Origin: Candidatus Dormiibacterota bacterium
Lineage (GTDB): Bacteria; Acidobacteriota; Polarisedimenticolia; Gp22-AA2
NCBI GenBank assembly: GCA_035635555.1
Contig: DASQAT010000046.1
Location: forward strand, 320,075 to 384,074
DNA: 64,000 nt
Direction of reading: 5' to 3'
Shown: positions 1 through 64,000 of the stretch, in pieces
Position numbering within the stretch: position 1 is the stretch's first letter
Layout: every line of letters begins with the position of its first letter
Program-made: the position numbers and the translations under genes
Notes under the pieces: generated by a model
What the model saw: the letters and a program-made list of their open reading frames with translations, nothing else
Database searches by the model: none
What the model was told of the DNA's origin: nothing

Positions 1-32
1 CGCGGCGGAGCTGCGCGGAAGGAGGGAGACCG

Positions 33-1319
33 GTGAAGACGATCCTGCTGGCGGATGACAGCATCACCATCCAGAAGGTGGTGGAGCTGACCTTTTCCGA
101 AGCCGATTACCGGGTGGTCTCCGTCAGCACCGGCGGGCAGGCCCTCAAGAAAATCGCCGAGGTGCGCCCGGATATCGTCCTCCTGGATGTCATCATGCCG
201 GAGAAGAACGGCTACGAGGTGTGCGAGCAGATCAAGCGCAGCCCGGCGACGTCCGGCATCCCCGTGCTCCTCCTGACCGGCACATTCGAGCCGTTCGACA
301 AGAAGCGCGCCGACACCGCCGGCGCCAACGGACACATCACGAAACCGTTCGAATCGCAGGCTCTCGTCGCCAAGGTCGAGGAGCTGATCGCCTCGACACC
401 GTCGGTCTCGGTCGACGACGAGGGGGGGCGGATGGACATCATTTCGGGCGGGGAGGTGTACCGCGTCGATCCGGGCAGGGCAGGAGAAGGGATGCGCCCT
501 GCTCCGCCCGCCCCCGAGGCGGCCCCCCGCCCGTCGCCGCCCGAGGCTGCTCCGGTCGCTCTCGGCGGGTCTCTGAGCCCGGGGGCCGGAATGCCGCCCC
601 CCGGTTCTTCTCTTCCGGACGAAGACCTCGACGCTGATACGGCGCGGCACCCTGCCCTGGCGCCCCCTGATCCGTCGGCCGGCGGATCGTTCGTCGGGTT
701 CGCGGATGTCGGGATCGGGGAGGAGATGGATGCGGATGACATCGTGCCCGATCGCTACGACGTGGGGGCCGGCACGTCCGCACCGTCGACCGTCAAGCTG
801 CGCCGGGACGAGGTGATGCCTCGCCCTGACGAGGGAAGCGGGTATCCTGCGGCGCGGTCAGGAGCGGCGGGGAGGGCCGGGGCGGCGGAGGAATCGTTCA
901 GGGGATCGTTCGAGGCCGAGTTCGACCTGGTCGATGAAGCGCTTCCGGAGACCACGACCGTGACCGGGGAGGCACCGACGGAGACGGGCGGCTGGGCGCC
1001 GCCGCCGGAGGCGCCGCCCGCCGAGACCTGGCAGGACACCGAGGTCACGACCGAGAAGAGCCCGCGCGCAGGACGGGGGTCGACCGATCCGTCACCGGTG
1101 GAGAGGCCGCGCTCCGCGGCCGCGCCGATGCCGGCCGAACCTCCGAGGGACGGCCGTGGAGCGTCCCTGACGCCGGAGATGATCGATCTCATCGCCGAGA
1201 AGGTGGTGGAGCGTCTGGCGGACCGCGTGGTGCGCGAAGTGGCCTGGGAGGTCGTCCCCGGGGTCGCGGAGGCCATTGTCCGAAAAAGGATCAAGGAAAT
1301 CGAAGAGAGCGGCTCTTAG
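33..1319 (+). CDS. romR: Response regulator with CheY-like receiver domain, Pro/Ala-rich linker and conserved acidic C-terminal region; RomR-like polarity regulator
   Basis: N-terminal receiver motifs LLADDS..DIVLLDVIMP..GYEVC..IPVLLLTGTFEPFD..GHITKPFESQ. A ~250-aa Pro-rich low-complexity middle follows. The conserved C-terminal block is LTPEMIDLIAEKVVERLADRVVREVAWEVVPGVAEAIVRKRIKEIEE. The architecture matches RomR of myxobacteria from memory. GTG start at 33 is preceded by GGAAGGAGGG. Confidence 0.5.
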   Translation: MKTILLADDSITIQKVVELTFSEADYRVVSVSTGGQALKKIAEVRPDIVLLDVIMPEKNGYEVCEQIKRSPATSGIPVLLLTGTFEPFDKKRADTAGANGHITKPFESQALVAKVEELIASTPSVSVDDEGGRMDIISGGEVYRVDPGRAGEGMRPAPPAPEAAPRPSPPEAAPVALGGSLSPGAGMPPPGSSLPDEDLDADTARHPALAPPDPSAGGSFVGFADVGIGEEMDADDIVPDRYDVGAGTSAPSTVKLRRDEVMPRPDEGSGYPAARSGAAGRAGAAEESFRGSFEAEFDLVDEALPETTTVTGEAPTETGGWAPPPEAPPAETWQDTEVTTEKSPRAGRGSTDPSPVERPRSAAAPMPAEPPRDGRGASLTPEMIDLIAEKVVERLADRVVREVAWEVVPGVAEAIVRKRIKEIEESGS

Positions 1320-1340
1320 TCCCCGAGGCGCCGGCCCGCT

Positions 1341-1383
1341 CCCCGGAGGCCCCGGGCGAGGCAATCCAGCGCCTTCTTTTTTT
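1341..1383 (+). terminator. Candidate intrinsic terminator after the response regulator gene: short GC hairpins followed by a T-run TTCTTTTTTT
   Basis: cccgg-aggcc-ccggg and ggcg..cgcc stems lie immediately 5' of a 10-nt T-rich run (1374-1383). This is an unusual T-run in a ~70% GC sequence. The stems are weak. Confidence 0.3.
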
Positions 1384-1427
1384 GTCCGCGGACCCGCTGT
1401 CCGGGACTGCGCAGAGTGATCCCGCAT

Positions 1428-4079
1428 ATGGATTTCGACAAGGCATTCGAGCCCGCGCGGATCGAGGGGCGCTGGTACGACCACTGGATCAGGCTGGGTG
1501 TGTTCACGGCGCACGTCGACTCGCCCCGGCCCTCCTTCTCCATGGCGATCCCGCCTCCGAACGTGACGGGGCGCCTGCACATGGGACATGCCCTGAACAA
1601 CACCCTTCAGGACATCCTGGCGCGCTGGCGGCGCATGCGCGGAGACGACGTCCTGTGGCTTCCGGGCACCGATCACGCCGGGATCGCCACGCAGATGGTC
1701 GTGGACCGGCAGCTGGCGAAGGAAGGGACCAGCCGGGAGGCGCTGGGGCGCGAGGCCTTCGTTCGCCGGGTCTGGCAGTGGAAGGACGAGTACGGCGGGG
1801 TCATCATCGACCAGCTCAAGAGGCTGGGGTGCTCGTGCGACTGGACCCGGGAGCGATTCACCATGGATCCGGGCCTGTCGCGGGCGGTGCGTGAGGCGTT
1901 CGTCCGCCTGCACGAGGCCGGGCTCATCTACCGTGACAAATTCATCGTCAACTGGTGTCCCCGCTGCCGGACCGCCATTTCCGATCTCGAAGTGATCCCG
2001 CAGGAGACGCACGGTCACCTCTGGACCATCCGCTATCCCCTGGCCGACGGCCAGGGCGGGATCGAGGTGGCGACCACGCGCCCCGAGACGATGCTCGGCG
2101 ACACCGGGGTCGCTGTCCACCCCGAGGACGAACGCTACCGCTCCCTGATCGGCAGGACCGTCGTTCTCCCGCTCGTGGGTCGCGCCCTGCCTATCGTCGC
2201 CGACCCGTTCGTCGAGAAGGAGTTCGGAACGGGCGCCGTCAAGATCACACCGGCCCATGATCCGAACGATTTCGAGGCGGCCAGGCGCGCCGGTCTGCCG
2301 TCGCTCGTGGTGATGGACGAGCAGGGGAGGATGAACGACAACGTGCCCGAAGCCTACCGCGGTCTCGATCGATTCGACGCGCGTGGGCGCGTGGTCGCGG
2401 ATCTCCGCGCCCAGGGATTCCTGGTGTCCGTCCAGGATCACCTGCACAACGTCGGACGCTGCCAGCGTTGCAATACGATTGTCGAGCCGTACCTGTCGAC
2501 GCAGTGGTTCGTGCGCGTCAAACCGCTCGCTGACGAGGCGATCCGGGCGGTCGCAGACGGGCGGGTGCGCTTCGCTCCGGCGCACTGGGTCAACAGCTAC
2601 AACGAATGGATGGGGAAAATCCACGACTGGTGCATCTCGCGCCAGCTCTGGTGGGGGCACCAGATCCCGGCCTGGCACTGCGGGGCCTGCTCGGAGATCC
2701 ACGTGGCCCGCGAGGCCCCCGCCTCGTGCCGGCATTGCGGCGGGCGGGCCCTCCGGCAGGACCCGGATGTCCTCGACACCTGGTTCTCCTCCGCCCTGTG
2801 GCCGTTCTCGACTCTCGGATGGCCGGACGACACGCCCGATCTGCGGCGCTATTACCCGACCACGATCCTGGTCACGGGCTTCGACATCCTGTTCTTCTGG
2901 GTCTGCCGGATGATCATGATGGGGCTGCGCTTCATGACCGTCGAACCGTTCCACCGGGTGTACATCACTGGTCTGGTGCGCGACGCCGAGGGGCAGAAGA
3001 TGTCCAAGACCCGCGGCAACGTCGTCGACCCTCTGGATCTGATCGACCGCTACGGTGCCGACGCCCTGCGCCTGACCCTGGCGGCGATGGCCACGCCGGG
3101 CTCCGACCTGCCCCTGTCCGAGGAGCGCATGGTCGGATACCGGGCGTTCGCCAACAAGATCTGGAACGCCGCCCGTTTCGTCCTCCTGAACCTGGGAGAG
3201 ACCGGGGCGATCGAGACGCCGCCGCCCCTGCCGCCGCTCGACCAGCTTCGCGTCGAGGACCGCTGGATCCTGAGCCGCCTGGCGCGCCTGGCAGGGACCG
3301 TGGAGGAACGCCTGGCCGAGTCCCGGTTCGACGACACCGCCAACGCCCTGTATCAGTTCGTCTGGCACGAGTACTGTGACTGGTACCTGGAGATGGCGAA
3401 GCGTCATCTGCTCCCCGGTGGCCCGCCGGACGAGGCGGCCCGGGCGCGAACCGTGCTCCTGCACGTCCTCGACTCGGTGCTGCGGCTCCTGCACCCGGTC
3501 ATGCCGTTCATCACCGAGGACCTCTGGCAGCGCATTCCCCATCGTGGAGAGACGATCGCGCTGTCCTCCTACCCCGAGCGCGACGAGACGCACATCGACG
3601 AGGCGGCGGAACGGGACATCGCTCTCCTGATGGAAATCGTGGTCAGGGTGCGCAACATCCGGGCCGAGCTGAACGTCGACCCGGGGCGCCGTGTGCCCCT
3701 CCTGTACCATGCGCGCGATCGCGAGGCGCAGACGATCGTCGCGGCCAACGCCGCCACGATCGCCACGCTGGCCCGCCTGGAGGGCGTGAGCGCCTCGGCG
3801 GACCTGTCGACCGCCGGGCCCGCGGCCCGGGCGGTCGCGCCGGGCGTGGACCTCGCGGTGCCGCTCGCGGGAATCCTCGATCTCGAAGCCGAAAAGCGGC
3901 GTCTGTCGCGCGAGATCGAGAAGCTCGACAAGGAGAGGGAGGGGCACGCCCGCAAGCTGCAGAACGCCGAGTTTCTGGGGAAGGCGCGGCCCGAAATCGT
4001 CGACAAGGCCCGGCGGATCCACCAGGAGCTGCAGGAGAAGATCGACAGGCTCTCCCGGACGATCGAATCGCTCCGCTGA
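1428..4079 (+). CDS. valS: Valine--tRNA ligase
   Basis: HMGH-type motif PPPNVTGRLHMGHALN, KMSKTRGNVVDP (KMSKS) and a C-terminal coiled coil. The track ORF starts at GTG 1416. ATG 1428 (MDFDKAF) is the likelier start. Confidence 0.9.
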   Translation: MDFDKAFEPARIEGRWYDHWIRLGVFTAHVDSPRPSFSMAIPPPNVTGRLHMGHALNNTLQDILARWRRMRGDDVLWLPGTDHAGIATQMVVDRQLAKEGTSREALGREAFVRRVWQWKDEYGGVIIDQLKRLGCSCDWTRERFTMDPGLSRAVREAFVRLHEAGLIYRDKFIVNWCPRCRTAISDLEVIPQETHGHLWTIRYPLADGQGGIEVATTRPETMLGDTGVAVHPEDERYRSLIGRTVVLPLVGRALPIVADPFVEKEFGTGAVKITPAHDPNDFEAARRAGLPSLVVMDEQGRMNDNVPEAYRGLDRFDARGRVVADLRAQGFLVSVQDHLHNVGRCQRCNTIVEPYLSTQWFVRVKPLADEAIRAVADGRVRFAPAHWVNSYNEWMGKIHDWCISRQLWWGHQIPAWHCGACSEIHVAREAPASCRHCGGRALRQDPDVLDTWFSSALWPFSTLGWPDDTPDLRRYYPTTILVTGFDILFFWVCRMIMMGLRFMTVEPFHRVYITGLVRDAEGQKMSKTRGNVVDPLDLIDRYGADALRLTLAAMATPGSDLPLSEERMVGYRAFANKIWNAARFVLLNLGETGAIETPPPLPPLDQLRVEDRWILSRLARLAGTVEERLAESRFDDTANALYQFVWHEYCDWYLEMAKRHLLPGGPPDEAARARTVLLHVLDSVLRLLHPVMPFITEDLWQRIPHRGETIALSSYPERDETHIDEAAERDIALLMEIVVRVRNIRAELNVDPGRRVPLLYHARDREAQTIVAANAATIATLARLEGVSASADLSTAGPAARAVAPGVDLAVPLAGILDLEAEKRRLSREIEKLDKEREGHARKLQNAEFLGKARPEIVDKARRIHQELQEKIDRLSRTIESLR

Positions 4080-4108
4080 AATCCGGCCTCCGGTCGTCAC
4101 CCCCTGTC

Positions 4109-7100
4109 TCAGAATTCCCAGCGTGCCGCCAGTCTCCAGGAGCGCGGCGCCATGTAGGAAATCGGCTGTCCGAAATCGGGGTCGGTGACGCCCGTCCTGA
4201 GCTCGATATCGTCGTCGAACGACGCGACGGTCTGACGGTCCAGCACGTTGAAGACGTCCAGCATGATCCGCATGCGCCCCTTCGCGACGTCCACGGGATA
4301 GTCGGCGTGCAGATCGATGGTCGTCATTCCCGGCGTGCGGCCCACATTGCCCCGCTTGACCGGCGTGTAGGACTGCAGGAAGACCGCCTGGGTCACGTTG
4401 TCCACGTCCGACAGGGCCGCCGGCAGGCTGGACGTCGTGCGCAGGACGAAGTCGCCGGCGTTGCCGTTGCCGATCGGATCGGCCCAATAGGCGTACACGG
4501 GGTCGATCCCGGGGATCTCGCCGGCGTTCTGGTAGCTCGGATGCGCCAGGAGCGACGTGCGGGGCACGCCGCTGCTGTAGCTGAAGTTCGCCCCGAGACG
4601 CAGCTTGTTCATGAACTGGTACGTCGGATAGAGGTGAAGGACGTGGCGTGCATCCGCGGGGAGCGGGCCCTTGAGGAACTGGCCGGACATCAGGGGTGAG
4701 TTCGGAAAGTCATACAGCGACGTGATGTTCGGGTCGCTCTGCCCGTTGTCGTTCCGGTACAGCCCTTCGTAGTTCCCCTCCAGGCTCGACAGTCGATAGT
4801 TCGCGAACAGGGACCAGCGGTCCGACATGCGCTTGGTGTAGATGAGCTCCAGCGCCTTGTAGACGCGCTCCGGCTTCGGGAAATTGAACATACCGCCCGA
4901 GGGGACCTGCTTCGTCCCGGGATTGGCCAGGAGGTACTGCCCGAACGGCGTGGCCGGGAAGGTGGTGCTCTTCCCGCCGTTCACCCCCTTCGCTCCGCCG
5001 AACGGATCGTAGGGATAGCCGTACGCCACTCCGTAATAGAAGTTCTGGGTCTGCTCGATGGCGTTGACCTGCACGTCTTCGAGGACACGACCCTGCGTGC
5101 GATAGATGCCGCGCACCTCGAAGGACGAATCGGGAGTGACCTCGAAGGAGTAGCCGCCCGACAGCTCGTCCTCGTACGGGAGCTTGACGCCCCCCACCAC
5201 CGCCGTCTGGTCGATCCCCTGCGTGAACACAGAGGCCAGGGTGGCGCAGCCACCGAGGCCGGTGTCGACGCCGCTGCTGTTGACGCACTCGCTCGCGCCG
5301 CCGGGGATCGTTCGCGGCTGTGTGAGGGCGCGGTCGCTGAACTCCTGCCGGCTGATGCCGACCTCGTTGCTGAAGGCGCGCACCGCCAGGTCGTTCGGGA
5401 CCCTCTCGTAGTACCGCCCGAAATTCAGGTAGGCGTGGCTCTTGCCGTCTCCCCGGACGTCCCAGGACACGCCGATGCGCGGCGCGATGTTCCCCGCGAA
5501 GGAATAGCCGTTGGGCGAGTAGCTCGACGTCCCCGGTGTGAAGATCCGGGTCGGGACGAAGAACCCCGAGCCGGGAAACGTCTCCTTCTGCACCGTCTCG
5601 GTGGAGAACGGCAGGGTGAAGGCTCCGGCACCCTCGACCCTCTCCTCGGTCGATCGAAGACCGAGCTTGAGAGTGACACGCGATGCCACCGTCCAGCTGT
5701 CCTCGATGAACAGGTTCGACTCCTTGGACAGGGTGGGCGGGATCTCCGGGCCGAGCCGCGCGCGGGTCACCCGGAACCGGTTGCCGCTGTCGAAGGCCAC
5801 CGCCGGGTCGGCCCCTACGCCGTTGCGCACGTCCACCGTGGCGCCCCCCCGCGTGGGAATCGAAATCGTGTCCTGCACACCGTCCCCGTTGTTGTCCACC
5901 GGCAATCCGTTGGTGTAGCTGATCGGCAGCTGGATGTTGAACGAGGGACCGGTGTAGGTCGGCGTCTCCTGGTAGCTGATGTCGTCGTACTCGACGCCGT
6001 ATTTCAGCTCGTGCGTCCCCAGGATGTTGGTGAGCTTGACGGTGTAGACCGTGTTCTGGTCGTCCTGGTTGGTGATGAAGCCGACGCCCCCCCGGTTGGG
6101 GGCTACGGGGTTGATCTGCAGGGGCTGGATGCCGAGCGCCGGGTCGTTATAGCTGTCGGCGCCCCGGGTGAACTCGAGCAGGTTGCGCAGATCGCGGTAG
6201 TCGTAGTCGTTGACCGCCGACGTTTCCTTGAACACGCCGGCATGCCGGGCCACCTGCGCCTCCATGAAGAATTTCGGCGAGAAGACCGAGCTCCACTTGA
6301 TCGACTGGTTGTTGGAACCGAAGCGGATCTTGCTTTCACCCCCGCCGGTGGCGAAATCGGTGAACTGCGGCGCATTGTCGCGCTGGGGGCCGTCGCTTCC
6401 CGTGGCGGGATCTCCGAAGAAGGTGAAATCGACCTGGTTGCTGGGCGACGCCTGCCAGGAGATCTTCAGCGCGTAGTTGTCGGCCCGGCGCGTCCGGTCG
6501 AGAGTGTTCGTGGAGGAGGGGAAGGCGAGCCGATTGGTGGCGTAGGTCGTCCCACCGAACCCCGTCGGCAGCCCCTCGTCGAACACCGACACTCCGGCCT
6601 GCGCCGGCGCGAAAGCCGGGTTGTCGAGGCTGTTGGCGCGCCGGCTGTCGACGGTGGTCACAGGATTGAAGGCGAAGAAGTAGAACAGCGTGTCCTTCTT
6701 GATCGGCCCCCCCACCGAGAAGGCGAAATCGTTGACATTTTCGGCCAGGGTGTTGGAGGTGCCGGTCGTGAGATCGACCGGTGTATAGGAGGATCGCCAG
6801 CTGCGAGGCGTGGCGTACCAGGCGACGCTCCCCTTGAAGTCGTTGGTGCCCGACTTGACGATGGTGTTGATGATCCCTCCGAGGGCCTGCCCGTACTCCG
6901 CCTCGAAGCCGCCGGTCTTGATCTGGACCTGGTCCAGGAACTCGCTGGTCACCCCGGTGCCCAGGGAGCCGTACACGATGTTGTAGGCGCCGATCCCCCC
7001 GAACCCGGTATTCGTGATGTTGACGCCGTCGATCAGATACGAGTTCTCCAGGCCGGTCGCGCCGCTGATCGAATAGTTGCCCTGACCGGTGCCGAGGCCG

Positions 7101-7591
7101 CTCACGACACCTGGCGCGACCGCGTAGGTGTCGGTGAACGATCTTCCGAGCGGCACGGCGTTCGCGAAATCGTCGTATTTCAGGCTGGTTCCGGTCGCGG
7201 TCGAGGTGGTGTCGATGAGCGGTGCCGCGCCCCGGACCGTGACGCTCTCGGTCTTGCCGGGCTCGAGAGTGAAATTGAGCGTCAGGCGCTGGTTCAGCGC
7301 GACGGCGATATCACTCCGAATGACCGTCGTGAACCCGCCGGCGGCCTCGACGCGTACGGTGTACGAGCCGGGACGCAGGAACGGAACGATGTACCCGCCG
7401 TTCGCGTCGGTGGTGGCGGTGCGCGTCCCGGACTCCGACACCACGATGACGATCGCACCCGCGATCGGCCGGCCGGCGAGGTCGGTCACCTTGCCGGTGA
7501 TCGTGCCCGTCGTCAGCTCCTGCGCGGTGAGGGGAGCGAGTGAGAGTGCAAGAAGCAGCAACGAGGTCAGGCAGGTCAACAGCGGTTTCAT
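4109..7591 (-). CDS. Oar-like TonB-dependent outer-membrane receptor with N-terminal carboxypeptidase-regulatory-like domain
   Basis: Signal peptide MKPLLTCLTSLLLLALSLAPLTAQE. CarboxypepD_reg-like block GKVTDLAGRPIAGAIVIVVSESGTRTATTDANGGYIVPFLRPGSYTVRV. A long beta-barrel region ends in the aromatic C-terminus ...ARWEF. Confidence 0.8.
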   Translation of the reverse strand: MKPLLTCLTSLLLLALSLAPLTAQELTTGTITGKVTDLAGRPIAGAIVIVVSESGTRTATTDANGGYIVPFLRPGSYTVRVEAAGGFTTVIRSDIAVALNQRLTLNFTLEPGKTESVTVRGAAPLIDTTSTATGTSLKYDDFANAVPLGRSFTDTYAVAPGVVSGLGTGQGNYSISGATGLENSYLIDGVNITNTGFGGIGAYNIVYGSLGTGVTSEFLDQVQIKTGGFEAEYGQALGGIINTIVKSGTNDFKGSVAWYATPRSWRSSYTPVDLTTGTSNTLAENVNDFAFSVGGPIKKDTLFYFFAFNPVTTVDSRRANSLDNPAFAPAQAGVSVFDEGLPTGFGGTTYATNRLAFPSSTNTLDRTRRADNYALKISWQASPSNQVDFTFFGDPATGSDGPQRDNAPQFTDFATGGGESKIRFGSNNQSIKWSSVFSPKFFMEAQVARHAGVFKETSAVNDYDYRDLRNLLEFTRGADSYNDPALGIQPLQINPVAPNRGGVGFITNQDDQNTVYTVKLTNILGTHELKYGVEYDDISYQETPTYTGPSFNIQLPISYTNGLPVDNNGDGVQDTISIPTRGGATVDVRNGVGADPAVAFDSGNRFRVTRARLGPEIPPTLSKESNLFIEDSWTVASRVTLKLGLRSTEERVEGAGAFTLPFSTETVQKETFPGSGFFVPTRIFTPGTSSYSPNGYSFAGNIAPRIGVSWDVRGDGKSHAYLNFGRYYERVPNDLAVRAFSNEVGISRQEFSDRALTQPRTIPGGASECVNSSGVDTGLGGCATLASVFTQGIDQTAVVGGVKLPYEDELSGGYSFEVTPDSSFEVRGIYRTQGRVLEDVQVNAIEQTQNFYYGVAYGYPYDPFGGAKGVNGGKSTTFPATPFGQYLLANPGTKQVPSGGMFNFPKPERVYKALELIYTKRMSDRWSLFANYRLSSLEGNYEGLYRNDNGQSDPNITSLYDFPNSPLMSGQFLKGPLPADARHVLHLYPTYQFMNKLRLGANFSYSSGVPRTSLLAHPSYQNAGEIPGIDPVYAYWADPIGNGNAGDFVLRTTSSLPAALSDVDNVTQAVFLQSYTPVKRGNVGRTPGMTTIDLHADYPVDVAKGRMRIMLDVFNVLDRQTVASFDDDIELRTGVTDPDFGQPISYMAPRSWRLAARWEF

Positions 7592-8016
7592 GGGCGGAGC
7601 CCTCCCGTAGACGACGCCTTCGATTCGACGTCGCTTCAGTCCGTGCGGGTGAAGGCCCCTGCTGCTTTCCCCCCGTGACAGGAGGGGTCATGAGCGCCGC
7701 CTCGGCCCCGCGACCGGGCGGCGCGGATCGGAGCGCCTTCCGTGCGGCGGAGAGTCGGCAGTCGCAGTCACGCACCCCGCTCGAAGACCAGAAGCAACGA
7801 ACGTGCCAGGAATCCTTCGACTCCCGAGCGGCGCGGGAGCGGCGTGCGCGGATGCTTCTGCACTCAACAGTACGGCGCAAAGCGCGAACAGCCCAGGGCG
7901 GGTGCGCGATCGGTGCGGGGAACGCGCAGCAGGAAGGGGCGACTCGAAAGCGTGGAAATTAGCAGCGGGCGCGGCATTTCGGGACATGGAGCGGCGGGGG
8001 GAGGTGCGGGCGGCTG

Positions 8017-8045
8017 TTGACCCCCCCAGGGGCGTGTGGGACAAT
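8017..8045 (+). promoter_or_regulatory. Candidate sigma70 promoter for nadC (TTGACC-17-GACAAT)
   Basis: Hexamers seen at 8017-8022 and 8040-8045, about 11 nt before the nadC ATG. Confidence 0.3.
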
Positions 8046-8055
8046 CCGCTCCTCC

Positions 8056-8904
8056 ATGATCGATCCCGAGGTGGTGCGCCGCGCGGTACGCGCGGCCCTC
8101 GACGAGGATATCGGCCCGGGCGACCTGACGTCCCGCCTCGTGATCGAGGAGGGGGTCCGAGCCCGCGGCGACATCGTGGCGCGCGAGCCCCTGGTCGTTG
8201 CCGGGATGTCCGTGGCGCGCGAAGCGTTCCGCCAGGTCGACGAGTCCCTCGACTTCCAACCCCGGTGCGACGATGCCGGGCTGCGGGAGCGGGGGGAATG
8301 CATCGCGACGGTCGAGGGGGCGGCGCGCTCCATCCTGGCGGCGGAACGAACGGCCCTCAACTTCCTGCAGAGAATGTGCGGCATCGCCGTCGCCACACGG
8401 CGGGCCGTCGGGCTCCTGCGCGGAGCCCGCGTGCAGATTTCCGGGACCCGCAAGACCGCCCCGGGACTGCGTGTCCTGGACAAGTACGCCGTGGAGATCG
8501 GCGGCGGGTCGGCGCATCGCCAGGGGCTCTTCGACGCGGTCCTGATCAAGGACAACCACTGGCGCCTGGCCGGGGGGGTCGAGAAGGCGATCGATCGCGC
8601 CCGGCGCGGGATGGCCCGGGACGGACGCCTCCTGACGATCGAGATCGAGGCGGGGACCCTGGACGAGGTCGGCGAAGCCCTGCGCGCCAGCGCCGATGCC
8701 ATCCTGCTCGACAACATGGACCGCGCGACTCTGGAGCGCGCCGTCGCCCTGGCGCGCGGCCGCGCCTTCCTCGAGGTCTCGGGGGGGATTCGCGAAGAGG
8801 AGATCGCGGCGATCGCGTCCCTCGGGGTCGATCGCATCTCACTCGGGTCTCTCACCCATTCGGTTCGGGCGGCCGACCTGGCGCTGGAGCTCCGGCCGGC
8901 ATGA
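8056..8904 (+). CDS. nadC: Nicotinate-nucleotide diphosphorylase (quinolinate phosphoribosyltransferase)
   Basis: QPRTase motifs GTRKTAPGLRVLDKYAV..GG..HRQGLFDAVLIKDNH. Internal ATG 8056 is chosen over the upstream extension. The stop overlaps the birA start (ATGA). Confidence 0.85.
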   Translation: MIDPEVVRRAVRAALDEDIGPGDLTSRLVIEEGVRARGDIVAREPLVVAGMSVAREAFRQVDESLDFQPRCDDAGLRERGECIATVEGAARSILAAERTALNFLQRMCGIAVATRRAVGLLRGARVQISGTRKTAPGLRVLDKYAVEIGGGSAHRQGLFDAVLIKDNHWRLAGGVEKAIDRARRGMARDGRLLTIEIEAGTLDEVGEALRASADAILLDNMDRATLERAVALARGRAFLEVSGGIREEEIAAIASLGVDRISLGSLTHSVRAADLALELRPA

Positions 8905-9719
8905 GCGGCGAGGGAGCACGCGAGGCCCTCACCCCGGCCGCGCTGCAGGGGCGTCTGCGCTCCGCGGTGTTCGGGCACCGGGTGTTCTACTACCCGACGA
9001 TCGGTTCGACGAACGACCGGGCGCTCGACCTGGCCGCGGCCGGCGAGCCGGAAGGGGCGGCCGTCCTGGCCGAGGAGCAGACGGGCGGCCGCGGCCGGCG
9101 CGAGCGGACATGGCACTCGCCGGCGCGGCTGGGGATCTACGTCTCGCTCGTCCTGCGGCCGAACGTGCCGGCTCCGCGCGCCCCGTTGTTCACGTTCACG
9201 GCGGCGGTCGCCGTGGCCGACGCGCTGCGTGAGGTCTGCCGGCTTCAGGCGACCATCAAGTGGCCGAACGATGTCGTGGTGGGTCGGCGCAAGATTGCCG
9301 GCATTCTTGGCGAGACCCGAGGCTCCGATCCGATCATCCGGGAAATGGTCCTCGGGATCGGCCTGAACGTGAACCAGGGGGTCGAGGACTTCGGTCCCGA
9401 AGTGGCCGGACGCGCGACCTCGGTCGCGATCGAGACGGGTGCGGTGGTCGATCGCACCACGCTCCTGGCTGCCATCCTGGAGGGGTTCGAGCGGCGCTAC
9501 GCGAGGCTCGTCGGCGGGCGACCGTCCGATCTGCTGCGCGAGTGGGAATCGTTCTCGGCGCTGCCCCACGGTCGCCCAGTCGTGGTCGAGTCCCCCGGGG
9601 GGCGTCTCGAGGGGCAGGTGGCCGGCGTGGACGAGGAGGGCGCGCTGCTCCTTAAGCTGCCGGACGGTCGCACGGTGCGCGTTCCGTTCGGAGAGATCGT
9701 CGAGTCGTTGTGGCCCTGA
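8901..9719 (+). CDS. birA: Biotin--[acetyl-CoA-carboxylase] ligase
   Basis: GRGRRGRTWHSP..KWPNDVVVGRRKIAGILGE motifs. It is the C-terminal 272 aa of track ORF 7803..9719. The upstream part of that ORF is out-of-gene. Confidence 0.85.
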   Translation: MSGEGAREALTPAALQGRLRSAVFGHRVFYYPTIGSTNDRALDLAAAGEPEGAAVLAEEQTGGRGRRERTWHSPARLGIYVSLVLRPNVPAPRAPLFTFTAAVAVADALREVCRLQATIKWPNDVVVGRRKIAGILGETRGSDPIIREMVLGIGLNVNQGVEDFGPEVAGRATSVAIETGAVVDRTTLLAAILEGFERRYARLVGGRPSDLLREWESFSALPHGRPVVVESPGGRLEGQVAGVDEEGALLLKLPDGRTVRVPFGEIVESLWP

Positions 9720-9783
9720 GGCTCGGGCGAGCGGGCCCCGGGCGGTGGTGTGGACGGAACACGAGAGCGGGGGAGGGCTCACC

Positions 9784-10551
9784 ATGCTCCTGGTGATGGA
9801 CGTCGGGAACACCAACACGGTCCTGGGGGTGTACGAGACGGCCCGTCTTGTGGCGCACTGGCGGCTGACCACGGTCCGTGACCGGACGGTGGACGAATAC
9901 GGCATCCAGGCGCGCACGCTCCTGGCGCTGGCAGGAATCGAAGTGTCCGCGATCCAGCACATCATCATCGCCTCGGTGGTCCCGCCTCTCAACAGCGTTC
10001 TCGAGACCATGGCGCGCTCCTACTTCAATCTCAGGCCGCTGTTCGTCGAGCCGGGTGTGAAGACCGGAATGCCGATCCTGTACGAGAACCCTCAGGAGGT
10101 GGGGGCCGACCGAATCGTCAACGGCGTGGCGGCCTACGAGCGCTGCAAGAGCGCCGTGATCGTGGTCGATTTCGGGACGGCGACGACCTTCGACGCGATC
10201 TCGGCGAAGGGGGAGTACCTGGGAGGCGCCATCGCGCCGGGCCTGACGATCTCGGCGGAGGCCCTGTTCGAGCGGGCCGCGCGCCTGCCGCGCGTGGACA
10301 TCCGTCGCCCGCCGAAGGTCATCGGACGCAACACGACCCACAGTCTCCAGGCCGGCCTGTTCCATGGGTACATCGCCCTCGTGCAGGGGATTCTCGACCG
10401 CATGCGCCAGGAGATGGGAGAGAAGGTTCGTACAATCGGAACCGGTGGACTGGTCCTGGCGCTCGAGGCCGATCTGCGCACGGTCCTCGACGACCTGGAT
10501 CCCAATCTCACTCTCGAGGGGCTGCGCATCATCCACGAACGGAATCGATGA
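9784..10551 (+). CDS. coaX: Type III pantothenate kinase
   Basis: MLLVMDVGNTNTVLGVY..ADRIVNGVAAY..VVDFGTATTFD..IGTGG matches CoaX. ATG at 9784. It follows birA, as in Baf-type arrangements. Confidence 0.85.
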   Translation: MLLVMDVGNTNTVLGVYETARLVAHWRLTTVRDRTVDEYGIQARTLLALAGIEVSAIQHIIIASVVPPLNSVLETMARSYFNLRPLFVEPGVKTGMPILYENPQEVGADRIVNGVAAYERCKSAVIVVDFGTATTFDAISAKGEYLGGAIAPGLTISAEALFERAARLPRVDIRRPPKVIGRNTTHSLQAGLFHGYIALVQGILDRMRQEMGEKVRTIGTGGLVLALEADLRTVLDDLDPNLTLEGLRIIHERNR

Positions 10552-11261
10552 CGTCCCAGCATGAAAATGCCGCGTACTACCGGGCCGTCGAGGAAGCGTT
10601 CGTGCGGCGCCGAGGTGCGGCGATGCTGCTGTCGCCGCGCGACTGGAGTCTGATCGGCGAGTGGATCGACCTCGGCGTCCCGCTGCGGGTCGTGCTGCAG
10701 GCGATCGACAACATCTTCGACGCGTTCGAGCGACGGGCGCCCGCGGGACGCCGGATCAACTCGCTGTCGTACTGCAGGCAGGAGGTCCTGTCCCTGCACG
10801 GGCTGTACCAGGCCCTGCACGCCGCCGAAGCGGGTCGCCCGCCGTCCGCGGATGCGGCTGCCGCCGGGGGGGAGGCTGCGGCCCGGCACCTGGGACGACT
10901 GGCGCGGCGTGTCCGCGCCGCCATGGCAGGAGCGTCCGGGGCGGGACGAGACCGCCTGGTCGGGTGCCTGGCGCGGGTCGCGGCCGAGCTGAAGCAGCTT
11001 CGCAGGGAGGTGAAGGGGGGTGTCCTGGACCCGCACCTGCTCGAGGAACGGCTGCGCCGGTTCGACGAGGACCTCCTGACGGTGGCGCGCGGCTCGATCG
11101 CGGATTCCGAGCTCGACGCGCTCGAACGCGCCGCGGACCTGGCGCTTGGGCGGGCCGGCGACCGCATGACTCGTGATGCCCGGGAACGCACGCGCCGGAC
11201 GGCCCTCACAGCACTTCTGCGTCAAGTCGCCGGACTGCCTCGCCTGACGCTGTTCGACTGA
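10548..11261 (+). CDS. Conserved hypothetical protein (Arg/Ala-rich, helical), translationally coupled to coaX
   Basis: The ATGA overlap with the coaX stop and the high GC3 support coding. I recognise no family. Confidence 0.5.
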   Translation: MTSQHENAAYYRAVEEAFVRRRGAAMLLSPRDWSLIGEWIDLGVPLRVVLQAIDNIFDAFERRAPAGRRINSLSYCRQEVLSLHGLYQALHAAEAGRPPSADAAAAGGEAAARHLGRLARRVRAAMAGASGAGRDRLVGCLARVAAELKQLRREVKGGVLDPHLLEERLRRFDEDLLTVARGSIADSELDALERAADLALGRAGDRMTRDARERTRRTALTALLRQVAGLPRLTLFD

Positions 11262-11328
11262 GCCGCGCGCCGCGGCCGCCGCACGGTTGCGCCGTCCCGC
11301 TCGACGACGATAGAATCGAACGTGCCGC

Positions 11329-13827
11329 GTGGAGAGCCGCCCCGGGGGACCGGTACGCGTGGCTTCCGCGCCGCTCCGTCAGGAGGGTTCGTCCGGCCCG
11401 ACGTCTCTCGCGCGGGCCGCCGCGTTCGCGGCCGGGACCGTCCTTCCCTTTCAGACGCCGCTCCACTGGCCGGCGGTCCTCGCTCCCGTCGCTGTTCTCG
11501 GTGTCATTCCGTCGTTCCGCCGCGTTCGCTTCTTCGTTCTGCCGTTCCTTCTGGGAGCGGCCGCGGGTGTCGGTCACCGCCTGGCCGATCCGGTTCCCTC
11601 GATGCTGCGCACGTGGAGCGAGCACGGGTTCAGACCGGGGGTCACTCCGGTCGAGATCGTGGGACGGCTCCTCGACGCCGACGATCTCCCCGATGGAAGG
11701 CTGTCCCTCACCGTCCGCGCCGTAACGTTCGAAATCCCCGGTCGTCTCCCGTTCCTGTGCAGGCCCGCACGATCGATCCTGGTCCGGATCACAACTCCCG
11801 CGCCGGGGCCTGCCGACCCCCCTGGCCCTCGGCCCGGCGACCTGGTTCGGATCAGCTCCCGGCTCGGCCCCCCCCGGACGTTCCGGAATCCGGGGGCGTT
11901 CGACTATTCCTCCTACCTCCGGGCGCGCGGGATCGATCTCGTCGGCACGAGCAAGAGCGCGCGGCTGCTCGAGGTTCTGGGCGGCGACCGCGACGAGATC
12001 GCGGCTTTTCCTTCGATGGCGCGGCGCTCCTTCCTTTCGACACTGAGACGAGCCGCGAAGGACCGGGACGACGGGACGGTCCCCTTCCTCGCCGCCCTCC
12101 TGATCGGCGAACGGGACGACCTCTCACCCGAGTTCCAGGATCGTCTGATCCGCGCAGGTGTGTATCACATCGTCGCTCTGTCCGGATTCAACGTGGCGCT
12201 CCTCGTCGGGCTTGCGGCCATGGCCCTGCGCCTCCTGCCCTTGTCTCCGAGAGCGCGGCGTGTCGTGCTGGCGCTGTGCGTGCTTCTCTATTGGGGGGTC
12301 GTCCGCGCCAGCGGCTCGATCGCTCGAGCGGCGCTGATGTCCCTTCTGTCCCTGGGCGGTGCGGTGCAGGGGAGGGGCGTGCGCGGCAGGGACGCCATCG
12401 GCACCGCCTCGCTGCTCATCGTCCTATCCAACCCGGCCTGGGCCTTCGACCCCGGTTTCCAGCTGAGCGTCGCGGCGACGCTCGGCCTTCTCCTTCTCGT
12501 CACGCAACGCTCCGCCGGGGCGGGGAACGTCCAGCCGCCCGGCGAACCTGGACGCCTGCGGGTCGGGATGAGCGCATCGATCGGCTGGATTCTCGCGTCG
12601 CTGAAAGTGTCGGCCGCGGCGCTGCTGTCGACGGCGCTGGTCTCGGCGCGGCACTTCCAGACGCTCACCCCCATTGCGGTCCTCGCCAACCTGTTCGCGG
12701 TTCCGCTCGCGGCCCTGCTCCTGGTCGTCGGCCTGCTCGTCTGCCTCATCGAGCCGCTGGGCCATCCCGTGGCGATCGAATTGATCAACGTCGCGGGCGC
12801 TCTCGTCCTTGTTCTGGAACGGGCGACCTCGATCGTCTCGACGCCGGCCTGGTGCTCGTTCTTCGTTCTGCCTCCGCCGGTCTGGCTGGTCCTGATGGGA
12901 CAGGCCGCGATCGTGGTGGCGGGACACGGCGTTGGGTGGGTCCGGCGTGCGGCCTGGCTCTTCCTGGCTCTTGCGATAGCACTCACGGCGGTGGCCGGAC
13001 GAGCCCCCGCTTCGAACGGCCGCCTGGATGTGACCGCCCTCGACGTCGGGCAAGGTGACGCGCTTCTGGTCCGATTCCCCGCGGGGCCGACGATGCTCAT
13101 CGACGCAGGAGGCTTCGCGCGCTCGCAGTTCGACGTCGGATCGAAGGTCGTCGCACCGGCGCTCCGGTCGCTGGGAGTGCTGAAGATCGACATCCTGGCC
13201 ATCACCCACGCGCATCGTGACCACCTGGGAGGGGCCGCGGCGGTCGTCAGGTCGTTCGCGCCGGCGGCCGTGTGGCTTGGAAGGATGCCGGTGGATGATG
13301 CGGCCGTGCGGGAGATCGAAGCGCTCGCGAAGGAGGGAGGCGGGGCCATCGTCTTCCCGCGCAGGGGGGTGCGCATCGTCCTGGGCGGCACCCGCGTGGA
13401 CGTGCTCAATCCGGGGCGCGGTGTCGACGTCAGCGGACCGGCAAGGAACGACGACTCGCTCGTCCTGCGTGTCTCGTTCGGCGCGCACAGCGTCCTCCTG
13501 ACCGGCGATCTGGAGTCGGCGCTCGAGACGATTCTGCTCGGCGAGGGGCGCGAGATCGGGGCGGACCTCCTGAAGGTCGGCCACCACGGCAGCCGGACCT
13601 CGACGACCGGGCCGTTCCTCCGGGCGGTCGGTCCGAAACTGGGCGTGATCTCCGTGGGAGCGACCAACCCCTGGGGGCATCCGGACGCGGAGGTCCTGCG
13701 CAGGCTTGAAGACGCCGGCGTGGAAGTGTACCGGACCGATCGCGACGGGGCGGTCCGTTTCACCACGGACGGCTCGTCCGACTGGCTCGTGGAACGCCTG
13801 GACTCGGGAAACCCCGGGAGTCCGTGA
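11329..13827 (+). CDS. comEC: ComEC/Rec2-family DNA internalization competence protein with C-terminal metallo-beta-lactamase domain
   Basis: Polytopic membrane region (ALSGFNVALLVGLAAMAL...). MBL motifs DVGQGDALLV, ITHAHRDHLGG and KVGHHGS. Start is uncertain. Confidence 0.8.
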   Translation: MESRPGGPVRVASAPLRQEGSSGPTSLARAAAFAAGTVLPFQTPLHWPAVLAPVAVLGVIPSFRRVRFFVLPFLLGAAAGVGHRLADPVPSMLRTWSEHGFRPGVTPVEIVGRLLDADDLPDGRLSLTVRAVTFEIPGRLPFLCRPARSILVRITTPAPGPADPPGPRPGDLVRISSRLGPPRTFRNPGAFDYSSYLRARGIDLVGTSKSARLLEVLGGDRDEIAAFPSMARRSFLSTLRRAAKDRDDGTVPFLAALLIGERDDLSPEFQDRLIRAGVYHIVALSGFNVALLVGLAAMALRLLPLSPRARRVVLALCVLLYWGVVRASGSIARAALMSLLSLGGAVQGRGVRGRDAIGTASLLIVLSNPAWAFDPGFQLSVAATLGLLLLVTQRSAGAGNVQPPGEPGRLRVGMSASIGWILASLKVSAAALLSTALVSARHFQTLTPIAVLANLFAVPLAALLLVVGLLVCLIEPLGHPVAIELINVAGALVLVLERATSIVSTPAWCSFFVLPPPVWLVLMGQAAIVVAGHGVGWVRRAAWLFLALAIALTAVAGRAPASNGRLDVTALDVGQGDALLVRFPAGPTMLIDAGGFARSQFDVGSKVVAPALRSLGVLKIDILAITHAHRDHLGGAAAVVRSFAPAAVWLGRMPVDDAAVREIEALAKEGGGAIVFPRRGVRIVLGGTRVDVLNPGRGVDVSGPARNDDSLVLRVSFGAHSVLLTGDLESALETILLGEGREIGADLLKVGHHGSRTSTTGPFLRAVGPKLGVISVGATNPWGHPDAEVLRRLEDAGVEVYRTDRDGAVRFTTDGSSDWLVERLDSGNPGSP

Positions 13828-13830
13828 GGA

Positions 13831-14793
13831 TCAGACCAGCCGGGGAGAGCGTGGCATGAAGCAGAGCACGAAAATGGCCAGGGCCAGGAGCGCCACGAGC
13901 ACGCGGGCAAACCCGAGCGGCTCTCCCTCGTCGACCACGGGCGGATGCCGGGGACCGATGGCCGCCCAGAGCACGCCGAACAGGATGAGATGATACCCGC
14001 CGTACAAGAAACCACCGGCGATCAGGCCGACGATGACCGCGAAGGAGATCGGCCGGTGCAGGCGGCGCGACAGCGCGTAGAGCATGTGACCCCCGTCGAG
14101 CTGTCCGATCGGAAGAAGGTTCAGGAATGTCGCGAGCAACCCGACCCAGGCCGCCACGGTGACGGGATGGAGCTGGATGACGTCGCCCGGACGAAGATTC
14201 CGGAAGAGTTGAGCGTAGGCCAGCTCGAGAAGAAGACAGGAAGGCAGAGCGATGTCGTCTTGCCGGGGCAACTGGTGGACGATCATCGAGCGCGAGACAC
14301 CGTACGCCAGGATCGGCATCGCCACCACGAAGCCGGCGATCGGGCCGGCGACGCCAACGTCGAACAGGGCCCGTCTGCTCGTGAACGGTGAGCGGATCCG
14401 GATGACTGCGCCAAATGTCCCGATAAAGGTGGGGGCGGGAATGAAGAAGGGCAACGTGGCCTCGATGCCGTAGCGTCGGCAAGCCACATAGTGGCCCATC
14501 TCATGCGAACCGAGGATCAGGATCAGGCTCAGAGAATACGGAAGCCCGATCGTCCAGAGTCCGGGCGTGAGGATGACGTCCCGAACTGTTTTCCCCGTGT
14601 AGTCATCGAGCGTCAGGAGAGTCCCTGCGACGAGCGTGGCGACCACGGTCATCAAAAAGAATACGAGATTGACCCACGCAGGCAGCCGGGGGCGCGACAC
14701 GCGAATGACGATCGGGGGCGCGGGCGGGGTCGGGCGCCCGACAGGAGGATACTGATCGAGGACCCGCGGTGCGCTCTCCATTGGAGCGTTCAT
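13831..14793 (-). CDS. Site-2 protease family (peptidase M50) membrane metalloprotease
   Basis: HEMGH motif in a TM helix (LILGSHEMGHYVACRRYG). Multiple TM segments. Confidence 0.7.
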   Translation of the reverse strand: MNAPMESAPRVLDQYPPVGRPTPPAPPIVIRVSRPRLPAWVNLVFFLMTVVATLVAGTLLTLDDYTGKTVRDVILTPGLWTIGLPYSLSLILILGSHEMGHYVACRRYGIEATLPFFIPAPTFIGTFGAVIRIRSPFTSRRALFDVGVAGPIAGFVVAMPILAYGVSRSMIVHQLPRQDDIALPSCLLLELAYAQLFRNLRPGDVIQLHPVTVAAWVGLLATFLNLLPIGQLDGGHMLYALSRRLHRPISFAVIVGLIAGGFLYGGYHLILFGVLWAAIGPRHPPVVDEGEPLGFARVLVALLALAIFVLCFMPRSPRLV

Positions 14794-14845
14794 TCTACCG
14801 CGGGCGGCGGGCGTTGCCGAAGCGCCGCTCCAGGAAGCCCCCGGG

Positions 14846-15115
14846 CTACCTCAAGTTACGAAGGTTCTTGCCTGGCTTGAAGCGGATCGTCTTGCCGGGG
14901 GGAATGCGCACTTCCGTGCCCGTCCGGGGATTGCGGCCGATCCCTTTCTTGCGCGGTTTGACCTGGAAGACGCCGAACCCGCGCAGCTCGATCCGCTCCC
15001 CCCGGCGCATCGACTCCTTCATGGCGTCCAGGATCGCCTCGACGGCGACCACCGCCTTGACGCGCGTGATATCGGCGCTTTTGGCTACATTATTAATGAT
15101 ATCGGTCTTGATCAT
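14846..15115 (-). CDS. IHF/HU-family DNA-binding protein (integration host factor-like)
   Basis: MIKTDIINNVA...RIELRGFGVFQVKPRKKGIGRNPRTGTEVRIPPGKTIRFKPGK. Internal ATG at 15115 with GGGGG RBS. The upstream track extension is unlikely. Confidence 0.8.
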   Translation of the reverse strand: MIKTDIINNVAKSADITRVKAVVAVEAILDAMKESMRRGERIELRGFGVFQVKPRKKGIGRNPRTGTEVRIPPGKTIRFKPGKNLRNLR

Positions 15116-15213
15116 CCCCCGGCCTCCCGTTCGACGCAGAGCAAACGAGCGTAAATTACTGAAAGTATAGGCAGGTACGACAGAGGCTGTCAAGACGTGC
15201 CGATTGCCCGTCT

Positions 15214-16587
15214 GTGCTATATTCCATTCGGCTTCAATCACTTGCGCTCGATTTCTCGAGGTCTTCCGCGGTGCCGGCACCTGTCGTCGCCATCGTGGGC
15301 GCGCCGAATGTCGGCAAGTCCACTCTTTTCAACCGCATGCTCGGCCGGCGGAAGGCGATCGTCTCTGACATCCCTGGCGTGACCCGCGATCGCCTGATGG
15401 CGACCTGCGACCTGTTCGGTGTGGCCGTGACCTTGGTGGACACGGGGGGTGTGGTCCATGGCAAGACCGACGACCTCACTCGACGAGTGCGCCTGGAGGC
15501 GCTCAAGGCTGTCGACGAGGCGGATGTGATCCTCCTGGTCATGGATGGCCGCGCGGGAGTCACCGGGCTCGATCTCGAGGTGGCGCGCCTCCTGCGCTCT
15601 TCAGGGAAGCCGATCGTGCCCGTCGCCAACAAGATAGACGCAGGCTCCCTGGAGGGGCTCGAAGCGGACGCCTACCGCCTTGGACTCGGAGAGGTCGTCC
15701 CGATCTCGGCCGAGCAGGGTCGAGGTCTGGACCAGCTCATCGATCGGCTGGTCGGAGCGCTCCCGGGCCCGCGCGGCCCCGCCGAGCAGTCCGGTGTGCC
15801 GGTGGCCATCGTGGGTCGGCCGAACGTCGGCAAGTCCTCTCTGTTCAACAGGCTGGTGAAGGAGTCCCGCGTTCTCGTGGCCCCGATCCCGGGAACCACG
15901 CGCGATCCGATCGACGCTCTGTTCCAGCACGCCGGGGTGACCTACAGGGTCATCGACACCGCGGGGATCAGGCGGCGCTCCGGCCGCTCCGAAGAAATCG
16001 AGTGGGTCAGCGTATTGAAGGCAAGACAGGCGCTGCAGGAGGCCGCGATCGCCGTGGTCCTGGTCGATGCCTCGTCGGAAATCGACCACCAGGACAAGAC
16101 CATCCTCGGGCTGGTGGCCCACGACCGGATTCCGGCCGTCGTGGCGGCGAACAAGATCGACCTGGTGCCTTTGAGCGGCGGGGCGCGGACGAAGCGGCTG
16201 GAGGCGATTCGCGATACGCTCGGATTTGCATCGTACATGCCGATCGTGCCGCTGTCGGCGCTCCAGGGAGAAGGGGTCGATCGGCTCCTCGACACGCTTG
16301 AGACCCTGCGACAGGAAGGTCTCAGACGCTTCACCACCGCCGAGCTGAATCGCGCGCTCCAGGAGATCGTCGCGGAGAAGCAGCCGCCCGCGGATGGCGG
16401 GCGGGAAGTGCGCTTCTATTACATCACGCAGGGGGGAGGGCCGCCGCCAAGGTTCATCGTGTTCGGGAATGGCCGGAAGGTTCCCGAGCCGTACCGGCGG
16501 TTCATGACCGGTCGCCTGCGCTCGCGTCTGGGGCTCTCCGTCTCTCCCCTGGTCGTGAGCTTCCGGCGCAGCAGGCCCGTTCGTTGA
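15214..16587 (+). CDS. der: Ribosome-associated GTPase Der (EngA), two GTPase domains plus KH-like C-terminus
   Basis: Two P-loops (VVAIVGAPNVGKST and VAIVGRPNVGKSS) and DTAG motifs. The real start is probably GTG 15271 (VPAPVVAIVG). Confidence 0.85.
   Translation: MLYSIRLQSLALDFSRSSAVPAPVVAIVGAPNVGKSTLFNRMLGRRKAIVSDIPGVTRDRLMATCDLFGVAVTLVDTGGVVHGKTDDLTRRVRLEALKAVDEADVILLVMDGRAGVTGLDLEVARLLRSSGKPIVPVANKIDAGSLEGLEADAYRLGLGEVVPISAEQGRGLDQLIDRLVGALPGPRGPAEQSGVPVAIVGRPNVGKSSLFNRLVKESRVLVAPIPGTTRDPIDALFQHAGVTYRVIDTAGIRRRSGRSEEIEWVSVLKARQALQEAAIAVVLVDASSEIDHQDKTILGLVAHDRIPAVVAANKIDLVPLSGGARTKRLEAIRDTLGFASYMPIVPLSALQGEGVDRLLDTLETLRQEGLRRFTTAELNRALQEIVAEKQPPADGGREVRFYYITQGGGPPPRFIVFGNGRKVPEPYRRFMTGRLRSRLGLSVSPLVVSFRRSRPVR
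15215..15223 (+). promoter_or_regulatory. Extended -10 element TGtgcTATATT upstream of der
   Basis: TG-n-TATATT at 15215-15223. It lies inside the track ORF, implying a downstream der start (GTG 15271). Confidence 0.3.
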
Positions 16588-16632
16588 CTCCCCCCGGAGC
16601 GGGTGTTATATTCCCGGACCTGCGGAGAGCGA

Positions 16633-17904
16633 ATGGTTCTCTTTAACTATTCGACCCGCGAGCTGACCGCCAAGATCGTCTACTACGGTCCGGGGCTCTG
16701 CGGCAAGACCACGAACCTGCAGTTCACCTACGAGTCGCTCCCTGACAACGTCAAGAAGGGGAAGATGCTGTCCCTCGCGACGAAGACGGACCGGACTCTG
16801 TTCTTCGATTTCCTGCCGCTCGAGCTGGGCCGGATCCGGGGCATGAAGACGCGGGTCCAGCTCTACACCGTGCCGGGACAGGTGTTCTACAACTCGACGC
16901 GCAAGCTGGTCCTGAAGGGGGCCGACGGCGTGGTGTTCGTGGCCGATTCACAGTCCAAGATGCTGGAGGCCAACGTCGAGAGCTACAAGAACCTCGAGGA
17001 CAATCTGCGCGAGATGGGCCTGCGCATCGAGGAGACCCCGCTGGTCATGCAGTTCAACAAGCGTGACCTGCCCCACCTCGCGTCGATCGAAGAGATGAAC
17101 GCCCAGATCAACCGTCACAACGCCCCCTTCTACGAGGCCGTGGCGACCACCGGGATCGGGGTCGAGGACACCCTCAAGGCGATCACCAAGCTGGTTCTCA
17201 ACAACCTGGCGTCAAAGTACAAGCTCGACGGCACGGGGGCGCCGGACGCGACGACGCCGGTCGAGGCGGCGGGCGAGGCTCCGCCGCGGGCGATCGCGCA
17301 GGGACCGAGGCCCATAGCACCTCCTCCCGCCCGGCCTGTACCGGCGGCGAGGCCGGCCGCTCCCTCAGCGCCTCAGCCCGAGGAGGACCTCGCCCTGGAA
17401 GCCCTGGAGATCGAGGAGCCCGCCGAAGCCGCCGTCAGCGTCCCGCCCTCCCGCGCCGCGCGCCCGGCGCCACCCTCCTCGCGCGCCGCCGCGCCGCCGA
17501 TGGACGACGTCATCGATCTGGTGGACGAGATCGACCTGCCCGAAATCGAGGAGCGGGAGGACGGATCCGTCGACCTGGGGGAGGATCTCCTCCAGGAGCT
17601 GGAGGCCGAGCCGGTGCCTGCCGTTGCCCGTGCCTCCGGGGGAGCGGGGGCCCCGTCCCGCCCGCTGGCGTCGGCGCCGCTGCGGGCCGTTGCCCCGCGC
17701 GTCGAGTTCGAGGATCCGATCGACCTCGACGAGCCGATCGATCTCGACGGAAACTGGGAGACTCCCGCGCCGGCCGCCTCCAGCATCGATATCGGCTCGA
17801 TCGGACCCGGCCAGGAGAAGACCATCGAGCTGCCGGTCACCGCGAGCGTCGACGGCAGGCCGGTCCGTCTGAGCCTGAAGGTCACCGTCCGACTGTCCCG
17901 CTGA
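16633..17904 (+). CDS. mglA: MglA-type Ras-like small GTPase with ~240-aa Pro/Ala/acidic C-terminal extension
   Basis: The N-terminal ~195 aa are near-collinear with MglA: KIVYYGPGLCGKTTNLQ, TDRTLFFDFLP (intrinsic Arg), LYTVPGQVFY (catalytic Gln), QFNKRDL. The C-terminal half is low-complexity with repeated acidic (D/E)xIDL motifs. ATG 16633 (MVLFNY) is chosen. Confidence 0.75.
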   Translation: MVLFNYSTRELTAKIVYYGPGLCGKTTNLQFTYESLPDNVKKGKMLSLATKTDRTLFFDFLPLELGRIRGMKTRVQLYTVPGQVFYNSTRKLVLKGADGVVFVADSQSKMLEANVESYKNLEDNLREMGLRIEETPLVMQFNKRDLPHLASIEEMNAQINRHNAPFYEAVATTGIGVEDTLKAITKLVLNNLASKYKLDGTGAPDATTPVEAAGEAPPRAIAQGPRPIAPPPARPVPAARPAAPSAPQPEEDLALEALEIEEPAEAAVSVPPSRAARPAPPSSRAAAPPMDDVIDLVDEIDLPEIEEREDGSVDLGEDLLQELEAEPVPAVARASGGAGAPSRPLASAPLRAVAPRVEFEDPIDLDEPIDLDGNWETPAPAASSIDIGSIGPGQEKTIELPVTASVDGRPVRLSLKVTVRLSR

Positions 17905-17914
17905 CGCACTCTCG

Positions 17915-18721
17915 ATGGAACCGGTGGACGCACCGACCCCCGCGACGCTCGGCCATCCCGTGCGCGCCCTGCGAAGCGCCCCGGAACGCCTCGAAATCGC
18001 CCTGATCCTGGGGCTCGTCCTGCTTCTCAACCTCCTGCCGGGACGCCCGCTCCAGATTGCAAGCCTCCGCTGGGGAATCCTGGTGACCCAGATTTTCTTC
18101 ATCGCCGCGCCCGTGCTCCTCGGGATCCGCTGGTTCTACCTGGACCGCCGCGCCGTCCTTCCGATCGTCTGGCCGGGTGGACGGGTGCTCGCGGGGGCCG
18201 TTCTCGGTGCCGTGGGGCTGAACCACGTGATCAACTACGCGGTCCTGTGGCAGGACCGCCTCTTTCCCCTGCCGGAGGGTCTGCGGGCCCTGTTCGAATC
18301 CCTCGGGTCGTTCGACGGCCCTCTGGATTTCCTCCTCCTGCTCCTGCTGCTTGGCGTGGTCCCGGGCGTCTGCGAGGAGATCCTGTTCCGGGGGTTCGTG
18401 CAGGCTGGTCTCCGGCAGACATTCGAGAGCGGCAGGACGGCGATCGTGGTGGGGGCGCTCGTCTTTGCGGGATTCCATCTCAATCCGTGGCGGTTCGATG
18501 TCCTTCTGATCATCGGTCTGTACCTGGGCTATCTCGTGCAGCGCACCGGCTCCCTCGTTCCGTCGATGGTGGCGCATGCCTTGATCAACATCCTTTCGGT
18601 CTGCCTCGGGGCGGTCGGCGACGAGGCCCAGAACGTCTTCGTCCAATCCTCGTGGTCCCACCTGCTGGCGTGCCTCTGCCTCGCCGCCGCCGCGCTGTTG
18701 CTGCGCCGCGCGTCCGCGTGA
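17915..18721 (+). CDS. CPBP-family (CAAX/Abi) intramembrane metalloprotease
   Basis: Motifs EEILFRG, FAGFH and HALINI in a polytopic membrane protein. Confidence 0.75.
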   Translation: MEPVDAPTPATLGHPVRALRSAPERLEIALILGLVLLLNLLPGRPLQIASLRWGILVTQIFFIAAPVLLGIRWFYLDRRAVLPIVWPGGRVLAGAVLGAVGLNHVINYAVLWQDRLFPLPEGLRALFESLGSFDGPLDFLLLLLLLGVVPGVCEEILFRGFVQAGLRQTFESGRTAIVVGALVFAGFHLNPWRFDVLLIIGLYLGYLVQRTGSLVPSMVAHALINILSVCLGAVGDEAQNVFVQSSWSHLLACLCLAAAALLLRRASA

Positions 18722-18737
18722 AGTCGCGAATTCCGCA

Positions 18738-18746
18738 TGCTATAAT
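18738..18746 (+). promoter_or_regulatory. Extended -10 promoter element (TGcTATAAT) upstream of secreted-protein gene
   Basis: TGn-TATAAT at 18738-18746. RBS GAGGAGG at 18772-18778. Start 18789. Confidence 0.35.
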
Positions 18747-18788
18747 CTTGCGCTTTCGATCGACACACGACGAGGAGGTTTCGCGATC

Positions 18789-19916
18789 ATGACACGTTCC
18801 CGCGCCGCGGCCCTTGGCTGCGCAGCATGGCTCCTGGCGCTGGCCGGCCCGGCGTCCTCCCAGACGCCGCTGTTCAGCGTCTACCCGTCGTACGGCGCCA
18901 AGTTCGACATCGGAACCGAGAAGTTCTCGCTGGTCACCCAGATGGTCATCTACAACATCAGCGGCCAGACGTTCACCGACGTCACCTTCAAGCAGACGTA
19001 TCCCGACGGGGTGTCGGTCAAGGAGACGTACCAGCGCGACGTGGGAACCGAGGCGACGGGAGAGCAGTCCTCCGCGCGCAAGGTGGAGAACAACGTCTTC
19101 TTCGCGTCGATGCCGACGTTCAAGAACCGGATGTACGCCGTCATCCCGAACGAGCTCGTGCTGGCGCGCCGCCTCAACGAGATCACCTTCCCCGGCATCG
19201 AGATTTCCTACACCGATCCGAGCGGACAGAAGCAGACCGCCAAGATGCAGGACAACACCTACGATCTGTTCATCTATTCCAACGTGGTCGGCGGCCTCGA
19301 GCGCTTCCTGCACAAATACAACAACATGACCTTCGACTTCGGCAAGGCGGTGCCCAACCGCAAGGAATGGGAGTTCGCTCCGATCGCGGCGAGCGCGCAG
19401 GGGCGCTTCCCGACCGGCATCATCGGCACATCCCCGGGGGAGAATCAGTACAGCGGCTATTTCCGCCTGCGCAGCGGTCCGGCGGGTGACAACATTCAAA
19501 TCGTGGTCGCCTACAAGTCGGTCCAGAAACACGAGCGCGTCAAGGACCAGGAGGAGCTCCTGAAGCGCCTGCGCGAGTACCTGCGCTGGTGCGGAGAATT
19601 CGAGTTCCAGAAGGACAGCCTCAAGGTCACGCAGGGGGAGTGGAAGAAATACGACGGCACATGGTCCGTCGAGGGACGCTGGCTCGACACGGTCAAGAGC
19701 CGCCTGGGCGAAGGCCCTTTCAGGGGGAAGGTCTTCTGGGGCGGGCGGGAGGACGTCGAGTACTACGTCCTGGCGCTGGCGCACGGCCGCGCCCTCGGAA
19801 CGGACAGCGTCAACCCGAATCCGGAGAAGGAAGCGGCCCTCGTCGGGGAGATCGACAAGCTGCTCGACACGTTCAAGTCGTCGATCGTACCCCTTGCGTC
19901 CGACAAACGGCGCTAG
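18789..19916 (+). CDS. Secreted hypothetical protein (signal peptide, no recognised domain)
   Basis: N-terminal signal peptide MTRSRAAALGCAAWLLALAGPASSQ. Long non-repetitive ORF with genome-typical codon usage. Confidence 0.6.
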   Translation: MTRSRAAALGCAAWLLALAGPASSQTPLFSVYPSYGAKFDIGTEKFSLVTQMVIYNISGQTFTDVTFKQTYPDGVSVKETYQRDVGTEATGEQSSARKVENNVFFASMPTFKNRMYAVIPNELVLARRLNEITFPGIEISYTDPSGQKQTAKMQDNTYDLFIYSNVVGGLERFLHKYNNMTFDFGKAVPNRKEWEFAPIAASAQGRFPTGIIGTSPGENQYSGYFRLRSGPAGDNIQIVVAYKSVQKHERVKDQEELLKRLREYLRWCGEFEFQKDSLKVTQGEWKKYDGTWSVEGRWLDTVKSRLGEGPFRGKVFWGGREDVEYYVLALAHGRALGTDSVNPNPEKEAALVGEIDKLLDTFKSSIVPLASDKRR

Positions 19917-19931
19917 CGGACTGGCCCACCC

Positions 19932-20753
19932 TCAGGATTGCCGGGGCGGTGTCCGAACCGGCGGGCTCGATGACGGTTCCGGGGAAGGGGGCGGAGCGGC
20001 GGGTGAATCGACCGGCGGACCGCCGGACACCTCGTCCGTCGTGAACGTCTCGATGCGCGCCGATTCCGACCACGATCCTTTCGGCAGGGCCGCCTGGGAG
20101 CACAACTCGTCGAGGGTTCTTTCTGCTGTCCAGCCCTGTCGGGAGGCGATCCCAGGAAGGAAGAGCGCCCGACGCCCCCACTTTTCGAGAAACACCCCCT
20201 CGCTCTCCACGTGGATGTCGGAGGGTCCCGCCACCTTCCGGCGTACGCCGATGATGGACAAAGACACCGTGAGGCTCCCGAGGTCCCGCTCCGTCAAGGG
20301 CAGGAAGCGCGGATCGCGGGTCGCGGCCCGTCGTGTGAAGACAATCACCTGTTGATAGAGCGGGCGCGTCGGCTCGATCTCCCCCTGCAGACCCCGGACC
20401 TGGTCCCCCTTCTTGAGCGTGACGAACAGGCCCCGTGGCGTCATGAGACACGGCGTGAACGTGTAGACCTCCAGGTCGGCGTCTTTGATCGGGTGGTCGG
20501 TCAGGTGACCGGACAGAGTGCGCCACGCGAGCCGGAGAAGAATGTCGCGCTCGCCCGCCTCCAGGGGTCGTGACAGGCAGTCAACCGCGGGAGGCGTAGC
20601 GGGCGAAGGGGACGGAGCCGGTGACTCGGTGGGTCGGCTCTCCCCGGCAGGAGTGGCGGCGGGTACCGGCGCCGGGGCATCCCGGGCGTGCGCGGCACCG
20701 CCGCGCGCCAGGACCGCGAAGAAAACGATCGCCGGTGCGAGTCGTCGCCTCAC
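19932..20753 (-). CDS. AMMECR1-domain protein with N-terminal signal peptide and Pro-rich flanks; conserved Cys of the RGCIG motif is replaced (VRGLQG)
   Basis: GLFVTLKKGDQVRGLQGEIEP..LY..DPRF.PLT..SLTVSLSII..RALFLPGIA...W....LC..A.LP..SW aligns with the AMMECR1 core from memory. Signal peptide MRRRLAPAIVFFAVLARGGAAHA. Confidence 0.55.
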   Translation of the reverse strand: MRRRLAPAIVFFAVLARGGAAHARDAPAPVPAATPAGESRPTESPAPSPSPATPPAVDCLSRPLEAGERDILLRLAWRTLSGHLTDHPIKDADLEVYTFTPCLMTPRGLFVTLKKGDQVRGLQGEIEPTRPLYQQVIVFTRRAATRDPRFLPLTERDLGSLTVSLSIIGVRRKVAGPSDIHVESEGVFLEKWGRRALFLPGIASRQGWTAERTLDELCSQAALPKGSWSESARIETFTTDEVSGGPPVDSPAAPPPSPEPSSSPPVRTPPRQS

Positions 20754-20823
20754 GGGGCGCTACTCTAGCATTCGCAGGTTGCTCCGACAAGGACGATCGA
20801 GGCGGCGCGCAGCGGCGGGTGCG

Positions 20824-20851
20824 TTGACGCCCGGAAACGCTGTGCTATAAT
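20824..20851 (+). promoter_or_regulatory. Strong sigma70-like promoter for glnA (TTGACG-16-TATAAT)
   Basis: Hexamers at 20824-20829 and 20846-20851. RBS GAAGGAG lies before ATG 20905. Confidence 0.5.
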
Positions 20852-20904
20852 CCGCCCCCTCTTCTTGGCCCGGACCCCTCTCTACGAAGGAGACGCCAGA
20901 CCCC

Positions 20905-22320
<1,416 letters not shown>

Positions 22321-22395
22321 GCGGAACCCGGGGCCTTCACCCGCGCGGGTGGCTTAGGATGGCACCCTGGCGCCGCCGGCGCGGGGAGGAAGTCC

Positions 22396-25380
22396 TTGGA
22401 AGAGGCCGCTCTCAAGGCCCTTTTATCCGAATACCTGCCGCGGGCCGAGGTGTCGCGCCTGGCCGCGGAGGTGCAGCGGCTTCCGGATCCCGCCTCGGCC
22501 TTGCGGGCCCTGGAGGCGTTGCGGGCGGAGACGAATCGTCCCATCGACCCGGCCCGCCTCCCGAATCTTCTGACGCTGGCCGGGTTCAGCCCCTACCTCT
22601 CGTCCCTGCTGGTCCAGAATCCGGAATTCCTGGAGGCCATTCCTGCGGGTGGGCTGCCGCGTGAACCACGCACTCGCGAGGATCTCGAGCAGGATCTGGC
22701 ACGCTCCATCCACCTGAATTCGGGTCAGGACCCATCGCTCGTCCTGCGCCGCTTCATGAAGCGCGAGCTCCTGTGTGTGGCGCTCGCCGATCTCCTGTCG
22801 GTCGCGGATCTGCCGGCCGTGACGGGCGCCCTGTCGCTCCTGGCGGACGTGCTCCTGGATCGGGCGCTCCTCATGGCGCGAGCCCCCCTGGAGGCGCGCT
22901 ACGGCAGGCCGACCTGCCGCGACGATCAGGGCCACCTCGCGGAATCCACGTTCACGATCCTGGCTCTCGGGAAGCTGGGGGGCCGGGAGCTCAACTACAG
23001 CAGCGATATCGACCTCCTGTATGTGTTCTCGCGGGACGGGGAGACGTCCGGCGCCGAGGCGTCGGGCGCCGCGTCCATCGGCAACAAGGAATTCTTCGCC
23101 CGGCTGGCCTCCGACGTGACCCGTCTCATCTCGGGCTCGGGACCCGAGGGGCACGCGTTCCGGGTCGACCTGGATCTGCGGCCCGGTGGCCGCGACGGCG
23201 ACATCGTCATTCCGCTCTCCGCCGCGATCGCCTATTACCGCAACTGGGCGGAGGCCTGGGAGCGGCAGGCGCTCATCAAGTCGCGACCCGCGGCAGGGGA
23301 CCTGGAGCTCGGGCGTCGTTTCACATCCGGGGTCGAGCCCCTCGTCTACCGCCCCGATCCGGACCCCTACCTCATCCTGGAGATCGTCCAGATGAAGGAC
23401 CGGATCGACGCGCGGCTCAGTGAAGAGGGACGATCCGACAGGGACATCAAGCTGGGACGCGGCGGGATCCGGGAGCTGGAGTTCGCCGTGCAGGCGCTCC
23501 AGCTGCAGCATGGCGGAAGGGATCCGTGGCTGCGCCAGGGCAACACCCTCCTGGCCCTGCATCGTTTGGCCGACAAGGGCTTTGTCGAGTACGAGGAGTA
23601 CGCCGCATTGAACAAGGCGTACGTTTTCCTGCGCAACCTCGAGCACCGCCTGCAGCTCGGGCAGAACAGGAAGACGGCCACCCTGCCCCGGCGGATCGAG
23701 GAGCTCCGGCTCACGGCGCGCCGGATGCGGCTGCATGACACATTTCCAGGCCGGGAGGCCGAGGCCCTTCTTCAAGAGCTCGATCGACATCGGGAGGTTG
23801 TGCGCCGGTTCTACGATTCGGTCGTGGGGGCGGCCGCCCAGGCTCGGCTCGAGGAAGCGGAACTCGACCTGTGGCTCGACCGTTGCGACGATGACACGCT
23901 CCGGGAACGGCTGCGGCGCTCCGGCCTGACCGATGCGGTCATCGCGCTCCGTCCGGTCAAGCTGATCCGCAGGATCCTCCAGGCGGCGGCGGTGGCACCC
24001 GCGGTGCGCCGGGCGATACGCAAGACCGGACCGCTGATCCTCGCGGCCGTTGGAGAGGCCCAGAACCCGCGGCGCGCGCTGGAGAATCTCGAGAAGCTGT
24101 TCTCGACGATCGTGGCGGAGGAGGGGGAGCTGCTTCGATTCCTGTCCCGCCCCGCGCTGGTTGGACCGACCGTGCGTCTTCTGGGACGCAGCGACCTGTT
24201 CGCCGCCCTCCTGATTCGCCGCCCGGCGATCCTCAGGACGCTCGAGGACCGGGGGCGGATCGTGCGCACCCCGGACGCCGCGGACTACCGCAAGCATCTC
24301 CTGGCGGCCGGGAGTCGGGGCGGCGACGAGCGCGCCGTCGCCGCCGGGTTGCGCCGACGTCACCAGGAGGCCATCGCCATGATCGCGCTGCGCGACATCA
24401 ACCGTCAGGTCACGCTGCGGGAGGTCCTGAAGAGCCTCTCCGATCTCGCGGAGGCGACGCTGCAGGCGACGGTCGGACTGATGCGCCGCGATCTCGACGG
24501 GCGCGGACGGCGTTCCCCGCGTGGACTGCGCCTGGCCGTTCTCGGTCTCGGCCGTCTCGGGTACCGCGAGATGGACTACGCGTCCGATGTGGATCTCGTC
24601 TTCGTCTGCGAGGAGACCGACCGGAGCGGCCGGGCCCTGACGCTCGCGCGGGTCTGGTGCGAGCGGATCGTCAGGACTCTTTCGTCGCTCAGTCGCGAGG
24701 GCCAGCTCTATCGCGTGGACCTCAGGCTGCGACCCTCCGGCGGGGAAGGGGAGCTGGTCACGACGCTCGCCGGGCTCGAGGATTATTTCCGGGATGCCGC
24801 GGAGGTGTGGGAGATGCAATCCTTTCTCAAGGCCCGGCCGGTGGCGGGGGACCTCGGCCTGGGCGCGCGCGCGGTGGACACGCTCGAGGCCCTGATCCTG
24901 GGAAGGGGCTCACGTCTGGGCCCGGACGTCCTGCGCGGGGCGGTGGATGGCATGCGGCGGAGACTCATCCAGGAGACGCGTGGAGACGTACACAGGAGCG
25001 TGAAGCTGGGAGAGGGTGGGTTGTTCGACATTCACTTCATCATCGAGTTCCTGCAGCTGCGTCACGGTGCGCGCAATCCTCCCGACAAGGACACGATCAG
25101 ACTCCTCACTCTGCTGAACCGGCTGGGGCACCTGAGCGACTCACGGATGCAGGTGCTTTATGAGGCGTACCTGTTCTTCCGCGCCCTGGACCACGAGATG
25201 CGTCTCATCCACGATCGGCCGCTGCGCGGACTTCCGGACGATCCGGCCGGGCTCGCCGAGATCGGTCTGGCCTTCGAGGGTGCTCCGCCCGACCCGGAGG
25301 CGCGTGCGCTTCACGTCAAGCAGACGTTTCAGCGTCACACGGCCGCCGTCCGGGGCGTGTACGCCGAGATCATAGGGTAG
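22396..25380 (+). CDS. glnE: Bifunctional glutamine synthetase adenylyltransferase/adenylyl-removing enzyme
   Basis: Two nucleotidyltransferase domains (LNYSSDIDLLYVF and REMDYASDVDLVFV). 994 aa. Confidence 0.85.
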   Translation: MEEAALKALLSEYLPRAEVSRLAAEVQRLPDPASALRALEALRAETNRPIDPARLPNLLTLAGFSPYLSSLLVQNPEFLEAIPAGGLPREPRTREDLEQDLARSIHLNSGQDPSLVLRRFMKRELLCVALADLLSVADLPAVTGALSLLADVLLDRALLMARAPLEARYGRPTCRDDQGHLAESTFTILALGKLGGRELNYSSDIDLLYVFSRDGETSGAEASGAASIGNKEFFARLASDVTRLISGSGPEGHAFRVDLDLRPGGRDGDIVIPLSAAIAYYRNWAEAWERQALIKSRPAAGDLELGRRFTSGVEPLVYRPDPDPYLILEIVQMKDRIDARLSEEGRSDRDIKLGRGGIRELEFAVQALQLQHGGRDPWLRQGNTLLALHRLADKGFVEYEEYAALNKAYVFLRNLEHRLQLGQNRKTATLPRRIEELRLTARRMRLHDTFPGREAEALLQELDRHREVVRRFYDSVVGAAAQARLEEAELDLWLDRCDDDTLRERLRRSGLTDAVIALRPVKLIRRILQAAAVAPAVRRAIRKTGPLILAAVGEAQNPRRALENLEKLFSTIVAEEGELLRFLSRPALVGPTVRLLGRSDLFAALLIRRPAILRTLEDRGRIVRTPDAADYRKHLLAAGSRGGDERAVAAGLRRRHQEAIAMIALRDINRQVTLREVLKSLSDLAEATLQATVGLMRRDLDGRGRRSPRGLRLAVLGLGRLGYREMDYASDVDLVFVCEETDRSGRALTLARVWCERIVRTLSSLSREGQLYRVDLRLRPSGGEGELVTTLAGLEDYFRDAAEVWEMQSFLKARPVAGDLGLGARAVDTLEALILGRGSRLGPDVLRGAVDGMRRRLIQETRGDVHRSVKLGEGGLFDIHFIIEFLQLRHGARNPPDKDTIRLLTLLNRLGHLSDSRMQVLYEAYLFFRALDHEMRLIHDRPLRGLPDDPAGLAEIGLAFEGAPPDPEARALHVKQTFQRHTAAVRGVYAEIIG

Positions 25381-25392
25381 TCGCGAGCGGTC

Positions 25393-27819
25393 CTAGTGCT
25401 GCAGCACCTCGAAATCCGCTTCGCTCGGCTGCGAGGCGTTGCCCGCCAGGTCCACGGCGACGACCTTGAGGTGATGCTTACCCAAGGGGAGGCTCGGTGG
25501 ATCGAGGACCTTCGAGATTCCGCGATCGGGATCGAATTCCGACTCGAGCCTTCGCCCGTCGAGCTCGAAGGTCACGCCGTCGTAATTGAGTCCTTTCCCC
25601 TGGTCCTCCACGCGCGCGGAGATCGACGGGCGACGCTTGGTCGAGCGGGAGCCCGGAGCGGGAACGACCTCCAGGATCTCGGGAGGGGATGCGTCCTGGA
25701 GGAGGGCAAACCGACCGTAGCGCCGGAAATGGAGCGACAGGCGCGTGCCCCCCTCCTCCAGATCGCCCCCCTCGTAGGACCAGCGCCGGTGGAACGGATC
25801 CCAGCGGTAGATTCCGAGCGTCTCGGCAGCGACGGCATCCGGGGACAGCTCGAACGCCAGGACGCCCCGCTCATCGAGGGCCTCCCCCTCAGGAAGGATC
25901 TCGATCGCGTCGGAAATCGACGGCAGCCTGTCCGTTCCCGGAGTCCTCTCGGTGCGCAGAGCGAGCGGTCCGGGAAAGAAGCGCGCCTTCTCCGGAAGGT
26001 GCAGGGAGAAGCCAGGCCCTCGATAGTCGACCGGCCGGCCAGGCTCCACCCAGCGCACGTCGAGCGCCAGGCTGGCCACCGGTGTCGGGGAGGAATCGGC
26101 GACGATGAAGAAGGGGGCGAGACCGGCGGCACGGGTATAAGCCAGCCCGGTGCCGCAGAAGAGGCCGTCACGATACGTGAGCGTTTCCAGGGGACTATGG
26201 TCCAGTCCGGACGCGAGCCGCAGCGGCGGAACCGCGGGGCCTTCGAGCGACGCCAGCACATCGAGGAACGCGGGCCAGGCGTCGACGTCGACGGGGAGAC
26301 TCTCCGCGGGTGGCACTGTCGCAGTGTCCCGCGACAGAAGGCGCCATGGGCCGGGGACGCCGTTTCGCGTCTCTCTCAGGCGGACCGCGGAAACGGCGCC
26401 TCGATCGAGGACGGGGGGAAGCGTGCAAACCCCGTCGTCCATCCGGCACGTCAGCGCACTGAAGGCACGCTTCCTGTCGTCCCAGAATTCAGCCTGCACG
26501 TCCCGGGACGGAGCGGAGCAGGCCGACGGGTCGGCGCCGTGACCGGCGGGGTCGCCGGACGCCTCGGCGGGGGAAAGACGGAAGCGCACCCCCACGGAGC
26601 CCCCGTCGCGGCCGTCCCAATCGATAGCCTCCACAGCCTTCGGCCGTCCAACCTGGATGCACACGCCTGCGCGCGATCGGTTCGAGGCGGCGTCCTCGAC
26701 GGTGATCTCCATCCGGTGGAACCCAGGTGGCAGATCGATGGCGCCCGGGTAGACACCTTCGGCTGGTGCCGGGGCGTCGAGAGGACCTGTGCCGAGATCG
26801 TTGCCCGGCAGGTGATTCAGGCGATATCCGAAGGCGGCGGGCCCCAGCCTGCTGGAGCGGTGATCGAAGATCAGGCCCGCCTGGGCATACTGATCGAACC
26901 GAAAAGAATGGAGCGCCAGGCGGTAACGGACGCCGCCGTCGATCGTCACCTCGACGCCGCCTACGCCGGCGCGCCCGGTGGCGCCGGCCGGGTCGAAGGC
27001 GCTCAAGACGGCAAGGAAGGGTCCGCTCACCCTGATCGGGTTGGACGACGTCAGGGTGCCGGGGAGACCGGGCCTCAGCGGATAGACCACCTCGCGAGCA
27101 TCTCCCTCGACGAACGTCGAGGCGGACGCAGCGGTCACGGTCAGCGCCTCGAGCACCGGTGGACGGCTGTCGGAGGGGCGGGGTAGCCCGGCCAGGAACG
27201 GATCGAGAGGAGCGTCTCCGCCGTCGCGCACCTCGAAATGCAGGTGGGGGAGACCCACACCCGATTCCCCGGAGTAGGCGATCACCTGGCCGCGCGTTAC
27301 GCGGAGCGGGCGCTCGAGGTAGATATCTCCCGGGTAGCGGGTCCCCGCTTGCGCCTGCCGTTGTGAAACGAGTCTTTCGAGCCCGAGCACCTTGTCCTCG
27401 TACCGTTCGAGATGACCATAGACGGTGACGCGCCCGCCAGGATGGCGCAGATACAGGGCCCGCCCGTATCCCCTCCATTCCACCTTGAGCCGGAACACTT
27501 CTCCGGCCGCCGCGGCCAGGACCTTGAGGCCGGTGCCGCCCCCCGTCGAGATGTCGATCCCCGCGTGCAGATGGTCGTACCTGTACTCGCCAAAGGACGA
27601 CAGGACGGCGCCGGGGCGCTCCATCGGCCAGCGCAGGACCGGGATGGCGGAGCGGCCGGAGCGTTTCCCCGGCCGGCCGGTCCGGGTCGCCGCCGGCCCC
27701 TTCGGGGCGTCGTCGCCGGCGGCGGTGAAGGCGACCCCGCATAGAAGGGTCGTGAACGCAATAGAGAGGCGCAGGATCGGCCTGGCAGTCCGGCGGGGAG
27801 GTCGCGAAGATCGCCGCAT
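25393..27819 (-). CDS. Large exported M23-family (LytM-like) metallopeptidase-domain protein
   Basis: HAGIDIS (HxxxD) and LPHLHFEV (HxH) motifs. Signal peptide from the internal start MRRSSRPPRRTARPILRLSIAFTTLLCGVAFTAAG (27819). The track N-terminal extension would overlap the divergent gene. Confidence 0.7.
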   Translation of the reverse strand: MRRSSRPPRRTARPILRLSIAFTTLLCGVAFTAAGDDAPKGPAATRTGRPGKRSGRSAIPVLRWPMERPGAVLSSFGEYRYDHLHAGIDISTGGGTGLKVLAAAAGEVFRLKVEWRGYGRALYLRHPGGRVTVYGHLERYEDKVLGLERLVSQRQAQAGTRYPGDIYLERPLRVTRGQVIAYSGESGVGLPHLHFEVRDGGDAPLDPFLAGLPRPSDSRPPVLEALTVTAASASTFVEGDAREVVYPLRPGLPGTLTSSNPIRVSGPFLAVLSAFDPAGATGRAGVGGVEVTIDGGVRYRLALHSFRFDQYAQAGLIFDHRSSRLGPAAFGYRLNHLPGNDLGTGPLDAPAPAEGVYPGAIDLPPGFHRMEITVEDAASNRSRAGVCIQVGRPKAVEAIDWDGRDGGSVGVRFRLSPAEASGDPAGHGADPSACSAPSRDVQAEFWDDRKRAFSALTCRMDDGVCTLPPVLDRGAVSAVRLRETRNGVPGPWRLLSRDTATVPPAESLPVDVDAWPAFLDVLASLEGPAVPPLRLASGLDHSPLETLTYRDGLFCGTGLAYTRAAGLAPFFIVADSSPTPVASLALDVRWVEPGRPVDYRGPGFSLHLPEKARFFPGPLALRTERTPGTDRLPSISDAIEILPEGEALDERGVLAFELSPDAVAAETLGIYRWDPFHRRWSYEGGDLEEGGTRLSLHFRRYGRFALLQDASPPEILEVVPAPGSRSTKRRPSISARVEDQGKGLNYDGVTFELDGRRLESEFDPDRGISKVLDPPSLPLGKHHLKVVAVDLAGNASQPSEADFEVLQH

Positions 27820-27869
27820 GGAAACCGCATTGTAGCGAGAAAAGGTCCGGCCGCCTCTCACGCAAATGT

Positions 27870-27898
27870 TTGACATCATCTTTTGCCATCCATTATCA
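27870..27898 (+). promoter_or_regulatory. Candidate sigma70 promoter (TTGACA-17-TTATCA) for the cNMP/FHA gene in an AT-rich divergent intergenic region
   Basis: Hexamers at 27870-27875 and 27893-27898. Confidence 0.45.
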
Positions 27899-27946
27899 TC
27901 GCCACCGTCCCGCCCGTAAGTCCATGGCGGACAAAAAATAAGCCCG

Positions 27947-28837
27947 ATGGCAGGCGATCCCTTCAAAGAGTTTACGGTCAAGCGCAGGAAAGGCGAGACG
28001 ATCTATGTCGAGGGGGACCTCGGCAGCGAGATGTACGTCGTCCAGTCGGGCGCAGTGCGCATCTTCAGGAGTACGGGCGGGGTGAAGCAGGAGCTGGCGA
28101 TCATGGAGAAGGGAGACTTCTTCGGAGAGATCGCCGTCCTGGAGGGTCTGCCCAGGACCGCGTCAGCCGAGGCGCTCGACGAGTGCGAGATCATCGAGAT
28201 CAACAGCACCACCTTCGACAAGATGATCCGCGCGAACATCGAGATCGCGGTGCGCATGCTCCGCAAGCTGAGCAACCGGCTGCAGGAGGCCAACCGGAAG
28301 ATCGAGATCCTGTCCCGCGCCCCCGCTCCGGGGAAGCCCACTGCGGGGGCACGCATCGCCGCCGTGGACATCGACCAGCCGGCCGAGGCGCCGCCACCGG
28401 CCGCGACGGCGGCGCCGTCTTCGGGTGTCTCCGCCGCCCCGAAGCCGATCGGGGAGGTGGAGGTGCCGGAGGGGGCATTCGCCCTGCTCGTCCTGGAGGG
28501 CGGCTCACGTCACTTCCCGATCACCACCGACACTTCGCTCATAGGACGGTACGACCCCGTCACCGGCACGCGGCCGGAGGTCGACCTCACACAGGTCGAT
28601 ATCAACCGCTCCGTGTCCCGCCGCCACGCCCGGATCGTCCTGGCGGAGGGGGCCTTCCTCCTTTCGGAGGAGGTCGGCGCTTTGAACGGGACGTTCGTCA
28701 ATGGCCAGCGCCTCTCGTCCGGGGCGCCCTCTCCCATCGTGAGCGGGGACAAGGTCGGCCTGGGGATGGTCACGCTTGTCTTCAAGACGGCGGCCAAGGC
28801 CGCCGGACGCAAGCCGGCGGCCGCCGGCCGTTCCTGA
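27947..28837 (+). CDS. Cyclic-nucleotide-binding domain protein with C-terminal FHA domain
   Basis: N-terminal cNMP-binding fold (GDFFGEIAVLEGLPRTASAEAL). Ala/Pro linker. C-terminal FHA (IGRYDP...SRRHARI...NGTFVNGQRL...GDKVGLG). Confidence 0.7.
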   Translation: MAGDPFKEFTVKRRKGETIYVEGDLGSEMYVVQSGAVRIFRSTGGVKQELAIMEKGDFFGEIAVLEGLPRTASAEALDECEIIEINSTTFDKMIRANIEIAVRMLRKLSNRLQEANRKIEILSRAPAPGKPTAGARIAAVDIDQPAEAPPPAATAAPSSGVSAAPKPIGEVEVPEGAFALLVLEGGSRHFPITTDTSLIGRYDPVTGTRPEVDLTQVDINRSVSRRHARIVLAEGAFLLSEEVGALNGTFVNGQRLSSGAPSPIVSGDKVGLGMVTLVFKTAAKAAGRKPAAAGRS

Positions 28838-28847
28838 AAGGAGATCC

Positions 28848-30308
28848 TTGGCGCACGCCGACCTGCGCGCCTTTCTCGAGGTCCTGGAGGCGCGGCGCGA
28901 GCTGGTGCGGGTGCACGAGCCGGTGAGCGTAGACCTGGAGATCAGCGCGGTGACCGACCGCGTTTCGAAATCCAGGGACGGCGGACCCGCGCTCCTGTTC
29001 GAGAGACCCCTGGGGTTCGACATTCCGGTGCTCATCAACGCCCTCGGCTCCCTCAACCGCATGAAGCTGGCCCTGGAGGTCGATTCGCTGGACTCCTTCG
29101 CAGAGCGCATCGACGCGCTTCTCGGAACGAGCGCGCCTGTCTCTCTCCTGGACAAAATCAAGATGCTGCCGCGGCTCAAGGACCTGGCCGACCTCTTTCC
29201 CGTGTCGGTCAGGAAGGGAGCCTGCCAGGAAGTCGTCGAGAAGGACCGGCCGTCGCTGCTCACCCTGCCGGTGATCAAGTGCTGGCCGAAGGACGCCGGC
29301 CCCTACATCACCCTGCCGCTGGTGTTCACGCACGATCCGGAGACCGGCAAGCGCAACTGCGGCATCTACCGCATGCAGGTGTTCGACGCGACCACGGCCG
29401 CGATGCACTGGCAGATTCACAAGCATGGAGCGCACCACCACCGACGGGCCGGCGAACACGGCCGGCGCCTGGAGGTCGCCTGCGCCATCGGTGCGGACCC
29501 CGCGCTGGTTTTCGCCGCCGCGGCGCCGCTGCCCGACGACGTGGACGAGATGTTCCTGGCGGGTTTCGTGAGACGCGAGCCGGTGCCGCTGGTGAAGGCA
29601 GTCACCGTGGACGTCGAGGTCCCGGCGGCCGCCGAGATCGTGCTGGAGGGTTACGTCGATCCGCTCGAAAAGAGGCGCGAGGGACCCTTCGGCGACCACA
29701 CAGGGTACTACTCGCTGGCGGATGATTACCCCGTGTTCCACCTGACCTGCGTGACCCGCAGGCAGAAGCCCATCTATCAGACGACGATCGTGGGCCCTCC
29801 GCCGATGGAGGATTACTATATTGGCAAGGCGATCGAGCGAGTGTTTCTGCCGATCATGAAGCGTCAGCTCCCCGAAATCGTGGACATCAACATGCCGGCG
29901 GAGGGGATCTTCCACAACCTGATTCTCGTCTCCATGCGCAAGCGCTATCCGGGCCACGCGCGCAAGGTCATGCACGCCATCTGGGGGATGGGACAGGCGA
30001 TGTTCAGCAAGGTCATCGTCGTGGTGGACGAGAATGTGAACGTCCAGGACCCGCGCGAAACGACCTGGAAGGTACTCAACCACATCGACCCCGAGAGAGA
30101 CATCGAATTCGTGCTCGGACCGGTCGACGTCCTCGACCACTCGTCGCGTCTGCCGCAGTACGGCTCCCACATGGGCGTCGACGCGACGCGCAAGGGGCCC
30201 TCGGAGGGATTCCACCGCGAATGGCCGGACGAGATTCGGCACGATCCGGCCACTCTGGAGATGATCGCCAGGAAGTGGCAGAAATACGGCCTTGCGCGGG
30301 GGGAGTGA
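28848..30308 (+). CDS. UbiD-family (prenyl-FMN-dependent) decarboxylase
   Basis: DLRAFLEVLEARRELVRV N-terminus and NCGIYRMQVFD core. Probable TTG start after an AAGGAG RBS. The track ORF starts earlier and overlaps the upstream gene. Confidence 0.7.
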   Translation: MAHADLRAFLEVLEARRELVRVHEPVSVDLEISAVTDRVSKSRDGGPALLFERPLGFDIPVLINALGSLNRMKLALEVDSLDSFAERIDALLGTSAPVSLLDKIKMLPRLKDLADLFPVSVRKGACQEVVEKDRPSLLTLPVIKCWPKDAGPYITLPLVFTHDPETGKRNCGIYRMQVFDATTAAMHWQIHKHGAHHHRRAGEHGRRLEVACAIGADPALVFAAAAPLPDDVDEMFLAGFVRREPVPLVKAVTVDVEVPAAAEIVLEGYVDPLEKRREGPFGDHTGYYSLADDYPVFHLTCVTRRQKPIYQTTIVGPPPMEDYYIGKAIERVFLPIMKRQLPEIVDINMPAEGIFHNLILVSMRKRYPGHARKVMHAIWGMGQAMFSKVIVVVDENVNVQDPRETTWKVLNHIDPERDIEFVLGPVDVLDHSSRLPQYGSHMGVDATRKGPSEGFHREWPDEIRHDPATLEMIARKWQKYGLARGE

Positions 30309-30571
30309 TGGGAAACTTCATCGGCGGCTCCGCCTACGCCATGTCGCGCGACATCGCGGAGGGACTGATCCTGGTCAACACCAACACCTTCAAGAAATTC
30401 TCGACGGTCGAACTGAAGCAGCTTGCCTTCGAGCTGGACAGGGTCCAGAAGGAGGCCCGCTCCGAGCAGCCGGCAGGTGACGACACCCAGGCGATCCAGA
30501 AGCGCGGACGCAAGCTTGGCCGTATCACCACCGCTCTGCAGATTATCAACCAGTCGATGATCAAGAGATGA
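30308..30571 (+). CDS. Small hypothetical protein (87 aa) translationally coupled between the UbiD-family gene and trpS
   Basis: The ATG overlaps the UbiD stop (TGATG) and its own stop overlaps the trpS start (ATGATG). No recognised domain. Confidence 0.45.
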   Translation: MGNFIGGSAYAMSRDIAEGLILVNTNTFKKFSTVELKQLAFELDRVQKEARSEQPAGDDTQAIQKRGRKLGRITTALQIINQSMIKR

Positions 30572-31599
30572 TGCAGCCCGCCGAAGCCCCTCTCACGGCG
30601 AAGCGTCACCGGGTCCTGTCGGGGTTCCGCCCCACCGGCCCGATGCACATCGGCCACCTTGTGGGGGCGCTCGAGAACTGGATCAAGATGCAGGACACGA
30701 ACGACTGCTTCTTCGCCATCTGCGACTGGCACGCTCTGACGAGCGAGTACGCCGACACGTCCCGACTCAAGGACTATGTCGAGGACATGGCGCTGGACTG
30801 GCTCGCCGCCGGTCTCGACCCCGGGAAGTGCACGATCTTCGTGCAATCGCACGTCCCCGAGCACGCCGAGCTGCACCTCCTTCTGTCGATGATCGTGCCA
30901 CTGCCCTGGCTCGAGCGCGTGCCGACGTACAAGGAGCAGCAGCAGCAGATTTCCAACCGTGATCTGACGACCTACGGGTTCCTGGGATACCCGGTCCTGC
31001 AGGCCGCCGACATCCTGATCTACCGAGCCGACACCGTCCCCGTGGGCGAGGATCAGCTGGCCCACCTCGAACTCTGCAGGGAGATCGCCAGGCGGTTCAA
31101 TTCGCTGTATGGCCCGGTCTTCCCGGAGCCCCAGGCGAAGACGACGCGGTTCCCGCGCGTGCCCGGGACCGACGGGCGTAAGATGAGCAAGTCGTACGGC
31201 AACGCGATCGGCCTCTCCGACCCGATCGAGGAGACGCGGCAGCGGATTCTCAGGATGGTCACCGACCCGGCGCGGAAGACCCGAAAAGATCCCGGCAATC
31301 CGGATGTCTGTCCGGTTTATGATCTGCACAAGGCGTTCTCGAGCCGCGAGACCCAGGAGCGCGTCAACGTGGAATGCCGGAGGGCCGGGATCGGCTGCAT
31401 CGATTGCAAGACGTACCTGCTGGAGCACCTCGCGCCGGTGCTGCTGCCGATCCAGGAGCGCCGCACGCGTCTGACGCAGGACCGCGGTCGGGTGCGCGAC
31501 ATCCTGGCAGACGGGGCGCGGCGGGCGCAGGCCGAGGCCCGCAAGACGATGGAGCTGGTCCGAGCAGCCATGAAAATTGACAGCCGGGGGGCACGGTGA
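30568..31599 (+). CDS. trpS: Tryptophan--tRNA ligase
   Basis: PTGPMHIGHLVG (HIGH) and KMSKSYGN (KMSKS). Confidence 0.9.
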   Translation: MMQPAEAPLTAKRHRVLSGFRPTGPMHIGHLVGALENWIKMQDTNDCFFAICDWHALTSEYADTSRLKDYVEDMALDWLAAGLDPGKCTIFVQSHVPEHAELHLLLSMIVPLPWLERVPTYKEQQQQISNRDLTTYGFLGYPVLQAADILIYRADTVPVGEDQLAHLELCREIARRFNSLYGPVFPEPQAKTTRFPRVPGTDGRKMSKSYGNAIGLSDPIEETRQRILRMVTDPARKTRKDPGNPDVCPVYDLHKAFSSRETQERVNVECRRAGIGCIDCKTYLLEHLAPVLLPIQERRTRLTQDRGRVRDILADGARRAQAEARKTMELVRAAMKIDSRGAR

Positions 31600-32402
31600 A
31601 CGAAGCCACTCCAGTCCCGCCGAAGACTGAGGAGCCGCGGTCGATACCCGCGGCTTCAGGATCGGACGACGTTCGCCTGGACGCCTTCCAGGGGCCGCTC
31701 GATCTCCTTCTCCATCTCGTCCGGATCGAGGAGCTCGACATCACCGAGCTGCGGCTGGCCGAGGTGGCCCGTCAATACAACGAATACCTCGAGCTGAGCC
31801 GGAAGGTGGAGCCGGAGGAGGCGGGGGAGCACGTGGTCGGAGTGGCCACGCTCATCCATCTGAAGTCGCGCCGGCTCCTTCCCCCCGATCCGGCCGCGGC
31901 GGCCGCGGACCCTGCGTCGCCCGAGGAGCGGGCGCAGGTCGACCGGGCGGCGCGCGCCGAGCTGCTTCGTGATGCGGCGGAGCATCTTCAGGAACGGGAG
32001 GCGATCATGGAGCTGGTCTACCTGCGGCCGGCGACGGCGATTGCCGAATACGCCGGCGAGCAGGGCATCGACGCCGACCTGTTCACGCTTCTGCGGGCGT
32101 TCCGCGAGATCCTCCGCCGCGTCGGGAGCGACGAGACGGCGCACATCAGCCGGGAGCGCATCACTCTCGTCGAGAGGATCGCCTGGCTCATGGAGACGGT
32201 GCAGCGGGAACGCCGGGTTCAGTTCCGGTCGCTGTTCAGCGGACTCGAGGATCGAGTCGCCTGCATCCTGACGTTCCTCGCGCTCCTCGAGGTCATCCGT
32301 CTGCACCTCGTGCGCGCGTCCGTGAGCCACCAGTTCGAAGACATCCTCATCGTCCTGGCGGACGAGCCGCCTTCTACGCTCCCCGGGCCCGTCCATGCCT
32401 GA
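31596..32402 (+). CDS. scpA: Segregation and condensation protein A
   Basis: LDAFQGPLDLLLHLVRIEELDITELRLAEVARQYNEYL matches the ScpA N-terminal signature. Confidence 0.8.
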   Translation: MNEATPVPPKTEEPRSIPAASGSDDVRLDAFQGPLDLLLHLVRIEELDITELRLAEVARQYNEYLELSRKVEPEEAGEHVVGVATLIHLKSRRLLPPDPAAAAADPASPEERAQVDRAARAELLRDAAEHLQEREAIMELVYLRPATAIAEYAGEQGIDADLFTLLRAFREILRRVGSDETAHISRERITLVERIAWLMETVQRERRVQFRSLFSGLEDRVACILTFLALLEVIRLHLVRASVSHQFEDILIVLADEPPSTLPGPVHA

Positions 32403-33111
32403 GACACCGGCGCCCCCGCAGGGCGGCAGGCTGCGGGCCATCGTCGAGGCCCTGGTGTTCGCGGCGGAAGAGCCCTTGATGATCGACGACCTGGTGGATT
32501 TGTTCCCCGGGTCCGACCGGGAGACTCTCGTGGCCGCGCTGGAGACCGTGGCCGGATCGTGCGAGCCGGAGGAACGGGGCGTGATGGTGCAGCGCGTGGC
32601 GGGAGGCTATCGCATGACCACGAAGCCGGATCTGGGGGAGTGGGTGCGCGCCCTGTTCCGCTCCCGCAACCGACGCCGCCTGTCGTCCCAGGCACTGGAG
32701 ACGCTCGCGATCATCGCCTACCGTCAACCGATCACGACCCCGGAGATCCAGACAATTCGCGGCATCGACCCATCCTCGGTCCTGGAAGCCCTGCTCGAAA
32801 AGAAACTTGTGCGGATCGTGGGACGCAAGAAGGTGGTCGGCAAACCCTTCCTGTACGGTACGACCTCCGAGTTCCTGGCGCACTTCGGACTGAACTCCCT
32901 GCAGGACCTGCCGGACGTCTCGGATTTCGAGGCCCTGGCGGGTTCGGCGGGGGCGCCGACCGCGGCTGCCGCACACGAGCTCGCCGCGCTGGGCGCGGTC
33001 GCGGAGCACGGACCCTTCGAGGAGGACAACGAAAACGGCGGCAACGGTGAAGACACCTCGGACGATGAGGACGACGAAAACGAGCGTGGGGACGACGGAG
33101 ACGACTCCTGA
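32395..33111 (+). CDS. scpB: Segregation and condensation protein B
   Basis: LRAIVEALVFAAEEPL... winged-helix ScpB pattern with an acidic C-terminal tail. Overlaps the scpA end. Confidence 0.75.
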   Translation: MPETPAPPQGGRLRAIVEALVFAAEEPLMIDDLVDLFPGSDRETLVAALETVAGSCEPEERGVMVQRVAGGYRMTTKPDLGEWVRALFRSRNRRRLSSQALETLAIIAYRQPITTPEIQTIRGIDPSSVLEALLEKKLVRIVGRKKVVGKPFLYGTTSEFLAHFGLNSLQDLPDVSDFEALAGSAGAPTAAAAHELAALGAVAEHGPFEEDNENGGNGEDTSDDEDDENERGDDGDDS

Positions 33112-33832
33112 CCTCTCCCGCGGGATCCGCCTGCAGAAATTCCTCGCCGACGCGGGCATTGCTTCTCGACGCGAGGGCGAGCGTCTGATCCAGGCGGGCC
33201 GGGTCGAGGTGAACGGACGGACGTCCACCCTGCTCGGCGTGCGTGTCGATCCCGAGCGCGATCAGGTGCGGGTCGACGGGCGCCGGGTGCGGGTGGCAGG
33301 GGTACGAGTCTACTACCTCCTGAACAAGCCGAAGGGCGTCATCACCTCCTCCGCCGATCCGCAGGGGCGTCCGACCGTCGTCGAGCTCCTGCAGGGTGTG
33401 CGCGACCGCGTCTTTCCGGTAGGGCGACTCGACTGGAACAGCGAAGGTCTCCTGATCCTGACCAACGACGGGGACCTGGCCTATCGTCTGACGCATCCGT
33501 CGAATCACGTCGCGAAGGTCTACCGGGTCAAGGTCAAGGGCACGGTGGGTGATCCGGACCTCCAGGCGCTCCGGCGCGGTCTTCCCCTCGACGGCCGCAA
33601 GACCCTGCCGGCCAAAATCGAAAGGATATCCGGACAAGCGAACTCCTGGCTCGAGATCACGCTGTACGAGGGACGCAACAACCAGATCCGGAGGATGTTC
33701 GACCGCCTCGGGCACAGGGTGCAGAAACTCAAGCGGATCTCCATCGGACCGATCCGCGATCGTGCGTTGAAACCGGGCGAGTGGCGCCGGCTTACCGCCG
33801 AGGAAATCCGACGCCTCCTGGAGGGAACGTGA
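33047..33832 (+). CDS. rluB: RluB/RsuA-family rRNA pseudouridine synthase (S4 + PseudoU synthase domains)
   Basis: S4 domain (RLQKFLADAGIASRREGERLIQAGRVEVNG) and catalytic VGRLDWNSEGLLILTNDGDLAYRLTHPS. The exact start is uncertain and overlaps scpB. Confidence 0.7.
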   Translation: MKTPRTMRTTKTSVGTTETTPDLSRGIRLQKFLADAGIASRREGERLIQAGRVEVNGRTSTLLGVRVDPERDQVRVDGRRVRVAGVRVYYLLNKPKGVITSSADPQGRPTVVELLQGVRDRVFPVGRLDWNSEGLLILTNDGDLAYRLTHPSNHVAKVYRVKVKGTVGDPDLQALRRGLPLDGRKTLPAKIERISGQANSWLEITLYEGRNNQIRRMFDRLGHRVQKLKRISIGPIRDRALKPGEWRRLTAEEIRRLLEGT

Positions 33833-34956
33833 AGGTCCGCGTGCCGGAGCACATCTTGAAGATCGCACCGTACGTCCCCGGGAAGCCGATCGAGGAAGCG
33901 GAGAGGCAGCTGGGGATCCGTCAGGTCGTCAAGCTGGCGAGCAACGAAAATCCGCTGGGCCCATCGCCGCGGGCGCTCAAAGCGATCCGCGACACCGTCG
34001 GTCGCGTCCACCGTTATCCCGACAGCCGCGGACATGATCTGCGACAGGCCCTGGCTGAACGTCTGCGTCTGCCCGCCGACCAGATCGTCCTTGGGAACGG
34101 CTCCACCGAGCTGGTGGAAATCCTGGCGAAGACATTCCTGTCGCGCGACCGCGGGGCGGTCATAGCCGACCAGTCGTTCATCATGTATTCGATCGCCGTG
34201 CGGGCGATGGCAGCACCCCTGCGTCTGGTGCCCCTGGTGGACAACCGGCACGACCTCGAGGCGATGGCCATGACCTGCGACGACACCACGGCGCTGGTCT
34301 ACATCGGCAATCCGAATAATCCGACGGGGACGCACGTCGGCCGCGCCGCTTTCGACGCCTACTTCAGCCGGGTGCCGCCCCATGTGCTGACCGTCGTCGA
34401 CGAGGCCTACCGTGACTATGTCGAGGTCGCCGACTACCCGGACTGTCTCGATGACCTGCGTCAAGGCAGGAACGTCGTGGTCCTGCGGACCTTTTCCAAG
34501 ATTTACGGACTGGCGGGGATGCGGATCGGCTACGCCCTCACCGTCAAAGAAGTGGCGCAGGCCTTGGAAGGGGTGCGCTCCCCGTTCAACACCTCCGTAC
34601 TCGCCCAGGCCGCGGCCTGTGCTGCTCTCGAAGACGTCGATCACGTCGCCCGCTCGAAGACGGAGAACAGCCGGGAGGCGGCATTCCTGGCGGCGGAGCT
34701 GTCGCGAAGAGGGGTCAAGTTCGTGCCGACCGTGGCCAACTTCTTTCTGGTATTCACCTCCCGGAAGGGAGAAGAAGCGTACCAGGCGCTCCTGCAGCTG
34801 GGGGTGATTGTTCGACCGATGGACGCATACGGATTCGCGCACGCGGTGCGAGTCTCGGTCGGTACCCGCCAGGAAAACGAGCGCTTTCTGGAGGCGCTGG
34901 ACCAGGTCGCCGCAGGTGCCACGGACCAGGCGCGGAAGACCTACAGCGTCTCGTAA
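33826..34956 (+). CDS. hisC: Histidinol-phosphate aminotransferase
   Basis: IAPYVPGKPIEE...KLASNENPLGPSP. Probable GTG start at 33826 after GGAGGG, overlapping the rluB stop (GTGA). Confidence 0.8.
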   Translation, partial: NVKVRVPEHILKIAPYVPGKPIEEAERQLGIRQVVKLASNENPLGPSPRALKAIRDTVGRVHRYPDSRGHDLRQALAERLRLPADQIVLGNGSTELVEILAKTFLSRDRGAVIADQSFIMYSIAVRAMAAPLRLVPLVDNRHDLEAMAMTCDDTTALVYIGNPNNPTGTHVGRAAFDAYFSRVPPHVLTVVDEAYRDYVEVADYPDCLDDLRQGRNVVVLRTFSKIYGLAGMRIGYALTVKEVAQALEGVRSPFNTSVLAQAAACAALEDVDHVARSKTENSREAAFLAAELSRRGVKFVPTVANFFLVFTSRKGEEAYQALLQLGVIVRPMDAYGFAHAVRVSVGTRQENERFLEALDQVAAGATDQARKTYSVS

Positions 34957-34981
34957 TCCGATGAAAATAAAGTTTTTCTTA

Positions 34982-35010
34982 TTGACAGACGGGGGGGTGG
35001 TCAGTATGCT
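34982..35010 (+). promoter_or_regulatory. Candidate sigma70 promoter for rpsA (TTGACA-17-TATGCT) with AT-rich UP-like sequence upstream
   Basis: Hexamers at 34982-34987 and 35005-35010. A ~200-nt leader precedes rpsA. Confidence 0.45.
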
Positions 35011-35217
35011 TTCCCAATCCTGCCCCAAGGGCTGATGGCTGTCCAGGCGACTATTGCCTGTGCCATCGACCAAGGCGGGACGGAGACCCAACCGGTTCGG
35101 CCCAGTGAATCTCCGCGTCACATGTCGTGAGCCGGGACGAGACAGTCCGTCCAAGAATCGGTACCGCCGGCCTCTAGGCAACCGGCGACCGAAATAAACA
35201 AGGAGGTACCTGCCTGC
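35011..35217 (+). promoter_or_regulatory. Long rpsA 5' leader (candidate autoregulatory region)
   Basis: About 200 nt between the predicted -10 and the rpsA ATG, ending in AAGGAGG. S1 autoregulates through its leader in other bacteria. Confidence 0.3.
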
Positions 35218-37074
35218 ATGGATTTGCAGAAAATGAAAGACGACCCCGCACTCGGACCGCTTGATGCGGCCCCCCAGAACCTGAATCCCTCTCCCAAGCC
35301 GAAACGGACCGAACGCCTCAGACCGATGGATGGCGTGGATTCCGAGCTCAAGGACGGCGAATACGAGCAGCTCCTTGAGATGTACGACCAGTCCCTGCGC
35401 ACGCTGGCGGAGGGGGAAGTCGTCCGGGGACGCGTCCTGCGCATCAGCGGAAACGAAGTGGTCGTGGACGTCGGCTACAAGTCCGAGGGAATCATCGACA
35501 AGGACGAATTCCTCGGCCCGGACGGGCAGATTCATGTAAGCGTCGGCGACGAAATCGACGTTCTCCTGGAGAAGACCGAGAACAAGGACGGCTACGTGGT
35601 CCTCTCCAAGGAGAAGGCCGAAAAAATGAAGGTGTGGGAGGAGATTGAACGCGCCTACACCGACGGCCGGCCCGTGACCGGTATCGTGAAGGAGCGCATC
35701 AAAGGAGGCCTGGCCGTGGACATCGGTGTCCGCGCTTTCCTGCCCGGCTCCCTGGTCGACCTGCGACCGGTGCGCAACCTGGACGCGATGAAGGGGAAAG
35801 AGCTACAGATGCGGGTCATCAAGGTGAACCGCAAGCGCGGCAACATTGTGCTGTCGAGGAAGGCGGTCCTCGAGGAGGAGAACGCCGAGAAGAAGCGCCG
35901 CACTCTTGGAGGGCTGACCGAGGGCAAGGTCGTCCGCGGCGTGGTGAAGAACATCACCGAGTACGGCGCCTTCATCGATCTGGGCGGGATCGACGGCCTC
36001 CTCCACAAGACGGACATGTCCTGGGGACGCGTCAACCATCCGACCGAAATGTTCAACGTCGGGGACGAAGTTGAAGTCGTGGTCCTCAAGTTCGATCCCG
36101 AGAAGGAGCGCGTGTCGCTCGGGTACAAGCAGCGGAGTCTGGATCCCTGGGAGACCGTCGATGAGAAGTACCCTCGCGAGTCGCGCGTCAAGGGCAAGGT
36201 CGTCAGCCTGACGGACTACGGGGCCTTCATCGAGCTCGAGCCGGGGGTCGAGGGGCTGATCCACGTTTCGGAGATGTCCTGGACCAAGAGAGTGAAACAC
36301 CCGTCCAAGGTGATGACGGTCGGCGACATGGTTGAAGCGGTCGTCCTGGACGTGGACAAGGCGGCGCGCCGACTGTCTCTTGGTCTGCGCCAGACCGAGC
36401 CGAACCCGTGGCAGACGATCAGTGAAAAGTACCATGAAGGCGATCGGATCACCGGCAAGGTGCGCAACCTCACCGACTTCGGAGCGTTCATCGAAGTCGA
36501 GGAGGGCATCGACGGCCTGGTCCACATCTCCGACATGTCCTGGACCAAGCGGCTCAAGCACCCCTCCGAAATGCTGAAGAAGGGGGACGATGTCGAGGCC
36601 GTGATTCTCAAGATCGACTCGGAGAACCAGCGTCTCTCCCTCGGCATCAAGCAGCTGCAGCCCAACATCTGGGAGGAGTTCTTCAAGACCTACTCAGTCG
36701 GCGATTTGGTCACCGGTCGTGTCGTCCGCCTGACTGATTTCGGGGCGTTCGTCGAGATTTCCGAAGGGATCGAGGGCCTGGTGCACGTGTCCGAGATCGC
36801 CGAGGAACGCGTCGAGAAGCCGGCCGACAAATTGCGCGTCGACGACGCCGTCACCACGAAGATCATCAAGATGGACATCGCCGAGCAGAAGATCGGTTTG
36901 TCGATCAAGGCCGCGGCACAGGACCAAAGCCGCGAGGAACTGAAGAACTACATGAAGGCGCAGCCAGGCGGAACGATCAACCTGGGTGAGGTCGCTGGTC
37001 ATTCCGGCCGCCGCCGCGAGGAGAAACGCCGCCGAGGGCGCGACACCTTTGAAGAGACCGACGACGAGGATTAG
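35218..37074 (+). CDS. rpsA: 30S ribosomal protein S1
   Basis: Six S1 repeats (GxVxG...FGAFIDL/VE...GLLH/VS...). Confidence 0.9.
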   Translation: MDLQKMKDDPALGPLDAAPQNLNPSPKPKRTERLRPMDGVDSELKDGEYEQLLEMYDQSLRTLAEGEVVRGRVLRISGNEVVVDVGYKSEGIIDKDEFLGPDGQIHVSVGDEIDVLLEKTENKDGYVVLSKEKAEKMKVWEEIERAYTDGRPVTGIVKERIKGGLAVDIGVRAFLPGSLVDLRPVRNLDAMKGKELQMRVIKVNRKRGNIVLSRKAVLEEENAEKKRRTLGGLTEGKVVRGVVKNITEYGAFIDLGGIDGLLHKTDMSWGRVNHPTEMFNVGDEVEVVVLKFDPEKERVSLGYKQRSLDPWETVDEKYPRESRVKGKVVSLTDYGAFIELEPGVEGLIHVSEMSWTKRVKHPSKVMTVGDMVEAVVLDVDKAARRLSLGLRQTEPNPWQTISEKYHEGDRITGKVRNLTDFGAFIEVEEGIDGLVHISDMSWTKRLKHPSEMLKKGDDVEAVILKIDSENQRLSLGIKQLQPNIWEEFFKTYSVGDLVTGRVVRLTDFGAFVEISEGIEGLVHVSEIAEERVEKPADKLRVDDAVTTKIIKMDIAEQKIGLSIKAAAQDQSREELKNYMKAQPGGTINLGEVAGHSGRRREEKRRRGRDTFEETDDED

Positions 37075-37137
37075 ACACCGCGGACCGTGCGGCGGGTGCT
37101 TCCGGCGCGTGCCGCGACGGTGGGATGGGACGCAACC

Positions 37138-37470
37138 ATGACGAAGGCCGAGCTTGTGGAAGAGGTGGCCCGGGTCTCGGAGCTGACCAAGAAGCACTCC
37201 GAGGTCATCGTCAACACTGTTTTCGACTCGATCATCGACGCCCTGCGGAAGGACGAGAAGATCGAGCTGAGGGGCTTCGGCAGCTTCCGTATCCGACAGC
37301 GTCGATCACGACAAGGCCGAAACCCCAAGACAGGCGACAAGGTCGACGTCCCGGCCAAGCGGATCCCGTACTTCAAGCCGGGCAAGGAACTGAAGGAATT
37401 GATCAACAATTCGGCGCAGTCCTCCGAGCCGGCGGCTTCCTCCGTCACCTCGACCGGCGTGGAGCCCTGA
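37138..37470 (+). CDS. ihfB: Integration host factor beta subunit-like
   Basis: MTKAELVEEVA...RIELRGFGSF..RQGRNPKTGDKV..P.FKPGKELK closely parallels IhfB. Conserved position downstream of rpsA. Confidence 0.8.
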   Translation: MTKAELVEEVARVSELTKKHSEVIVNTVFDSIIDALRKDEKIELRGFGSFRIRQRRSRQGRNPKTGDKVDVPAKRIPYFKPGKELKELINNSAQSSEPAASSVTSTGVEP

Positions 37471-37488
37471 GAGTCCGCCCTCCCTCGC

Positions 37489-38049
37489 ATGGACAAGCTC
37501 TTCAGCCCCTGGCGCCTCCGCTATATCCGGGGGGCGGGGCGCGCGCGGGGCCGGGGCTGCGTATTCTGCCGGGCCGTGCGCAGCGGGAGCGACCGGACGA
37601 ACCTCGTTGTCCTGCGAGGCCGTTGCAACTACGTCATCCTCAACAAGTACCCCTACAACAACGGGCACATGATGATCGTACCGTTTGCCCACGTGCCGTC
37701 TCTCCAGGATGCCCCGGTCGAGACGCTCCAGGAGATGATGGCGCTCGCGGTCCGATGTGAAGCGGCGCTCCGAGCGGCCTATCGTCCCACGGGGATCAAT
37801 CTGGGCATGAACCTCGGGCGGAGCGCCGGGGCGGGCATCGAAGAGCACTTTCACCTGCACATCGTCCCTCGCTGGGAGGGGGACACGAACTTCATGTCTG
37901 TCGTCCACGGCACGCGCGTGATTCCGGAGTCGCTGCAGGCGACCTATCGCAGACTCCGTCCACTCCTCGTCTCGAGAGACGGAGCGCCGCGCTCCGTGGC
38001 CCCGAGGCCCTCAGGGGCAGATCGCCGGCCGACACGTCGTGGGAGGTGA
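37489..38049 (+). CDS. HIT-family nucleotide hydrolase/transferase
   Basis: Histidine triad HFHLHIVPRWEGD. Confidence 0.7.
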   Translation: MDKLFSPWRLRYIRGAGRARGRGCVFCRAVRSGSDRTNLVVLRGRCNYVILNKYPYNNGHMMIVPFAHVPSLQDAPVETLQEMMALAVRCEAALRAAYRPTGINLGMNLGRSAGAGIEEHFHLHIVPRWEGDTNFMSVVHGTRVIPESLQATYRRLRPLLVSRDGAPRSVAPRPSGADRRPTRRGR

Positions 38050-38053
38050 GGTG

Positions 38054-39385
38054 ATGTCCGAGAGCCGCCCCCGGCGCTATCTCATCGAAACCTGGGGCTG
38101 TCAGATGAACCAGCATGACTCCGAGAAAATGGCGGGGATCCTGGTCGATCTCGGGTACTCGCCGGCGACGGACGAGAGCGAGGCCGATCTCATCCTCTTG
38201 AACACCTGCAGCGTCAGGGAAAAGGCGGAGAACAAAGTATACGGACGCCTCGGGCGGCTCCGCCGACTGAAGAGATCCAATCCGGAATTGCTTCTGGGTG
38301 TCGTCGGGTGCGTGGCGCAGCAGGCAGGGGAGGGGATCTTCCGCCGGGCCCCGTATGTGGATCTCGTCATGGGGCCCCGCAATCTTTCACGCCTCGGCCA
38401 GCTGATCGAGGAGGCCCGCCGTGAGGGCCACTCCATCGGTCTGGCCCGGGATGACGACCCTATCATCTTTCCCACCGGCACGACGGCACGTGCCTCCGGG
38501 CCGAAGGCGTTCGTCACGGTCATGGAAGGGTGCAACAAGTCGTGCACCTATTGCATCGTCCCTTTCACCCGGGGTCGAGAGGTGTATCGCCCTCACGAGG
38601 AGATCCTGCGCGAAGTCCGCGAATTGACGGCGAACGGCTATCTGGAGATCGAGTTTCTCGGCCAGAACGTCAATGCCTATCACGATGGCGGGTGTGACTT
38701 TGCGTCGCTTCTGCACATGGCGGACCGTGTCCAGGGTGTTCGACGCGTTCGATTCACCACCTCGCACCCCGGCCACCTGACGCGCGGGATCATGGACGCC
38801 ATGCGAAGCGTGACCAGCGTCTGCAACCATCTGCATCTTCCCGCCCAATGCGGATCCGATCGGGTTCTGCGGTCCATGAATCGCGGCTACACCCGTGCCC
38901 GCTACCTTTCCAAGATTGACTGCCTCAAGAAGACCGTTCCGGACATGGCGTTCAGCACCGACATCATCGTGGGCTTCCCGGGAGAGTTGGAGTCCGACTT
39001 TCAGGACAGCCTGACCCTCCTGCGCGAAGTTGAATACGACCAGGTGTATGCCTTCACCTACTCGCCGCGACCCGGCACGGAAGCGCCGCGGCTCGACTCG
39101 GCTCTTCCGGAGGACATCAAACAGTCCCGCCTCCGGGAGCTCCTGGCTCTGCAGGAGTCGATCCAGGTGCGGCGCAACGCAGGGCTGATCGGACGGACGT
39201 TCGAGGTGCTCGTCGACGGGACCGGGCGTCTCGACAACGGGTTGCTGAAAGGGCGAACGCGCTGCAACCGGATTGTTCATTTCCCGGGGCCGGCGTGCCG
39301 CGGCGATCTCGTCGATGTGAGAATCACGCGCGCCCACGCACACTCGTTGATCGGCGAGACCGGTCCGACGCGTGGCGCTGCTTGA
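38054..39385 (+). CDS. miaB: tRNA-2-methylthio-N6-dimethylallyladenosine synthase (radical SAM methylthiotransferase)
   Basis: RYLIETWGCQMNQHDSE (MTTase N-terminus), CNKSCTYCIVP (radical SAM) and TRAM C-terminus. ATG 38054 after GGAGGTGAGG. Confidence 0.85.
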   Translation: MSESRPRRYLIETWGCQMNQHDSEKMAGILVDLGYSPATDESEADLILLNTCSVREKAENKVYGRLGRLRRLKRSNPELLLGVVGCVAQQAGEGIFRRAPYVDLVMGPRNLSRLGQLIEEARREGHSIGLARDDDPIIFPTGTTARASGPKAFVTVMEGCNKSCTYCIVPFTRGREVYRPHEEILREVRELTANGYLEIEFLGQNVNAYHDGGCDFASLLHMADRVQGVRRVRFTTSHPGHLTRGIMDAMRSVTSVCNHLHLPAQCGSDRVLRSMNRGYTRARYLSKIDCLKKTVPDMAFSTDIIVGFPGELESDFQDSLTLLREVEYDQVYAFTYSPRPGTEAPRLDSALPEDIKQSRLRELLALQESIQVRRNAGLIGRTFEVLVDGTGRLDNGLLKGRTRCNRIVHFPGPACRGDLVDVRITRAHAHSLIGETGPTRGAA

Positions 39386-39427
39386 CTTGCCCGGATGGCC
39401 GGGTTATAAGAACGAACGGGGGAGAGG

Positions 39428-39922
39428 ATGGGAGCGATGGAGCTCGAAATGAAAATCAAGGGGCTGATGATCGATCCGATCACGAACATGCCGATCATCA
39501 TCCTGCGCGATCCTTCCAGCTCGGCTGTCCTGCCGATCTGGGTCGGCATCTTCGAAGCCAATGCCATCGCTCTCCAGATCGAGAAAATCGTCACCCCTCG
39601 TCCGATGACGCACGACCTTCTCAAGAGCATCCTCGACAGCATTCACGCCGCCGTTGAAAAGGTCGTCATCACGGATCTGAAGGACAATACCTTCTATGCT
39701 CTCATCTTTCTCAACCACGACGGCAAAGTCGTCCCTATCGACTCTCGCCCGAGCGACGCGATCGCGTTGGCGCTGCGCACCGGGTCCCCGATCTTCGTGA
39801 AGAGCGACGTGATTGAAAAAGCGAAGAACACCGACCTGACGAAGGACGCAGGGGAATCGGAGCGAATCCGCAAGTGGCTCGAGAATCTCGACCCTGACGA
39901 GATGGGAAAGTACGAAATGTAG
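39428..39922 (+). CDS. Bifunctional nuclease (BFN/DUF151) family protein
   Basis: IDPITNMPIIILRD...VLPIWVG..EA..I....DSRPSDAIALALR pattern. Start is 39428 or 39437. Confidence 0.55.
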   Translation: MGAMELEMKIKGLMIDPITNMPIIILRDPSSSAVLPIWVGIFEANAIALQIEKIVTPRPMTHDLLKSILDSIHAAVEKVVITDLKDNTFYALIFLNHDGKVVPIDSRPSDAIALALRTGSPIFVKSDVIEKAKNTDLTKDAGESERIRKWLENLDPDEMGKYEM

Positions 39923-40011
39923 GTTGTGCGCCCTCGTAGACATGTCCAAGTCGTTCATTACACAAATCTTAGAGCACGCGCTGGCTCCGTGACATATTAT
40001 CTGCCTCAGTC

Positions 40012-40041
40012 TTGACACTCCAGAGGCCGCTTCGGTATAAA
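40012..40041 (+). promoter_or_regulatory. Candidate sigma70 promoter for parAB (TTGACA-18-TATAAA)
   Basis: Hexamers at 40012-40017 and 40036-40041 in a lower-GC intergenic region. Confidence 0.45.
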
Positions 40042-40085
40042 GCGTCATCGGCGGCCGGCATTTCAAAGCACGCTTCGGCATCGCG

Positions 40086-40110
40086 CGACGTGACCGATAG
40101 GTCACGACGT
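40086..40110 (+). promoter_or_regulatory. Inverted repeat cgaCGTGACC-gata-GGTCACGacg between the promoter and parA start (candidate operator / partition site)
   Basis: 10-bp arms with one mismatch and a 4-nt spacer, about 25 nt upstream of the parA GTG. Confidence 0.4.
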
Positions 40111-40130
40111 GAGACGGAGAACCCCGGCAC

Positions 40131-40886
40131 GTGATCCTGGCCATAGCGAATCAAAAGGGGGGTGTTGGAAAAACCACCACCGCCATCAACCTTGCGGCAG
40201 CACTCGCGCAGAAGGGCTTCTCCACGCTTCTCCTCGATCTGGATCCGCAGGGAAACGCCACTCTGTCCTACCTGGATCCCGAGCAATTGAACCTCTCTGT
40301 CTATGAGGCTCTGGTCGAGGACAACCGCACGCTGAAAGACGCGGTCCACAAGACAAACATCAAGCTCCTCGACCTGGTGCCAGCACGCATCAGCCTCGCA
40401 AAATTCGAGAGCAAGCTGCTCGGGGACATCGATAGCCATTTTCGACTCAAGGATCGTCTCAAGCCCCTGACCAAGGATTACCAGTACGTCGTCATGGACA
40501 CCCCACCTACCCTCGGCCTTCTCACAGTCAATGCGCTCGTCGCGGCCACGCACCTGCTCGTTCCGATTCAGTCGTCCTACTTCGCCCTCGAGGGAACGGA
40601 TGACCTTCTCGAGACAGTCGAAAAGATCAAGACGAGGCCGAACCCGAGTCTGGAGTTTCTCGGTGTAGTCATCACCATTCACGACAAGCGGACCGTTCTG
40701 GGGCGGGACATTCGGAACCACATCAAGGAGGTATTCGGAAACAAGGTCTTCCGGACAATCATTTCACGCAGTGTCCGTCTCGAAGAGAGCCCGGCCTACA
40801 AGGAATCGATTTTCAGTTTCGCGCCCCACTCTACCGGGGCGCTCGAATATTACAAACTATCGGAAGAGGTCATCGGACGTGTCTAA
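40131..40886 (+). CDS. parA: ParA/Soj chromosome partitioning ATPase
   Basis: Deviant Walker A KGGVGKTTTAINLAAAL. GTG start. Confidence 0.85.
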   Translation: MILAIANQKGGVGKTTTAINLAAALAQKGFSTLLLDLDPQGNATLSYLDPEQLNLSVYEALVEDNRTLKDAVHKTNIKLLDLVPARISLAKFESKLLGDIDSHFRLKDRLKPLTKDYQYVVMDTPPTLGLLTVNALVAATHLLVPIQSSYFALEGTDDLLETVEKIKTRPNPSLEFLGVVITIHDKRTVLGRDIRNHIKEVFGNKVFRTIISRSVRLEESPAYKESIFSFAPHSTGALEYYKLSEEVIGRV

Positions 40887-41700
40887 GCAACGTGGACTCC
40901 CGGAACAGCGACGAATGCGACACGACTTCCATTTTGTGGACAACCTCACGGGAGCACCCGCTCCAGGTGTGGGGCGAATGATTCCTCTCGAGCTCCTGGT
41001 CCCCAACCCGGATCAGCCTCGCAGGTCGTTCGGTGACATGGCTGACCTGGTTTCCTCGATCAAGGAAAAGGGAGTGCTCGAGCCTGTTCTGGTTCGGCCG
41101 ACGGGCGAGAAGTATCAGATCATCGCCGGCGAACGAAGGTACAGGGCTTCGGTCGAGGCCGGGCTGTCACAAATCCCCTGCATCGAAATCGACGTGGACG
41201 ATAGGGGAGTGCTGGAGATCAGCCTCATCGAGAACCTCCAACGACGGGATCTCAATCCCTTCGAGGAGGCCGAAGGCCTTCAGAAGCTTTGTGACAAGTT
41301 TCTGTACACACATGAAGACGTTGCGAAGAAGCTGGGAAAGGCACGCACCTCGGTCACTGAAACTCTGACCTTGAATCACATCCCTGCTGATCTTCGCGAG
41401 CGATGCCGCAGTCTCGGGATATTTTCCAGGTCGACGTTGCTGCAGATTGCACGGCAGCCGAATCGGGACGCGATGTCACGGATGATCGAGGAGATCAAGC
41501 ACGCGGGCCTCACGCGCGACGACCTTAGGAAGATGAAGGACGAAAAGAAGGGACCGGGGCGGCCGAAGGGGTTCGTCTTCCATTTTCGTCCTCCGGACAA
41601 TAAGTTCACCCTCAATCTCAAGTTCAAGCGCTCCGAAGTCTCCAAGAACGACATCATCGCAACCCTTCGAGATCTGATCGAAAGCCTCTCCAAGTCCTGA
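40879..41700 (+). CDS. parB: ParB/Spo0J partition protein
   Basis: ParB N-terminal box (LLVPNPDQPRRSF), GERRYRA and HTH. Probable GTG 40879 (VSKQRGL) after GGAAGAGG, overlapping the parA stop. Confidence 0.75.
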   Translation: MSKQRGLPEQRRMRHDFHFVDNLTGAPAPGVGRMIPLELLVPNPDQPRRSFGDMADLVSSIKEKGVLEPVLVRPTGEKYQIIAGERRYRASVEAGLSQIPCIEIDVDDRGVLEISLIENLQRRDLNPFEEAEGLQKLCDKFLYTHEDVAKKLGKARTSVTETLTLNHIPADLRERCRSLGIFSRSTLLQIARQPNRDAMSRMIEEIKHAGLTRDDLRKMKDEKKGPGRPKGFVFHFRPPDNKFTLNLKFKRSEVSKNDIIATLRDLIESLSKS

Positions 41701-41734
41701 GTGTTGGTTTCCAGGACATGCGGTCTGTGCTTCA

Positions 41735-41752
41735 ATGTCGGCGCGCCGACAT
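41735..41752. terminator. Perfect 18-bp GC-rich palindrome ATGTCGGCGCGCCGACAT 35 nt after parB stop (terminator-like hairpin or protein site)
   Basis: Perfect dyad followed by TTT. The U-tract is short. Confidence 0.3.
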
Positions 41753-41800
41753 TTCCCGCAAGTACACGCCGAGGGCCTCTCGCTGGATTGATAGGTTTAC

Positions 41801-41814
41801 ATAAGATATCTTAT
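41801..41814. promoter_or_regulatory. Perfect 14-bp AT-rich palindrome ATAAGATATCTTAT upstream of the lptFG promoter
   Basis: Stands out in a 70% GC background. Ends 35 nt upstream of the predicted -35. Confidence 0.35.
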
Positions 41815-41848
41815 CGGACGTTGTGCGGATGGCCGCTCTTTGCCTCGC

Positions 41849-41877
41849 TTGACGCGCCACAAGGCCCCGCCTAACAT
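41849..41877 (+). promoter_or_regulatory. Candidate sigma70 promoter (TTGACG-17-TAACAT) for the lptF/lptG fusion gene
   Basis: The -10 ends ~9 nt before the ATG and there is no obvious RBS, suggesting a near-leaderless transcript. Confidence 0.4.
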
Positions 41878-41886
41878 CGGCACTGC

Positions 41887-44607
41887 ATGCGAACCTTGAA
41901 GTTCGACACTATCTGGCGCTACGTGTTTCTCGAGGTGATCTCGCCCACCCTCCTCGGGCTTTGCGTCTACGTCCTGGTCTTTGTGATGAACGCCCTCTTC
42001 GAGTTGGCCGAGTTGGCCATCAAGAAGGACCTGTCCGCGCGGTCGGTTGTGACCATCCTTTTTTATTACCTGCCCAGGGTTCTCGAGATGACTATTCCGA
42101 TGGCGATTCTCCTGGGTGTGCTGGTCGGGATCGGCCGCCTGTCCACCGACAGCGAAGTAGTGGCGTTGAGGGCAAGCGGGGTAAGCTACTGGAAAATCCT
42201 CTACCCCGTCCTCACACTGGGGATTGTGGGATGGGTCGTATCCAGTGTTCTCATCCTGGGAGTCGAGCCCGGTGCCAATTACAAGAGGCGCCAAGTCTAC
42301 AACCGCCTGATGTACTCCGCCGACATGCGCCGGGAGATCAAGCCTCGGGTGTTCTTCGAGGATGTCCCCGGGATGCTCCTTTACGCCGACGAGGTTCACC
42401 AGGGCGGGGATTTTCTCGAGAAGGTCTTCATCTACCAGAGCGAGGAGGGGGGCAAGGAGCTTGTCACGGTCGCCCGCAGGGCTCAGATCGAATACGACCG
42501 CCACAGTGGGGTGGCGGAATTCTATCTGGAGTCAGGGGTCACTCATAGCACGACACCCAACGAACCCGAGAGCTATCAGCTCAGCAGGTTCGAAAAGCAG
42601 ATGATCGTGAAGGAGCCCGACGAGTCGTTCAAGCTCCGGAGCAGTCTGCTCAATCGTCCTCTTCCCAAGAACTACCACGAACAGACTCTGGCCGACCTGG
42701 GGCACTCGATCATCAGGGCTGGTGCTATCGAGCACGCCGACACCAGGAATCGGGTAGTCGGCAATATCCTGGCCATCATGCACGAACGATTCGCCCTGCC
42801 GGTCGCCTGCCTGGTGTTCGCCATCCTGGGAGTGCCGCTGGGAATCATGAACAGGCGAGGAGGAAAGGCCTCCGGCTTCAGCCTCAGCATCGGCATCTCC
42901 ATCGTCTATTGGATTCTCTATATCGCCGGGCAGAACCTGGTCAGTGAGGGACGCCTGTCTCCTTATCTGGGTCTCTGGGTCGGGAACGCGTCCCTCGGTG
43001 TGCTGGGCATCATCCTGCTCATTCTGCGGGAGCGCTCCGAGGGGTTGCAGTTGTCTCTCCTGGTTCCCGCGAGGTTACAGAAAACCCTGACGGCTTTGCG
43101 GCGCCGGCGTGATCGGGAAATGGAGTCGAGGCATGACGAAATCGGCGCAACGGTTCAACAGCCTGGCGCCCGGCGCGCGCGCAAGTCCACACGTCTTTCC
43201 CGCGGCGGGCACGAGCGGATTCGTGCGGGGCGTTCGGGACAGTCAGGGCCGGAGGATGCGCGAACGCCATTGCGAGCCGTCGTATCGGGTGAGCGCCAGG
43301 AGGGACTCGAGTCCACCTCTCCGGTGGGGATCGACGAAATGGTCGAGGAAGAGGACGCTTCGAGCCGCTGGCTGTCGCGACGGACTCTCCTGGTTCTGGG
43401 CGGTGGCAGCGCCGCGCTGGGCCTCCTCGTGTCGGCGTCTCACATCCCCTCGCTTCCCTTCTTGCTGGTCGGCCTGATCCTTCTGGCACTCTTTCTCGTA
43501 TTTCGAACGACCGTGGATCGGTACATCCTGGCCCGCTTCGGAGCCATCTTCGTCGGTTCGGCAGCAACCCTGTACACCCTCTTCGGCGTGTACGAGCTGG
43601 TCAGTCTCCTGGATGATCTCGTGGAGCACAATCTCCCGTTTTTCATGGCGTTCACCTACCTGAAATATCGATCCCCATGGATCGTGACGCAGGTCCTGCC
43701 CATATCCTGTCTCGTGGCGACCTTCTTGACCATCGGTATCATGTCCCGCTTCAACGAGGTGATCGCACTCAAGGCGAGCGGAACGAGCATCTACCGGATT
43801 GCGGCCCCGGTCGTCGTGGTCACCGTCGCGATCAGCGCCATCGCATACATGAATCAGGATTATCTCGAGCCGTACGCCAACCAGCGAGCGGCCCAGCTGA
43901 AAGACCAAATCCGTGGTCGCAGCCCGCGCAGCTACGAACCGGGAGAGCGCCGGTGGGTTTTCGGCGCGAGCGGCCGCCTGTTCAACTTCCGGAACTATGT
44001 CCCATCCCCCGTCCCTGTCCTGACCACGCCAGGGAGCGGCGAATTCCAGGGATTCTCGGCCTACCATCTCGATCCCGAATCATTCGACATCGACGAACGG
44101 ATCTATGCGCGCTCCGCCACGTTCGTTGATGGCCGATGGGTTCTGAAGGATGGCTGGATCCGGGCGTTCCCCGGAGGGCAGGAGTCGTTCGAGACCTTCG
44201 CGGAGAAGTCATTCGATTTTCCGGAGGGTCCCAGCTATTTCGTCAAGGAATGGAAGACCCCGGCGCAGATGAACTTCACCGAGCTGCAGCGTTTCGTGAC
44301 CGACCTCAAGCGACGGGGTTACGACGTACAGGAGTTGACGGTCGATCTTTACGACAAGACGGCGCTCCCAATCGTCTCCTTGACGATGGTCATACTTGGA
44401 ATCCCGTTCTGCTTCAAGATGGGCAAGCGTGGGTCGCTGTACGGCATCGGGATAGCGGTGTGCCTGGTGGCGGTCTTCCTCATCGTCTTTTCCACCACGA
44501 ACGCCCTTGGCGGGATCGGTCTGATGCCCCCTTTTCTCGCCGCCTGGGCACCCAACGTGCTGTTTGCGGGATCGGGGGTGTATCTGCTCCTCCGGACCGG
44601 AACCTGA
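41887..44607 (+). CDS. Fused LptF/LptG-family (YjgP/YjgQ) LPS export permease, two permease modules in one 906-aa protein
   Basis: Two repeats of the YjgP/YjgQ pattern (RYVFLEV...VVALRASGVSYWKI and RYILARF...VIALKASGTSIYRI) are separated by an Arg-rich ~130-aa linker in a continuous ORF. Confidence 0.7.
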   Translation: MRTLKFDTIWRYVFLEVISPTLLGLCVYVLVFVMNALFELAELAIKKDLSARSVVTILFYYLPRVLEMTIPMAILLGVLVGIGRLSTDSEVVALRASGVSYWKILYPVLTLGIVGWVVSSVLILGVEPGANYKRRQVYNRLMYSADMRREIKPRVFFEDVPGMLLYADEVHQGGDFLEKVFIYQSEEGGKELVTVARRAQIEYDRHSGVAEFYLESGVTHSTTPNEPESYQLSRFEKQMIVKEPDESFKLRSSLLNRPLPKNYHEQTLADLGHSIIRAGAIEHADTRNRVVGNILAIMHERFALPVACLVFAILGVPLGIMNRRGGKASGFSLSIGISIVYWILYIAGQNLVSEGRLSPYLGLWVGNASLGVLGIILLILRERSEGLQLSLLVPARLQKTLTALRRRRDREMESRHDEIGATVQQPGARRARKSTRLSRGGHERIRAGRSGQSGPEDARTPLRAVVSGERQEGLESTSPVGIDEMVEEEDASSRWLSRRTLLVLGGGSAALGLLVSASHIPSLPFLLVGLILLALFLVFRTTVDRYILARFGAIFVGSAATLYTLFGVYELVSLLDDLVEHNLPFFMAFTYLKYRSPWIVTQVLPISCLVATFLTIGIMSRFNEVIALKASGTSIYRIAAPVVVVTVAISAIAYMNQDYLEPYANQRAAQLKDQIRGRSPRSYEPGERRWVFGASGRLFNFRNYVPSPVPVLTTPGSGEFQGFSAYHLDPESFDIDERIYARSATFVDGRWVLKDGWIRAFPGGQESFETFAEKSFDFPEGPSYFVKEWKTPAQMNFTELQRFVTDLKRRGYDVQELTVDLYDKTALPIVSLTMVILGIPFCFKMGKRGSLYGIGIAVCLVAVFLIVFSTTNALGGIGLMPPFLAAWAPNVLFAGSGVYLLLRTGT

Positions 44608-44641
44608 GCGCGCTCCTGGCTCGCAGGACAGGGATGGGCAG

Positions 44642-44670
44642 CTTCAAGGCTTGAAGAGCGCCTTTTCCGC
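44642..44670. terminator. Palindrome CTTCAAGgCTTGAAG plus CCTTTTCC between convergent lptFG and HEAT-repeat genes (bidirectional terminator-like)
   Basis: 7-bp arms overlapping the HEAT gene stop, followed by a short T-run. Confidence 0.25.
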
Positions 44671-45573
44671 CTCGTAGCGGACTGCTTGGGCGCCATCGGC
44701 GTGAGCAATCGCCCGGAGATCCCCCTCCACTTCGTGCCGGTTCGGCCACGCGGCGGCAGCCGCGACCGCCTGGACACGCACCGATTCGTCCCGATCGTTG
44801 TGCGCCCGCCCGAGTACGGCCAGAAGAGCGGCGCGTGCGTCGTCGAGGACTTCATCACCCGTTCCGCGCTCCGACCCGAAGATCTGTCCCAGCAGCCTCA
44901 AGGCCTGGCTCCTCAGCGTTGGGGATGGCGAGCCGAGGAGGACGATCATCTTCGGGAGGAGGGATGAATCGGCGACCCGCAGTCGCTCGAGCTCGGACAG
45001 CGACGCCTCCAGAAGAAACGGATTGGGGCTATCGAGACGAGCCCTCAACTCGGCGACCTGACTCGCCGCATCGAGGCAGCCGATCCGAGCCAGCCGACGG
45101 ATCGCCTCCAGGACGATCTCGGGGCCTTCCGCCGGAAGTGTCATCCTCCCCTGTCTTCCTTTGAAGAGGGTGAAGAGGTCTTTGAATTTTTCGATGTCCT
45201 TCTTGCGGACGTTTGTCTTGTAGGGGACCAGAAAGAGGATTTCCTTCTGTCCGTCTGGAAAAACGATCACATCGTCCGAGGGCCCGCGCGTGAAGTTGAA
45301 GTCCCGGAAGGCGATCCTGAGATGGGGACCCGGGGGAGTGCCTTTCAACGCCTCGACGACATCGACTTCCGCGTATTTCAGACTCCCGTTGTGCACGGCG
45401 ACGAGCGTGACGAGATCGGCGCGCGCGACCAGTTGGAACAGGTTCAGGATCTCCGGTTTGGGTCCGAGCTGCGCGAGCGCCGAAGAGCAGCTCAAGGACA
45501 ACAACGAGACGATGATGGCAAATGACCTTCCGTTGACCCGGGAGGTAAGGAGTGTCCCGAAGCGCCTGTTCAA
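44644..45573 (-). CDS. Exported HEAT/ARM-like repeat protein (hypothetical)
   Basis: Signal peptide. The C-terminal half has repetitive helical LLxxLxD..VR..A pattern. Confidence 0.45.
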   Translation of the reverse strand: MNRRFGTLLTSRVNGRSFAIIVSLLSLSCSSALAQLGPKPEILNLFQLVARADLVTLVAVHNGSLKYAEVDVVEALKGTPPGPHLRIAFRDFNFTRGPSDDVIVFPDGQKEILFLVPYKTNVRKKDIEKFKDLFTLFKGRQGRMTLPAEGPEIVLEAIRRLARIGCLDAASQVAELRARLDSPNPFLLEASLSELERLRVADSSLLPKMIVLLGSPSPTLRSQALRLLGQIFGSERGTGDEVLDDARAALLAVLGRAHNDRDESVRVQAVAAAAAWPNRHEVEGDLRAIAHADGAQAVRYEAEKALFKP

Positions 45574-48500
45574 GGTTTGTCCGAGGGCGCCGATTCGGGC
45601 TTCATTCTCTCGCTCGATCCCCCCGCGAGGGATTTCAATTTCTGGCGGATCTCGGCCTGGTTGGGTCTGAGCCTCAGGGACGTCTGGAACGCCGCCACCG
45701 CCTTATCCTTCTGGCCGAGACGAAGGTAAGCTTCCCCGAGAAAGGTCTGCATGTCCGCATCCTCCGGAAGGAGGCGCATCCCCTCGATCAGCAGGTCCAC
45801 GGCCTCCGCCGCACGGTCCCGACCCATGAGGGAGCGCGCCAGATTGAGGTAGGCGGGGCTGTACCGCGTGTCGATCGCCAGGGCTCGCCTCATCTCGGAC
45901 TCCCCTTCCTCAACCCTTCCCTGCTTCAGGAGCGCGAGGCCGAGGTTGTGGTGGACGTCGGCATAGTCAGGATCGAGCTTTACCGCCTTGCGATAGGAGG
46001 CGATTTCATCGGTCAGCCGGCCGAGTCTCCCATAGACCGCGCCCAGGTTGTTGTGTGCCGAGGCATCCGCTGGATCCACGGCCACCGCCTTCTCGAGTTC
46101 GATTCTCGCCCGCTCGAAATGTCCCATCGAGTAGAGCAAGGCGCCGTAGTTCGTGCGCACCTGGACGTTTTCGGGATCCCTCTGCAGCGCATTCCGGAAA
46201 TTCTCTTCGGCCCCCTTCAAATCTCCCTGCTGCTCGAGGATCAGGGCCAGGTTGCTGAACGAGCCGGCAAATTCCGGATCGGCGGAGATCGCCTTTCGGA
46301 ATGAGGCGACCGCATCGTCCACTTTCCCCTGCTCCTTGTAGATGACTCCGATGTTGTTGAGGGCTTCGGAGTATTCCGGATCGACGGCCACGACCTTCAA
46401 GAATTGTTTCAAGGCGTCGTCCTGGCGGCCCAGCTTGTTGTAGAGGATTCCGAGACTGTTGCGGGCGTCCGTGAAATTAGGCTCGTACTCCAAAGCGGTC
46501 TTGAACCGTTTTTCGGCCTCGGGGTACTGCTTTTTCTCCATGGCGATGTTTCCGAGCAGGTTTTCCGCTTCCTTCGAGCGGGGCTGCCGGCTCAAGTACT
46601 CATTGAGGACCTTGGTCGCGGCGTCGTAATCTCTCTTCTTGTAGAGGGCCCGCCCGATGTTGATGCGGGCCATCCCGAGGTCCTCCGACGACTTGATGGC
46701 CTGCTCGAACTCCCCTATCGCCTCGTCGTATTTGCCCTGATTGAGAAGGAGCATGCCGCGATTGTTGTGCGAGTTCGCGGTGTCCTGGCGAAGGTACCCC
46801 AGCGATTCGAGCTTGTCCTTGAGCTCCTGATCCCCTTGCGGGTCGAGCGCCGCGGGGGACCCGGACGAGGCCACGGCGGCGACAGGGGCGGCCGATGTCG
46901 TCTCGTAGGTCGGCAGGTAGCGGATCGGATGGCCTGCGAGAAACGCGGGATCGAAAACATCGATCAAGGGGCGTCCGTCCATATCCTCGGCGACGGGCAG
47001 GCCGAGCACCGCCAGAACGGTGGGAGCGATGTCGAGGACGGAGCCCTCGCTCAACTCGGAGCGTTTCCGGAACGGAGGTCCCGCGAGGATGATGATGCCG
47101 TACTTGCGGTGCCAGTCGGCGGCCTGTCCGTATCCGATCCGTGAGTCGGTCAGGGGACGATTGTCACCGGTTCGAAAGCCGTGGTCGGAGCAGATGATGA
47201 TGGCCGTTTCCGGACCGGCCGCCTGGACCAGACGTCCCACCAGCTCGTCGGCGTGACGATAGTACTCGTCGACGGCGCGTCCGAACCGCTGCGACTCCTC
47301 CTTCGTGACCCCAGGCAGGAGCGGAGGGACGTAGCGCATGAACAGATGCGCCACCGTATCTGTTCCTTCCAGGTAGACCGCCTGGAATTCGGGGTGATAG
47401 CGCTCCCGGAGAGCGAGGCTGACCGCAGTGTAGGTGTCGCCCGCAGCCAGGAGGGTCTTCAGGTCGTCGATCAAACTGTTCTGATCGTCCGAAACGGCGG
47501 CTGGATCCTCGGGCAGGTGCACGTAACGTGAAACTTCCCCCACCCCGATCGACTCGGGGGCCACGGTGAGCGAGGCCACGAGATCCCCCAGCTCGGCAGG
47601 AAAGACCTTGCCTTCTTTCACCGGATCGTGGGCGGCGCGGGCTCCGAACAGCTGGTAGGCCACCCGGTCCGAGACCACGAAGCCGTTCACCTTCTCCGCT
47701 GGAAAGCTGGCCCACCACCCCGCCACCCCTACGCTCAGACCCTGCTCGCTGAGGATGTTCCAGAGGGCCTTTGTTCTCCTGAGACTCGAGGTGACGGGAA
47801 CCTTCTCCCCGTCACGGCCGGTTGTCGCCATGAAGTCGATGATGCCATGGCGGCTCGGAGAGACGCCGGTGGCGATGCTCGTCCAGATGACCGGAGACAG
47901 CATCGGTGTGATCGTGTGCAACCGGCCGCGTACGCCGGCACGCGCCAGTCTGCCCAGGTTAGGCAGGCGGCCGGCTTCGATGAGCGGGTCGACGATATTC
48001 CAGTCGGCGCCGTCGAGACCGATCAGAAGAACCTTCGTTCCGGTCTTCTGTCGGGACGACTGTGCTTCGGCGATCGAGGCGGCGCGGATGCGCACGGAGC
48101 TCACGTCACACGAAAGCAACTCTAGTCCGGCCCCCCGGAACCGCTCCGCCAGAGACTGTCCCAGGGCGGATCGCAGATCCTCGGTCCGCGCCCCCGAGAT
48201 GCCTCCATAGTCCGAGGAACCAATGACCGCACGCAGCCCCTCCCCCACCCATCGGTCGAGGACCCTCGAATAACGTGCCCCAAGCGCTCGATGCACCTCG
48301 AGGATTCGGTCAGGATCCACCCTATATCGGATGGTCCCCGTGGTCGTGACGGCGGTCCCCTCTCGGGTGACCAGCAGACTCCGATCGGTCTCTCCTCCTC
48401 GGAAGGAGAGAGTCACCGGATCGGCGGGGTAGCGCGTGAGACGGAGAAGGCCGGGAGGGGCGAGTCGCCAGCCTGGATCGGAAACGCGCGGACGCAAGAT

Positions 48501-48635
48501 CCCCAGGGGCGAATCCAGCACGGCGATGCCACGGGCGGGGTCGATTCGATTCAGGCCGCAGAGGATCCAGACCGCCACGATCAGGAGACACACCCCCAGA
48601 AGGACCTTGCGCTTCCTGATCGATTCGAGGTTCAT
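45570..48635 (-). CDS. Membrane-anchored multidomain protein: SPFH-like segment + alkaline-phosphatase-superfamily (type I phosphodiesterase/sulfatase-like) domain + C-terminal TPR repeats
   Basis: N-terminal TM helix. SPFH-like RYRVDPDRILEVHRALG...LRAVIGSSDY...LELLSCDVSSVRI. AlkP-core KVLLIGLDGADWN...TPMLSPVIWTSIATG. At least 10 TPR units at the C-terminus. Confidence 0.6.
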   Translation of the reverse strand: MNLESIRKRKVLLGVCLLIVAVWILCGLNRIDPARGIAVLDSPLGILRPRVSDPGWRLAPPGLLRLTRYPADPVTLSFRGGETDRSLLVTREGTAVTTTGTIRYRVDPDRILEVHRALGARYSRVLDRWVGEGLRAVIGSSDYGGISGARTEDLRSALGQSLAERFRGAGLELLSCDVSSVRIRAASIAEAQSSRQKTGTKVLLIGLDGADWNIVDPLIEAGRLPNLGRLARAGVRGRLHTITPMLSPVIWTSIATGVSPSRHGIIDFMATTGRDGEKVPVTSSLRRTKALWNILSEQGLSVGVAGWWASFPAEKVNGFVVSDRVAYQLFGARAAHDPVKEGKVFPAELGDLVASLTVAPESIGVGEVSRYVHLPEDPAAVSDDQNSLIDDLKTLLAAGDTYTAVSLALRERYHPEFQAVYLEGTDTVAHLFMRYVPPLLPGVTKEESQRFGRAVDEYYRHADELVGRLVQAAGPETAIIICSDHGFRTGDNRPLTDSRIGYGQAADWHRKYGIIILAGPPFRKRSELSEGSVLDIAPTVLAVLGLPVAEDMDGRPLIDVFDPAFLAGHPIRYLPTYETTSAAPVAAVASSGSPAALDPQGDQELKDKLESLGYLRQDTANSHNNRGMLLLNQGKYDEAIGEFEQAIKSSEDLGMARINIGRALYKKRDYDAATKVLNEYLSRQPRSKEAENLLGNIAMEKKQYPEAEKRFKTALEYEPNFTDARNSLGILYNKLGRQDDALKQFLKVVAVDPEYSEALNNIGVIYKEQGKVDDAVASFRKAISADPEFAGSFSNLALILEQQGDLKGAEENFRNALQRDPENVQVRTNYGALLYSMGHFERARIELEKAVAVDPADASAHNNLGAVYGRLGRLTDEIASYRKAVKLDPDYADVHHNLGLALLKQGRVEEGESEMRRALAIDTRYSPAYLNLARSLMGRDRAAEAVDLLIEGMRLLPEDADMQTFLGEAYLRLGQKDKAVAAFQTSLRLRPNQAEIRQKLKSLAGGSSERMKPESAPSDKP

Positions 48636-48688
48636 GGTCGTGCGCGCGCGGGCCGCCTCGCGTGTCCTGGAGCCTGAGGGCCTGGCTT

Positions 48689-49951
48689 CTAGGTCCCCTC
48701 GGACCAGCTCGAAAGATAGGTCTGCTGGTCGTCGGAGAGAGTGTCGATGCGGACACCCATCGTCTGCAGTTTCAGACGGGCGATCTCGCGGTCGATTTCT
48801 ATCGGGACGGGGTAGACCTGACGCTTCAGGTCCTTCCCTTCCTTCACGAGGTATTCGGCGGAGAGCGCCTGGTTTGCGAACGACATGTCCATGACGGCCG
48901 CCGGGTGCCCCTCGGCGGCCGCGAGGTTGATGAGGCGTCCCTCCCCGAGAAGGTTGAGGCGGCGACCGGAGGGGAGCGTGTACTGATCGACGTAGTCGCG
49001 CAGGCGTTGTTTGCGTCCGGAAGCGAGACCCTCGAGGGCCGGAATGTTGATCTCGACGTTAAAATGCCCCGAATTCGACAGGACGGCGCCGTCCTTCATC
49101 ACCTCGAAATGCCGCCGATCGAGAACGTGCTTGTTGCCGCTCAGGGTCACGAAGATATCGCCGATTTGCGCCGCGTCATCCATCGGCAGAACCTGGTAAC
49201 CGTCCAGGACCGCCTCCAGGGCTTTGACGGGGTCGATCTCGGTGACGATGACGTGGGCCCCCATGCCCCGGGCACGGAGGGCCACACCCCTCCCGCACCA
49301 GCCGTACCCCGCCACGACCAGCTTGAGCCCCGCGATGAGCAGGTTGGTGGAGCGGATGATCCCGTCGAGAGTGCTCTGGCCCGTGCCGTATCGGTTATCG
49401 AAGAAGTGCTTCGTCATGGCGTCGTTGACGGCCACGATCGGGTAAGCGAGCACCCCCTCGCGCGCCATGCTGGTGAGGCGGATCACGCCCGTGGTCGTCT
49501 CTTCCGTCCCACCGATGATCCCGGGCAGAAGATCACGTTTGCGCGAGTGCAGGACCGACACGAGGTCGGCCCCATCGTCCATGGTCAACTGAGGCGCCGC
49601 TTCCAGCGCCTGGAGGATGTGCCGGTAGTAGGTGTCGTTGTCCTCACCCTTGATGGCGAACACCTCGATGCCATCGTGCACCGCCAGAGACGCGGCGACT
49701 TCGTCCTGCGTGGAGAGCGGGTTGCTGGCGCACAGGCGGACCCGGGCCCCTCCGGCGGCCAGCGTCCGGGCCAGGTTCGCCGTTTCGGAGGTCACGTGCA
49801 GGCAGGCGGCGAGACGCAATCCCTCGAGCGGCTTCTCCCGTGCGAAACGCTCGCGAATGCTGCGGACCACCGGCATCTGATCGTCAGCCCAGAGGATGCG
49901 CGTGCGACCCCTGTCCGCCATGGCACGATCCTTCACGTCAGAGTTGGTCAT
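48689..49951 (-). CDS. ahcY: Adenosylhomocysteinase
   Basis: Full-length SAHH with an NAD-binding Rossmann region. Internal ATG 49951 ([27 protein letters not shown]) is chosen. Confidence 0.85.
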
Positions 49952-49985
49952 GTTCCGTGTCACCCCTGTTTCGATCGCGAAACGC

Positions 49986-51134
<1,149 letters not shown>

Positions 51135-51191
51135 GCCCCTCTCCTTCAACTGGACCTTAGTACCGGTCGACGCCTTCGGTGGAAAGGCCCG

Positions 51192-51221
51192 AGAATACGG
51201 GAGTTGCGGGTGGAAAGTCAA
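51192..51221 (-). promoter_or_regulatory. Candidate sigma70 promoter for metK (TTGACT-18-TATTCT) lying in the dnaE 3' end
   Basis: Read on the minus strand. About 60-nt leader. Confidence 0.35.
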
Positions 51222-54200
51222 CGGAATCTCACGGCTCCCTTCCCCAGAAGACCCTCCAGGGCCAGCGTCAGATCGCGGCTGGGCGAGACCTTGAGGGCAT
51301 CCCCCGCGCGGAGCGTGGCTCGGAAGCCCTGTGGCTGCGTCACTTCGATGAAGACGGGACAGGGCCCCGGTCGTTCGCGCAGGAGATCCCGCACCCTCTC
51401 CACGGCGGCGTCACCGAACCCCGCCTGGGGGATGGCAAGGACAATCTCCCTGGCCTTCTCCTCGGCCTGGTCCAGGTGAAGGAGGCTTTCCGCGATGAGG
51501 CGCTTCTGGTCGTCGGCCACCTCGACGTTGCCGCTCACCAGGAGCGCCGCGTCCTCGTCCAGGAGACTCCGGTGCTTCGCGTAGGTATCCGGGAACGCGA
51601 TGACCTCGAGCGACCCGTCGAGGTCGTCCAGACGGAACACCGCCATCATGTCCCCGCGCCTCGTCTTGCGTCGTTTCAGGGCGGACACAATCCCGGCGAC
51701 GGCAACCTTGCGCGGCTTCTGGATTTCTTTCACCGTGGAGGTCGTATGGGTGACCAGGCCCTTCAGACGCGCGGCATATTCCTTGAAGGGGTGCCCGGCC
51801 ATGTAGAAGCCGAGGACTTCCTTCTCCCCTGCCAGCAGCTCCCGGTCGGACCACTCCCGGACACTCTCTGTGGGCACCGCCGCGGCACCGAGGGCCGCGG
51901 GGCCGGCGAACAGACCGGCCTGGCCGCTCTCCCTGTCCCGCAGAGCGTTCTGGCCCGCTTCGATGGCTGCGTCGACACCGGTGAAAAGAGCCGACCTGGA
52001 GGGGCCAAGGTGGTCGAGCGCGCCGGCCTTCACGAGAGACTCGAGGACGCGCTTGTTGATGGTGCGCAGGTCGATCGCGGAGCAGAGAGCCGCGAGGGAT
52101 CCGAAAGGACCATGCGACGCGCGGGCCTCGACCATCGTCCGCGCGGCCCCCTCGCCGACGTTCTTGACCGCTCCCAGTCCGAAGCGGATCCCCTCCGGCT
52201 GGACCGTGAAATCGACACCCGAGTGGTTGACGTGCGGCGGGAGCACGGCGATGCCCATCTCCTTCGATTCGCCGATGTACTTGACGATGTTGTCGGTGTT
52301 GTCCTTCTCCATCGTCAGGAGGGAGGCCATGAAATGCCGGGGGTAGTGCGCCTTCAACCAGGCCGTCCGGTACGCGATCAGGGCGTACGCGGTGGAATGC
52401 GCCTTGTTGAAGCCGTAGCCGGCAAAGTGCTCCATCAGATCGAATAGCCGTTTCGCGTCCTTCTCTCCGACCTCGCGAGACCGGCATCCCTTCGTGAACT
52501 TCTCGCGTTGCGCGGCCATGACGTCCTTCTTCTTCTTGCCCATGGCCCGACGCAGGATGTCGGCTTCTCCCAGGGTGAAGCCGGCGAGACGCGACGCGAT
52601 CTGCATCACCTGCTCCTGGTACACGATGACGCCGTAGGTGACCCCGAGGATCTCCTCGAGCTGCGGGACGATGTATTCGATGGCCTTGCGGCCATGCCGC
52701 CGCTCGACGTAATCGTCGATCATTCCCGAGCCGATGGGTCCCGGGCGGAACAGGGCGTTCAAGGCGATGAGGTCCTCGAATCGGTCCGGCTTCAGCTTGC
52801 GGAGGATGTCCTTCATGCCCGAGGACTCAAACTGGAACACGCCGTCCGTGCGCGCTCCCTGGAAGCAGGCGTAGGTTTCCGGATCGTCGAGCAGCAGCGT
52901 CTCGACGTCCACGTGGACCCCCTCGTCGGCGCGGATTCGTTCCCGACAGTCCTGGATGATCGTCAGCGTCTTGAGGCCGAGGAAATCCATCTTCAGGAGT
53001 CCGATGCTGCCGATCTCCTCCATGGCATATTGCGTGACGATCTCGTCGTCCCGCGTGCGTGCCAGGGGTGAGAACTCGACGATCGGCCGGGGCGAGATCA
53101 CCACCCCTGCGGCATGCACCGAGGCGTGACGCGTCAATCCTTCGAGCCGTCTCGAGACGTCCAGGAGTTGCCGGATCCGATCATCCTGTTCGTGCATCTG
53201 GCGGAGCGCCGGCACGGTGTTGATCGCCTTGTCGATCGTCATGTCCGGCTCGGCCGGTATCAGTTTCGCGATCCGGTCGCAGTCGCCGAACGCGATGTCG
53301 AGCCCGCGGCCCGCGTCGCGGATCACGGCCTTGGCGCCCATGGTCGCGAACGTGATGATCTGGGCGACGTTCTCCCGTCCGTACTTGTCGCGCACGTAGT
53401 CGATGACGGCGCCGCGCCCCCGCATGCAGAAGTCGATGTCGATGTCCGGCATCGTGATCCGCTCCGGGTTCAGGAAGCGCTCGAACAGGAGGTCGTACTG
53501 GAGCGGGTCGACATCCGTGATGCGCAGACAGAAGGCGACCAGGGAGCCGGCCGCCGAACCACGGCCCGGACCGACGGGAACGCCCTTGTCCCGGGCGTAC
53601 TTGATGAAGTCCCAGACGATGAGAAAGTATCCGGCGAACCCCATGCGGATGACCATGTCGATCTCACTCGCCAGGCGCCGTCCGTACTCTTCGATCGGGA
53701 CGCGGAGCAGGCCTTTCGCGGCGAGGGCCTTCCAGGCGGGCAGCCTTTCCTCGAAACCGCGCTCCGACATGTCGCGGAAGTACTCTTCGACGGTCCTCCC
53801 CTCGGGAACCTGGAAATGCGGCAGCAGGTTGTCTCCCTTGGGCATGACCAGGTTGCAGCGTTCCGCGACGAGCAGCGTGTTCTCGACCGCCTCCGGGAGG
53901 TGCTTGAACGCCGTCCACATCTCTTCGGGCGACTTGAAATAGTGCTCCTGGGTGAAGCGCATGCGGTCGGCGTCCTTGACCGTCTTGCCGGTCTGGATGC
54001 AGATCAGGATGTCGTGCGCGAAGTGGTCGTCGCGCCTCAGGAAGTGACAGTCGTTCGTGGCCAGCAGCGGGATCTTGAGGCGCCTCCCCAGGGGCACCAG
54101 GACTTCGTTCAGCAGCTTCTCCTCCGGCAGGCCCTGGTCCTGAATCTCGAAAAAGAAATTTTCGGCGCCGAAGATCTCCCGGTACTCGCAGGCGACACGT

Positions 54201-54679
54201 TCGGCCTCGGCCTGCCGACCCGAAAGAATGAGCTGGGGGATCTCTCCTCCGAGACAGGTGGAGGTCGCGATCAGACCGCGTCCGTGTCTCTCCAGGAGCT
54301 CACGATCGATGCGCGGCCGGTAGTAGTACCCCTCCAGAAACCCCGCGGTGGAGAGCCGCATGAGGTTCTGATAGCCGGTCTGGTCCCGGGCGAGGAGGAG
54401 CAGGTGATAGTAGGGCTTCTTTCCCGCACCCGCAGGCGTGCGATCCGTACGCGAGCCGGGCGCAATGTAGGTCTCGCACCCCAGGATCGGCTTGATCCCT
54501 TTCTCGGCCGCGGCCTCGAAGAACGGGACGGCGCCGAAGAGATTGCCGTGGTCCGTAACGGCCACGGCCGGCATCCCGAAGCGCGCCGCCTGCTCGACGA
54601 GCTCCTCGAGCTTGGAGGCGCCGTCCAGGAGGGAGTACTGGGAATGATTGTGCAGGTGTACGAAGCTCGTGTCGGCCAT
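51218..54679 (-). CDS. dnaE: DNA polymerase III alpha subunit
   Basis: PHP domain [15 protein letters not shown], polymerase core and OB fold. Internal ATG 54679 ([10 protein letters not shown]) is chosen. Confidence 0.9.
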
Positions 54680-54686
54680 CGCGCGG

Positions 54687-56222
54687 TCACTCCCACTCGA
54701 TGGTGGCGGGCGGCTTGCTGCTGATGTCGTAGACGACTCGATTGACACCGCGCACTTCGTTCACGATCCGCGCGCTGACCGCCGCGAGAAAATCGAGCGG
54801 CAGACGGGCCCAGTCGGCCGTCATGAAGTCATCCGTGGTGACCGCGCGGAGCGCCACGACGTTTTCGTAGGTCCTGCCGTCGCCCATCACGCCCACCGAG
54901 CGGACCGGCAGGAGGACGGCGAACGCCTGGGACGTTTCGTAGTACAGGCCCGCAGAGCGCAATTCATGGAGGAAGATGGCGTCGACCCGTCTGAGGATGG
55001 CGAGGCGCTCTTCGGTGACCTCCCCCAGGACGCGGACGGCAAGACCCGGCCCCGGGAAGGGATGACGCAGCAAGATGGCGTCGTCCAGGCCCAGCTCCCG
55101 GCCGAGACGGCGCACCTCGTCCTTGAACAGCTCCCGCAGTGGTTCCACCAGTTTCAGCCTCATCGTGCTCGGCAGTCCTCCGACATTGTGGTGCGTCTTG
55201 ATGACCGCCGAGGGTCCCTTGTGGGAGGTCGACTCGATCAGGTCGGGATAGAGCGTTCCCTGGGCCAGGAACTCCACAGGGCCGAGATCCCTCGCGGCCG
55301 CCTCGAACACCTCGATGAACACCCGGCCGATCGTCCGCCGTTTTTCCTCGGGGTCGACGAGGCCTCGAAGCTCAGTGAGGAAGCGCCGCGCGGCGTCGAT
55401 GCGCTCGACCTTGACGTGAAAGGCACGATCGAACGTGTCCAGCACCGACTCCGCCTCGTCCTGCCGCAAGAGCCCGTTGTCTACGAACAGACCGTGGAGC
55501 CGGTCGCCGATCGCCCGGTGGATCAGGAGGGCCGCCACCGCCGAGTCCACCCCGCCGCTCAGCCCCGCCACGACGCGACCGTTGCCCACCCGGGCCCGGA
55601 TGGCCGCGATCGATTCCTCGATGAACGAACTCATCTTCCAGCTGCCGGTGCACCCGCAGACGTCGTACAGGAAGTTGCGCAGGATGTCCCTGCCGCGCTC
55701 CGTGTGCATGACTTCCGGGTGGAACTGGATGGCGTGGAGCCGCCTCCCCGCGTCGGCCATGGCGGCGCAGGCGGAGTTCGTGCTCGTGGCCGTCCGTTCG
55801 AAACCGCGCGGGACTTCGACCACTTCGTCCCCGTGACTCATCCAGACCCTCTGGACACCGGGCTGGCCGGCGAACAGGCCGGCCGCGCGCAGCACGCGCA
55901 GCTCCGACGGCCCGAACTCGCGCTGCGGCGAGCGGATGACCCTGCCACCGAGCTGGTGGGCCATGAGCTGCATGCCGTAGCAGATTCCCAGGATCGGCAG
56001 CCCCAGCCTGTACACCGCCTCGTCCAGGCGCGGAGCCCCCGGAACATCGACGGACTCGGGGCCGCCCGAAAGGATCAGACCGCGGGCACCCCGCATTCGC
56101 TCGATCGCCGCGTCGAAGGGCACGAGCTCGCTGTACACATTGAGCTCGCGCACCCGGCGCGCGATGAGCTGCGAATATTGAGCCCCGAAATCCAGGACGA
56201 GCACCGTCTCGCGCGAGCTCAT
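54687..56222 (-). CDS. guaA: GMP synthase (glutamine-hydrolysing)
   Basis: GATase ([20 protein letters not shown]), PP-loop SGGVDS and C-terminal dimerisation ...TIEWE. Confidence 0.9.
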
Positions 56223-57277
56223 CTGTCCGCCACCTTCCTCACCCCCGGTTGTCGGACCGGCATCGAGGTCCGGCGCGCCGCGTGGTGCACCAGCCGCTCC
56301 AGCGCGTTCGCCGGGTCCTTCGCCCCCATCCCCTTCAGCTCCCGATCGACCTTGAGGCAGAACGCCAGTGCGTCGCGCAAATCGTCGGCGCGGGCGCCGC
56401 CGACCTCACGGGTGAAGCGTTCGATGCGCCCGCGATCGATGCCGTAGAGGGTCGTGGACTCGCGCGGAGGCAGTCTGCGGGCCTCGGCCACCTTGGCGCG
56501 CAGAGCGTTCCGGAAGTACCACGACAGGCCACCCAGAATCTTGATGGGGTCCTCTCCTTGCCGGAGCAGCGCCCGCAGGATTCCGAGGGCTTCACCCCGC
56601 TCGCCGCGCGCGGCGTGGGCGGCGAGGCGGAAGGAGTCTTCCACGCGCGGCACGTCGGCGAGAAGCGCCAGATCCGCCGCCTCCACCGGGCGTGGTCCGC
56701 CCAGGGAGCTCATCAGCTTTTCGATCTCGGCGTCGACGCGTCCGAGACCCGCGCCCGACAGTCCGGCGGCGATCGCCGAGGCGAGGTCGGGACTGATGCC
56801 GAACCCGCGGGCGCGCAGTCGATCCCGCACGAAGACGGCCGTGCGCGGTTCGTCGAGCGGACCGCAGTCGACCCGCGTGACGTCCTCCGCGAGAACCCGG
56901 TACAGCCCCCTGCGTCGATCGAAGCCGACATCGCTGAAGGCGAGGCACGTCCGTGGATTCGGTGCCTTCAGGTACGCCTTCAGCGGGTCGAGACTCTCGG
57001 CGCGGAGGGCGTCGGCATCGCGCACGACGATGAGGCGACGGGCGCTTCCCATCGGATACGTCCGCGCCAGGTCGAGAAGCGCGCCGAGCGAGATGTCTCC
57101 GCCGCGCACGGCGTCGCGGTCCATGGACAGGGCGTCGCCCGAAACGGTGGCTTGCTCCAGAAGGCGGATTCCCTCGTCGTGGAAGTACGCCTCCTCCCCT
57201 TCGAAAAGATAGACCGGGGCCACCTGGCCGGCCTTGAGGGCCTCGCGGAAGCGGGCGAAGCTCAGAGAGGTTGGCAT
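56219..57277 (-). CDS. holA: DNA polymerase III delta subunit
   Basis: VYLFEGEE..., [25 protein letters not shown]. Conserved leuS-lptE-holA synteny. 4-nt overlap with guaA. Confidence 0.7.
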
Positions 57278-57284
57278 GATCTCC

Positions 57285-57863
57285 TCAGAACCCCTCGAGG
57301 ATCGACGTGACGACGCTCTTCGCGAAGTCGGTCGCCACGTCGTCGATGGCCACGATCTCCTGATCGATGAACACCTGAGGGCTCGTCGCCACGTCGTACT
57401 GCCGCTTGAACAGAAAGTGGTCGTCTTCCCACAGCACGCGATCCGTGGTCGTCTCGCTCAAGGTGACGTGCGCCGTGATCAGGATCTCATAACGCGTGGC
57501 GCGCCCCTGCTCGCTGATGACGACCGGCGTGACGATGTAGCTCAGGATCTCGCCCCGGAGCACCGCCTGCGCCCCTTCTTCACCGGGAAGGATGCGCACT
57601 CTCCCCCGTGTTGTGAACTCGTCGATGACGTGCTCGGTGACCCGCTGCTCCAGCTCGGGGCGATTGGTCCGGTTCACGAACGTGGGGATGCCCACCGATT
57701 GAATCCCCGTCGGCAGCGTGCTCGAGTGTCCCACGAGGTGATAGCCGCAGCCGGCGAGGAGGACAAGCAGGAACGCGGTGACGACAGCGGCCGGGCGGCG
57801 TTCCGGGTCACCGGGAAGCGCCGCGGTGGGTCCGATGGGGGGCACCGACGTCATCCCGCGCAT
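57285..57863 (-). CDS. lptE: LPS-assembly lipoprotein LptE-like
   Basis: Lipobox LLAGCGY. Size and position between leuS and holA are as in many proteobacteria. Confidence 0.6.
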   Translation of the reverse strand: MRGMTSVPPIGPTAALPGDPERRPAAVVTAFLLVLLAGCGYHLVGHSSTLPTGIQSVGIPTFVNRTNRPELEQRVTEHVIDEFTTRGRVRILPGEEGAQAVLRGEILSYIVTPVVISEQGRATRYEILITAHVTLSETTTDRVLWEDDHFLFKRQYDVATSPQVFIDQEIVAIDDVATDFAKSVVTSILEGF

Positions 57864-57902
57864 TATAGATGATGCGGCGCCGGCCCCAACCGGCGCACGC
57901 GT

Positions 57903-60410
57903 CTATCCTACGACGATATTCAGCAATCGGCCCTGCAGATAGATGGTCTTGCGGATGGTGCGCCCCTCGAGATGGAACGCCACATTGACGTCCTGCCGCG
58001 CGCGCGCCACGACTTCGGTTTCCGGGAGAGAGGAGGGGATCAGCAGGCGCCCGCGCAGCCGGCCGTTGACCTGGACCGGAATCTCGACCTCGTCCTCCTT
58101 GAGCCAGCGTTCCGAGGCGGAAGGCCACGCCTGGCGCACGGCAGTGCCCCCCCCGCCCAGGCTCTCCCAGAATTCCTCGGAGATGTGGGGCGCGAACGGC
58201 TGCAGGAGGAGGGCCATCGTCAGACCGGCCTCCTTGAGGCAGGGCAGATCGTCGTCGGTGATCTCCCTGGAGAAGTCCTGGATCTCGTTCAGAAGCTCCA
58301 TCAGTGCGGCCACCGGTGTGTTCAGATGGAGACGCCGCTCGATGTCGACGGTGACGCGCTCGATCGTGCGGTGAACGCGTCGGCGCAGCCGGGCGCGCCG
58401 TGGATCGCCGGCGCCGTCGCCCTCTGCGGGCAGGGGGGCGAGGGCCAGGTCCTCGGCGCGGGGGGCCAGGAGGCGCCAGACTCTTTCGAGGAAACGGAAG
58501 CAGCCCTCTACCCCCATCTCGTTCCACTCGAGGTCCTTCTCGGGAGGGGCGGCGAACAGCGTGAACAGCCGGGTCGTGTCGGCGCCGTAGCGGCGCACCA
58601 TGTCGTCGGGGTCGACGATGTTCCCCTTGGATTTGGACATCGCCGTCCCGCCCTTGAGGACCATCCCCTGGCAGAGGAGATTCTGGACCGGTTCGCCGAA
58701 CTTCAGGAGCCCCAGATCGCGCAGCACCTTGGCGAAGAACCGGCAATAGATGAGGTGCAGCGTGGCGTGCGTGATCCCGCCGACGTAGAGATCGATCGGG
58801 AACCACGCGTTGACGATCGCGGGGTCGAACGGCGCGTGATCGTTGCGGGGGTCGCAGTACCGGAAGAAGTACCAGGACGAATCGACGAACGTGTCCATGG
58901 TGTCGGTCTCGCGCCGTCCTGCGCCGTCGCAGCGCGGACAGGACGTTTCGACGAACGACCTGACGCGCGCCAGGGGCGATCCACCCTCGCCTGTCAGTGG
59001 GACGTCTTCCGGCAGGACGACGGGGAGATCCTCGACGGGCACGGGCACGGTCCCGCAGCGCTCGCAGTAGATGATGGGGATCGGCGTTCCCCAGTACCTC
59101 TGCCGCGAGATGCCCCAGTCCAGGAGGCGGTACTGCACGATCCCTTTCGCGGAGCCTTGGGCTTCCCCGTCGCGCAGCATGGCGCTCCTCGCAGCCCTCG
59201 AGGCCAGACCGGTGTAGGGGCCCGAGTCGACCAGGATGCCGTCCTCGACCATCGCCGATCGCGGCGCGGGCGCCGGAGCGCCGCCCTCGTCGGGGACAAT
59301 GACGGTGCGGACCGGCAGGCCGTGCCGGGTCGCGAAGTCGTAGTCGCGGTCGTCGTGGGCCGGCACGGCCATGATCGCCCCGGTCCCGTACTCCATCAGG
59401 ACGAAGTTGGCGCACCAGACTGGCAGCGTCTCGCCGTTATATGGGTTCCGCACGCGCAGACCGGTATCGATCCCTTCCTTCTCCTCCGGCTCCATGCGGG
59501 AGCGCGTCACGTCGCGGGCGTCGATCCGGCGCAGGAAGTCGTCCAGACGCCGCCGCGCCTCGCCCCCCCCGGCAATCCTGCCGAGGACGGGGTGCCGCGG
59601 CGCCACGACGCAGAACGTCGATCCGTAGATGGTGTCCAGGCGGGTCGTGAAGATCTCGAGACTGGCGGCCGTGGGCGCGCCGCCCGCGTCGAGGATCGGG
59701 AACTGGACCGCCGTCCCCTCGCTCCTGCCGATCCAGTTGCGCTGCATCGCACGCACGCGCTCCGGCCAACCGGTCATCGTGTCCAGCTCGGCGTCGAGTT
59801 CGGAGGCGTAGGCCGTGGTCTTCAGGAACCACTGATCGAGCTCGGTGCGGCCGACGACCGAATCACAGCGCCAGCAGCGGCCGTTCTCCACCTGTTCGTT
59901 CGCCAGCACCGTCCGGCACGATCCACACCAGTTCACGAAGCGCCGGCTCCGATAGGCCAGGCCGCGCTCGAACATCTTCAGGAAGAGCCACTGGTTCCAT
60001 CGATAGTAGTCGGGCCGGTGAGCCGCGATCTCGCGGGTCCAGTCGTAGGACAATCCCAGGCGCAGGAGCTGGGCGCGCATGTTGGCGATGTTTTCGTTGG
60101 TCCATTTCGCCGGGTGGATGCCGTGCTTGATGGCGGCGTTCTCGGCGGGCAGACCGAACGAGTCCCACCCCATCGGGTGAAGAACCTCCCGGCCACGCAT
60201 CCCCTGAAACCGGGCCACCGCGTCGCCGATCGCATAGTTGCGGACATGTCCCATGTGGAGACGTCCGGACGGATACGGAAGCATCTCCAGGCAGTAGAAC
60301 TCCCGGCCTGAGGGGACCCGCGGCGCCTCGAAGACCCGCTCCCTGCTCCAGCGCTCCTGCCACTTGCGCTCGATGGAATCGAAATGATCCCGGTACTCTC
60401 CCAGCATCAT
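57903..60410 (-). CDS. leuS: Leucine--tRNA ligase
   Basis: PYPSGRLHMGHVRNY (HIGH), KMSKSKGN and CP1 editing domain. Confidence 0.9.
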   Translation of the reverse strand: MMLGEYRDHFDSIERKWQERWSRERVFEAPRVPSGREFYCLEMLPYPSGRLHMGHVRNYAIGDAVARFQGMRGREVLHPMGWDSFGLPAENAAIKHGIHPAKWTNENIANMRAQLLRLGLSYDWTREIAAHRPDYYRWNQWLFLKMFERGLAYRSRRFVNWCGSCRTVLANEQVENGRCWRCDSVVGRTELDQWFLKTTAYASELDAELDTMTGWPERVRAMQRNWIGRSEGTAVQFPILDAGGAPTAASLEIFTTRLDTIYGSTFCVVAPRHPVLGRIAGGGEARRRLDDFLRRIDARDVTRSRMEPEEKEGIDTGLRVRNPYNGETLPVWCANFVLMEYGTGAIMAVPAHDDRDYDFATRHGLPVRTVIVPDEGGAPAPAPRSAMVEDGILVDSGPYTGLASRAARSAMLRDGEAQGSAKGIVQYRLLDWGISRQRYWGTPIPIIYCERCGTVPVPVEDLPVVLPEDVPLTGEGGSPLARVRSFVETSCPRCDGAGRRETDTMDTFVDSSWYFFRYCDPRNDHAPFDPAIVNAWFPIDLYVGGITHATLHLIYCRFFAKVLRDLGLLKFGEPVQNLLCQGMVLKGGTAMSKSKGNIVDPDDMVRRYGADTTRLFTLFAAPPEKDLEWNEMGVEGCFRFLERVWRLLAPRAEDLALAPLPAEGDGAGDPRRARLRRRVHRTIERVTVDIERRLHLNTPVAALMELLNEIQDFSREITDDDLPCLKEAGLTMALLLQPFAPHISEEFWESLGGGGTAVRQAWPSASERWLKEDEVEIPVQVNGRLRGRLLIPSSLPETEVVARARQDVNVAFHLEGRTIRKTIYLQGRLLNIVVG

Positions 60411-60526
60411 CCCTCACCTCGCCCTCGATCCGTCCGGAGGGCCGTCATTCTAACAGGAACGCGGTCTCCGCGCGGGTCCCGGTGATTTCAACTTCGTAAC
60501 CCGCAAACCCCGGTGTGCCGACAACT

Positions 60527-60553
60527 TGCGGCCGGGCGCGGGGAACCTATATT
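60527..60553 (+). promoter_or_regulatory. Candidate promoter (TTGCGG-15-TATATT) for the RiPP-like locus
   Basis: Weak. In the divergent leuS/NTase intergenic region. Confidence 0.25.
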
Positions 60554-60592
60554 CGCTGCGCCCGGGTGTGGCGGGCGGCAGGAGCGGTCTCA

Positions 60593-61741
60593 ATGAACAG
60601 TCTCACCTCGCGGGACAGGGTGCGCATTGCGGAGGACATGATCCCCCCGCGCGCCGGCCTCCCGGGAATTCTGGCCGCCCCCGTTCCGCATGACGAGGCC
60701 CTGCAGCAGGCCCTCGCCTGCCTCCCTGCCGGCGACGTTCCGCGATTGCTGGATGTGATCGCCTATCACCGCCTCGACGGACTGGCGCATCGTGCCGTCT
60801 CGCGTCTGCCCCAGGACTCGATCGACCCGTGGCTGCGATCGAGCCTGAAACGGCGCTCGCAGCGCCTCGCGGCGGCGACGCTGTCCCAGGCCCTGGCGCT
60901 CGCCGACGTCCTGGAGGGTCTCGCACGGGCCTCGATCCCGGTCGCGGTCATGCGCGGGCTGCGCACGGTCGAAGCGATCTACCGCGATCGATCCCTCCGT
61001 CCGTTCGAGGACCACGATCTGCTCGTCCTCCCGGAGGATCGCGATTCAGCCCGGGCCGTCCTCCTGCGCATGGGATTCGAGGAGCAGGCCTGGAGTTTCT
61101 TCCGCCGCGGCGGGGTGATCGTCGATCTGCACGTCGATCCCCTGGGCGCGCATCGTCGTCCATCCAGGCATTCCGTGTTCCCCGTCCACTTACGCTCGCT
61201 GTTCTCCCGGGCGACGACGGGACTCGTGGCGGGGGCGCCGTCGCTGGTCTTCGAGCCCGAGGACGAGCTGCTTCTTCTGGCCATCCATCTCGTCAAGCAT
61301 TCCTTCGACAGGCTGGTGCGCCTGGCGGACGTCGCCCATTTCGTCCACCAGAGGCGCGGAGATCTCGACTGGAATCTCCTGTTCCACCGCGCCCGATCGT
61401 GCCGCGCCGCCCGCATCCTCGGCTGGACACTCCGGTCCCTGGCACTTCTCGGCGTCGCCGTCCGAGCCGTGGACGTCCCCGCCATCGAGGACGACGGCCC
61501 CGTGGAGCGTTTCCTGATGCGGCGTGTCCTCGATTCGCGGCCGTTTCCCTACACCGGCGAGGCGCTGATGACCCTGGCCGCCCCCAGTCTTCGACTTCGG
61601 CTCCTGTTCTTGTACGACGCGTTCTGGCCTGCGACCGAACGGCCGCAGGGCGCCTGGCGGACGGCGGGGGCCCTGCCCCGCCGTGTTCTGGACCTGGCGA
61701 AAGAGCGTGCGCTCCAGACCGCCGAGAGGAGGAGAACGTGA
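60593..61741 (+). CDS. Uncharacterised nucleotidyltransferase-family protein (NTP_transf_5-like; HPr-rel-A-system type)
   Basis: LRPFEDHDLLVLPED, DLHVDP... ATG 60593 after GGCAGGAGCGG. The track ORF begins earlier (60515). Confidence 0.55.
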   Translation: MNSLTSRDRVRIAEDMIPPRAGLPGILAAPVPHDEALQQALACLPAGDVPRLLDVIAYHRLDGLAHRAVSRLPQDSIDPWLRSSLKRRSQRLAAATLSQALALADVLEGLARASIPVAVMRGLRTVEAIYRDRSLRPFEDHDLLVLPEDRDSARAVLLRMGFEEQAWSFFRRGGVIVDLHVDPLGAHRRPSRHSVFPVHLRSLFSRATTGLVAGAPSLVFEPEDELLLLAIHLVKHSFDRLVRLADVAHFVHQRRGDLDWNLLFHRARSCRAARILGWTLRSLALLGVAVRAVDVPAIEDDGPVERFLMRRVLDSRPFPYTGEALMTLAAPSLRLRLLFLYDAFWPATERPQGAWRTAGALPRRVLDLAKERALQTAERRRT

Positions 61742-62058
61742 GGGACGAGACCGATCTCCTGCTGCAGCCGTGCCTCCCCTCCCCGGACGTCGTGGCGCGG
61801 CGGGTGGCGGGCGAGTATCTGCTGGTGCCGGTGCGCAACGGCGCTGCGCAGATGGATTACATCTTCACCGCGAACGAAGTAGGAAGCGCGATCTTCCTCC
61901 TGCTGGATGGCTCGCGCGACGGGCGGGACATCGCGCGGCTCCTGAGCCGGGACTTCGCGGTGGACGAGGAACGCGCGCGGATGGACGTGGTCGAGTTCCT
62001 GCGCGACCTGTGCGAGGCGGGGCTGGTTCGCCCCGCGCGGCCCGCGGGCGCACCATGA
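61738..62058 (+). CDS. PqqD-family peptide chaperone (RiPP recognition element, RRE)
   Basis: VARRVAGEYLLVPVRNG...IFTANEVGSAIFLLLDG..DIARLL..F.VDEERARMDVVEFLRDLCEAGLV matches the PqqD pattern. GTG start overlaps the NTase stop (GTGA). It is the last 106 aa of an otherwise spurious 409-aa track ORF. Confidence 0.7.
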   Translation: MRDETDLLLQPCLPSPDVVARRVAGEYLLVPVRNGAAQMDYIFTANEVGSAIFLLLDGSRDGRDIARLLSRDFAVDEERARMDVVEFLRDLCEAGLVRPARPAGAP

Positions 62059-63362
62059 GTCTTCCGGAGATCAGCTACGGCGATTTCGGGGCCCGGCTGT
62101 CGCGCGCGGGAGGCGCCGCCCGCATCCCGCTCTCCGGCTCGATCGAGATCACCTTCAAATGCAATCTGCGCTGCGTCCATTGCTACGTTCCCGACTACTC
62201 GGGCCGGGGCGAGATGACCACCGCGGAGATCAAGAGAATTCTCGGCGAGGCGGCGGACGAGGGTTGTCTGTGGATGCTTCTGACGGGGGGAGAGGTCCTC
62301 TGCCGCAGTGATTTTCCAGAGATCTACATGCACGCCAAGCGCCTGGGCCTTCTGTTGACGGTGTTCAGCAACGGTACCCTGATCGACGAGCGGATCGCCG
62401 ATCTGCTCGCCGAGTATCCGCCGTTCGGGATCGAGTTCACGCTCTACGGACTGTCGGACGAGACCTATCTCAAGACGACCGGGTTCCCGGGACGATTCAC
62501 GCGCGTGCGGCGGGCCATCGATCTCCTCCTGGAGCGCGGTGTGGCGCTCTCCCTCAAGGCGGTGGCGATCGAGCCTCTGCGGGGCGAGATCGAGAAGATG
62601 GCGGCCTTCTGCGATTCGCTCGGCGTCCGATTTCGGTACGACGCCATGGTGCACGGGAGACTGGATGGCTCGCTCGCGCCCACCCAGGTCCGATCGTCTC
62701 CGGATACCGTCGTGGAATACGACGCCACCGACCCCGAGCGCTTCGCGGAATGGCTGAAGTTCTACAAGCAATACGTCAAGCCGACCCGCCCCTCCCCCTA
62801 TCTCATGTCGTGCGGCGCGGGCGTCAACAGCTTCCACGTCACCCCGCAGGGGATGCTCCTGTCCTGCGAGGCCCTGCCGCTTAGCGGCTACGACCTGCGC
62901 CGGGGGAGCTTCCGGGAGGGCTGGTACGGCGTCGTGGGCGACATCCGCGAGCGCCGGGCCGAAGCGTTCAATGTCTGCGCCGCCTGCGAGCTGAAGGCGT
63001 TGTGCGATCGCTGTCCCGCCACCGCCCTCCTCGAGACCGGCAGCCCGGACGGCTGGATACCCTATTACTGCGAAGTCACCCATCGCCGCGCGGCACTCCT
63101 CGAGGACGCCATCGGAGACACGCAGAAGGCGGCGCGCTACCTCGCCCACGCCGAGAGGGTGAAGACCGGCTGGGTCCCCGAGGGAGCGATCCTGCCGCGG
63201 GCAACGGGCCTCCCCGCAGGAGGCGCCGGCTGTGCATCCGGGGGCGCCTGCGCCGCCTCCGGCTGCGGCCGCGCCGCTGCGGTCCAGACACAGCCTGCGT
63301 CTCTTCTCCAAATCGAACGTCCCCCGGTCCACGCCGGGACATCCATGGAGGTCGACCGATGA
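62055..63362 (+). CDS. Radical SAM/SPASM-domain peptide-modifying enzyme
   Basis: CNLRCVHC (CxxxCxxC), GGE motif (LLTGGEVL) and a SPASM-like Cys cluster (CGAGVN...C, CAACELKALCDRCP, YYC). The ATG overlaps the PqqD stop (ATGA). Confidence 0.75.
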   Translation: MSLPEISYGDFGARLSRAGGAARIPLSGSIEITFKCNLRCVHCYVPDYSGRGEMTTAEIKRILGEAADEGCLWMLLTGGEVLCRSDFPEIYMHAKRLGLLLTVFSNGTLIDERIADLLAEYPPFGIEFTLYGLSDETYLKTTGFPGRFTRVRRAIDLLLERGVALSLKAVAIEPLRGEIEKMAAFCDSLGVRFRYDAMVHGRLDGSLAPTQVRSSPDTVVEYDATDPERFAEWLKFYKQYVKPTRPSPYLMSCGAGVNSFHVTPQGMLLSCEALPLSGYDLRRGSFREGWYGVVGDIRERRAEAFNVCAACELKALCDRCPATALLETGSPDGWIPYYCEVTHRRAALLEDAIGDTQKAARYLAHAERVKTGWVPEGAILPRATGLPAGGAGCASGGACAASGCGRAAAVQTQPASLLQIERPPVHAGTSMEVDR

Positions 63363-63550
63363 GCCGCAACAAGACACGGAACGAGGCGGGAGGCCGTCGG
63401 ATCTACGAGACGCCTGCTCTCAGACGCGTGCGCCTGGTACCCGACGAGGCAGTCCTCGCTTCTTGCAAAAACAATGCAACCGCCGGTCCGGCTGGTCCGA
63501 TCCAGAAGTGCGCGACCAACCCGGCAGTGTGTTCCCACAGTGCCAGCTGA
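63359..63550 (+). CDS. Putative RiPP precursor peptide (63 aa): MSRNKTRNEAGGRRIYETPALRRVRLVPDEAVLASCKNNATAGPAGPIQKCATNPAVCSHSAS
   Basis: The ATG overlaps the rSAM stop (ATGA). The leader carries a YxxPxL motif (YETPAL) typical of RRE-bound leaders. The Cys-containing C-terminal core is C-x14-C-x6-C and ends in ...HSAS. Confidence 0.6.
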   Translation: MSRNKTRNEAGGRRIYETPALRRVRLVPDEAVLASCKNNATAGPAGPIQKCATNPAVCSHSAS

Positions 63551-64000
63551 CGGCGGCCGTCCCCTCATTCTCGAGATCGCCCGCATCGGGCTCGAGGTGC
63601 GCACGGCCGATCCCGCCCTGCGCCTCGTCGCCGAGCCGGCGCACCTGCCGTTCCTGGCGGAGGCCACGGTCGAAGACTGCGCCTCCGTCACCCTCGGACC
63701 CGCGTCCCGTCGCCAGGCTCGCAAGCCCTCCGGCAAGACTCTGTTCGAGACCGGCTCGGTCTGGCGTCTCGAGGAGGTCGGCGACAACCGGCTTCTGACA
63801 TTCCGCTCGCCGCTGTTCGGAAAAGACCCCTACCTGTCGGTCGAGTTCGACCGGGAGTACGCCCGGGGCGAGGGCGAGACACTCGTGGGCGGCCCGATCC
63901 TGGCCGCTGGAGAGCTGCACCCCTTCGTCTATCCGTTCGACGAAGTCGTGTTCCTGGCGCGGCTGTCGCGCGAGAGGGGCGTCCTGGTGCATGCCTGCGG
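63540..64000 (+). CDS. Partial ORF (runs off window end), candidate HprK-related kinase A-like protein
   Basis: Open frame with no stop from at least 63474 to the window end. It encodes ...LILEIARIGLEVRTADPALRLVAEPAHLPF...LHPFVYPFDEVVFLARLSRERGVLVHACG, which resembles the region preceding the P-loop of HprK-family kinases. The start is uncertain (GTG 63540 or ATG 63474). It is truncated and so absent from the ORF track. Confidence 0.35.
   Translation, partial: MPADGGRPLILEIARIGLEVRTADPALRLVAEPAHLPFLAEATVEDCASVTLGPASRRQARKPSGKTLFETGSVWRLEEVGDNRLLTFRSPLFGKDPYLSVEFDREYARGEGETLVGGPILAAGELHPFVYPFDEVVFLARLSRERGVLVHAC

What the first reader, a model, noticed from the sequence alone, without database searches (positions are those of the whole stretch)
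33..1319. RomR-like response regulator, part of the MglA polarity module, in an apparently non-myxobacterial genome
The receiver sequence with GTFEPFD...GHI.KPFESQ, a long Pro-rich linker and a conserved acidic C-terminal block matches the RomR architecture. RomR (with RomX) is the GEF/polar recruiter of MglA. With the MglA-like gene 15 kb downstream this suggests a motility/polarity switch in this lineage.
Basis: partly seen in the sequence, partly recalled or inferred. Interest (0 to 1): 0.5.

Follow-up and report, generated by a model that had tools for sequence, protein, structure and literature searches.

The report
RomR polarity regulator in an acidobacterium
The gene at 33-1319 is a true counterpart of RomR, the pole-marking response regulator that works with the small GTPase MglA in Myxococcus, here in an uncultured acidobacterium; RomR was already reported in Acidobacteria in 2012, so this is a solid but ordinary find.

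Summary
ORF 33..1319 (+, 428 aa) has a receiver domain, a disordered Pro/Ala/Gly-rich acidic linker and a conserved C-terminal helix. I fetched real M. xanthus RomR using a published primer. The receiver domains are 55% identical (142 bits, against 87 bits or less for any generic receiver). The RomR-C core AWEVVP..AE is shared, including the Trp needed for MglC binding. RomR-C profiles built from each phylum find only the other phylum's RomR. The locus is syntenic with the type locus: [two CheW]-romR-valS-nadC. A true MglA (259 bits to M. xanthus MglA structures) lies 15.3 kb downstream. The host is an acidobacterium, probably Polarisedimenticolia. RomR outside myxobacteria, including Acidobacteria, was published in 2012, and RomR-C occurs in about 2,400 protein clusters, so this is a new member of a known kind. 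MglB, MglC, RomX, pili and Frz genes are not in the window, and the genome beyond it could not be checked. Two side observations are more interesting. This clade's MglA carries a conserved ~230-aa acidic tail ending in a beta-hairpin and has no adjacent mglB. The uncharacterised CheW-like neighbour of romR is conserved across phyla.

The parts
1..58 (+). 3' end (last 18 codons plus stop) of the upstream CheW-domain gene 'CheW-2', cut by the window edge. It overlaps the romR start codon by 26 nt.
   Evidence: window:2-58 translates to AAELRGRRETGEDDPAGG*. That matches the C-terminus of the 169-aa CheW-domain protein upstream of romR in the 97%-identical relative L037, which scores 49 bits against Pfam PF01584.
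17..28 (+). Shine-Dalgarno-like GGAAGGAGGGAG upstream of the romR GTG
   Evidence: Read directly from the sequence.
33..1319 (+). romR orthologue, 428 aa
33..398 (+). Receiver (REC) domain, residues 1-122. D8/D9/D52/K104 form an intact phospho-acceptor pocket, and E107 corresponds to E108 of M. xanthus RomR, the RomX-contact residue. The RomR-specific motifs GTFEPFD (83-89) and H..TKPFES (101-108) are present.
   Evidence: Pfam 85.7 bits. 55% identity, 142 bits, 3e-50 to M. xanthus RomR REC. Cross-phylum invariant columns. pLDDT above 90. E108 and D53 are from bioRxiv 10.1101/2024.02.20.581209 and PMC2034494.
399..1160 (+). Intrinsically disordered Pro/Ala/Gly-rich acidic linker, residues 123-376. 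It contains a low-confidence beta-hairpin (134-145) and clade-specific short motifs: GGSYVGFAD around 217-225, IVPDRFD around 237-243, PPPEAPPAETWQ around 322-333.
   Evidence: pLDDT below 50 over most of 146-376. Composition. Conserved columns G217 G218 G222 F223 A224 D225 P239 D240 R241 P325.
1161..1316 (+). RomR-C, residues 377-428: a Glu-rich C-terminal helix with W405, P409 and E413, which correspond to W394, P398 and E402 of M. xanthus RomR.
   Evidence: AF2 helix 381-426 at pLDDT 80-90. Reciprocal profile hits. BLASTP 11/25 identical and 20/25 positive. W394 and E402 are from PMC12719032.
1325..1384 (+). GC-rich hairpin followed by a U7 run in the romR-valS gap. It resembles an intrinsic terminator and suggests cheW-cheW-romR is one transcription unit.
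   Evidence: This is a consensus-level call only; the fold z-score is not significant in this GC-rich DNA.
1416..4079 (+). valS (valyl-tRNA synthetase), a conserved downstream neighbour of romR
   Evidence: 47-55% identity to the gene directly downstream of romR in Myxococcaceae and Archangiaceae loci. MXAN4460 = ValRS in PMC2034494. Adjacent in 20 of 38 metagenomic RomR loci.
8017..8904 (+). nadC (quinolinate phosphoribosyltransferase), the next member of the conserved romR-valS-nadC block
   Evidence: Pfam. Same order in Myxococcus loci and in L038-L042.
15214..16587 (+). der/engA GTPase, directly upstream of mglA (46-nt gap)
   Evidence: Pfam MMR_HSR1 x2 plus KH_dom-like. der is in the same position in L038 and L039.
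16633..17904 (+). mglA, 423 aa. An MglA GTPase core (1-195) is followed by a conserved acidic Pro/Ala-rich tail (196-394) and a C-terminal beta-hairpin (395-420). No mglB is adjacent.
   Evidence: 259 bits, 7e-76 to M. xanthus MglA 6hjh/5ymx/6h17; P-loop GPGLCGKTT, TDRTLFF and VPGQVFY are identical. The tail is conserved in 95 clusters of 380-460 aa among the 120 listed. The beta-hairpin has pLDDT about 88-90 in an otherwise poor model.

Best explanation
ORF 33-1319 encodes the orthologue of M. xanthus RomR in an uncultured member of the Acidobacteriota, probably class Polarisedimenticolia. Shown here: it has the RomR receiver domain with an intact phosphorylation site, a disordered linker, and the helical RomR-C with the residues that M. 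xanthus RomR uses to bind the roadblock protein MglC. It sits in the ancestral romR neighbourhood ([two CheW domains]-romR-valS-nadC), and a catalytically intact MglA lies 15 kb away in a linkage conserved across the clade. Inferred by homology: the protein oligomerises and localises to a cell pole through RomR-C and the linker. Its receiver domain holds a RomX-like adaptor through the conserved Glu107, and that adaptor captures MglA-GTP. RomR-C docks an MglC/MglB-type roadblock GAP complex. Together these would set up a switchable front-rear axis, most likely controlling type IV pili. Phosphorylation of D52 by a still unknown chemosensory input, possibly routed through the co-transcribed CheW-like proteins, would trigger relocation.
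For: REC: 55% identity over 119 aa, 142 bits, 3e-50 to M. xanthus AM003 RomR, which I fetched with the published native primer. The best generic REC scores 77 bits in PDB and 87 bits in NCBIfam. RomR-C: the AWEVVP..AE core is shared, and W405/P409/E413 correspond to W394/P398/E402. A profile built only from Acidobacteriota RomR-C hits only romR ORFs among 3,661 ORFs of 36 myxobacterial loci (E about 1e-6). The myxobacterial profile hits only this ORF among 941 window ORFs (E 1.2e-5). Architecture: AF2 gives a confident REC, a disordered 146-376 and a helix 381-426, matching the M. xanthus description in PMC12719032 and PMC10329633. Cross-phylum invariant residues include D8, D9, D52, K104, E107, W405, P409 and E413. 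Synteny: valS and nadC lie downstream in the Myxococcus loci and in the window. Two CheW genes lie upstream in L037, L038 and L040, and a two-CheW-domain gene lies upstream in M. xanthus, as Leonardy 2007 described for MXAN4460-4463. MglA: 259 bits to M. xanthus MglA with identical catalytic motifs. RomR and MglA homologues appear on contigs of identical length in at least 14 cases. Literature: RomR co-occurs with MglA/MglB and T4P (PMC3441718).
Against: No mglB, mglC, romX, pilus, gliding or frz gene is in the 64-kb window (Pfam; PDB screens 53-55). The partners are therefore assumed, not seen. mglA here is not next to mglB, unlike in M. xanthus and T. thermophilus, and it carries a ~230-aa tail of unknown function, so the module may be wired differently. 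Nothing about localisation, phosphorylation or motility can be tested in silico. The biochemical role of RomR/RomX (GEF or effector) is disputed even in M. xanthus (PMC13408092).
Confidence: 0.9

Rival explanations
1. It is a true RomR orthologue, but it works in a rewired module. MglA in this clade has no MglB partner of the classical operon type and is instead regulated in cis by its own conserved acidic tail and beta-hairpin. RomR takes its input directly from the two co-transcribed CheW-like adaptors. The output need not be motility reversal; it could be fixing a single pole for pili or secretion, as in Bdellovibrio, where MglA is an orphan and RomR is retained.
For: mglA sits between der and an Rce1-like gene with no roadblock gene within -16/+46 kb. 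The tail is conserved in 95 clusters of 380-460 aa, with conserved acidic blocks and a terminal hairpin. The cheW-cheW-romR unit has a 26-nt gene overlap and a terminator-like site after romR. There is precedent for orphan MglA with RomR in Bdellovibrio (PMC3983030, PMC4316618).
Against: The MglA catalytic residues (Arg finger, Gln) are intact, which argues for a normal GAP-controlled cycle. RomR-C keeps the MglC-binding Trp, which argues that a roadblock partner exists elsewhere in the genome. mglB could simply lie outside the window.
Confidence: 0.25
2. It is only a generic CheY-like receiver protein with a low-complexity tail, and the resemblance to RomR is superficial.
For: Pfam and NCBIfam recognise only Response_reg. 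All database names are generic. Default BLASTP of the full-length proteins reports only a 25-aa HSP.
Against: The missing REC HSP is an artefact of composition adjustment; domain-wise BLASTP gives 142 bits. The RomR-C profile matches are reciprocal and specific. The RomR-specific invariant motifs are shared. Three to four genes of synteny with the type locus are conserved.
Confidence: 0.02
3. The romR block was acquired recently by horizontal transfer from a myxobacterium and is not a native acidobacterial system.
For: The same [CheW]-romR-valS-nadC order occurs in two distant phyla.
Against: Identity to the myxobacterial proteins is only 32-55%. GC content and GC3 of the gene match the surrounding housekeeping genes. 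The flanking synteny rpoN-hpf-...-romR-valS-nadC-birA-coaX is stable across deep branches of the clade, down to 41% identity. The same arrangement recurs in many divergent metagenomic lineages. All of this indicates old inheritance.
Confidence: 0.03

Closest known systems
M. xanthus RomR (MXAN_4461; Leonardy 2007, Keilberg 2012, Carreira 2023, Kodesia 2025)
   Same: Same three-part architecture: REC, disordered linker and C-terminal Glu-rich helix. REC is 55% identical and has the phospho-acceptor Asp (D52 = D53) and the RomX-contact Glu (E107 = E108). RomR-C has W405 = W394, P409 and E413 = E402. Same gene neighbourhood (2xCheW, valS, nadC). Similar length (428 against 419-420 aa).
   Different: The linker is far less Pro-rich (15.7% against 34.6%), is net acidic, and carries clade-specific short conserved motifs. 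The two CheW domains upstream are two genes rather than one. There is no RR-GGDEF gene upstream in the relatives examined. Outside the AWEVVP..AE core, RomR-C diverges (11/25 identical).
Acidobacterial RomR homologues already catalogued (Cabther_A0541, Acid345_0072, Acid_3193; Keilberg 2012 Table S3)
   Same: Same phylum and same family. Keilberg plotted an 'Acidobacteria' linker class separately.
   Different: Those come from cultured Chloracidobacterium, Koribacter and Solibacter, and two of the three lack RomR-C. The present protein is complete and comes from an uncultured Polarisedimenticolia-like lineage. I could not compare it directly because I did not retrieve those sequences.
Bdellovibrio bacteriovorus RomR / orphan MglA (Milner 2014)
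   Same: RomR is retained together with an MglA that is not encoded next to mglB.
   Different: According to the literature, Bdellovibrio lacks MglB altogether. Here MglA keeps all catalytic residues and has a long C-terminal tail. Whether MglB is absent from this genome is unknown.
M. xanthus / T. thermophilus MglA (PDB 6hjh, 5ymx, 6h17, 3t12)
   Same: The window MglA core (residues 3-192) aligns end to end at 259 and 224 bits, with identical P-loop, Arg-finger and catalytic Gln motifs.
   Different: It has about 230 extra C-terminal residues (an acidic Pro/Ala-rich region plus a beta-hairpin) and no adjacent mglB. The characterised MglA proteins are single-domain, 195-198 aa.

Membership tests
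RomR (as defined by Keilberg et al. 2012, PMC3441718) | N-terminal receiver domain belonging to the RomR REC subfamily | tested here: met
   142 bits, 55% identity to M. xanthus RomR REC, against 77 bits for the best PDB REC and 87 bits for the best NCBIfam model. The invariant motifs GTFE.FD and H.TKPFES are shared across phyla. I did not build a full REC phylogeny.
RomR | Conserved C-terminal RomR-C region, Glu-rich, with invariant Trp and Pro | tested here: met
   W405 and P409 are present and the region is 17.3% Glu. Profile searches are reciprocal and specific. W and P are invariant in 54 clade members and in the 22-sequence cross-phylum alignment.
RomR | RomR-C is alpha-helical | tested here: met
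   AF2 predicts a single helix 381-426 at pLDDT 80-90. This is a prediction only.
RomR | Unstructured, non-conserved linker between REC and RomR-C | tested here: met
   pLDDT is below 50 across most of 146-376. The linker is P/A/G-rich and cannot be aligned with the myxobacterial linker.
RomR | Phosphorylatable Asp (D53) and acidic pocket | tested here: met
   D8, D9, D52 and K104 are invariant. The role of D53 is from PMC2034494.
RomR | MglC-binding residues of RomR-C (W394 critical; E390, K391, E402 conserved; PMC12719032) | tested here: met
   W405 and E413 are conserved. E390/K391 are replaced by R401/E402, which are still charged. Binding itself cannot be tested here.
RomR | RomX-contact residue E108 on REC (bioRxiv 10.1101/2024.02.20.581209) | tested here: met
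   E107 in KPFES is invariant.
RomR | Co-occurrence with MglA in the same genome | tested here: met
   MglA lies at 16633-17904 and scores 259 bits to M. xanthus MglA. The linkage is conserved on shared contigs.
RomR | Co-occurrence with MglB (and MglC, RomX, T4P) in the same genome | not testable with these tools
   None is found in the 64-kb window. The source genome is not in the look-up collection, and only +/-10 kb around relatives could be read.
RomR | Positional orthology with the type locus MXAN4460-4462 (ValRS, RomR, 2xCheW). This is supportive, not formally defining. | tested here: met
RomR | Bipolar asymmetric localisation and a requirement for motility and reversals | not testable with these tools
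   Requires experiments in an uncultured organism or heterologous complementation.
MglA group 1 (Wuichet & Sogaard-Andersen 2014, PMC4316618), for the gene at 16633-17904 | MglA-type GTPase core with intrinsic Arg finger and catalytic Gln | tested here: met
   TDRTLFF and VPGQVFY are identical to M. xanthus MglA.
MglA group 1 | Single-domain protein coupled to an adjacent mglB | tested here: not met
   The protein is 423 aa with a conserved ~230-aa tail. Its neighbours are der and an Rce1-like gene. It would count as an 'orphan' in the sense of PMC4316618.

The most novel reading that the evidence does not exclude
The polarity module in this acidobacterial clade may be a distinct variant in two respects. 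First, the CheW-like proteins encoded directly upstream of romR may be a conserved but unstudied partner that couples RomR to a chemosensory array. They overlap romR by 26 nt here, are fused as MXAN4462 in M. xanthus, and are present in 22 of 64 diverse metagenomic romR loci. This would be a candidate for the long-missing input that phosphorylates or relocates RomR. Second, MglA has acquired a conserved acidic disordered tail with a terminal beta-hairpin, and this tail may act in cis as a built-in regulator or pole anchor in place of an operon-encoded MglB.
Probability: 0.2. Interest if true: 0.55.

Novelty: new member of a known kind. Interest (0 to 1): 0.27.

Why it matters
It shows that the complete RomR design is kept almost unchanged between Myxococcota and an uncultured class of Acidobacteriota. 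That design comprises the phosphorylatable receiver, the RomX-contact Glu, the MglC-binding Trp helix and even the gene neighbourhood. This supports the view that the MglA/RomR polarity module is ancient and widespread rather than a myxobacterial speciality, and it suggests surface motility or polar organisation in an abundant but uncultured soil and sediment lineage. None of this overturns current knowledge, because Keilberg et al. reported RomR in Acidobacteria in 2012. The practical value is in annotation: about 2,400 protein clusters carry RomR-C, and those relatives that carry any database name are labelled only 'response regulator' or 'CheY-like'. Two leads could be tested in M. xanthus itself: the conserved CheW-like neighbour of romR, and the tailed MglA.

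Tried and rejected
(1) Pfam, NCBIfam and PDB sequence searches with the full ORF recognise only the receiver domain. No RomR-specific model or structure exists in those libraries, so they cannot decide membership.

(2) Default BLASTP and tblastn of the full-length proteins reported only the 25-aa RomR-C HSP and dropped the 55%-identical REC domain. This is an artefact of composition-based statistics on Pro-rich proteins, which I resolved with domain-wise BLASTP and with comp_based_stats 0.

(3) An exact look-up of the window protein in the contig collection found nothing, so I used the 97%-identical P0001 instead.

(4) Primers for the codon-optimised synthetic gene in PMC12719032 gave only part of RomR-C and appear to have lost one base in the stored text. 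I replaced them with the native gene fetched using the Keilberg primer.

(5) My MglA and MglB sequences recalled from memory were used only as a first probe. The MglA call was then verified against PDB. The MglB probe found nothing convincing.

(6) I screened the only unassigned small helical ORF (30221-30571) and two Pfam-less proteins against PDB for RomX, MglB or MglC and found no match.

(7) The AF2 model of the tailed MglA was poor (mean pLDDT 47.7, GTPase fold not recovered), probably because the alignment is too uniform. I use only the terminal hairpin, and with caution.

(8) The listing of cluster members gave no organism names for the closest NCBI-sourced homologues.

(9) Rfam found nothing in the window.

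(10) I considered and rejected recent horizontal transfer from myxobacteria; see the rival explanations.
Full report
OBSERVATION. It has the codon-position GC pattern of real genes in this 65-70% GC window (GC3 0.83). The overlapping antisense ORFs, including an 1131-aa one across valS, are the usual high-GC artefacts. A GGAAGGAGGGAG ribosome-binding site precedes the GTG. The quoted motifs are present: GTFEPFD at residue 83 and KPFESQ at 104. Pfam, NCBIfam and PDB sequence searches see only a receiver domain (85.7 bits, residues 4-115). None of those libraries holds a RomR-specific model, so they cannot settle the question.

OBTAINING A REAL RomR. Rather than rely on memory, I took the native romR 5' primer from Table S2 of Keilberg et al. 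2012 (PMC3441718). I used it as an exact 23-nt pattern on the genome collection. It hit 36 Myxococcaceae/Archangiaceae genomes, including M. xanthus AM003 (L030). The ORF starting at the primer there is 419 aa and ends in ...SREVIEKIAWEVVPQLAETIIREELERLIKDRETQH. This agrees with the C-terminal peptide encoded by the primers of both Keilberg 2012 and Kodesia 2025.

HOMOLOGY. Default BLASTP of the two full-length proteins reports only a 25-aa RomR-C match (11/25 identical, 20/25 positive, E 2e-5). The missing REC match is an artefact of composition correction on these Pro-rich proteins. Domain by domain, the receivers are 55% identical over 119 aa (142 bits, 3e-50). Without the correction, the alignment runs end to end (187 bits, 3e-59). 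For comparison, the best generic receiver scores 77 bits in PDB and 87 bits in NCBIfam.

For RomR-C, I built a profile from 117 acidobacterial sequences only. It finds exclusively the romR ORFs among 3,661 ORFs of the 36 myxobacterial loci (25 hits, E about 1e-6, nothing else up to E = 10). The reverse profile, built from myxobacterial RomR-C, finds only this ORF among 941 window ORFs (E 1.2e-5).

In a cross-phylum alignment the invariant columns fall into three groups. The first is the phospho-acceptor pocket: D8, D9, D52 and K104. D52 corresponds to D53 of Leonardy 2007 (PMC2034494). The second is the RomR-specific GTFE.FD and H.TKPFES motifs. These include E107, which corresponds to E108, the residue that salt-bridges RomX R76 (bioRxiv 10.1101/2024.02.20.581209). 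The third is A404, W405, P409, A412 and E413 in RomR-C. W405 and E413 correspond to W394, which is essential for MglC binding, and to E402 (PMC12719032). Keilberg's 'invariant Trp and Pro' are both present.

An AlphaFold2 model built on 54 homologues gives a confident receiver (pLDDT above 90). Most of 146-376 is disordered (pLDDT below 50). The model ends in one long helix, 381-426, at pLDDT 80-90. This is the architecture described for M. xanthus RomR (PMC12719032, PMC10329633).

SYNTENY. In the Myxococcus loci romR is followed directly by valS and then nadC. The window has romR 33-1319, valS 1416-4079 and nadC 8017-8904, with one outer-membrane-protein gene inserted between valS and nadC.

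The window begins only 32 nt before romR. I therefore read the upstream region from relatives: L037 (97% identical), L038, and L040, a MAG whose protein is labelled Polarisedimenticolia. All three have two small CheW-domain genes immediately upstream, and the second overlaps the romR start. The window's first 58 nt encode the last 18 residues of that second CheW gene.

In M. xanthus the gene immediately upstream of romR has two CheW-like stretches (Pfam 52 bits). Leonardy 2007 describes the locus in exactly this way: MXAN4460 = ValRS, MXAN4462 = two CheW domains, MXAN4463 = RR-GGDEF. The two acidobacterial CheW genes match the two M. xanthus domains colinearly but weakly (E about 1e-4 and about 0.09).

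A GC-rich hairpin followed by a U7 run lies in the romR-valS gap. It suggests that cheW-cheW-romR is one transcription unit, but this is a consensus-level inference.

THE FAMILY AT LARGE. A pattern scan of metagenomes returned 469 tblastn-confirmed relatives among the first 600 pattern matches. Of the 80 loci kept, 51 of the 55 complete ORFs end in [IV]AWE[VI][VI]P..AE, with lengths from 310 to 704 aa. CheW-like ORFs lie directly upstream in 22 of 64 informative loci. valS lies directly downstream in 20 of 38, and nadC takes that position in many of the rest. A Pfam spot-check confirmed CheW above threshold in 8 of 10 sampled upstream ORFs.

An exhaustive profile search of 1.84 billion cluster representatives found 2,368 proteins with RomR-C (648 at E <= 1e-10). 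Among the 150 listed, the domain is at the extreme C-terminus in all but one (P0321, 35-83 of 235 aa). RomR is therefore a large and common family in environmental bacteria. The relatives returned by the homology search that carry any name are labelled only 'response regulator' or 'CheY-like chemotaxis protein'.

HOST. The named relatives are 'Candidatus Polarisedimenticolia bacterium' (61-64% identity) and 'Acidobacteria bacterium 13_1_40CM'. Polarisedimenticolia is a class of Acidobacteriota. Synteny with L040, from GCA_036001465.1, is complete. The genome is indeed non-myxobacterial. However, Keilberg 2012 already listed RomR in Acidobacteria (Cabther_A0541, Acid345_0072, Acid_3193), Geobacter/Pelobacter, Deferribacterales and Aquificales.

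PARTNERS. The 'MglA-like gene' is real: 16633..17904 scores 259 bits (E 7e-76) against M. xanthus MglA structures, with identical P-loop, Arg-finger and catalytic Gln motifs. RomR and MglA homologues sit on contigs of identical length in at least 14 cases, so the linkage is a trait of the clade.

Pfam annotation of all called genes shows otherwise only housekeeping functions. I also screened the leftover ORFs against PDB. No roadblock (MglB/MglC), RomX, pilus, gliding or Frz gene is in the window. Whether they exist elsewhere in the genome could not be tested.

MECHANISM. By homology with M. xanthus I infer the following, at about 0.6 confidence for the details. RomR-C oligomerises the protein, helps target it to a pole and docks an MglC/MglB-type roadblock complex (PMC10329633, PMC12719032). 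The receiver domain holds RomX through E107, and RomX captures MglA-GTP (bioRxiv 2024.02.20.581209). Phosphorylation of D52 controls relocation (PMC2034494). Dinet et al. 2026 (PMC13408092) report no GEF activity; they find that RomRX binds MglA-GTP as an effector and that RomR sequesters MglB.

WHAT IS UNUSUAL. First, MglA in this clade is 380-460 aa. Its near-invariant GTPase core is followed by a Pro/Ala-rich tail that is net acidic (42 D+E against 19 K+R). The tail has conserved acidic blocks (EEDLALEALE, DVIDLVDEIDL, DPIDLDEPIDLD) and a conserved terminal beta-hairpin, which is the only confident part of a poor AF2 model. It is flanked by der and an Rce1-like gene, not by mglB. I found no description of such an MglA in the searchable literature.

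Second, the CheW-like neighbour of romR is conserved across phyla. In the library it is mentioned only once, in 2007, as required for fruiting-body formation ('unpublished').

Third, the clade splits into two groups. One has long RomR proteins with the CheW pair (L037, L038, L040). The other has short RomR proteins (311-355 aa) without it (L039, L041, L042). Synteny is otherwise identical.

These three points are leads, not findings.

VERDICT. The gene is a RomR orthologue next to a conserved MglA in an acidobacterium. It is a new member of a known and already widely distributed family, so the interest is low to moderate.

Noticed in passing
window 16633-17904 (+): MglA carries a conserved ~230-aa C-terminal extension after an intact GTPase core. 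The extension is an acidic Pro/Ala-rich disordered region with conserved blocks (EEDLALEALE, DVIDLVDEIDL, DPIDLDEPIDLD) and a confident terminal beta-hairpin (395-420). No mglB is adjacent; the neighbours are der upstream and an Rce1-like gene downstream. 95 of the 120 listed homologue clusters are 380-460 aa. I found no description of this in the searchable literature.
   Followed up: partly
window 1-58 (+); L037 9134-10026; L038 9131-10026; L040 5115-6004; L030 5384-6199: Two small CheW-domain genes lie directly upstream of romR, and the second overlaps romR by 26 nt. In M. xanthus they correspond to the single two-CheW-domain gene MXAN4462. CheW-like ORFs precede romR in 22 of 64 diverse metagenomic loci. 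The function of this neighbour is unpublished, and it may link RomR to a chemosensory array.
   Followed up: partly
window 33-1319, residues 134-145, 217-225, 237-243, 322-333: The supposedly non-conserved RomR linker contains clade-specific conserved short motifs (MDIISGG..Y.VDP hairpin, GGSYVGFAD, IVPDRFD, PPPEAPPAETWQ). These look like short linear interaction motifs and are absent from myxobacterial RomR.
   Followed up: no
L039, L041, L042 compared with L037, L038, L040: A sister subclade has shorter RomR proteins (311-355 aa) and lacks the CheW pair, while keeping the same rpoN-hpf-acad-mcm-B12-romR-valS-nadC-birA-coaX order. The CheW pair and part of the linker were therefore lost or gained together.
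   Followed up: partly
window 1325-1384 (+): A GC-rich hairpin followed by a U7 run lies between romR and valS. It resembles an intrinsic terminator, and a U7 run is unusual in DNA with 69% GC.
   Followed up: partly
window 4109-7591 (-): A 1160-aa TonB-dependent-type outer-membrane protein with a CarboxypepD_reg N-terminus is inserted between valS and nadC. Those two genes are adjacent in relatives L038-L042.
   Followed up: no
window 39400-42000: GC content dips to 0.57-0.61 around the parA (40131-40886) and parB (40771-41700) genes, against 0.65-0.70 elsewhere in the window.
   Followed up: no
window 27947-28837 (+): A protein combines a cyclic-nucleotide-binding domain with an FHA domain. 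It lies next to an 862-aa M23 peptidase-domain protein on the opposite strand.
   Followed up: no
L102 12762-13289; L121 14538-15110: In two divergent metagenomic romR loci a distant MglA-like gene (34% identity) lies only 4-6 kb downstream of romR-nadC, which suggests that romR-mglA linkage recurs in other lineages.
   Followed up: no
method note: Default BLASTP and tblastn (composition-based statistics) drop a 55%-identical, 119-aa receiver-domain alignment when both full-length proteins are Pro-rich. A naive reciprocal BLAST with RomR could therefore wrongly look negative.
   Followed up: yes

Follow-up and report, generated by a model that had tools for sequence, protein, structure and literature searches.

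How is an MglA-type GTPase localised and regulated when it carries a long acidic C-terminal extension and is not encoded beside its usual partner MglB? The question is raised by a gene in the stretch of DNA analysed here (the window, 64,000 nt), which comes from a member of the Acidobacteriota with Ca. Polarisedimenticolia as its nearest group. [quoted passage not shown]

An extended reading frame with an MglA core

The open reading frame on the forward strand can be read from a GTG at 16603 or from an ATG at 16633. Every homologue begins with MVLFNYSTRE, and therefore we consider the ATG to represent the start codon, from which a protein of 423 aa is encoded (Table 1). Homologues were collected from JGI, ENA, NCBI and Logan assemblies; more than 100 independent sequences of 380–450 aa cover 100% of the query at identities down to 53%, and in these full-length proteins the tail consists of five conserved islands separated by variable linkers. 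The tail is low in complexity and GC-rich, and long spurious reading frames are common in this genome, so that MglA might have been joined to unrelated sequence by chimeric assembly, by a frameshift or through an overlooked stop codon. Against such an artefact, the identical single-frame architecture recurs in all of these homologues, both the tail motifs and the terminal module show frame-specific conservation, and GC3 is 0.88 over the whole frame, a typical coding value here. Retention of the architecture effectively rules out a frameshift or fusion, and the extension can be taken as genuine.

Table 1 Features of the extended mglA locus (positions refer to the window)
Feature	Position	Strand	Basis or remark
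Sigma-70-like promoter, TTGACT-17-TATATT, TG extended -10	16584..16612	+	der-mglA gap
GGAG Shine-Dalgarno, 6 nt before ATG	16623..16626	+	invariant in gap alignment
Extended MglA gene	16633..17904	+	423 aa plus stop
MglA GTPase core, aa 1-196	16633..17220	+	phmmer vs PDB; Pfam Ras 29 bits
P-loop GPGLCGKT, G19-T26, G21 kept	16687..16710	+	invariant in 54 long and 28 short MglAs
Switch I TDRTLFFDF, aa 52-60; intrinsic arginine finger R54, T55	16786..16812	+	sequence comparison
G3/switch II TVPGQVFY, aa 79-86; T79, catalytic Gln Q83	16867..16890	+	sequence comparison
G4 motif NKRD, aa 142-145	17056..17067	+	canonical NKxD
Alpha-5 lysines K182, K186	17176..17190	+	invariant in both homologue alignments of this clade
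Disordered Pro/Ala/acidic linker, aa 197-384	17221..17784	+	both AF2 models, composition
Tail motif 1 PEEDLALEALEIEE, aa 249-262	17377..17418	+	conserved island in homologue alignments
Tail motif 2 MDDVIDLVDEIDLPEIEE, aa 290-307, two [DE]xIDL copies	17500..17553	+	conserved island
Tail motif 3 SVDLGEDLLQELEAEP, aa 312-327	17566..17613	+	conserved island
Tail motif 4 FEDPIDLDEPIDLDGNW, aa 359-375, two [DE]xIDL copies	17707..17757	+	conserved island
Amphipathic β module, aa 385-423	17785..17901	+	AF2 and conservation
CPBP/Rce1-like intramembrane protease gene, 10 nt downstream	17915..18721	+	Pfam PF02517, 1.5e-22
Conserved 375-aa protein, signal-peptide-like N-terminus, no known family	18789..19916	+	ORF, Pfam, synteny

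We compared the core with proteins of solved structure by phmmer against the PDB. Residues 3–192 match M. xanthus MglA with an E value of 6.8e-76 (63–68% identity) and T. thermophilus MglA with 4.4e-65, and the next-best family, Rab, lies far behind at 1e-5. Relative to the MglA structures of both organisms (PDB 6H17, 5YMX, 6IZW, 3T12), the G domain aligns end to end and shares the G21 P-loop, the arginine finger, the catalytic glutamine, the G3 threonine and NKxD. The motifs originally quoted for the family assignment are all present, including GPGLCGKTT at aa 19–27. R54 and Q83 align with R53 and Q82 of M. xanthus MglA and are both invariant in the sampled MglAs, as are the catalytic residues across 54 long and 28 short family members. 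A threonine in place of the usual aspartate in G3 (TxxGQ) is a hallmark of MglA (PMC4316618) and corresponds to T79 here. [quoted passage not shown] From sequence comparison, the assignment of the core to a Group-1 MglA switch domain with G21, T26, R54, T55, Q83 and NKxD retained, predicted to be fully hydrolysis-competent, is well supported. The protein departs from the single-domain length of ~195 aa of M. xanthus and T. thermophilus MglA; its 423 aa include a conserved tail of 227 aa that ends in a β-hairpin.

A subfamily of long MglAs not encoded beside mglB

We sampled 82 MglA loci, comprising 54 long and 28 short MglAs. An mglB gene lies adjacent and upstream in 28 of the 28 short loci and within ±10 kb in none of the 54 long loci. 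The prediction that no mglB precedes the gene holds well beyond its immediate surroundings: in the 64-kb window, no Roadblock- or MglB-like reading frame was found in any frame (MglB HMM, E≤0.01; Pfam on small reading frames). All 55 long MglAs (54 loci plus that of the window) fall together with two short ones into one clade (bootstrap 299/300), marked by the signature substitutions F4, A13, Q76, T89 and V93. We considered that the two short members (L034, L039) might encode the tail as a separate downstream gene and rejected this, as the neighbour is a DnaA-like AAA+ protein and no hairpin is present. This protein thus differs from the short MglAs both in its separate clade and in its missing upstream mglB. 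Its membership in a distinct, widespread Group-1 MglA subfamily that is not encoded beside MglB is well supported by these comparisons.

Long MglAs occur in Acidobacteriota and Nitrospirota, where they form hundreds of sequence clusters; both phyla are among the most numerous bacteria of soils and sediments. Geothrix isolates possess a version of 294 aa. No extended MglA of Acidobacteriota turned up in the literature searched, and the subfamily, large as it is, is apparently previously undescribed. Functional MglAs without MglB have precedents (PMC3983030, PMC4316618). The MglA of Bdellovibrio bacteriovorus works in the absence of an adjacent or genomic MglB (PMC3983030), yet it is of canonical length and carries Ser21, which is predicted to fix the protein in its GTP form. 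The present protein combines G21 with a long tail, and the Bdellovibrio-type substitution of G21 by Ser or Ala is absent here and in 54 of 54 long MglAs, all of which keep G21. In M. xanthus, SofG is an orphan MglA paralogue that shuttles on the bactofilin landmark BacP (PMC4085708, PMC4316618). Like the present protein, SofG is an MglA-family GTPase that is not encoded beside mglB, and its function rests on a landmark; the core described here lies much nearer to MglA proper (63–68% identity), and no bactofilin was found among the scanned proteins of the window.

As predicted, der (two MMR_HSR1 domains and a KH-like domain) lies directly upstream; its end at 16587 leaves a gap of 45 nt to the ATG. 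The adjacency is limited to loci L001–L008 and represents clade-specific synteny; since mglA moreover has its own conserved promoter, we discarded a functional coupling to der. The -35 hexamer of this promoter overlaps the der stop codon. It matches at 10 of 12 positions, the region contains 4 such sites versus 0.4 expected, and the -35 element, the TG/-10 element and GGAG are invariant in L001, L004 and L005, where the flanking bases vary. The downstream CPBP/Rce1-like gene is probably co-transcribed with mglA, and its synteny is confined to L001–L005; a link to MglA is unproven for this gene as well as for that of the 375-aa protein. In contrast to M. xanthus and T. thermophilus MglA, no motility or polarity genes lie nearby. 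The neighbours in the window and in related loci are all housekeeping genes, and the context therefore yields no functional clue. Unsupervised clustering of the neighbours of long MglAs recognised no neighbour conserved across classes, the signal being swamped by spurious high-GC reading frames.

Composition of the tail and its terminal β-hairpin

The extension is real, acidic and rich in Pro and Ala, as had been predicted, but measures 227 aa (197–423) rather than 240 aa; its net charge is -23, and 65% of its residues are P, A, E, D, S or G. We modelled the full-length protein twice with AF2, using alignments of 86 and 129 sequences. Both models are poor (pTM 0.22 and 0.31), and the core reaches a TM score of only 0.40 to MglA crystal structures. 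We consequently use them for the hairpin and for linker disorder only; because the core is badly modelled, they say nothing on how hairpin or motifs pack against it. The linker lacks secondary structure in both models, with pLDDT values of 33–55 that rise to ~65–70 at motif 4.

The repeated (D/E)xIDL motifs noted originally are borne out: [DE]x[IL]DL occurs four times in the tail, arranged as two tandem pairs (aa 292/298 and 361/367), a count reached by none of 20000 composition-preserving shuffles. Motifs 1–3 show, as read from the sequence, a hydrophobic spacing of i/i+3/i+4/i+7 that is compatible with amphipathic helices. Comparison of the tail with Pfam matched no family and comparison with the PDB gave no match. 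A tail-only search of 1.84 billion representatives returned nothing beyond family fragments and two giant proteins of repetitive sequence, from which we conclude that the tail has no other protein context. Its conservation shows the tail to be genuine and subject to selection.

The C-terminal module consists of a short strand (385–390) and a hairpin with strands 395–406 and 409–420. The hairpin (aa 395–420) was modelled with pLDDT values of 86–91 in both independent AF2 runs. Among 86 homologues, P401 and G408 are invariant and eleven alternating positions are 100% hydrophobic, while the opposite face is basic/acidic. The same type of terminal β-strand module was found in 50 of 53 long MglAs versus 2 of 840 control windows (0.2%). 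The linkers of the long MglAs are unrelated to each other and range from acidic to basic while the termini are shared; therefore, the conserved design is a terminal module on a spacer and not acidity.

The hairpin, which is absent from the original prediction, is the most conserved element of the tail. The protein ends in ...VTVRLSR and its tail lacks cysteine. Processing of a prenylated, Ras-type end by the downstream Rce1-like protease was rejected, since there is neither a cysteine nor a CAAX box.

What the tail may do

The pocket for the MglB Ct-helix has been defined in M. xanthus MglA (PMC6785124), and its residues K181, K185, L64 and I67 correspond to K182, K186, L65 and I68, which are invariant in the clade of the window's protein. 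The pocket is promiscuous for acidic helices, as the helix of RomR can replace that of MglB (PMC6785124). A built-in tail would exploit this by placing its acidic motifs in the pocket in cis, tuning nucleotide exchange or the β-screw conformation and rendering the GTPase partly autonomous of MglB and RomR. Four conserved acidic-hydrophobic motifs, the strongly negative net charge, the helix-compatible spacing of motifs 1–3, the intact pocket and the lack of an adjacent mglB are in line with such a mechanism. At the level of class, there is a resemblance: tail motifs 1–3, the MglB Ct-helix and the Glu-rich RomR helix are all acidic and amphipathic, though the known helices act in trans, whereas here the motifs lie in cis, four times, inside a disordered linker. 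A specific likeness, however, was not found. We built a profile of the MglB Ct-helix from 25 MglBs (14 residues, PF[AS]EITD[DE]DIDxLF); in the tail it scores -0.8 bits at best, a value equalled or exceeded by 52% of 5000 shuffled tails, which rules out specific homology of the motifs to this helix. Pocket lysines that track tail acidity would have spoken for docking in cis, but the sign is opposite: among the 54 long MglAs, basic pocket residues are kept with less acidic tails (Spearman +0.39, p 0.004). The lysines are relaxed whatever the type of tail, K182 being present in 39 of 54 and K186 in 25 of 54 long MglAs, and the basic-tailed long MglAs of Thermoanaerobaculia keep K/K or K/R. The AF2 models, a weak argument given their quality, show neither helix nor order for motifs 1–3. 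The idea that the acidic motifs resemble the MglB C-terminus, and with it that of a built-in MglB-like tail, thus found no backing, and we regard a built-in regulatory tail as unlikely. A cryptic Roadblock domain was likewise ruled out. Rag/Gtr GTPases resemble the present protein in carrying a C-terminal extension within a family that usually partners with a Roadblock protein, but their extension is itself a Roadblock domain, of which the tails of long MglAs give no signal (MglB HMM with hmmsearch --max, best E 0.13; hhalign probability 0.2%; nothing in Pfam).

We favour, at a probability of about 45%, an MglA uncoupled from MglB, with a tail that serves to tether or assemble the switch and to recruit partners and is not a copy of MglB. 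One face of the hairpin is completely hydrophobic and therefore must be buried, which may occur by self-association or by docking on a landmark or envelope-associated partner. Burial would anchor or cluster the switch, and the flexible linker would allow the GTPase domain to search the volume around the anchor, with the acidic motifs possibly folding as they engage effectors or regulators at basic surfaces. Since strict selection still acts on the GAP-sensitive G21 and on the Arg/Gln pair, we would still expect GTP hydrolysis to depend on an activator, be it an MglB from another locus or a different factor. Functional parallels are the hypervariable region and anchor of eukaryotic Ras/Rho and the linker and C-terminal peptide of FtsZ; in Ran, an acidic DEDDDL C-terminal switch docks back on the core, an analogy for the built-in tail. 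These proteins share with the present one, by analogy and not homology, a globular GTPase, a flexible and poorly conserved linker and a short conserved end, which is a β-hairpin here and a lipidated CAAX box, an acidic DEDDDL tail or a short helix there.

The tether-and-assembly reading competes with several others. The protein may be an ordinary MglA that is regulated in trans by a canonical MglB (with RomR/RomX) encoded elsewhere, as happens in Myxococcus and much as SofG makes use of the polarity machinery of its cell; the tail would then be an appendage of this lineage with a minor or unrelated function. The high identity of the core to M. xanthus MglA with intact catalytic and pocket residues suggests this, as does the presence in some Acidobacteriota of canonical mglBA operons whose MglB has the same Ct-helix, and the absence of mglB refers to a 64-kb window of the genome. 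An MglB homology search aimed at Polarisedimenticolia was uninformative there, all matches being Thermoanaerobaculia MglBs of at least 88% identity. Against regulation in trans, purifying selection clearly acts on the tail islands and on the hairpin, long and short MglAs fall into separate clades, at least one complete acidobacterial genome encodes a G21 MglA and no MglB (PMC3983030) and, as a weak point, no assembly among the best 80 genome loci pairs a long with a short MglA. We hold this explanation to be doubtful.

By analogy to GTPases activated by dimerisation (GAD-type), the hairpin might homodimerise, pair the GTPase domains and stimulate hydrolysis, replacing the GAP activity of MglB. 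Its fully hydrophobic face, together with conserved charge complementarity on the other, would suit this. So would the invariance of G21, R54 and Q83 despite the loss of an adjacent MglB throughout the subfamily, which indicates that hydrolysis still matters. Dimerisation is, however, purely inferred, and a flexible linker of ~190 aa would enforce a productive G-domain dimer only weakly. Moreover, MglA has both catalytic residues and MglB contributes their repositioning (PMC4316618, PMC6785124), something not readily expected from a distal dimeriser. A self-activating dimer is accordingly rated as very unlikely. Somewhat less improbable, but still quite unlikely, are extended MglAs that act as self-contained polarity or localisation switches and dispense with MglB, the tail modulating exchange or hydrolysis in cis as MglB and RomR do in trans in Myxococcus, through the docking of an acidic motif in the allosteric pocket, through clustering driven by the hairpin, or both.

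The subfamily described here has the same switch domain as the MglA of the Myxococcus trio, never encoded next to MglB in the sampled loci, and possesses a linker and a terminal β-hairpin instead. Self-contained switches, if real, would mean that across Acidobacteriota and Nitrospirota a small bacterial GTPase has its C-terminal switch and anchor built in, much like the extensions of eukaryotic Ran and Ras. Should the tail neither localise nor regulate the switch, the protein would simply be one more orphan MglA bearing an appendage specific to its lineage. If it does either, the subfamily would show that small GTPases gain spatial control by C-terminal extensions also outside eukaryotes, and the Geothrix isolates would offer a tractable system.

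The GTPase core and its extension

The extended mglA ORF has two possible starts (see table), of which the downstream ATG is taken as the start of a 423-aa product, because every homologue begins MVLFNYSTRE. Residues 3–192 match solved M. xanthus MglA structures with E = 6.8e-76 and T. thermophilus MglA with E = 4.4e-65; Rabs, the next-best solved proteins, lie far behind at ~1e-5, which speaks against a core closer to another small-GTPase family. Pfam recognizes Ras alone and weakly (29 bits), as is usual for MglA. The predicted MglA hallmarks are all found: the P-loop GPGLCGKT including G21, switch I TDRTLFFDF with R54 (M. xanthus R53), and TVPGQVFY with Q83 (M. xanthus Q82) and T79 where Asp is universal. 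An NKRD motif is also present. G21, R54 and Q83 are invariant across 54/54 C-terminally extended (long) MglAs. Judged by its sequence, the window protein is an MglA with its catalytic residues intact.

The extension is genuine, comprising 227 aa rather than the 240 aa of the original prediction. A search over 5.8 billion proteins yielded >100 homologues of 380–450 aa that span the entire query, with identity down to 53%. In alignments of both 26 and 86 homologues, the core is nearly invariant, the Pro/Ala linkers are variable and five tail islands are conserved. Together with a GC3 of 0.88 along the full ORF, these observations exclude an artefact such as a frameshift or sequencing error.

The tail has a net charge of -23 and consists to 65% of P/A/E/D/S/G. 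The repeated (D/E)xIDL motifs that had been noticed are present as four copies of [DE]x[IL]DL in two tandem pairs, a number reached in 0/20000 shuffles. The tail matched no Pfam family and no PDB sequence, and an exhaustive phmmer search with aa 245–423 against 1.84 billion representatives returned 17 matches: fragments of its own family and two giant repetitive proteins. Run on alignments of 86 and of 129 sequences, AlphaFold2 both times left aa 196–385 without predicted secondary structure (pLDDT 33–55) and gave a confident β-hairpin, 395–406/409–420 (pLDDT 86–91); its models of the core fail to reproduce MglA crystal structures (TM 0.40, rmsd ~16 Å). Hydrophobic residues occupy positions 398/400/402/404/406 and 411/413/415/417/419/421 in 100% of the 86 homologues, with P401 and G408 invariant; on the opposite face, E395/E399 stand against R396/R409/R412/K416/R420. 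A hairpin with one wholly hydrophobic face is unstable alone and must pack on itself, the core or a partner.

Features of the extended MglA (aa; islands from the homologue alignments) and of the surrounding genes (nt)
Feature	Position	Strand	Remarks
mglA	16603 or 16633 to 17904	+	
Tail island 1	aa 249-262		PEEDLALEALE
Tail island 2	aa 290-307		DDVIDLVDEIDL
Tail island 3	aa 312-327		DLGEDLLQELE
Tail island 4	aa 359-375		DPIDLDEPIDL
Tail island 5, terminal module	aa 385-423		IxIGxLxPGQERxIEVPVxAxVDGRxVRLxLRVTVRLSR
HU ORF	14846-15280	-	144 aa with GTG start
Sigma-70-like site	15164-15193	-	TTGACA-18-TATACT, strong (11/12), just upstream of the probable HU start
der	end 16587		two MMR_HSR1 domains, KH-like domain
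CPBP/Rce1-like intramembrane protease (type II CAAX protease family)	17915-18721	+	10 nt past mglA stop
Conserved 375-aa protein	18789-19916	+	signal-peptide-like N-terminus
Large M23 peptidase	25393-27981	-	
cNMP-binding + FHA protein	27947-28837	+	beside M23 peptidase; pair syntenic in relatives L001, L004
Second HU gene	37087-37470		
906-aa ORF	41887-44607	+	two LptF_LptG permease matches; apparently an LptF-LptG fusion
HEAT-repeat protein	44647-45573		adjoins next
1021-aa protein	45573-48635	-	SPFH/Band 7, type I phosphodiesterase domain, long TPR array

A subfamily without adjacent mglB

An MglB HMM, built from six mglBA operons found in a genome-collection scan, was run on six-frame translations of the window and 84 loci. 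It placed MglB immediately upstream of 28/28 short MglAs (194–210 aa; six of these from Acidobacteriota), beside 0/54 long MglAs and nowhere in the 64-kb window, in line with the earlier remark that no mglB precedes this gene. Long MglAs (262–609 aa) occupy 52 of the 80 best genome loci, in Ca. Polarisedimenticolia, Thermoanaerobaculia, Vicinamibacteria, Holophagae (including cultured Geothrix, 294 aa), Acanthopleuribacteraceae, Nitrospirota and one deltaproteobacterial MAG. The Nitrospirota forms of ~307 aa make up at least 120 sequence clusters of 84–100% identity (locus L038, proteins P0138–P0257); many bear the JGI label 'signal recognition particle receptor subunit beta'.

Linker sequences show no relationship to each other among long MglAs, and their charge varies from strongly acidic to net basic. 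A C-terminal alternating-hydrophobic β-strand signature is found in 50/53 complete long MglAs versus 2/840 linker control windows, and an hxhPhxh strand just ahead of it in 33/53 versus 8/840. The cores have the signature substitutions F4, A13, Q76, T89 and V93 in common, and in a neighbour-joining core tree all 55 long MglAs and two short ones form a clade (bootstrap 299/300). The protein belongs to a distinct subfamily without a neighbouring mglB, in which a switch domain is followed by a flexible spacer and a terminal amphipathic β module; in its own clade, the spacer additionally bears four conserved acidic amphipathic motifs.

The only short MglAs within the clade (L034:1400-6000, L039:9060-13900) lie in a cassette of a small Roadblock protein, a divergent MglB (C-terminus PDFNQAVEDALSxLFS), MglA, a DnaA-like AAA+ protein with an acidic/Pro-rich tail and DUF4388/PATAN-TPR. 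Origin of the tail by fusion with the downstream gene is ruled out, as that gene lacks the hairpin.

A second tail type (C-terminal ~110 aa; L028, L031, L035, L047, L053, L061, L069, L070, L073, L075, L076) has a Pro/Ala linker of net basic charge and a helix-like motif, MDVLGELEKLR, that is conserved; its terminal region, …VLVSFQVEDDQHRVMDAVRDLAVDIKDAAxLEKLLLRLNIAL, is longer and has three strands. The long MglA ORFs of L024, L030 and L044 end without the terminal β module, in what resembles read-through or frameshifted sequence; the L030 ORF, of 497 aa, has the Holophagae-type motif SVVEVPVVLDKSLF at an internal position. In Holophagae including Geothrix, a conserved FHA-domain membrane protein is encoded on the opposite strand, ~0.1–1.3 kb upstream of extended mglA (L025, L029, L036, L041, L054, L057, L059).

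Genomic neighbourhood

As originally described, mglA directly follows der, with a gap of 45 nt. The closest relatives keep the block HU/der/long mglA/CPBP protease/375-aa protein, and the der–mglA block is restricted to a Polarisedimenticolia-like clade (L001–L008). A sigma-70-like promoter, TTGACT-17-TATATT, whose -10 is extended by TG, lies in the gap; its hexamers and a GGAG ribosome-binding site are invariant among relatives, with variable flanking bases. Because it is clade-limited and the gap contains a conserved promoter, we read the adjacency as lineage-specific synteny, not as evidence of a functional link. Essentially all genes in the window were annotated by Pfam: they have housekeeping functions only (for example comEC, M50 peptidase, HU, der, glnA/glnE, scpAB, rpsA, lptFG, dnaE, leuS), with no RomR, Frz, type IV pilus, Glt or bactofilin genes among them.

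The CPBP gene, syntenic among the closest relatives, best matches the C-terminal half of NCBIfam 'ABC permease/CPBP protease' (153 bits, under its cutoff). The order of a Ras-like GTPase gene and then an Rce1-family gene is reminiscent of Ras processing in eukaryotes, but neither Cys nor a CAAX box occurs at the C-terminus of this MglA. The 375-aa protein matches nothing in Pfam or NCBIfam; in every close relative (67–78% identity) its gene directly follows that of the CPBP protease. The HU ORF is probably over-long, with a start near 15115, since its Pfam match begins at residue 56 and its relatives have 89 aa.

The acidic tail and a proposed mode of operation

The acidic Ct-helix of MglB (D150–D152, D154, F157) binds an MglA pocket made up of K181, K185, L64 and I67, where a Glu-rich helix of RomR can take its place (Baranwal et al., PMC6785124). 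The equivalents K182, K186, L65 and I68 are invariant in the clade of the window protein, which is compatible with an acidic-helix ligand. The original prediction that the tail motifs resemble this helix is not borne out. The Ct-helix, PF[AS]EITD[DE]DIDxLF, is extremely conserved (25/28 MglBs), and its profile scores at best -0.8 bits on the tail, at least equalled by 52% of shuffled tails. The pocket lysines, kept in 28/28 and 26/28 MglB-coupled MglAs, are relaxed in long MglAs (39/54 and 25/54), and tails tend to be less acidic where the lysines are kept (rho +0.39, p 0.004), a trend that gives no support to mimicry; the basic-tailed forms of Thermoanaerobaculia retain them. No long-MglA tail contains a cryptic Roadblock domain. 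Docking of an acidic motif in cis onto the protein's own pocket is possible, without support from these comparisons.

We propose that the terminal module may anchor or cluster the GTPase by self-association or landmark docking, and that the acidic motifs may bind basic surfaces of partners, or possibly the own pocket. An activator would still be needed for GTP hydrolysis, given that all 54 long MglAs retain G21, R54 and Q83; the MglB-less MglA of Bdellovibrio, in contrast, carries S21 (PMC3983030). Since the complete genome of the acidobacterium Ca. Koribacter versatilis encodes MglA and RomR without MglB (PMC3983030), an MglB-free mode of operation is plausible in Acidobacteriota. Wuichet and Sogaard-Andersen recorded 59 orphan MglAs, plus Acidobacteria Group 1 members, and did not describe C-terminally extended forms (PMC4316618); our literature search found no description of them. 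The GTPase part itself is an ordinary MglA; its architecture, its phylogenetic coherence and its absence from the neighbourhood of mglB seem not to have been described before, and would gain in importance should the tail turn out to take over functions of MglB/RomR in cis.

Follow-up and report, generated by a model that had tools for sequence, protein, structure and literature searches.

The question raised by this locus is what is encoded by an open frame that starts out inside a short precursor peptide gene and runs, cut off, into the end of the window (by which we mean the whole stretch of 64,000 nucleotides of Candidatus Dormiibacterota DNA that was analyzed), and what its product would do to the peptide encoded directly before it. 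The preliminary description of this DNA, made from the letters alone, read the frame as a truncated HprK-related kinase and proposed that the kinase phosphorylates the C-terminal serine of the precursor. As shown in Table 1, the final 3.4 kb of the window is filled by a tightly packed operon on the + strand, whose coordinates are public gene calls mapped onto the window. The best NCBIfam matches of its radical SAM protein are SPASM maturases, all below cutoff, and the radical SAM gene overlaps the precursor gene by 4 nt (ATGA). The called start of the radical SAM gene lies 8 codons upstream of the residues MSLPE.

Table 1. Operon at the downstream end of the window (positions are those of the window; extrapolated positions lie beyond its last nucleotide)
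Feature	Position	Strand	Size	Remarks
PF14907 NTP_transf_5 'uncharacterised nucleotidyltransferase'	60593..61741	+	382 aa	E 5e-40; clade accessory gene
PqqD-family (RRE-type) peptide chaperone	61738..62058	+	106 aa	PF05402, E 3e-14
Radical SAM/SPASM-type peptide maturase	62055..63362	+	435 aa	PF04055, E 3e-23
Precursor peptide gene	63359..63550	+	63 aa	MSRNKTRNEAGGRRIYETPALRRVRLVPDEAVLASCKNNATAGPAGPIQKCATNPAVCSHSAS; product ends SHSAS, then stop
Precursor/kinase overlap	63540..63550	+	11 nt	precursor ...S-A-S-stop; kinase GTG-CCA-GCT-GA...
Kinase gene, 5' part	63540..64000	+	153 codons + 1 nt of 321-aa product	ScmC-like putative peptide kinase
Kinase Walker A	64035-64061 (extrapolated)	+		outside window
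Kinase gene, end	~64505 (extrapolated)	+		outside window

We examined whether the frame is a gene at all. After a TGA at 63360, the frame is open on the + strand from 63363 to the window edge at 64000, as had been described, and, in a different reading frame, it shares sequence with the precursor gene's 3' end. This openness is weak evidence, since GC content is 66% and shadow ORFs of ~190 aa cover the same stretch on both strands. Long shadow ORFs are in fact common in the window and, together with the ABC transporters found among the PDB sequence matches of the product (E ~1e-3 to 1e-2), they speak for a reading in which the frame either arose by chance in a GC-rich genome or encodes a P-loop protein of a different family (for example, a sulfotransferase or an ABC ATPase). 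Four observations led us to treat the frame as a gene: the GC content at the three codon positions from 63540 on (0.76/0.48/0.86) follows the same pattern as in the radical SAM neighbor (0.66/0.52/0.84); 523 of the candidates scored are homologues at E ≤ 0.001; the AlphaFold2 model of the product is confident (see below); and the gene is called concordantly on six public contigs with 97.5-100% identity to the window. The exact protein sequence is already present in GenBank (HYS06368.1), where it is labelled 'hypothetical protein'. With the gene, fold and motif data taken together, the chance-frame or other-family reading is refuted and retains a next to negligible probability, and we hold with high confidence that the gene is real and that its product is a P-loop enzyme of HprK/PEPCK fold which serves the precursor cassette specifically.

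The missing half of the product was recovered by looking up the exact precursor product in public contigs; a gene with precisely this product is called on 6-9 of them. One of these contigs (L002) is 100% identical to window positions 59361-64000 (4.6 kb) and continues 3.6 kb past the edge, and another (L001) matches the window at 99.83% identity across 10.6 kb and continues 9.5 kb past it. Three contigs (L001-L003) carry a called gene of 321 aa (4180-5145 on L002); its start, equivalent to window position 63540, falls 11 nt ahead of where the precursor gene ends. On three shorter contigs (L004-L006), the start is called at the same position and the contig end cuts the gene off. L001 and L002 encode the same product, which agrees with the window translation over its first 153 residues. 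Across the window edge the protein reads ...VLVHACG, followed by LALGGRGLLFL, GTSGAGKST and TARLW.... The Walker A motif GTSGAGKST (residues 166-174) thus starts 13 residues beyond the last codon that the window contains in full, near the ~10 residues at which the preliminary description had expected a P-loop. The part encoded in the window comprises the N-terminal domain, which is rich in beta structure, plus VLVHACG, the strand with which the nucleotide-binding domain begins.

Three in-frame start codons are available to this gene (ATG 63474, GTG 63540 and GTG 63597), and comparison with relatives places the start at GTG 63540 rather than at ATG 63474. Counted back from the end of the precursor stop codon, an ATG or GTG is present at exactly 11 nt in 15/15 clade relatives from species genomes and in 18/18 clade members from metagenomes; eight of the 15 genome loci offer no alternative in-frame start upstream, and in one of the 15 a stop codon sits 3 nt upstream of the kinase start. 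An equivalent of ATG 63474 occurs in just 2 of the 15 genome relatives, and we rejected this codon. GTG 63597 was also rejected, as it would remove the conserved PLxLEIAxIGL N-terminus; homologous proteins with N-termini such as MPAER, MPADC or MARNP... start at the same position relative to this block. Because the 11-nt position is conserved and upstream alternatives are missing or rare, we assign the start to GTG 63540, and the longer overlap that had been suggested to replace the 4-nt coupling of the cluster is thereby borne out within the clade. The other four junctions of the operon are 4-nt overlaps, whereas the precursor/kinase junction is one of 11 nt. Precursor codons -4 and -3 together supply the kinase start codon: AGT-GCC (Ser-Ala) yields GTG, and relatives in which Ala or Gly comes after Asn or Asp (AAT-G, GAT-G) have an ATG start. 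More distant clades mostly have a short intergenic gap between precursor and kinase genes, typically ~10-130 nt, with no overlap. No Shine-Dalgarno-like sequence was found upstream of GTG 63540, and translation of the kinase could plausibly be coupled to that of the precursor by re-initiation via the 11-nt overlap. For annotation, the gain is that the kinase start codon is fixed and that the 11-nt overlap is seen to be clade-conserved.

Next, we considered the family to which the completed product belongs. The fragment encoded in the window (150 of its 153 residues; 63549-63998) matched nothing in NCBIfam or Pfam at E ≤ 0.1. The full-length protein matched HprK-superfamily models only, all below their cutoffs: TIGR04355, HprK-related kinase B (36.8 bits, cutoff 200; E 2.4e-9, residues 138-208); TIGR04249, ScmC (25.5 bits, cutoff 125; E 7e-6); PF07475, Hpr_kinase_C (20.4 bits, cutoff 33.3); TIGR00679, HprK/P (18.2 bits, cutoff 240); and TIGR04352, HprK-related kinase A (17.2 bits, cutoff 200; E 2e-3, residues 146-197). 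These matches are confined to residues 138-208, a pattern repeated in 26/26 homologues scanned, all 26 of which gave sub-threshold matches to TIGR04355 as well as matches to TIGR04249 (best E 1e-11). Among precomputed matches, Pfam family PF27840 (ScmC) is assigned to the exact protein on L001-L003 (E ≤ 1e-5) and to 117 of 120 listed homologues, the other three being fragments that have no Pfam record; our local Pfam scan gave no PF27840 row, and the model is probably absent from the copy used. The kinase belongs to no curated HprK-type NCBIfam family, and its function is not transferable by membership, since the curated HprK-type models score far below their cutoffs. Profiles, motifs and the completed sequence therefore uphold the earlier reading of a P-loop gene of the HprK superfamily, but not the membership in TIGR04352 that had been offered with it: TIGR04355, TIGR04249 and PF27840 all fit better. 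The resemblance to HprK-related kinase A that had been seen in the N-terminal segment was not reproducible, given that only the last 8-16 residues encoded in the window (...GVLVHACG) fall within the HprK-homologous stretch.

The AlphaFold2 model (pLDDT 89.8, pTM 0.87), computed from an alignment headed by a relative that is 95% identical (P0001), aligned best with PEPCK when used in a structure search, over 236 residues and with the N-terminal part included; HprK/P aligned over 121-145 residues only. PEPCK itself is no protein or peptide kinase. A profile of 25 homologues searched against PDB sequences returned HprK/P as the best match (1jb1, 1kkl, 2qmh; E 3e-4), and the family pattern vHacG...GtSGaGKsT...sDDRi aligns with MHGVLV...GDSGVGKSE...ADDRV of Lactobacillus casei HprK/P. 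Residues G166, G169, G171, K172, T174, S189, D190 and R192 are invariant across the 25 homologues (down to 35% identity), as is the block G206-T207-P208-W209, and at least 90% of them retain H151 and D191. The protein thus combines a PEPCK-like nucleotide-binding fold, a GxSGxGKS/T P-loop, an upstream His and a DD(R) motif, the features that define the HprK superfamily, and is a two-domain member of the PEPCK-like/HprK superfamily with its catalytic set intact. Fold and motifs rule out an ABC-ATPase or a sulfotransferase, and likewise the better match to a sulfotransferase or transporter that would have undone the initial reading. An intact nucleotide-binding site could still serve a purpose other than peptide phosphorylation: the protein might phosphorylate the receiver protein encoded downstream or, as PEPCK does, a small molecule, or it might use ATP to assist the radical SAM step as a scaffold or chaperone. 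A best structural match to PEPCK and sub-threshold scores for every curated family model both fit such a role, but the catalytic residues of HprK/P (His, P-loop and DDR) are all invariant or almost so, and we consider this alternative unlikely.

The co-encoded peptide is informative in this respect. The precursor of the window has a YxxPxL-type leader, an invariant EAVL-x-x-CK motif, three Cys residues and a C-terminal Ser. It matched no NCBIfam family at E ≤ 0.1; against Pfam, a single weak match below threshold was obtained (Ribosomal_S21; E 0.023, 14.8 bits, cutoff 27), which we took as chance. The consensus of 147 unique precursor sequences is Y..P...rv.LrP.EAVLg.CK.....GP....C.....C...gS, and three Cys are present in 70 of the 74 unique precursors from genomes. 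At the last position, 141 of the 147 sequences have Ser and 4 have Thr (Ser/Thr in 145/147), which leaves one with Arg and one with Gly. The Arg-ending sequence is an orphan (L156), a complete three-Cys copy with no kinase nearby, and the Gly-ending one, which is without the last two Cys, is probably damaged. In the alignment the last column alone reaches at least 90% hydroxyl residues, with the runner-up column at 60%. That the sole conserved hydroxyl of the co-varying peptide is its last residue argues against a role for the enzyme away from the peptide. The C-terminal Gly/Ala-Ser could also be conserved for another reason, for instance because a protease, an exporter or the radical SAM enzyme recognizes it.

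Linkage between precursor and kinase was then quantified from both sides. A kinase-seeded search of species genomes returned at least 561 stretches that encode a relative, and among the best 80 of these at least 561 loci, genes for PqqD, radical SAM protein, precursor and kinase occur together and in this order in ~75. The genomes carrying these best 80 loci are mostly Acidobacteriota (Polarisedimenticolia, Thermoanaerobaculia, Acidoferrales, Bryobacterales and Vicinamibacteria), and some are labelled Chloroflexota, Armatimonadota, Verrucomicrobiia or Gaiellales. The cassette of PqqD, radical SAM/SPASM protein, precursor and kinase is present in at least several hundred species, most of them Acidobacteriota. 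For the reverse search we scanned metagenomes with the precursor motif P[ED]EAVL[GA]xCK and counted those loci in which the precursor was complete and followed by 700 nt or more of sequence (n = 55). The kinase is the next gene on the same strand in 53 of these 55 loci, and the exceptions (L135 and L156) are orphan precursor copies amid unrelated genes. As the kinase almost always follows a Cys-rich precursor that ends in Ser, the last Ser is its likely target, and the comparative data (Ser/Thr last in 145/147, kinase at 53/55 loci) lend strong backing to the initial suggestion that this residue is the acceptor.

Genes that flank the cassette are less constant. In the clade of the window, the kinase gene is followed, with a 4-nt overlap, by genes for a response regulator (receiver) and a T2SSE-like ATPase/HD protein; about half of the close-clade loci have both, and most others have the ATPase/HD gene alone. 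On L001, flanking genes encode housekeeping functions, the receiver, the ATPase/HD protein and polysaccharide export. The 4-nt overlap with the receiver and ATPase/HD genes in the clade would suit an enzyme that acts on the receiver protein, but these genes are limited to the close clade, whereas the genes that stay with the kinase from phylum to phylum are those for precursor, radical SAM protein and PqqD. The PF14907 nucleotidyltransferase gene lies directly upstream of the PqqD gene in most of the close relatives (L001-L021) whose contigs reach far enough; at two loci (L020 and L022), where PqqD, radical SAM and precursor genes were not detected, its immediate downstream neighbor is the kinase gene. 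Elsewhere this nucleotidyltransferase is only sporadic, and it is missing from most distant clusters (neighbors in distant clusters were identified from gene calls). Two distant clusters have a Peptidase_C25 gene after the kinase gene, together with Peptidase_S24 in one and NTP_transf_5 in the other. In a Chloroflexota cluster, the precursor gene sits after the C25 peptidase gene and its product also ends in Ser.

Putting these observations together with the biochemistry of related enzymes, we favor, with moderate confidence, a reading in which the kinase O-phosphorylates the C-terminal Ser of the radical-SAM-modified precursor in an ATP-dependent manner; it rests on sequence comparison and on analogy to lasso peptide clusters, in which the terminal Ser of the precursor is phosphorylated on its side-chain hydroxyl by HprK homologues, largely irrespective of the remaining sequence (PMC8498205; PMC6993621). 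The PqqD-type chaperone would bind the YxxPxL-type leader of the precursor, and the radical SAM/SPASM enzyme would probably cross-link the peptide at its three Cys. From the gene content and these precedents we infer that the HprK-like enzyme uses ATP to phosphorylate the invariant C-terminal Ser on its side-chain hydroxyl, after which, in the clade of the window, the PF14907 nucleotidyltransferase may add a sugar or a nucleotide to the phosphate. Such a two-step phospho-decoration would at best be clade-limited, since most distant clusters are missing the nucleotidyltransferase.

That same scarcity of the nucleotidyltransferase, which leaves most clusters with no enzyme to use a persistent phosphate, raises a second possibility: the phosphate could be a leaving group, with phospho-Ser eliminated to dehydroalanine or otherwise consumed as the C-terminus is cross-linked to Cys, by the logic of class III/IV lanthipeptides and with a mature product that carries no phosphate. 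Phosphorylation followed by elimination is established chemistry of lanthipeptide pathways, and three invariant Cys and an invariant terminal Ser within one short core would provide the partners. We regard this route as very unlikely, however: no lyase or cyclase domain was found in the operon or among conserved neighbors, the radical SAM/SPASM enzyme already explains the Cys chemistry, and the phosphate is retained in the lasso precedents (PMC8498205; PMC6993621).

Extended to the family as a whole, stable phosphorylation of the last Ser would describe a widespread, Acidobacteriota-centred RiPP class (at least ~560 species-representative genomes) of three-Cys radical SAM/SPASM peptides that are O-phosphorylated at the C-terminal Ser and, in some clades, decorated by PF14907 enzymes; for this broader picture we judge the chances to be about even. 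Phosphorylation is rare among ribosomal natural products, and a November 2025 paper on phosphorylated RiPPs attributes HprK-type kinases only to paeninodin and pseudomycoidin (PMC12639078). Within the literature that we covered, which takes in few subscription papers, we found no report on an HprK-type kinase with a radical SAM/SPASM/PqqD RiPP or on SynChlorMet/ScmC. Already now, a large family of 'hypothetical proteins' (Pfam ScmC) is tied to a precise candidate substrate, the last Ser of a co-encoded peptide. If the broader picture is true, it would represent the first HprK-type peptide phosphorylation outside lasso peptides, give the in-silico 'ScmC' and HprK-related families their first function, and make C-terminal Ser phosphorylation a portable tailoring module across RiPP classes. 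It would also make accessible a peptide class that is abundant in poorly cultured soil Acidobacteriota and bring substrate-tolerant peptide kinases that are new to engineering.

Finally, we compared the cassette with known systems, beginning with lasso peptide kinases. PadeK, PsmK, ThcoK and their proteobacterial homologues are also HprK-superfamily P-loop proteins encoded beside a precursor and a PqqD-type protein; their cognate precursor ends in Ser and their DD metal-site motif is conserved, as in the present cassette, a likeness drawn from published descriptions of the lasso kinases. The PsmN-type nucleotidyltransferase of lasso clusters has its counterpart in the PF14907 gene of the window's clade, and PsmN is presumably a PF14907 protein itself. 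In the pseudomycoidin pathway, one or two hexoses are attached to the phosphate by PsmN, whose family is described as one of uncharacterised nucleotidyltransferases (PMC8498205; PMC6993621), and phosphorylation is abolished when the predicted metal site of PsmK is replaced (D158A D159A; PMC6993621). The core chemistry is different: here maturation falls to a radical SAM/SPASM enzyme, and a lasso-type acceptor is missing from the core peptide, which contains three Cys. Since neither a lasso cyclase (Asn-synthetase-like) nor a transglutaminase-like B2 protease is encoded within ~10 kb on either side (L001), we rejected the identification of the locus as a lasso cluster.

Bona fide HprK/P (PF07475, TIGR00679; PDB 1jb1, 1kkl, 1ko7, 1knx, 3tqf) differs in that the present kinase falls below the family cutoffs, in that the HprK/P signature after DDR is replaced in the present family by an invariant GTPWHG, and in its partner, which is HPr and the PTS for HprK/P and a RiPP precursor, judged by genomic context, for the present kinase. 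ATP-dependent PEPCK is larger (~520 aa vs. 321 aa) and only 11-14% identical; no PEPCK family matched at threshold, and the operon of the present kinase is a peptide maturation context, unlike that of PEPCK. With the HprK-related kinases A and B (TIGR04352 and TIGR04355), homology is shared at the His, P-loop and DDR core (residues 138-208), whereas the N-terminal 137 residues align to neither model. ScmC of the SynChlorMet system (TIGR04249; PF27840), defined in silico only and with no assigned function, occurs in the same type of context, with a PqqD homologue and one or more radical SAM/SPASM maturases. SynChlorMet has two radical SAM genes (ScmE and ScmF) and the present cassette one, and with the score given above the kinase is not a TIGR04249 equivalog. 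Closest in kind to the present cassette, nevertheless, are the SynChlorMet cassette (ScmC, ScmD, ScmE and ScmF) and the 'HprK-related kinase A/B' systems, all defined in silico; set beside the lasso peptide pathways, the locus presents a known tailoring chemistry and a known enzyme superfamily on a different, uncharacterised RiPP scaffold.

Inspection of the junction between the genes of the three-Cys precursor and the HprK-like putative peptide kinase revealed that the precursor codons at positions -4 and -3 contain the kinase start codon (window 63537-63550), and the same arrangement was observed at the junctions of close relatives in genomes (L007-L021) and of clade members in metagenomes (L088-L105). 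Among these loci the kinase starts with GTG when precursor position -4 is Ser (AGT), and with ATG when that position is Asn or Asp (AAT or GAT). Since the two genes share an 11-nt overlap and the start codon lies inside precursor codons, the peptide's final residues and the kinase's first ones are co-constrained. Precursor-like genes also occur as orphans (see table); the one on contig L156 ends in Gly-Arg and is the sole complete three-Cys precursor without a terminal Ser or Thr. In the radical SAM protein, the C-terminus (window 63215-63285) is a low-complexity Gly/Ala/Cys-rich tail that follows the SPASM region, GGAGCASGGACAASGCGRAAA.

Features neighbouring the cassette and orphan precursor-like genes
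Feature	Location	Strand	Context
DnaE, GuaA, DNA polymerase III delta subunit, LptE and LeuRS genes	window 53359-60410	-	housekeeping; upstream of operon, on opposite strand to it
Stand-alone response-regulator receiver, 145 aa	within L002:5142-7890 (extrapolated window 64502-67250), past window edge		overlaps kinase gene end by 4 nt
783-aa protein, T2SSE-like ATPase region and HD domain	within L002:5142-7890 (extrapolated window 64502-67250)		after receiver gene
Orphan precursor-like gene	L135:1812-1907		PqqD, radical SAM and kinase genes all absent nearby
Orphan precursor-like gene	L156:905-985		PqqD, radical SAM and kinase genes all absent nearby

Because the upstream genes are housekeeping genes, the cassette sits in a core-genome neighbourhood and not in a mobile element. 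One of them encodes LptE, an outer-membrane marker. The exact kinase protein is deposited as GenBank HYS06368.1, from a MAG (contig of 423,612 bp) labelled Candidatus Dormibacteraeota; given LptE and the labels of all close relatives (Acidobacteriota or Polarisedimenticolia), this label looks doubtful.

In the two distant clusters examined (Chloroflexota and others; L087:8864-12303 and the context of kinase homologue P0117), a large Peptidase_C25 (gingipain-like) gene lies immediately 3' of the kinase gene, accompanied by Peptidase_S24 in one cluster and NTP_transf_5 in the other, making Peptidase_C25 and Peptidase_S24 candidate leader peptidases there. No obvious protease or transporter was found in the operon of the window's clade. 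Downstream of the kinase, on contig L002, which matches the window and continues past its edge, are the receiver and ATPase/HD genes; most close relatives keep at least one of them in synteny, with both present in approximately half and ATPase/HD alone in most others. Distant clusters carry neither gene, and the pair may be a signalling or export add-on specific to the clade.
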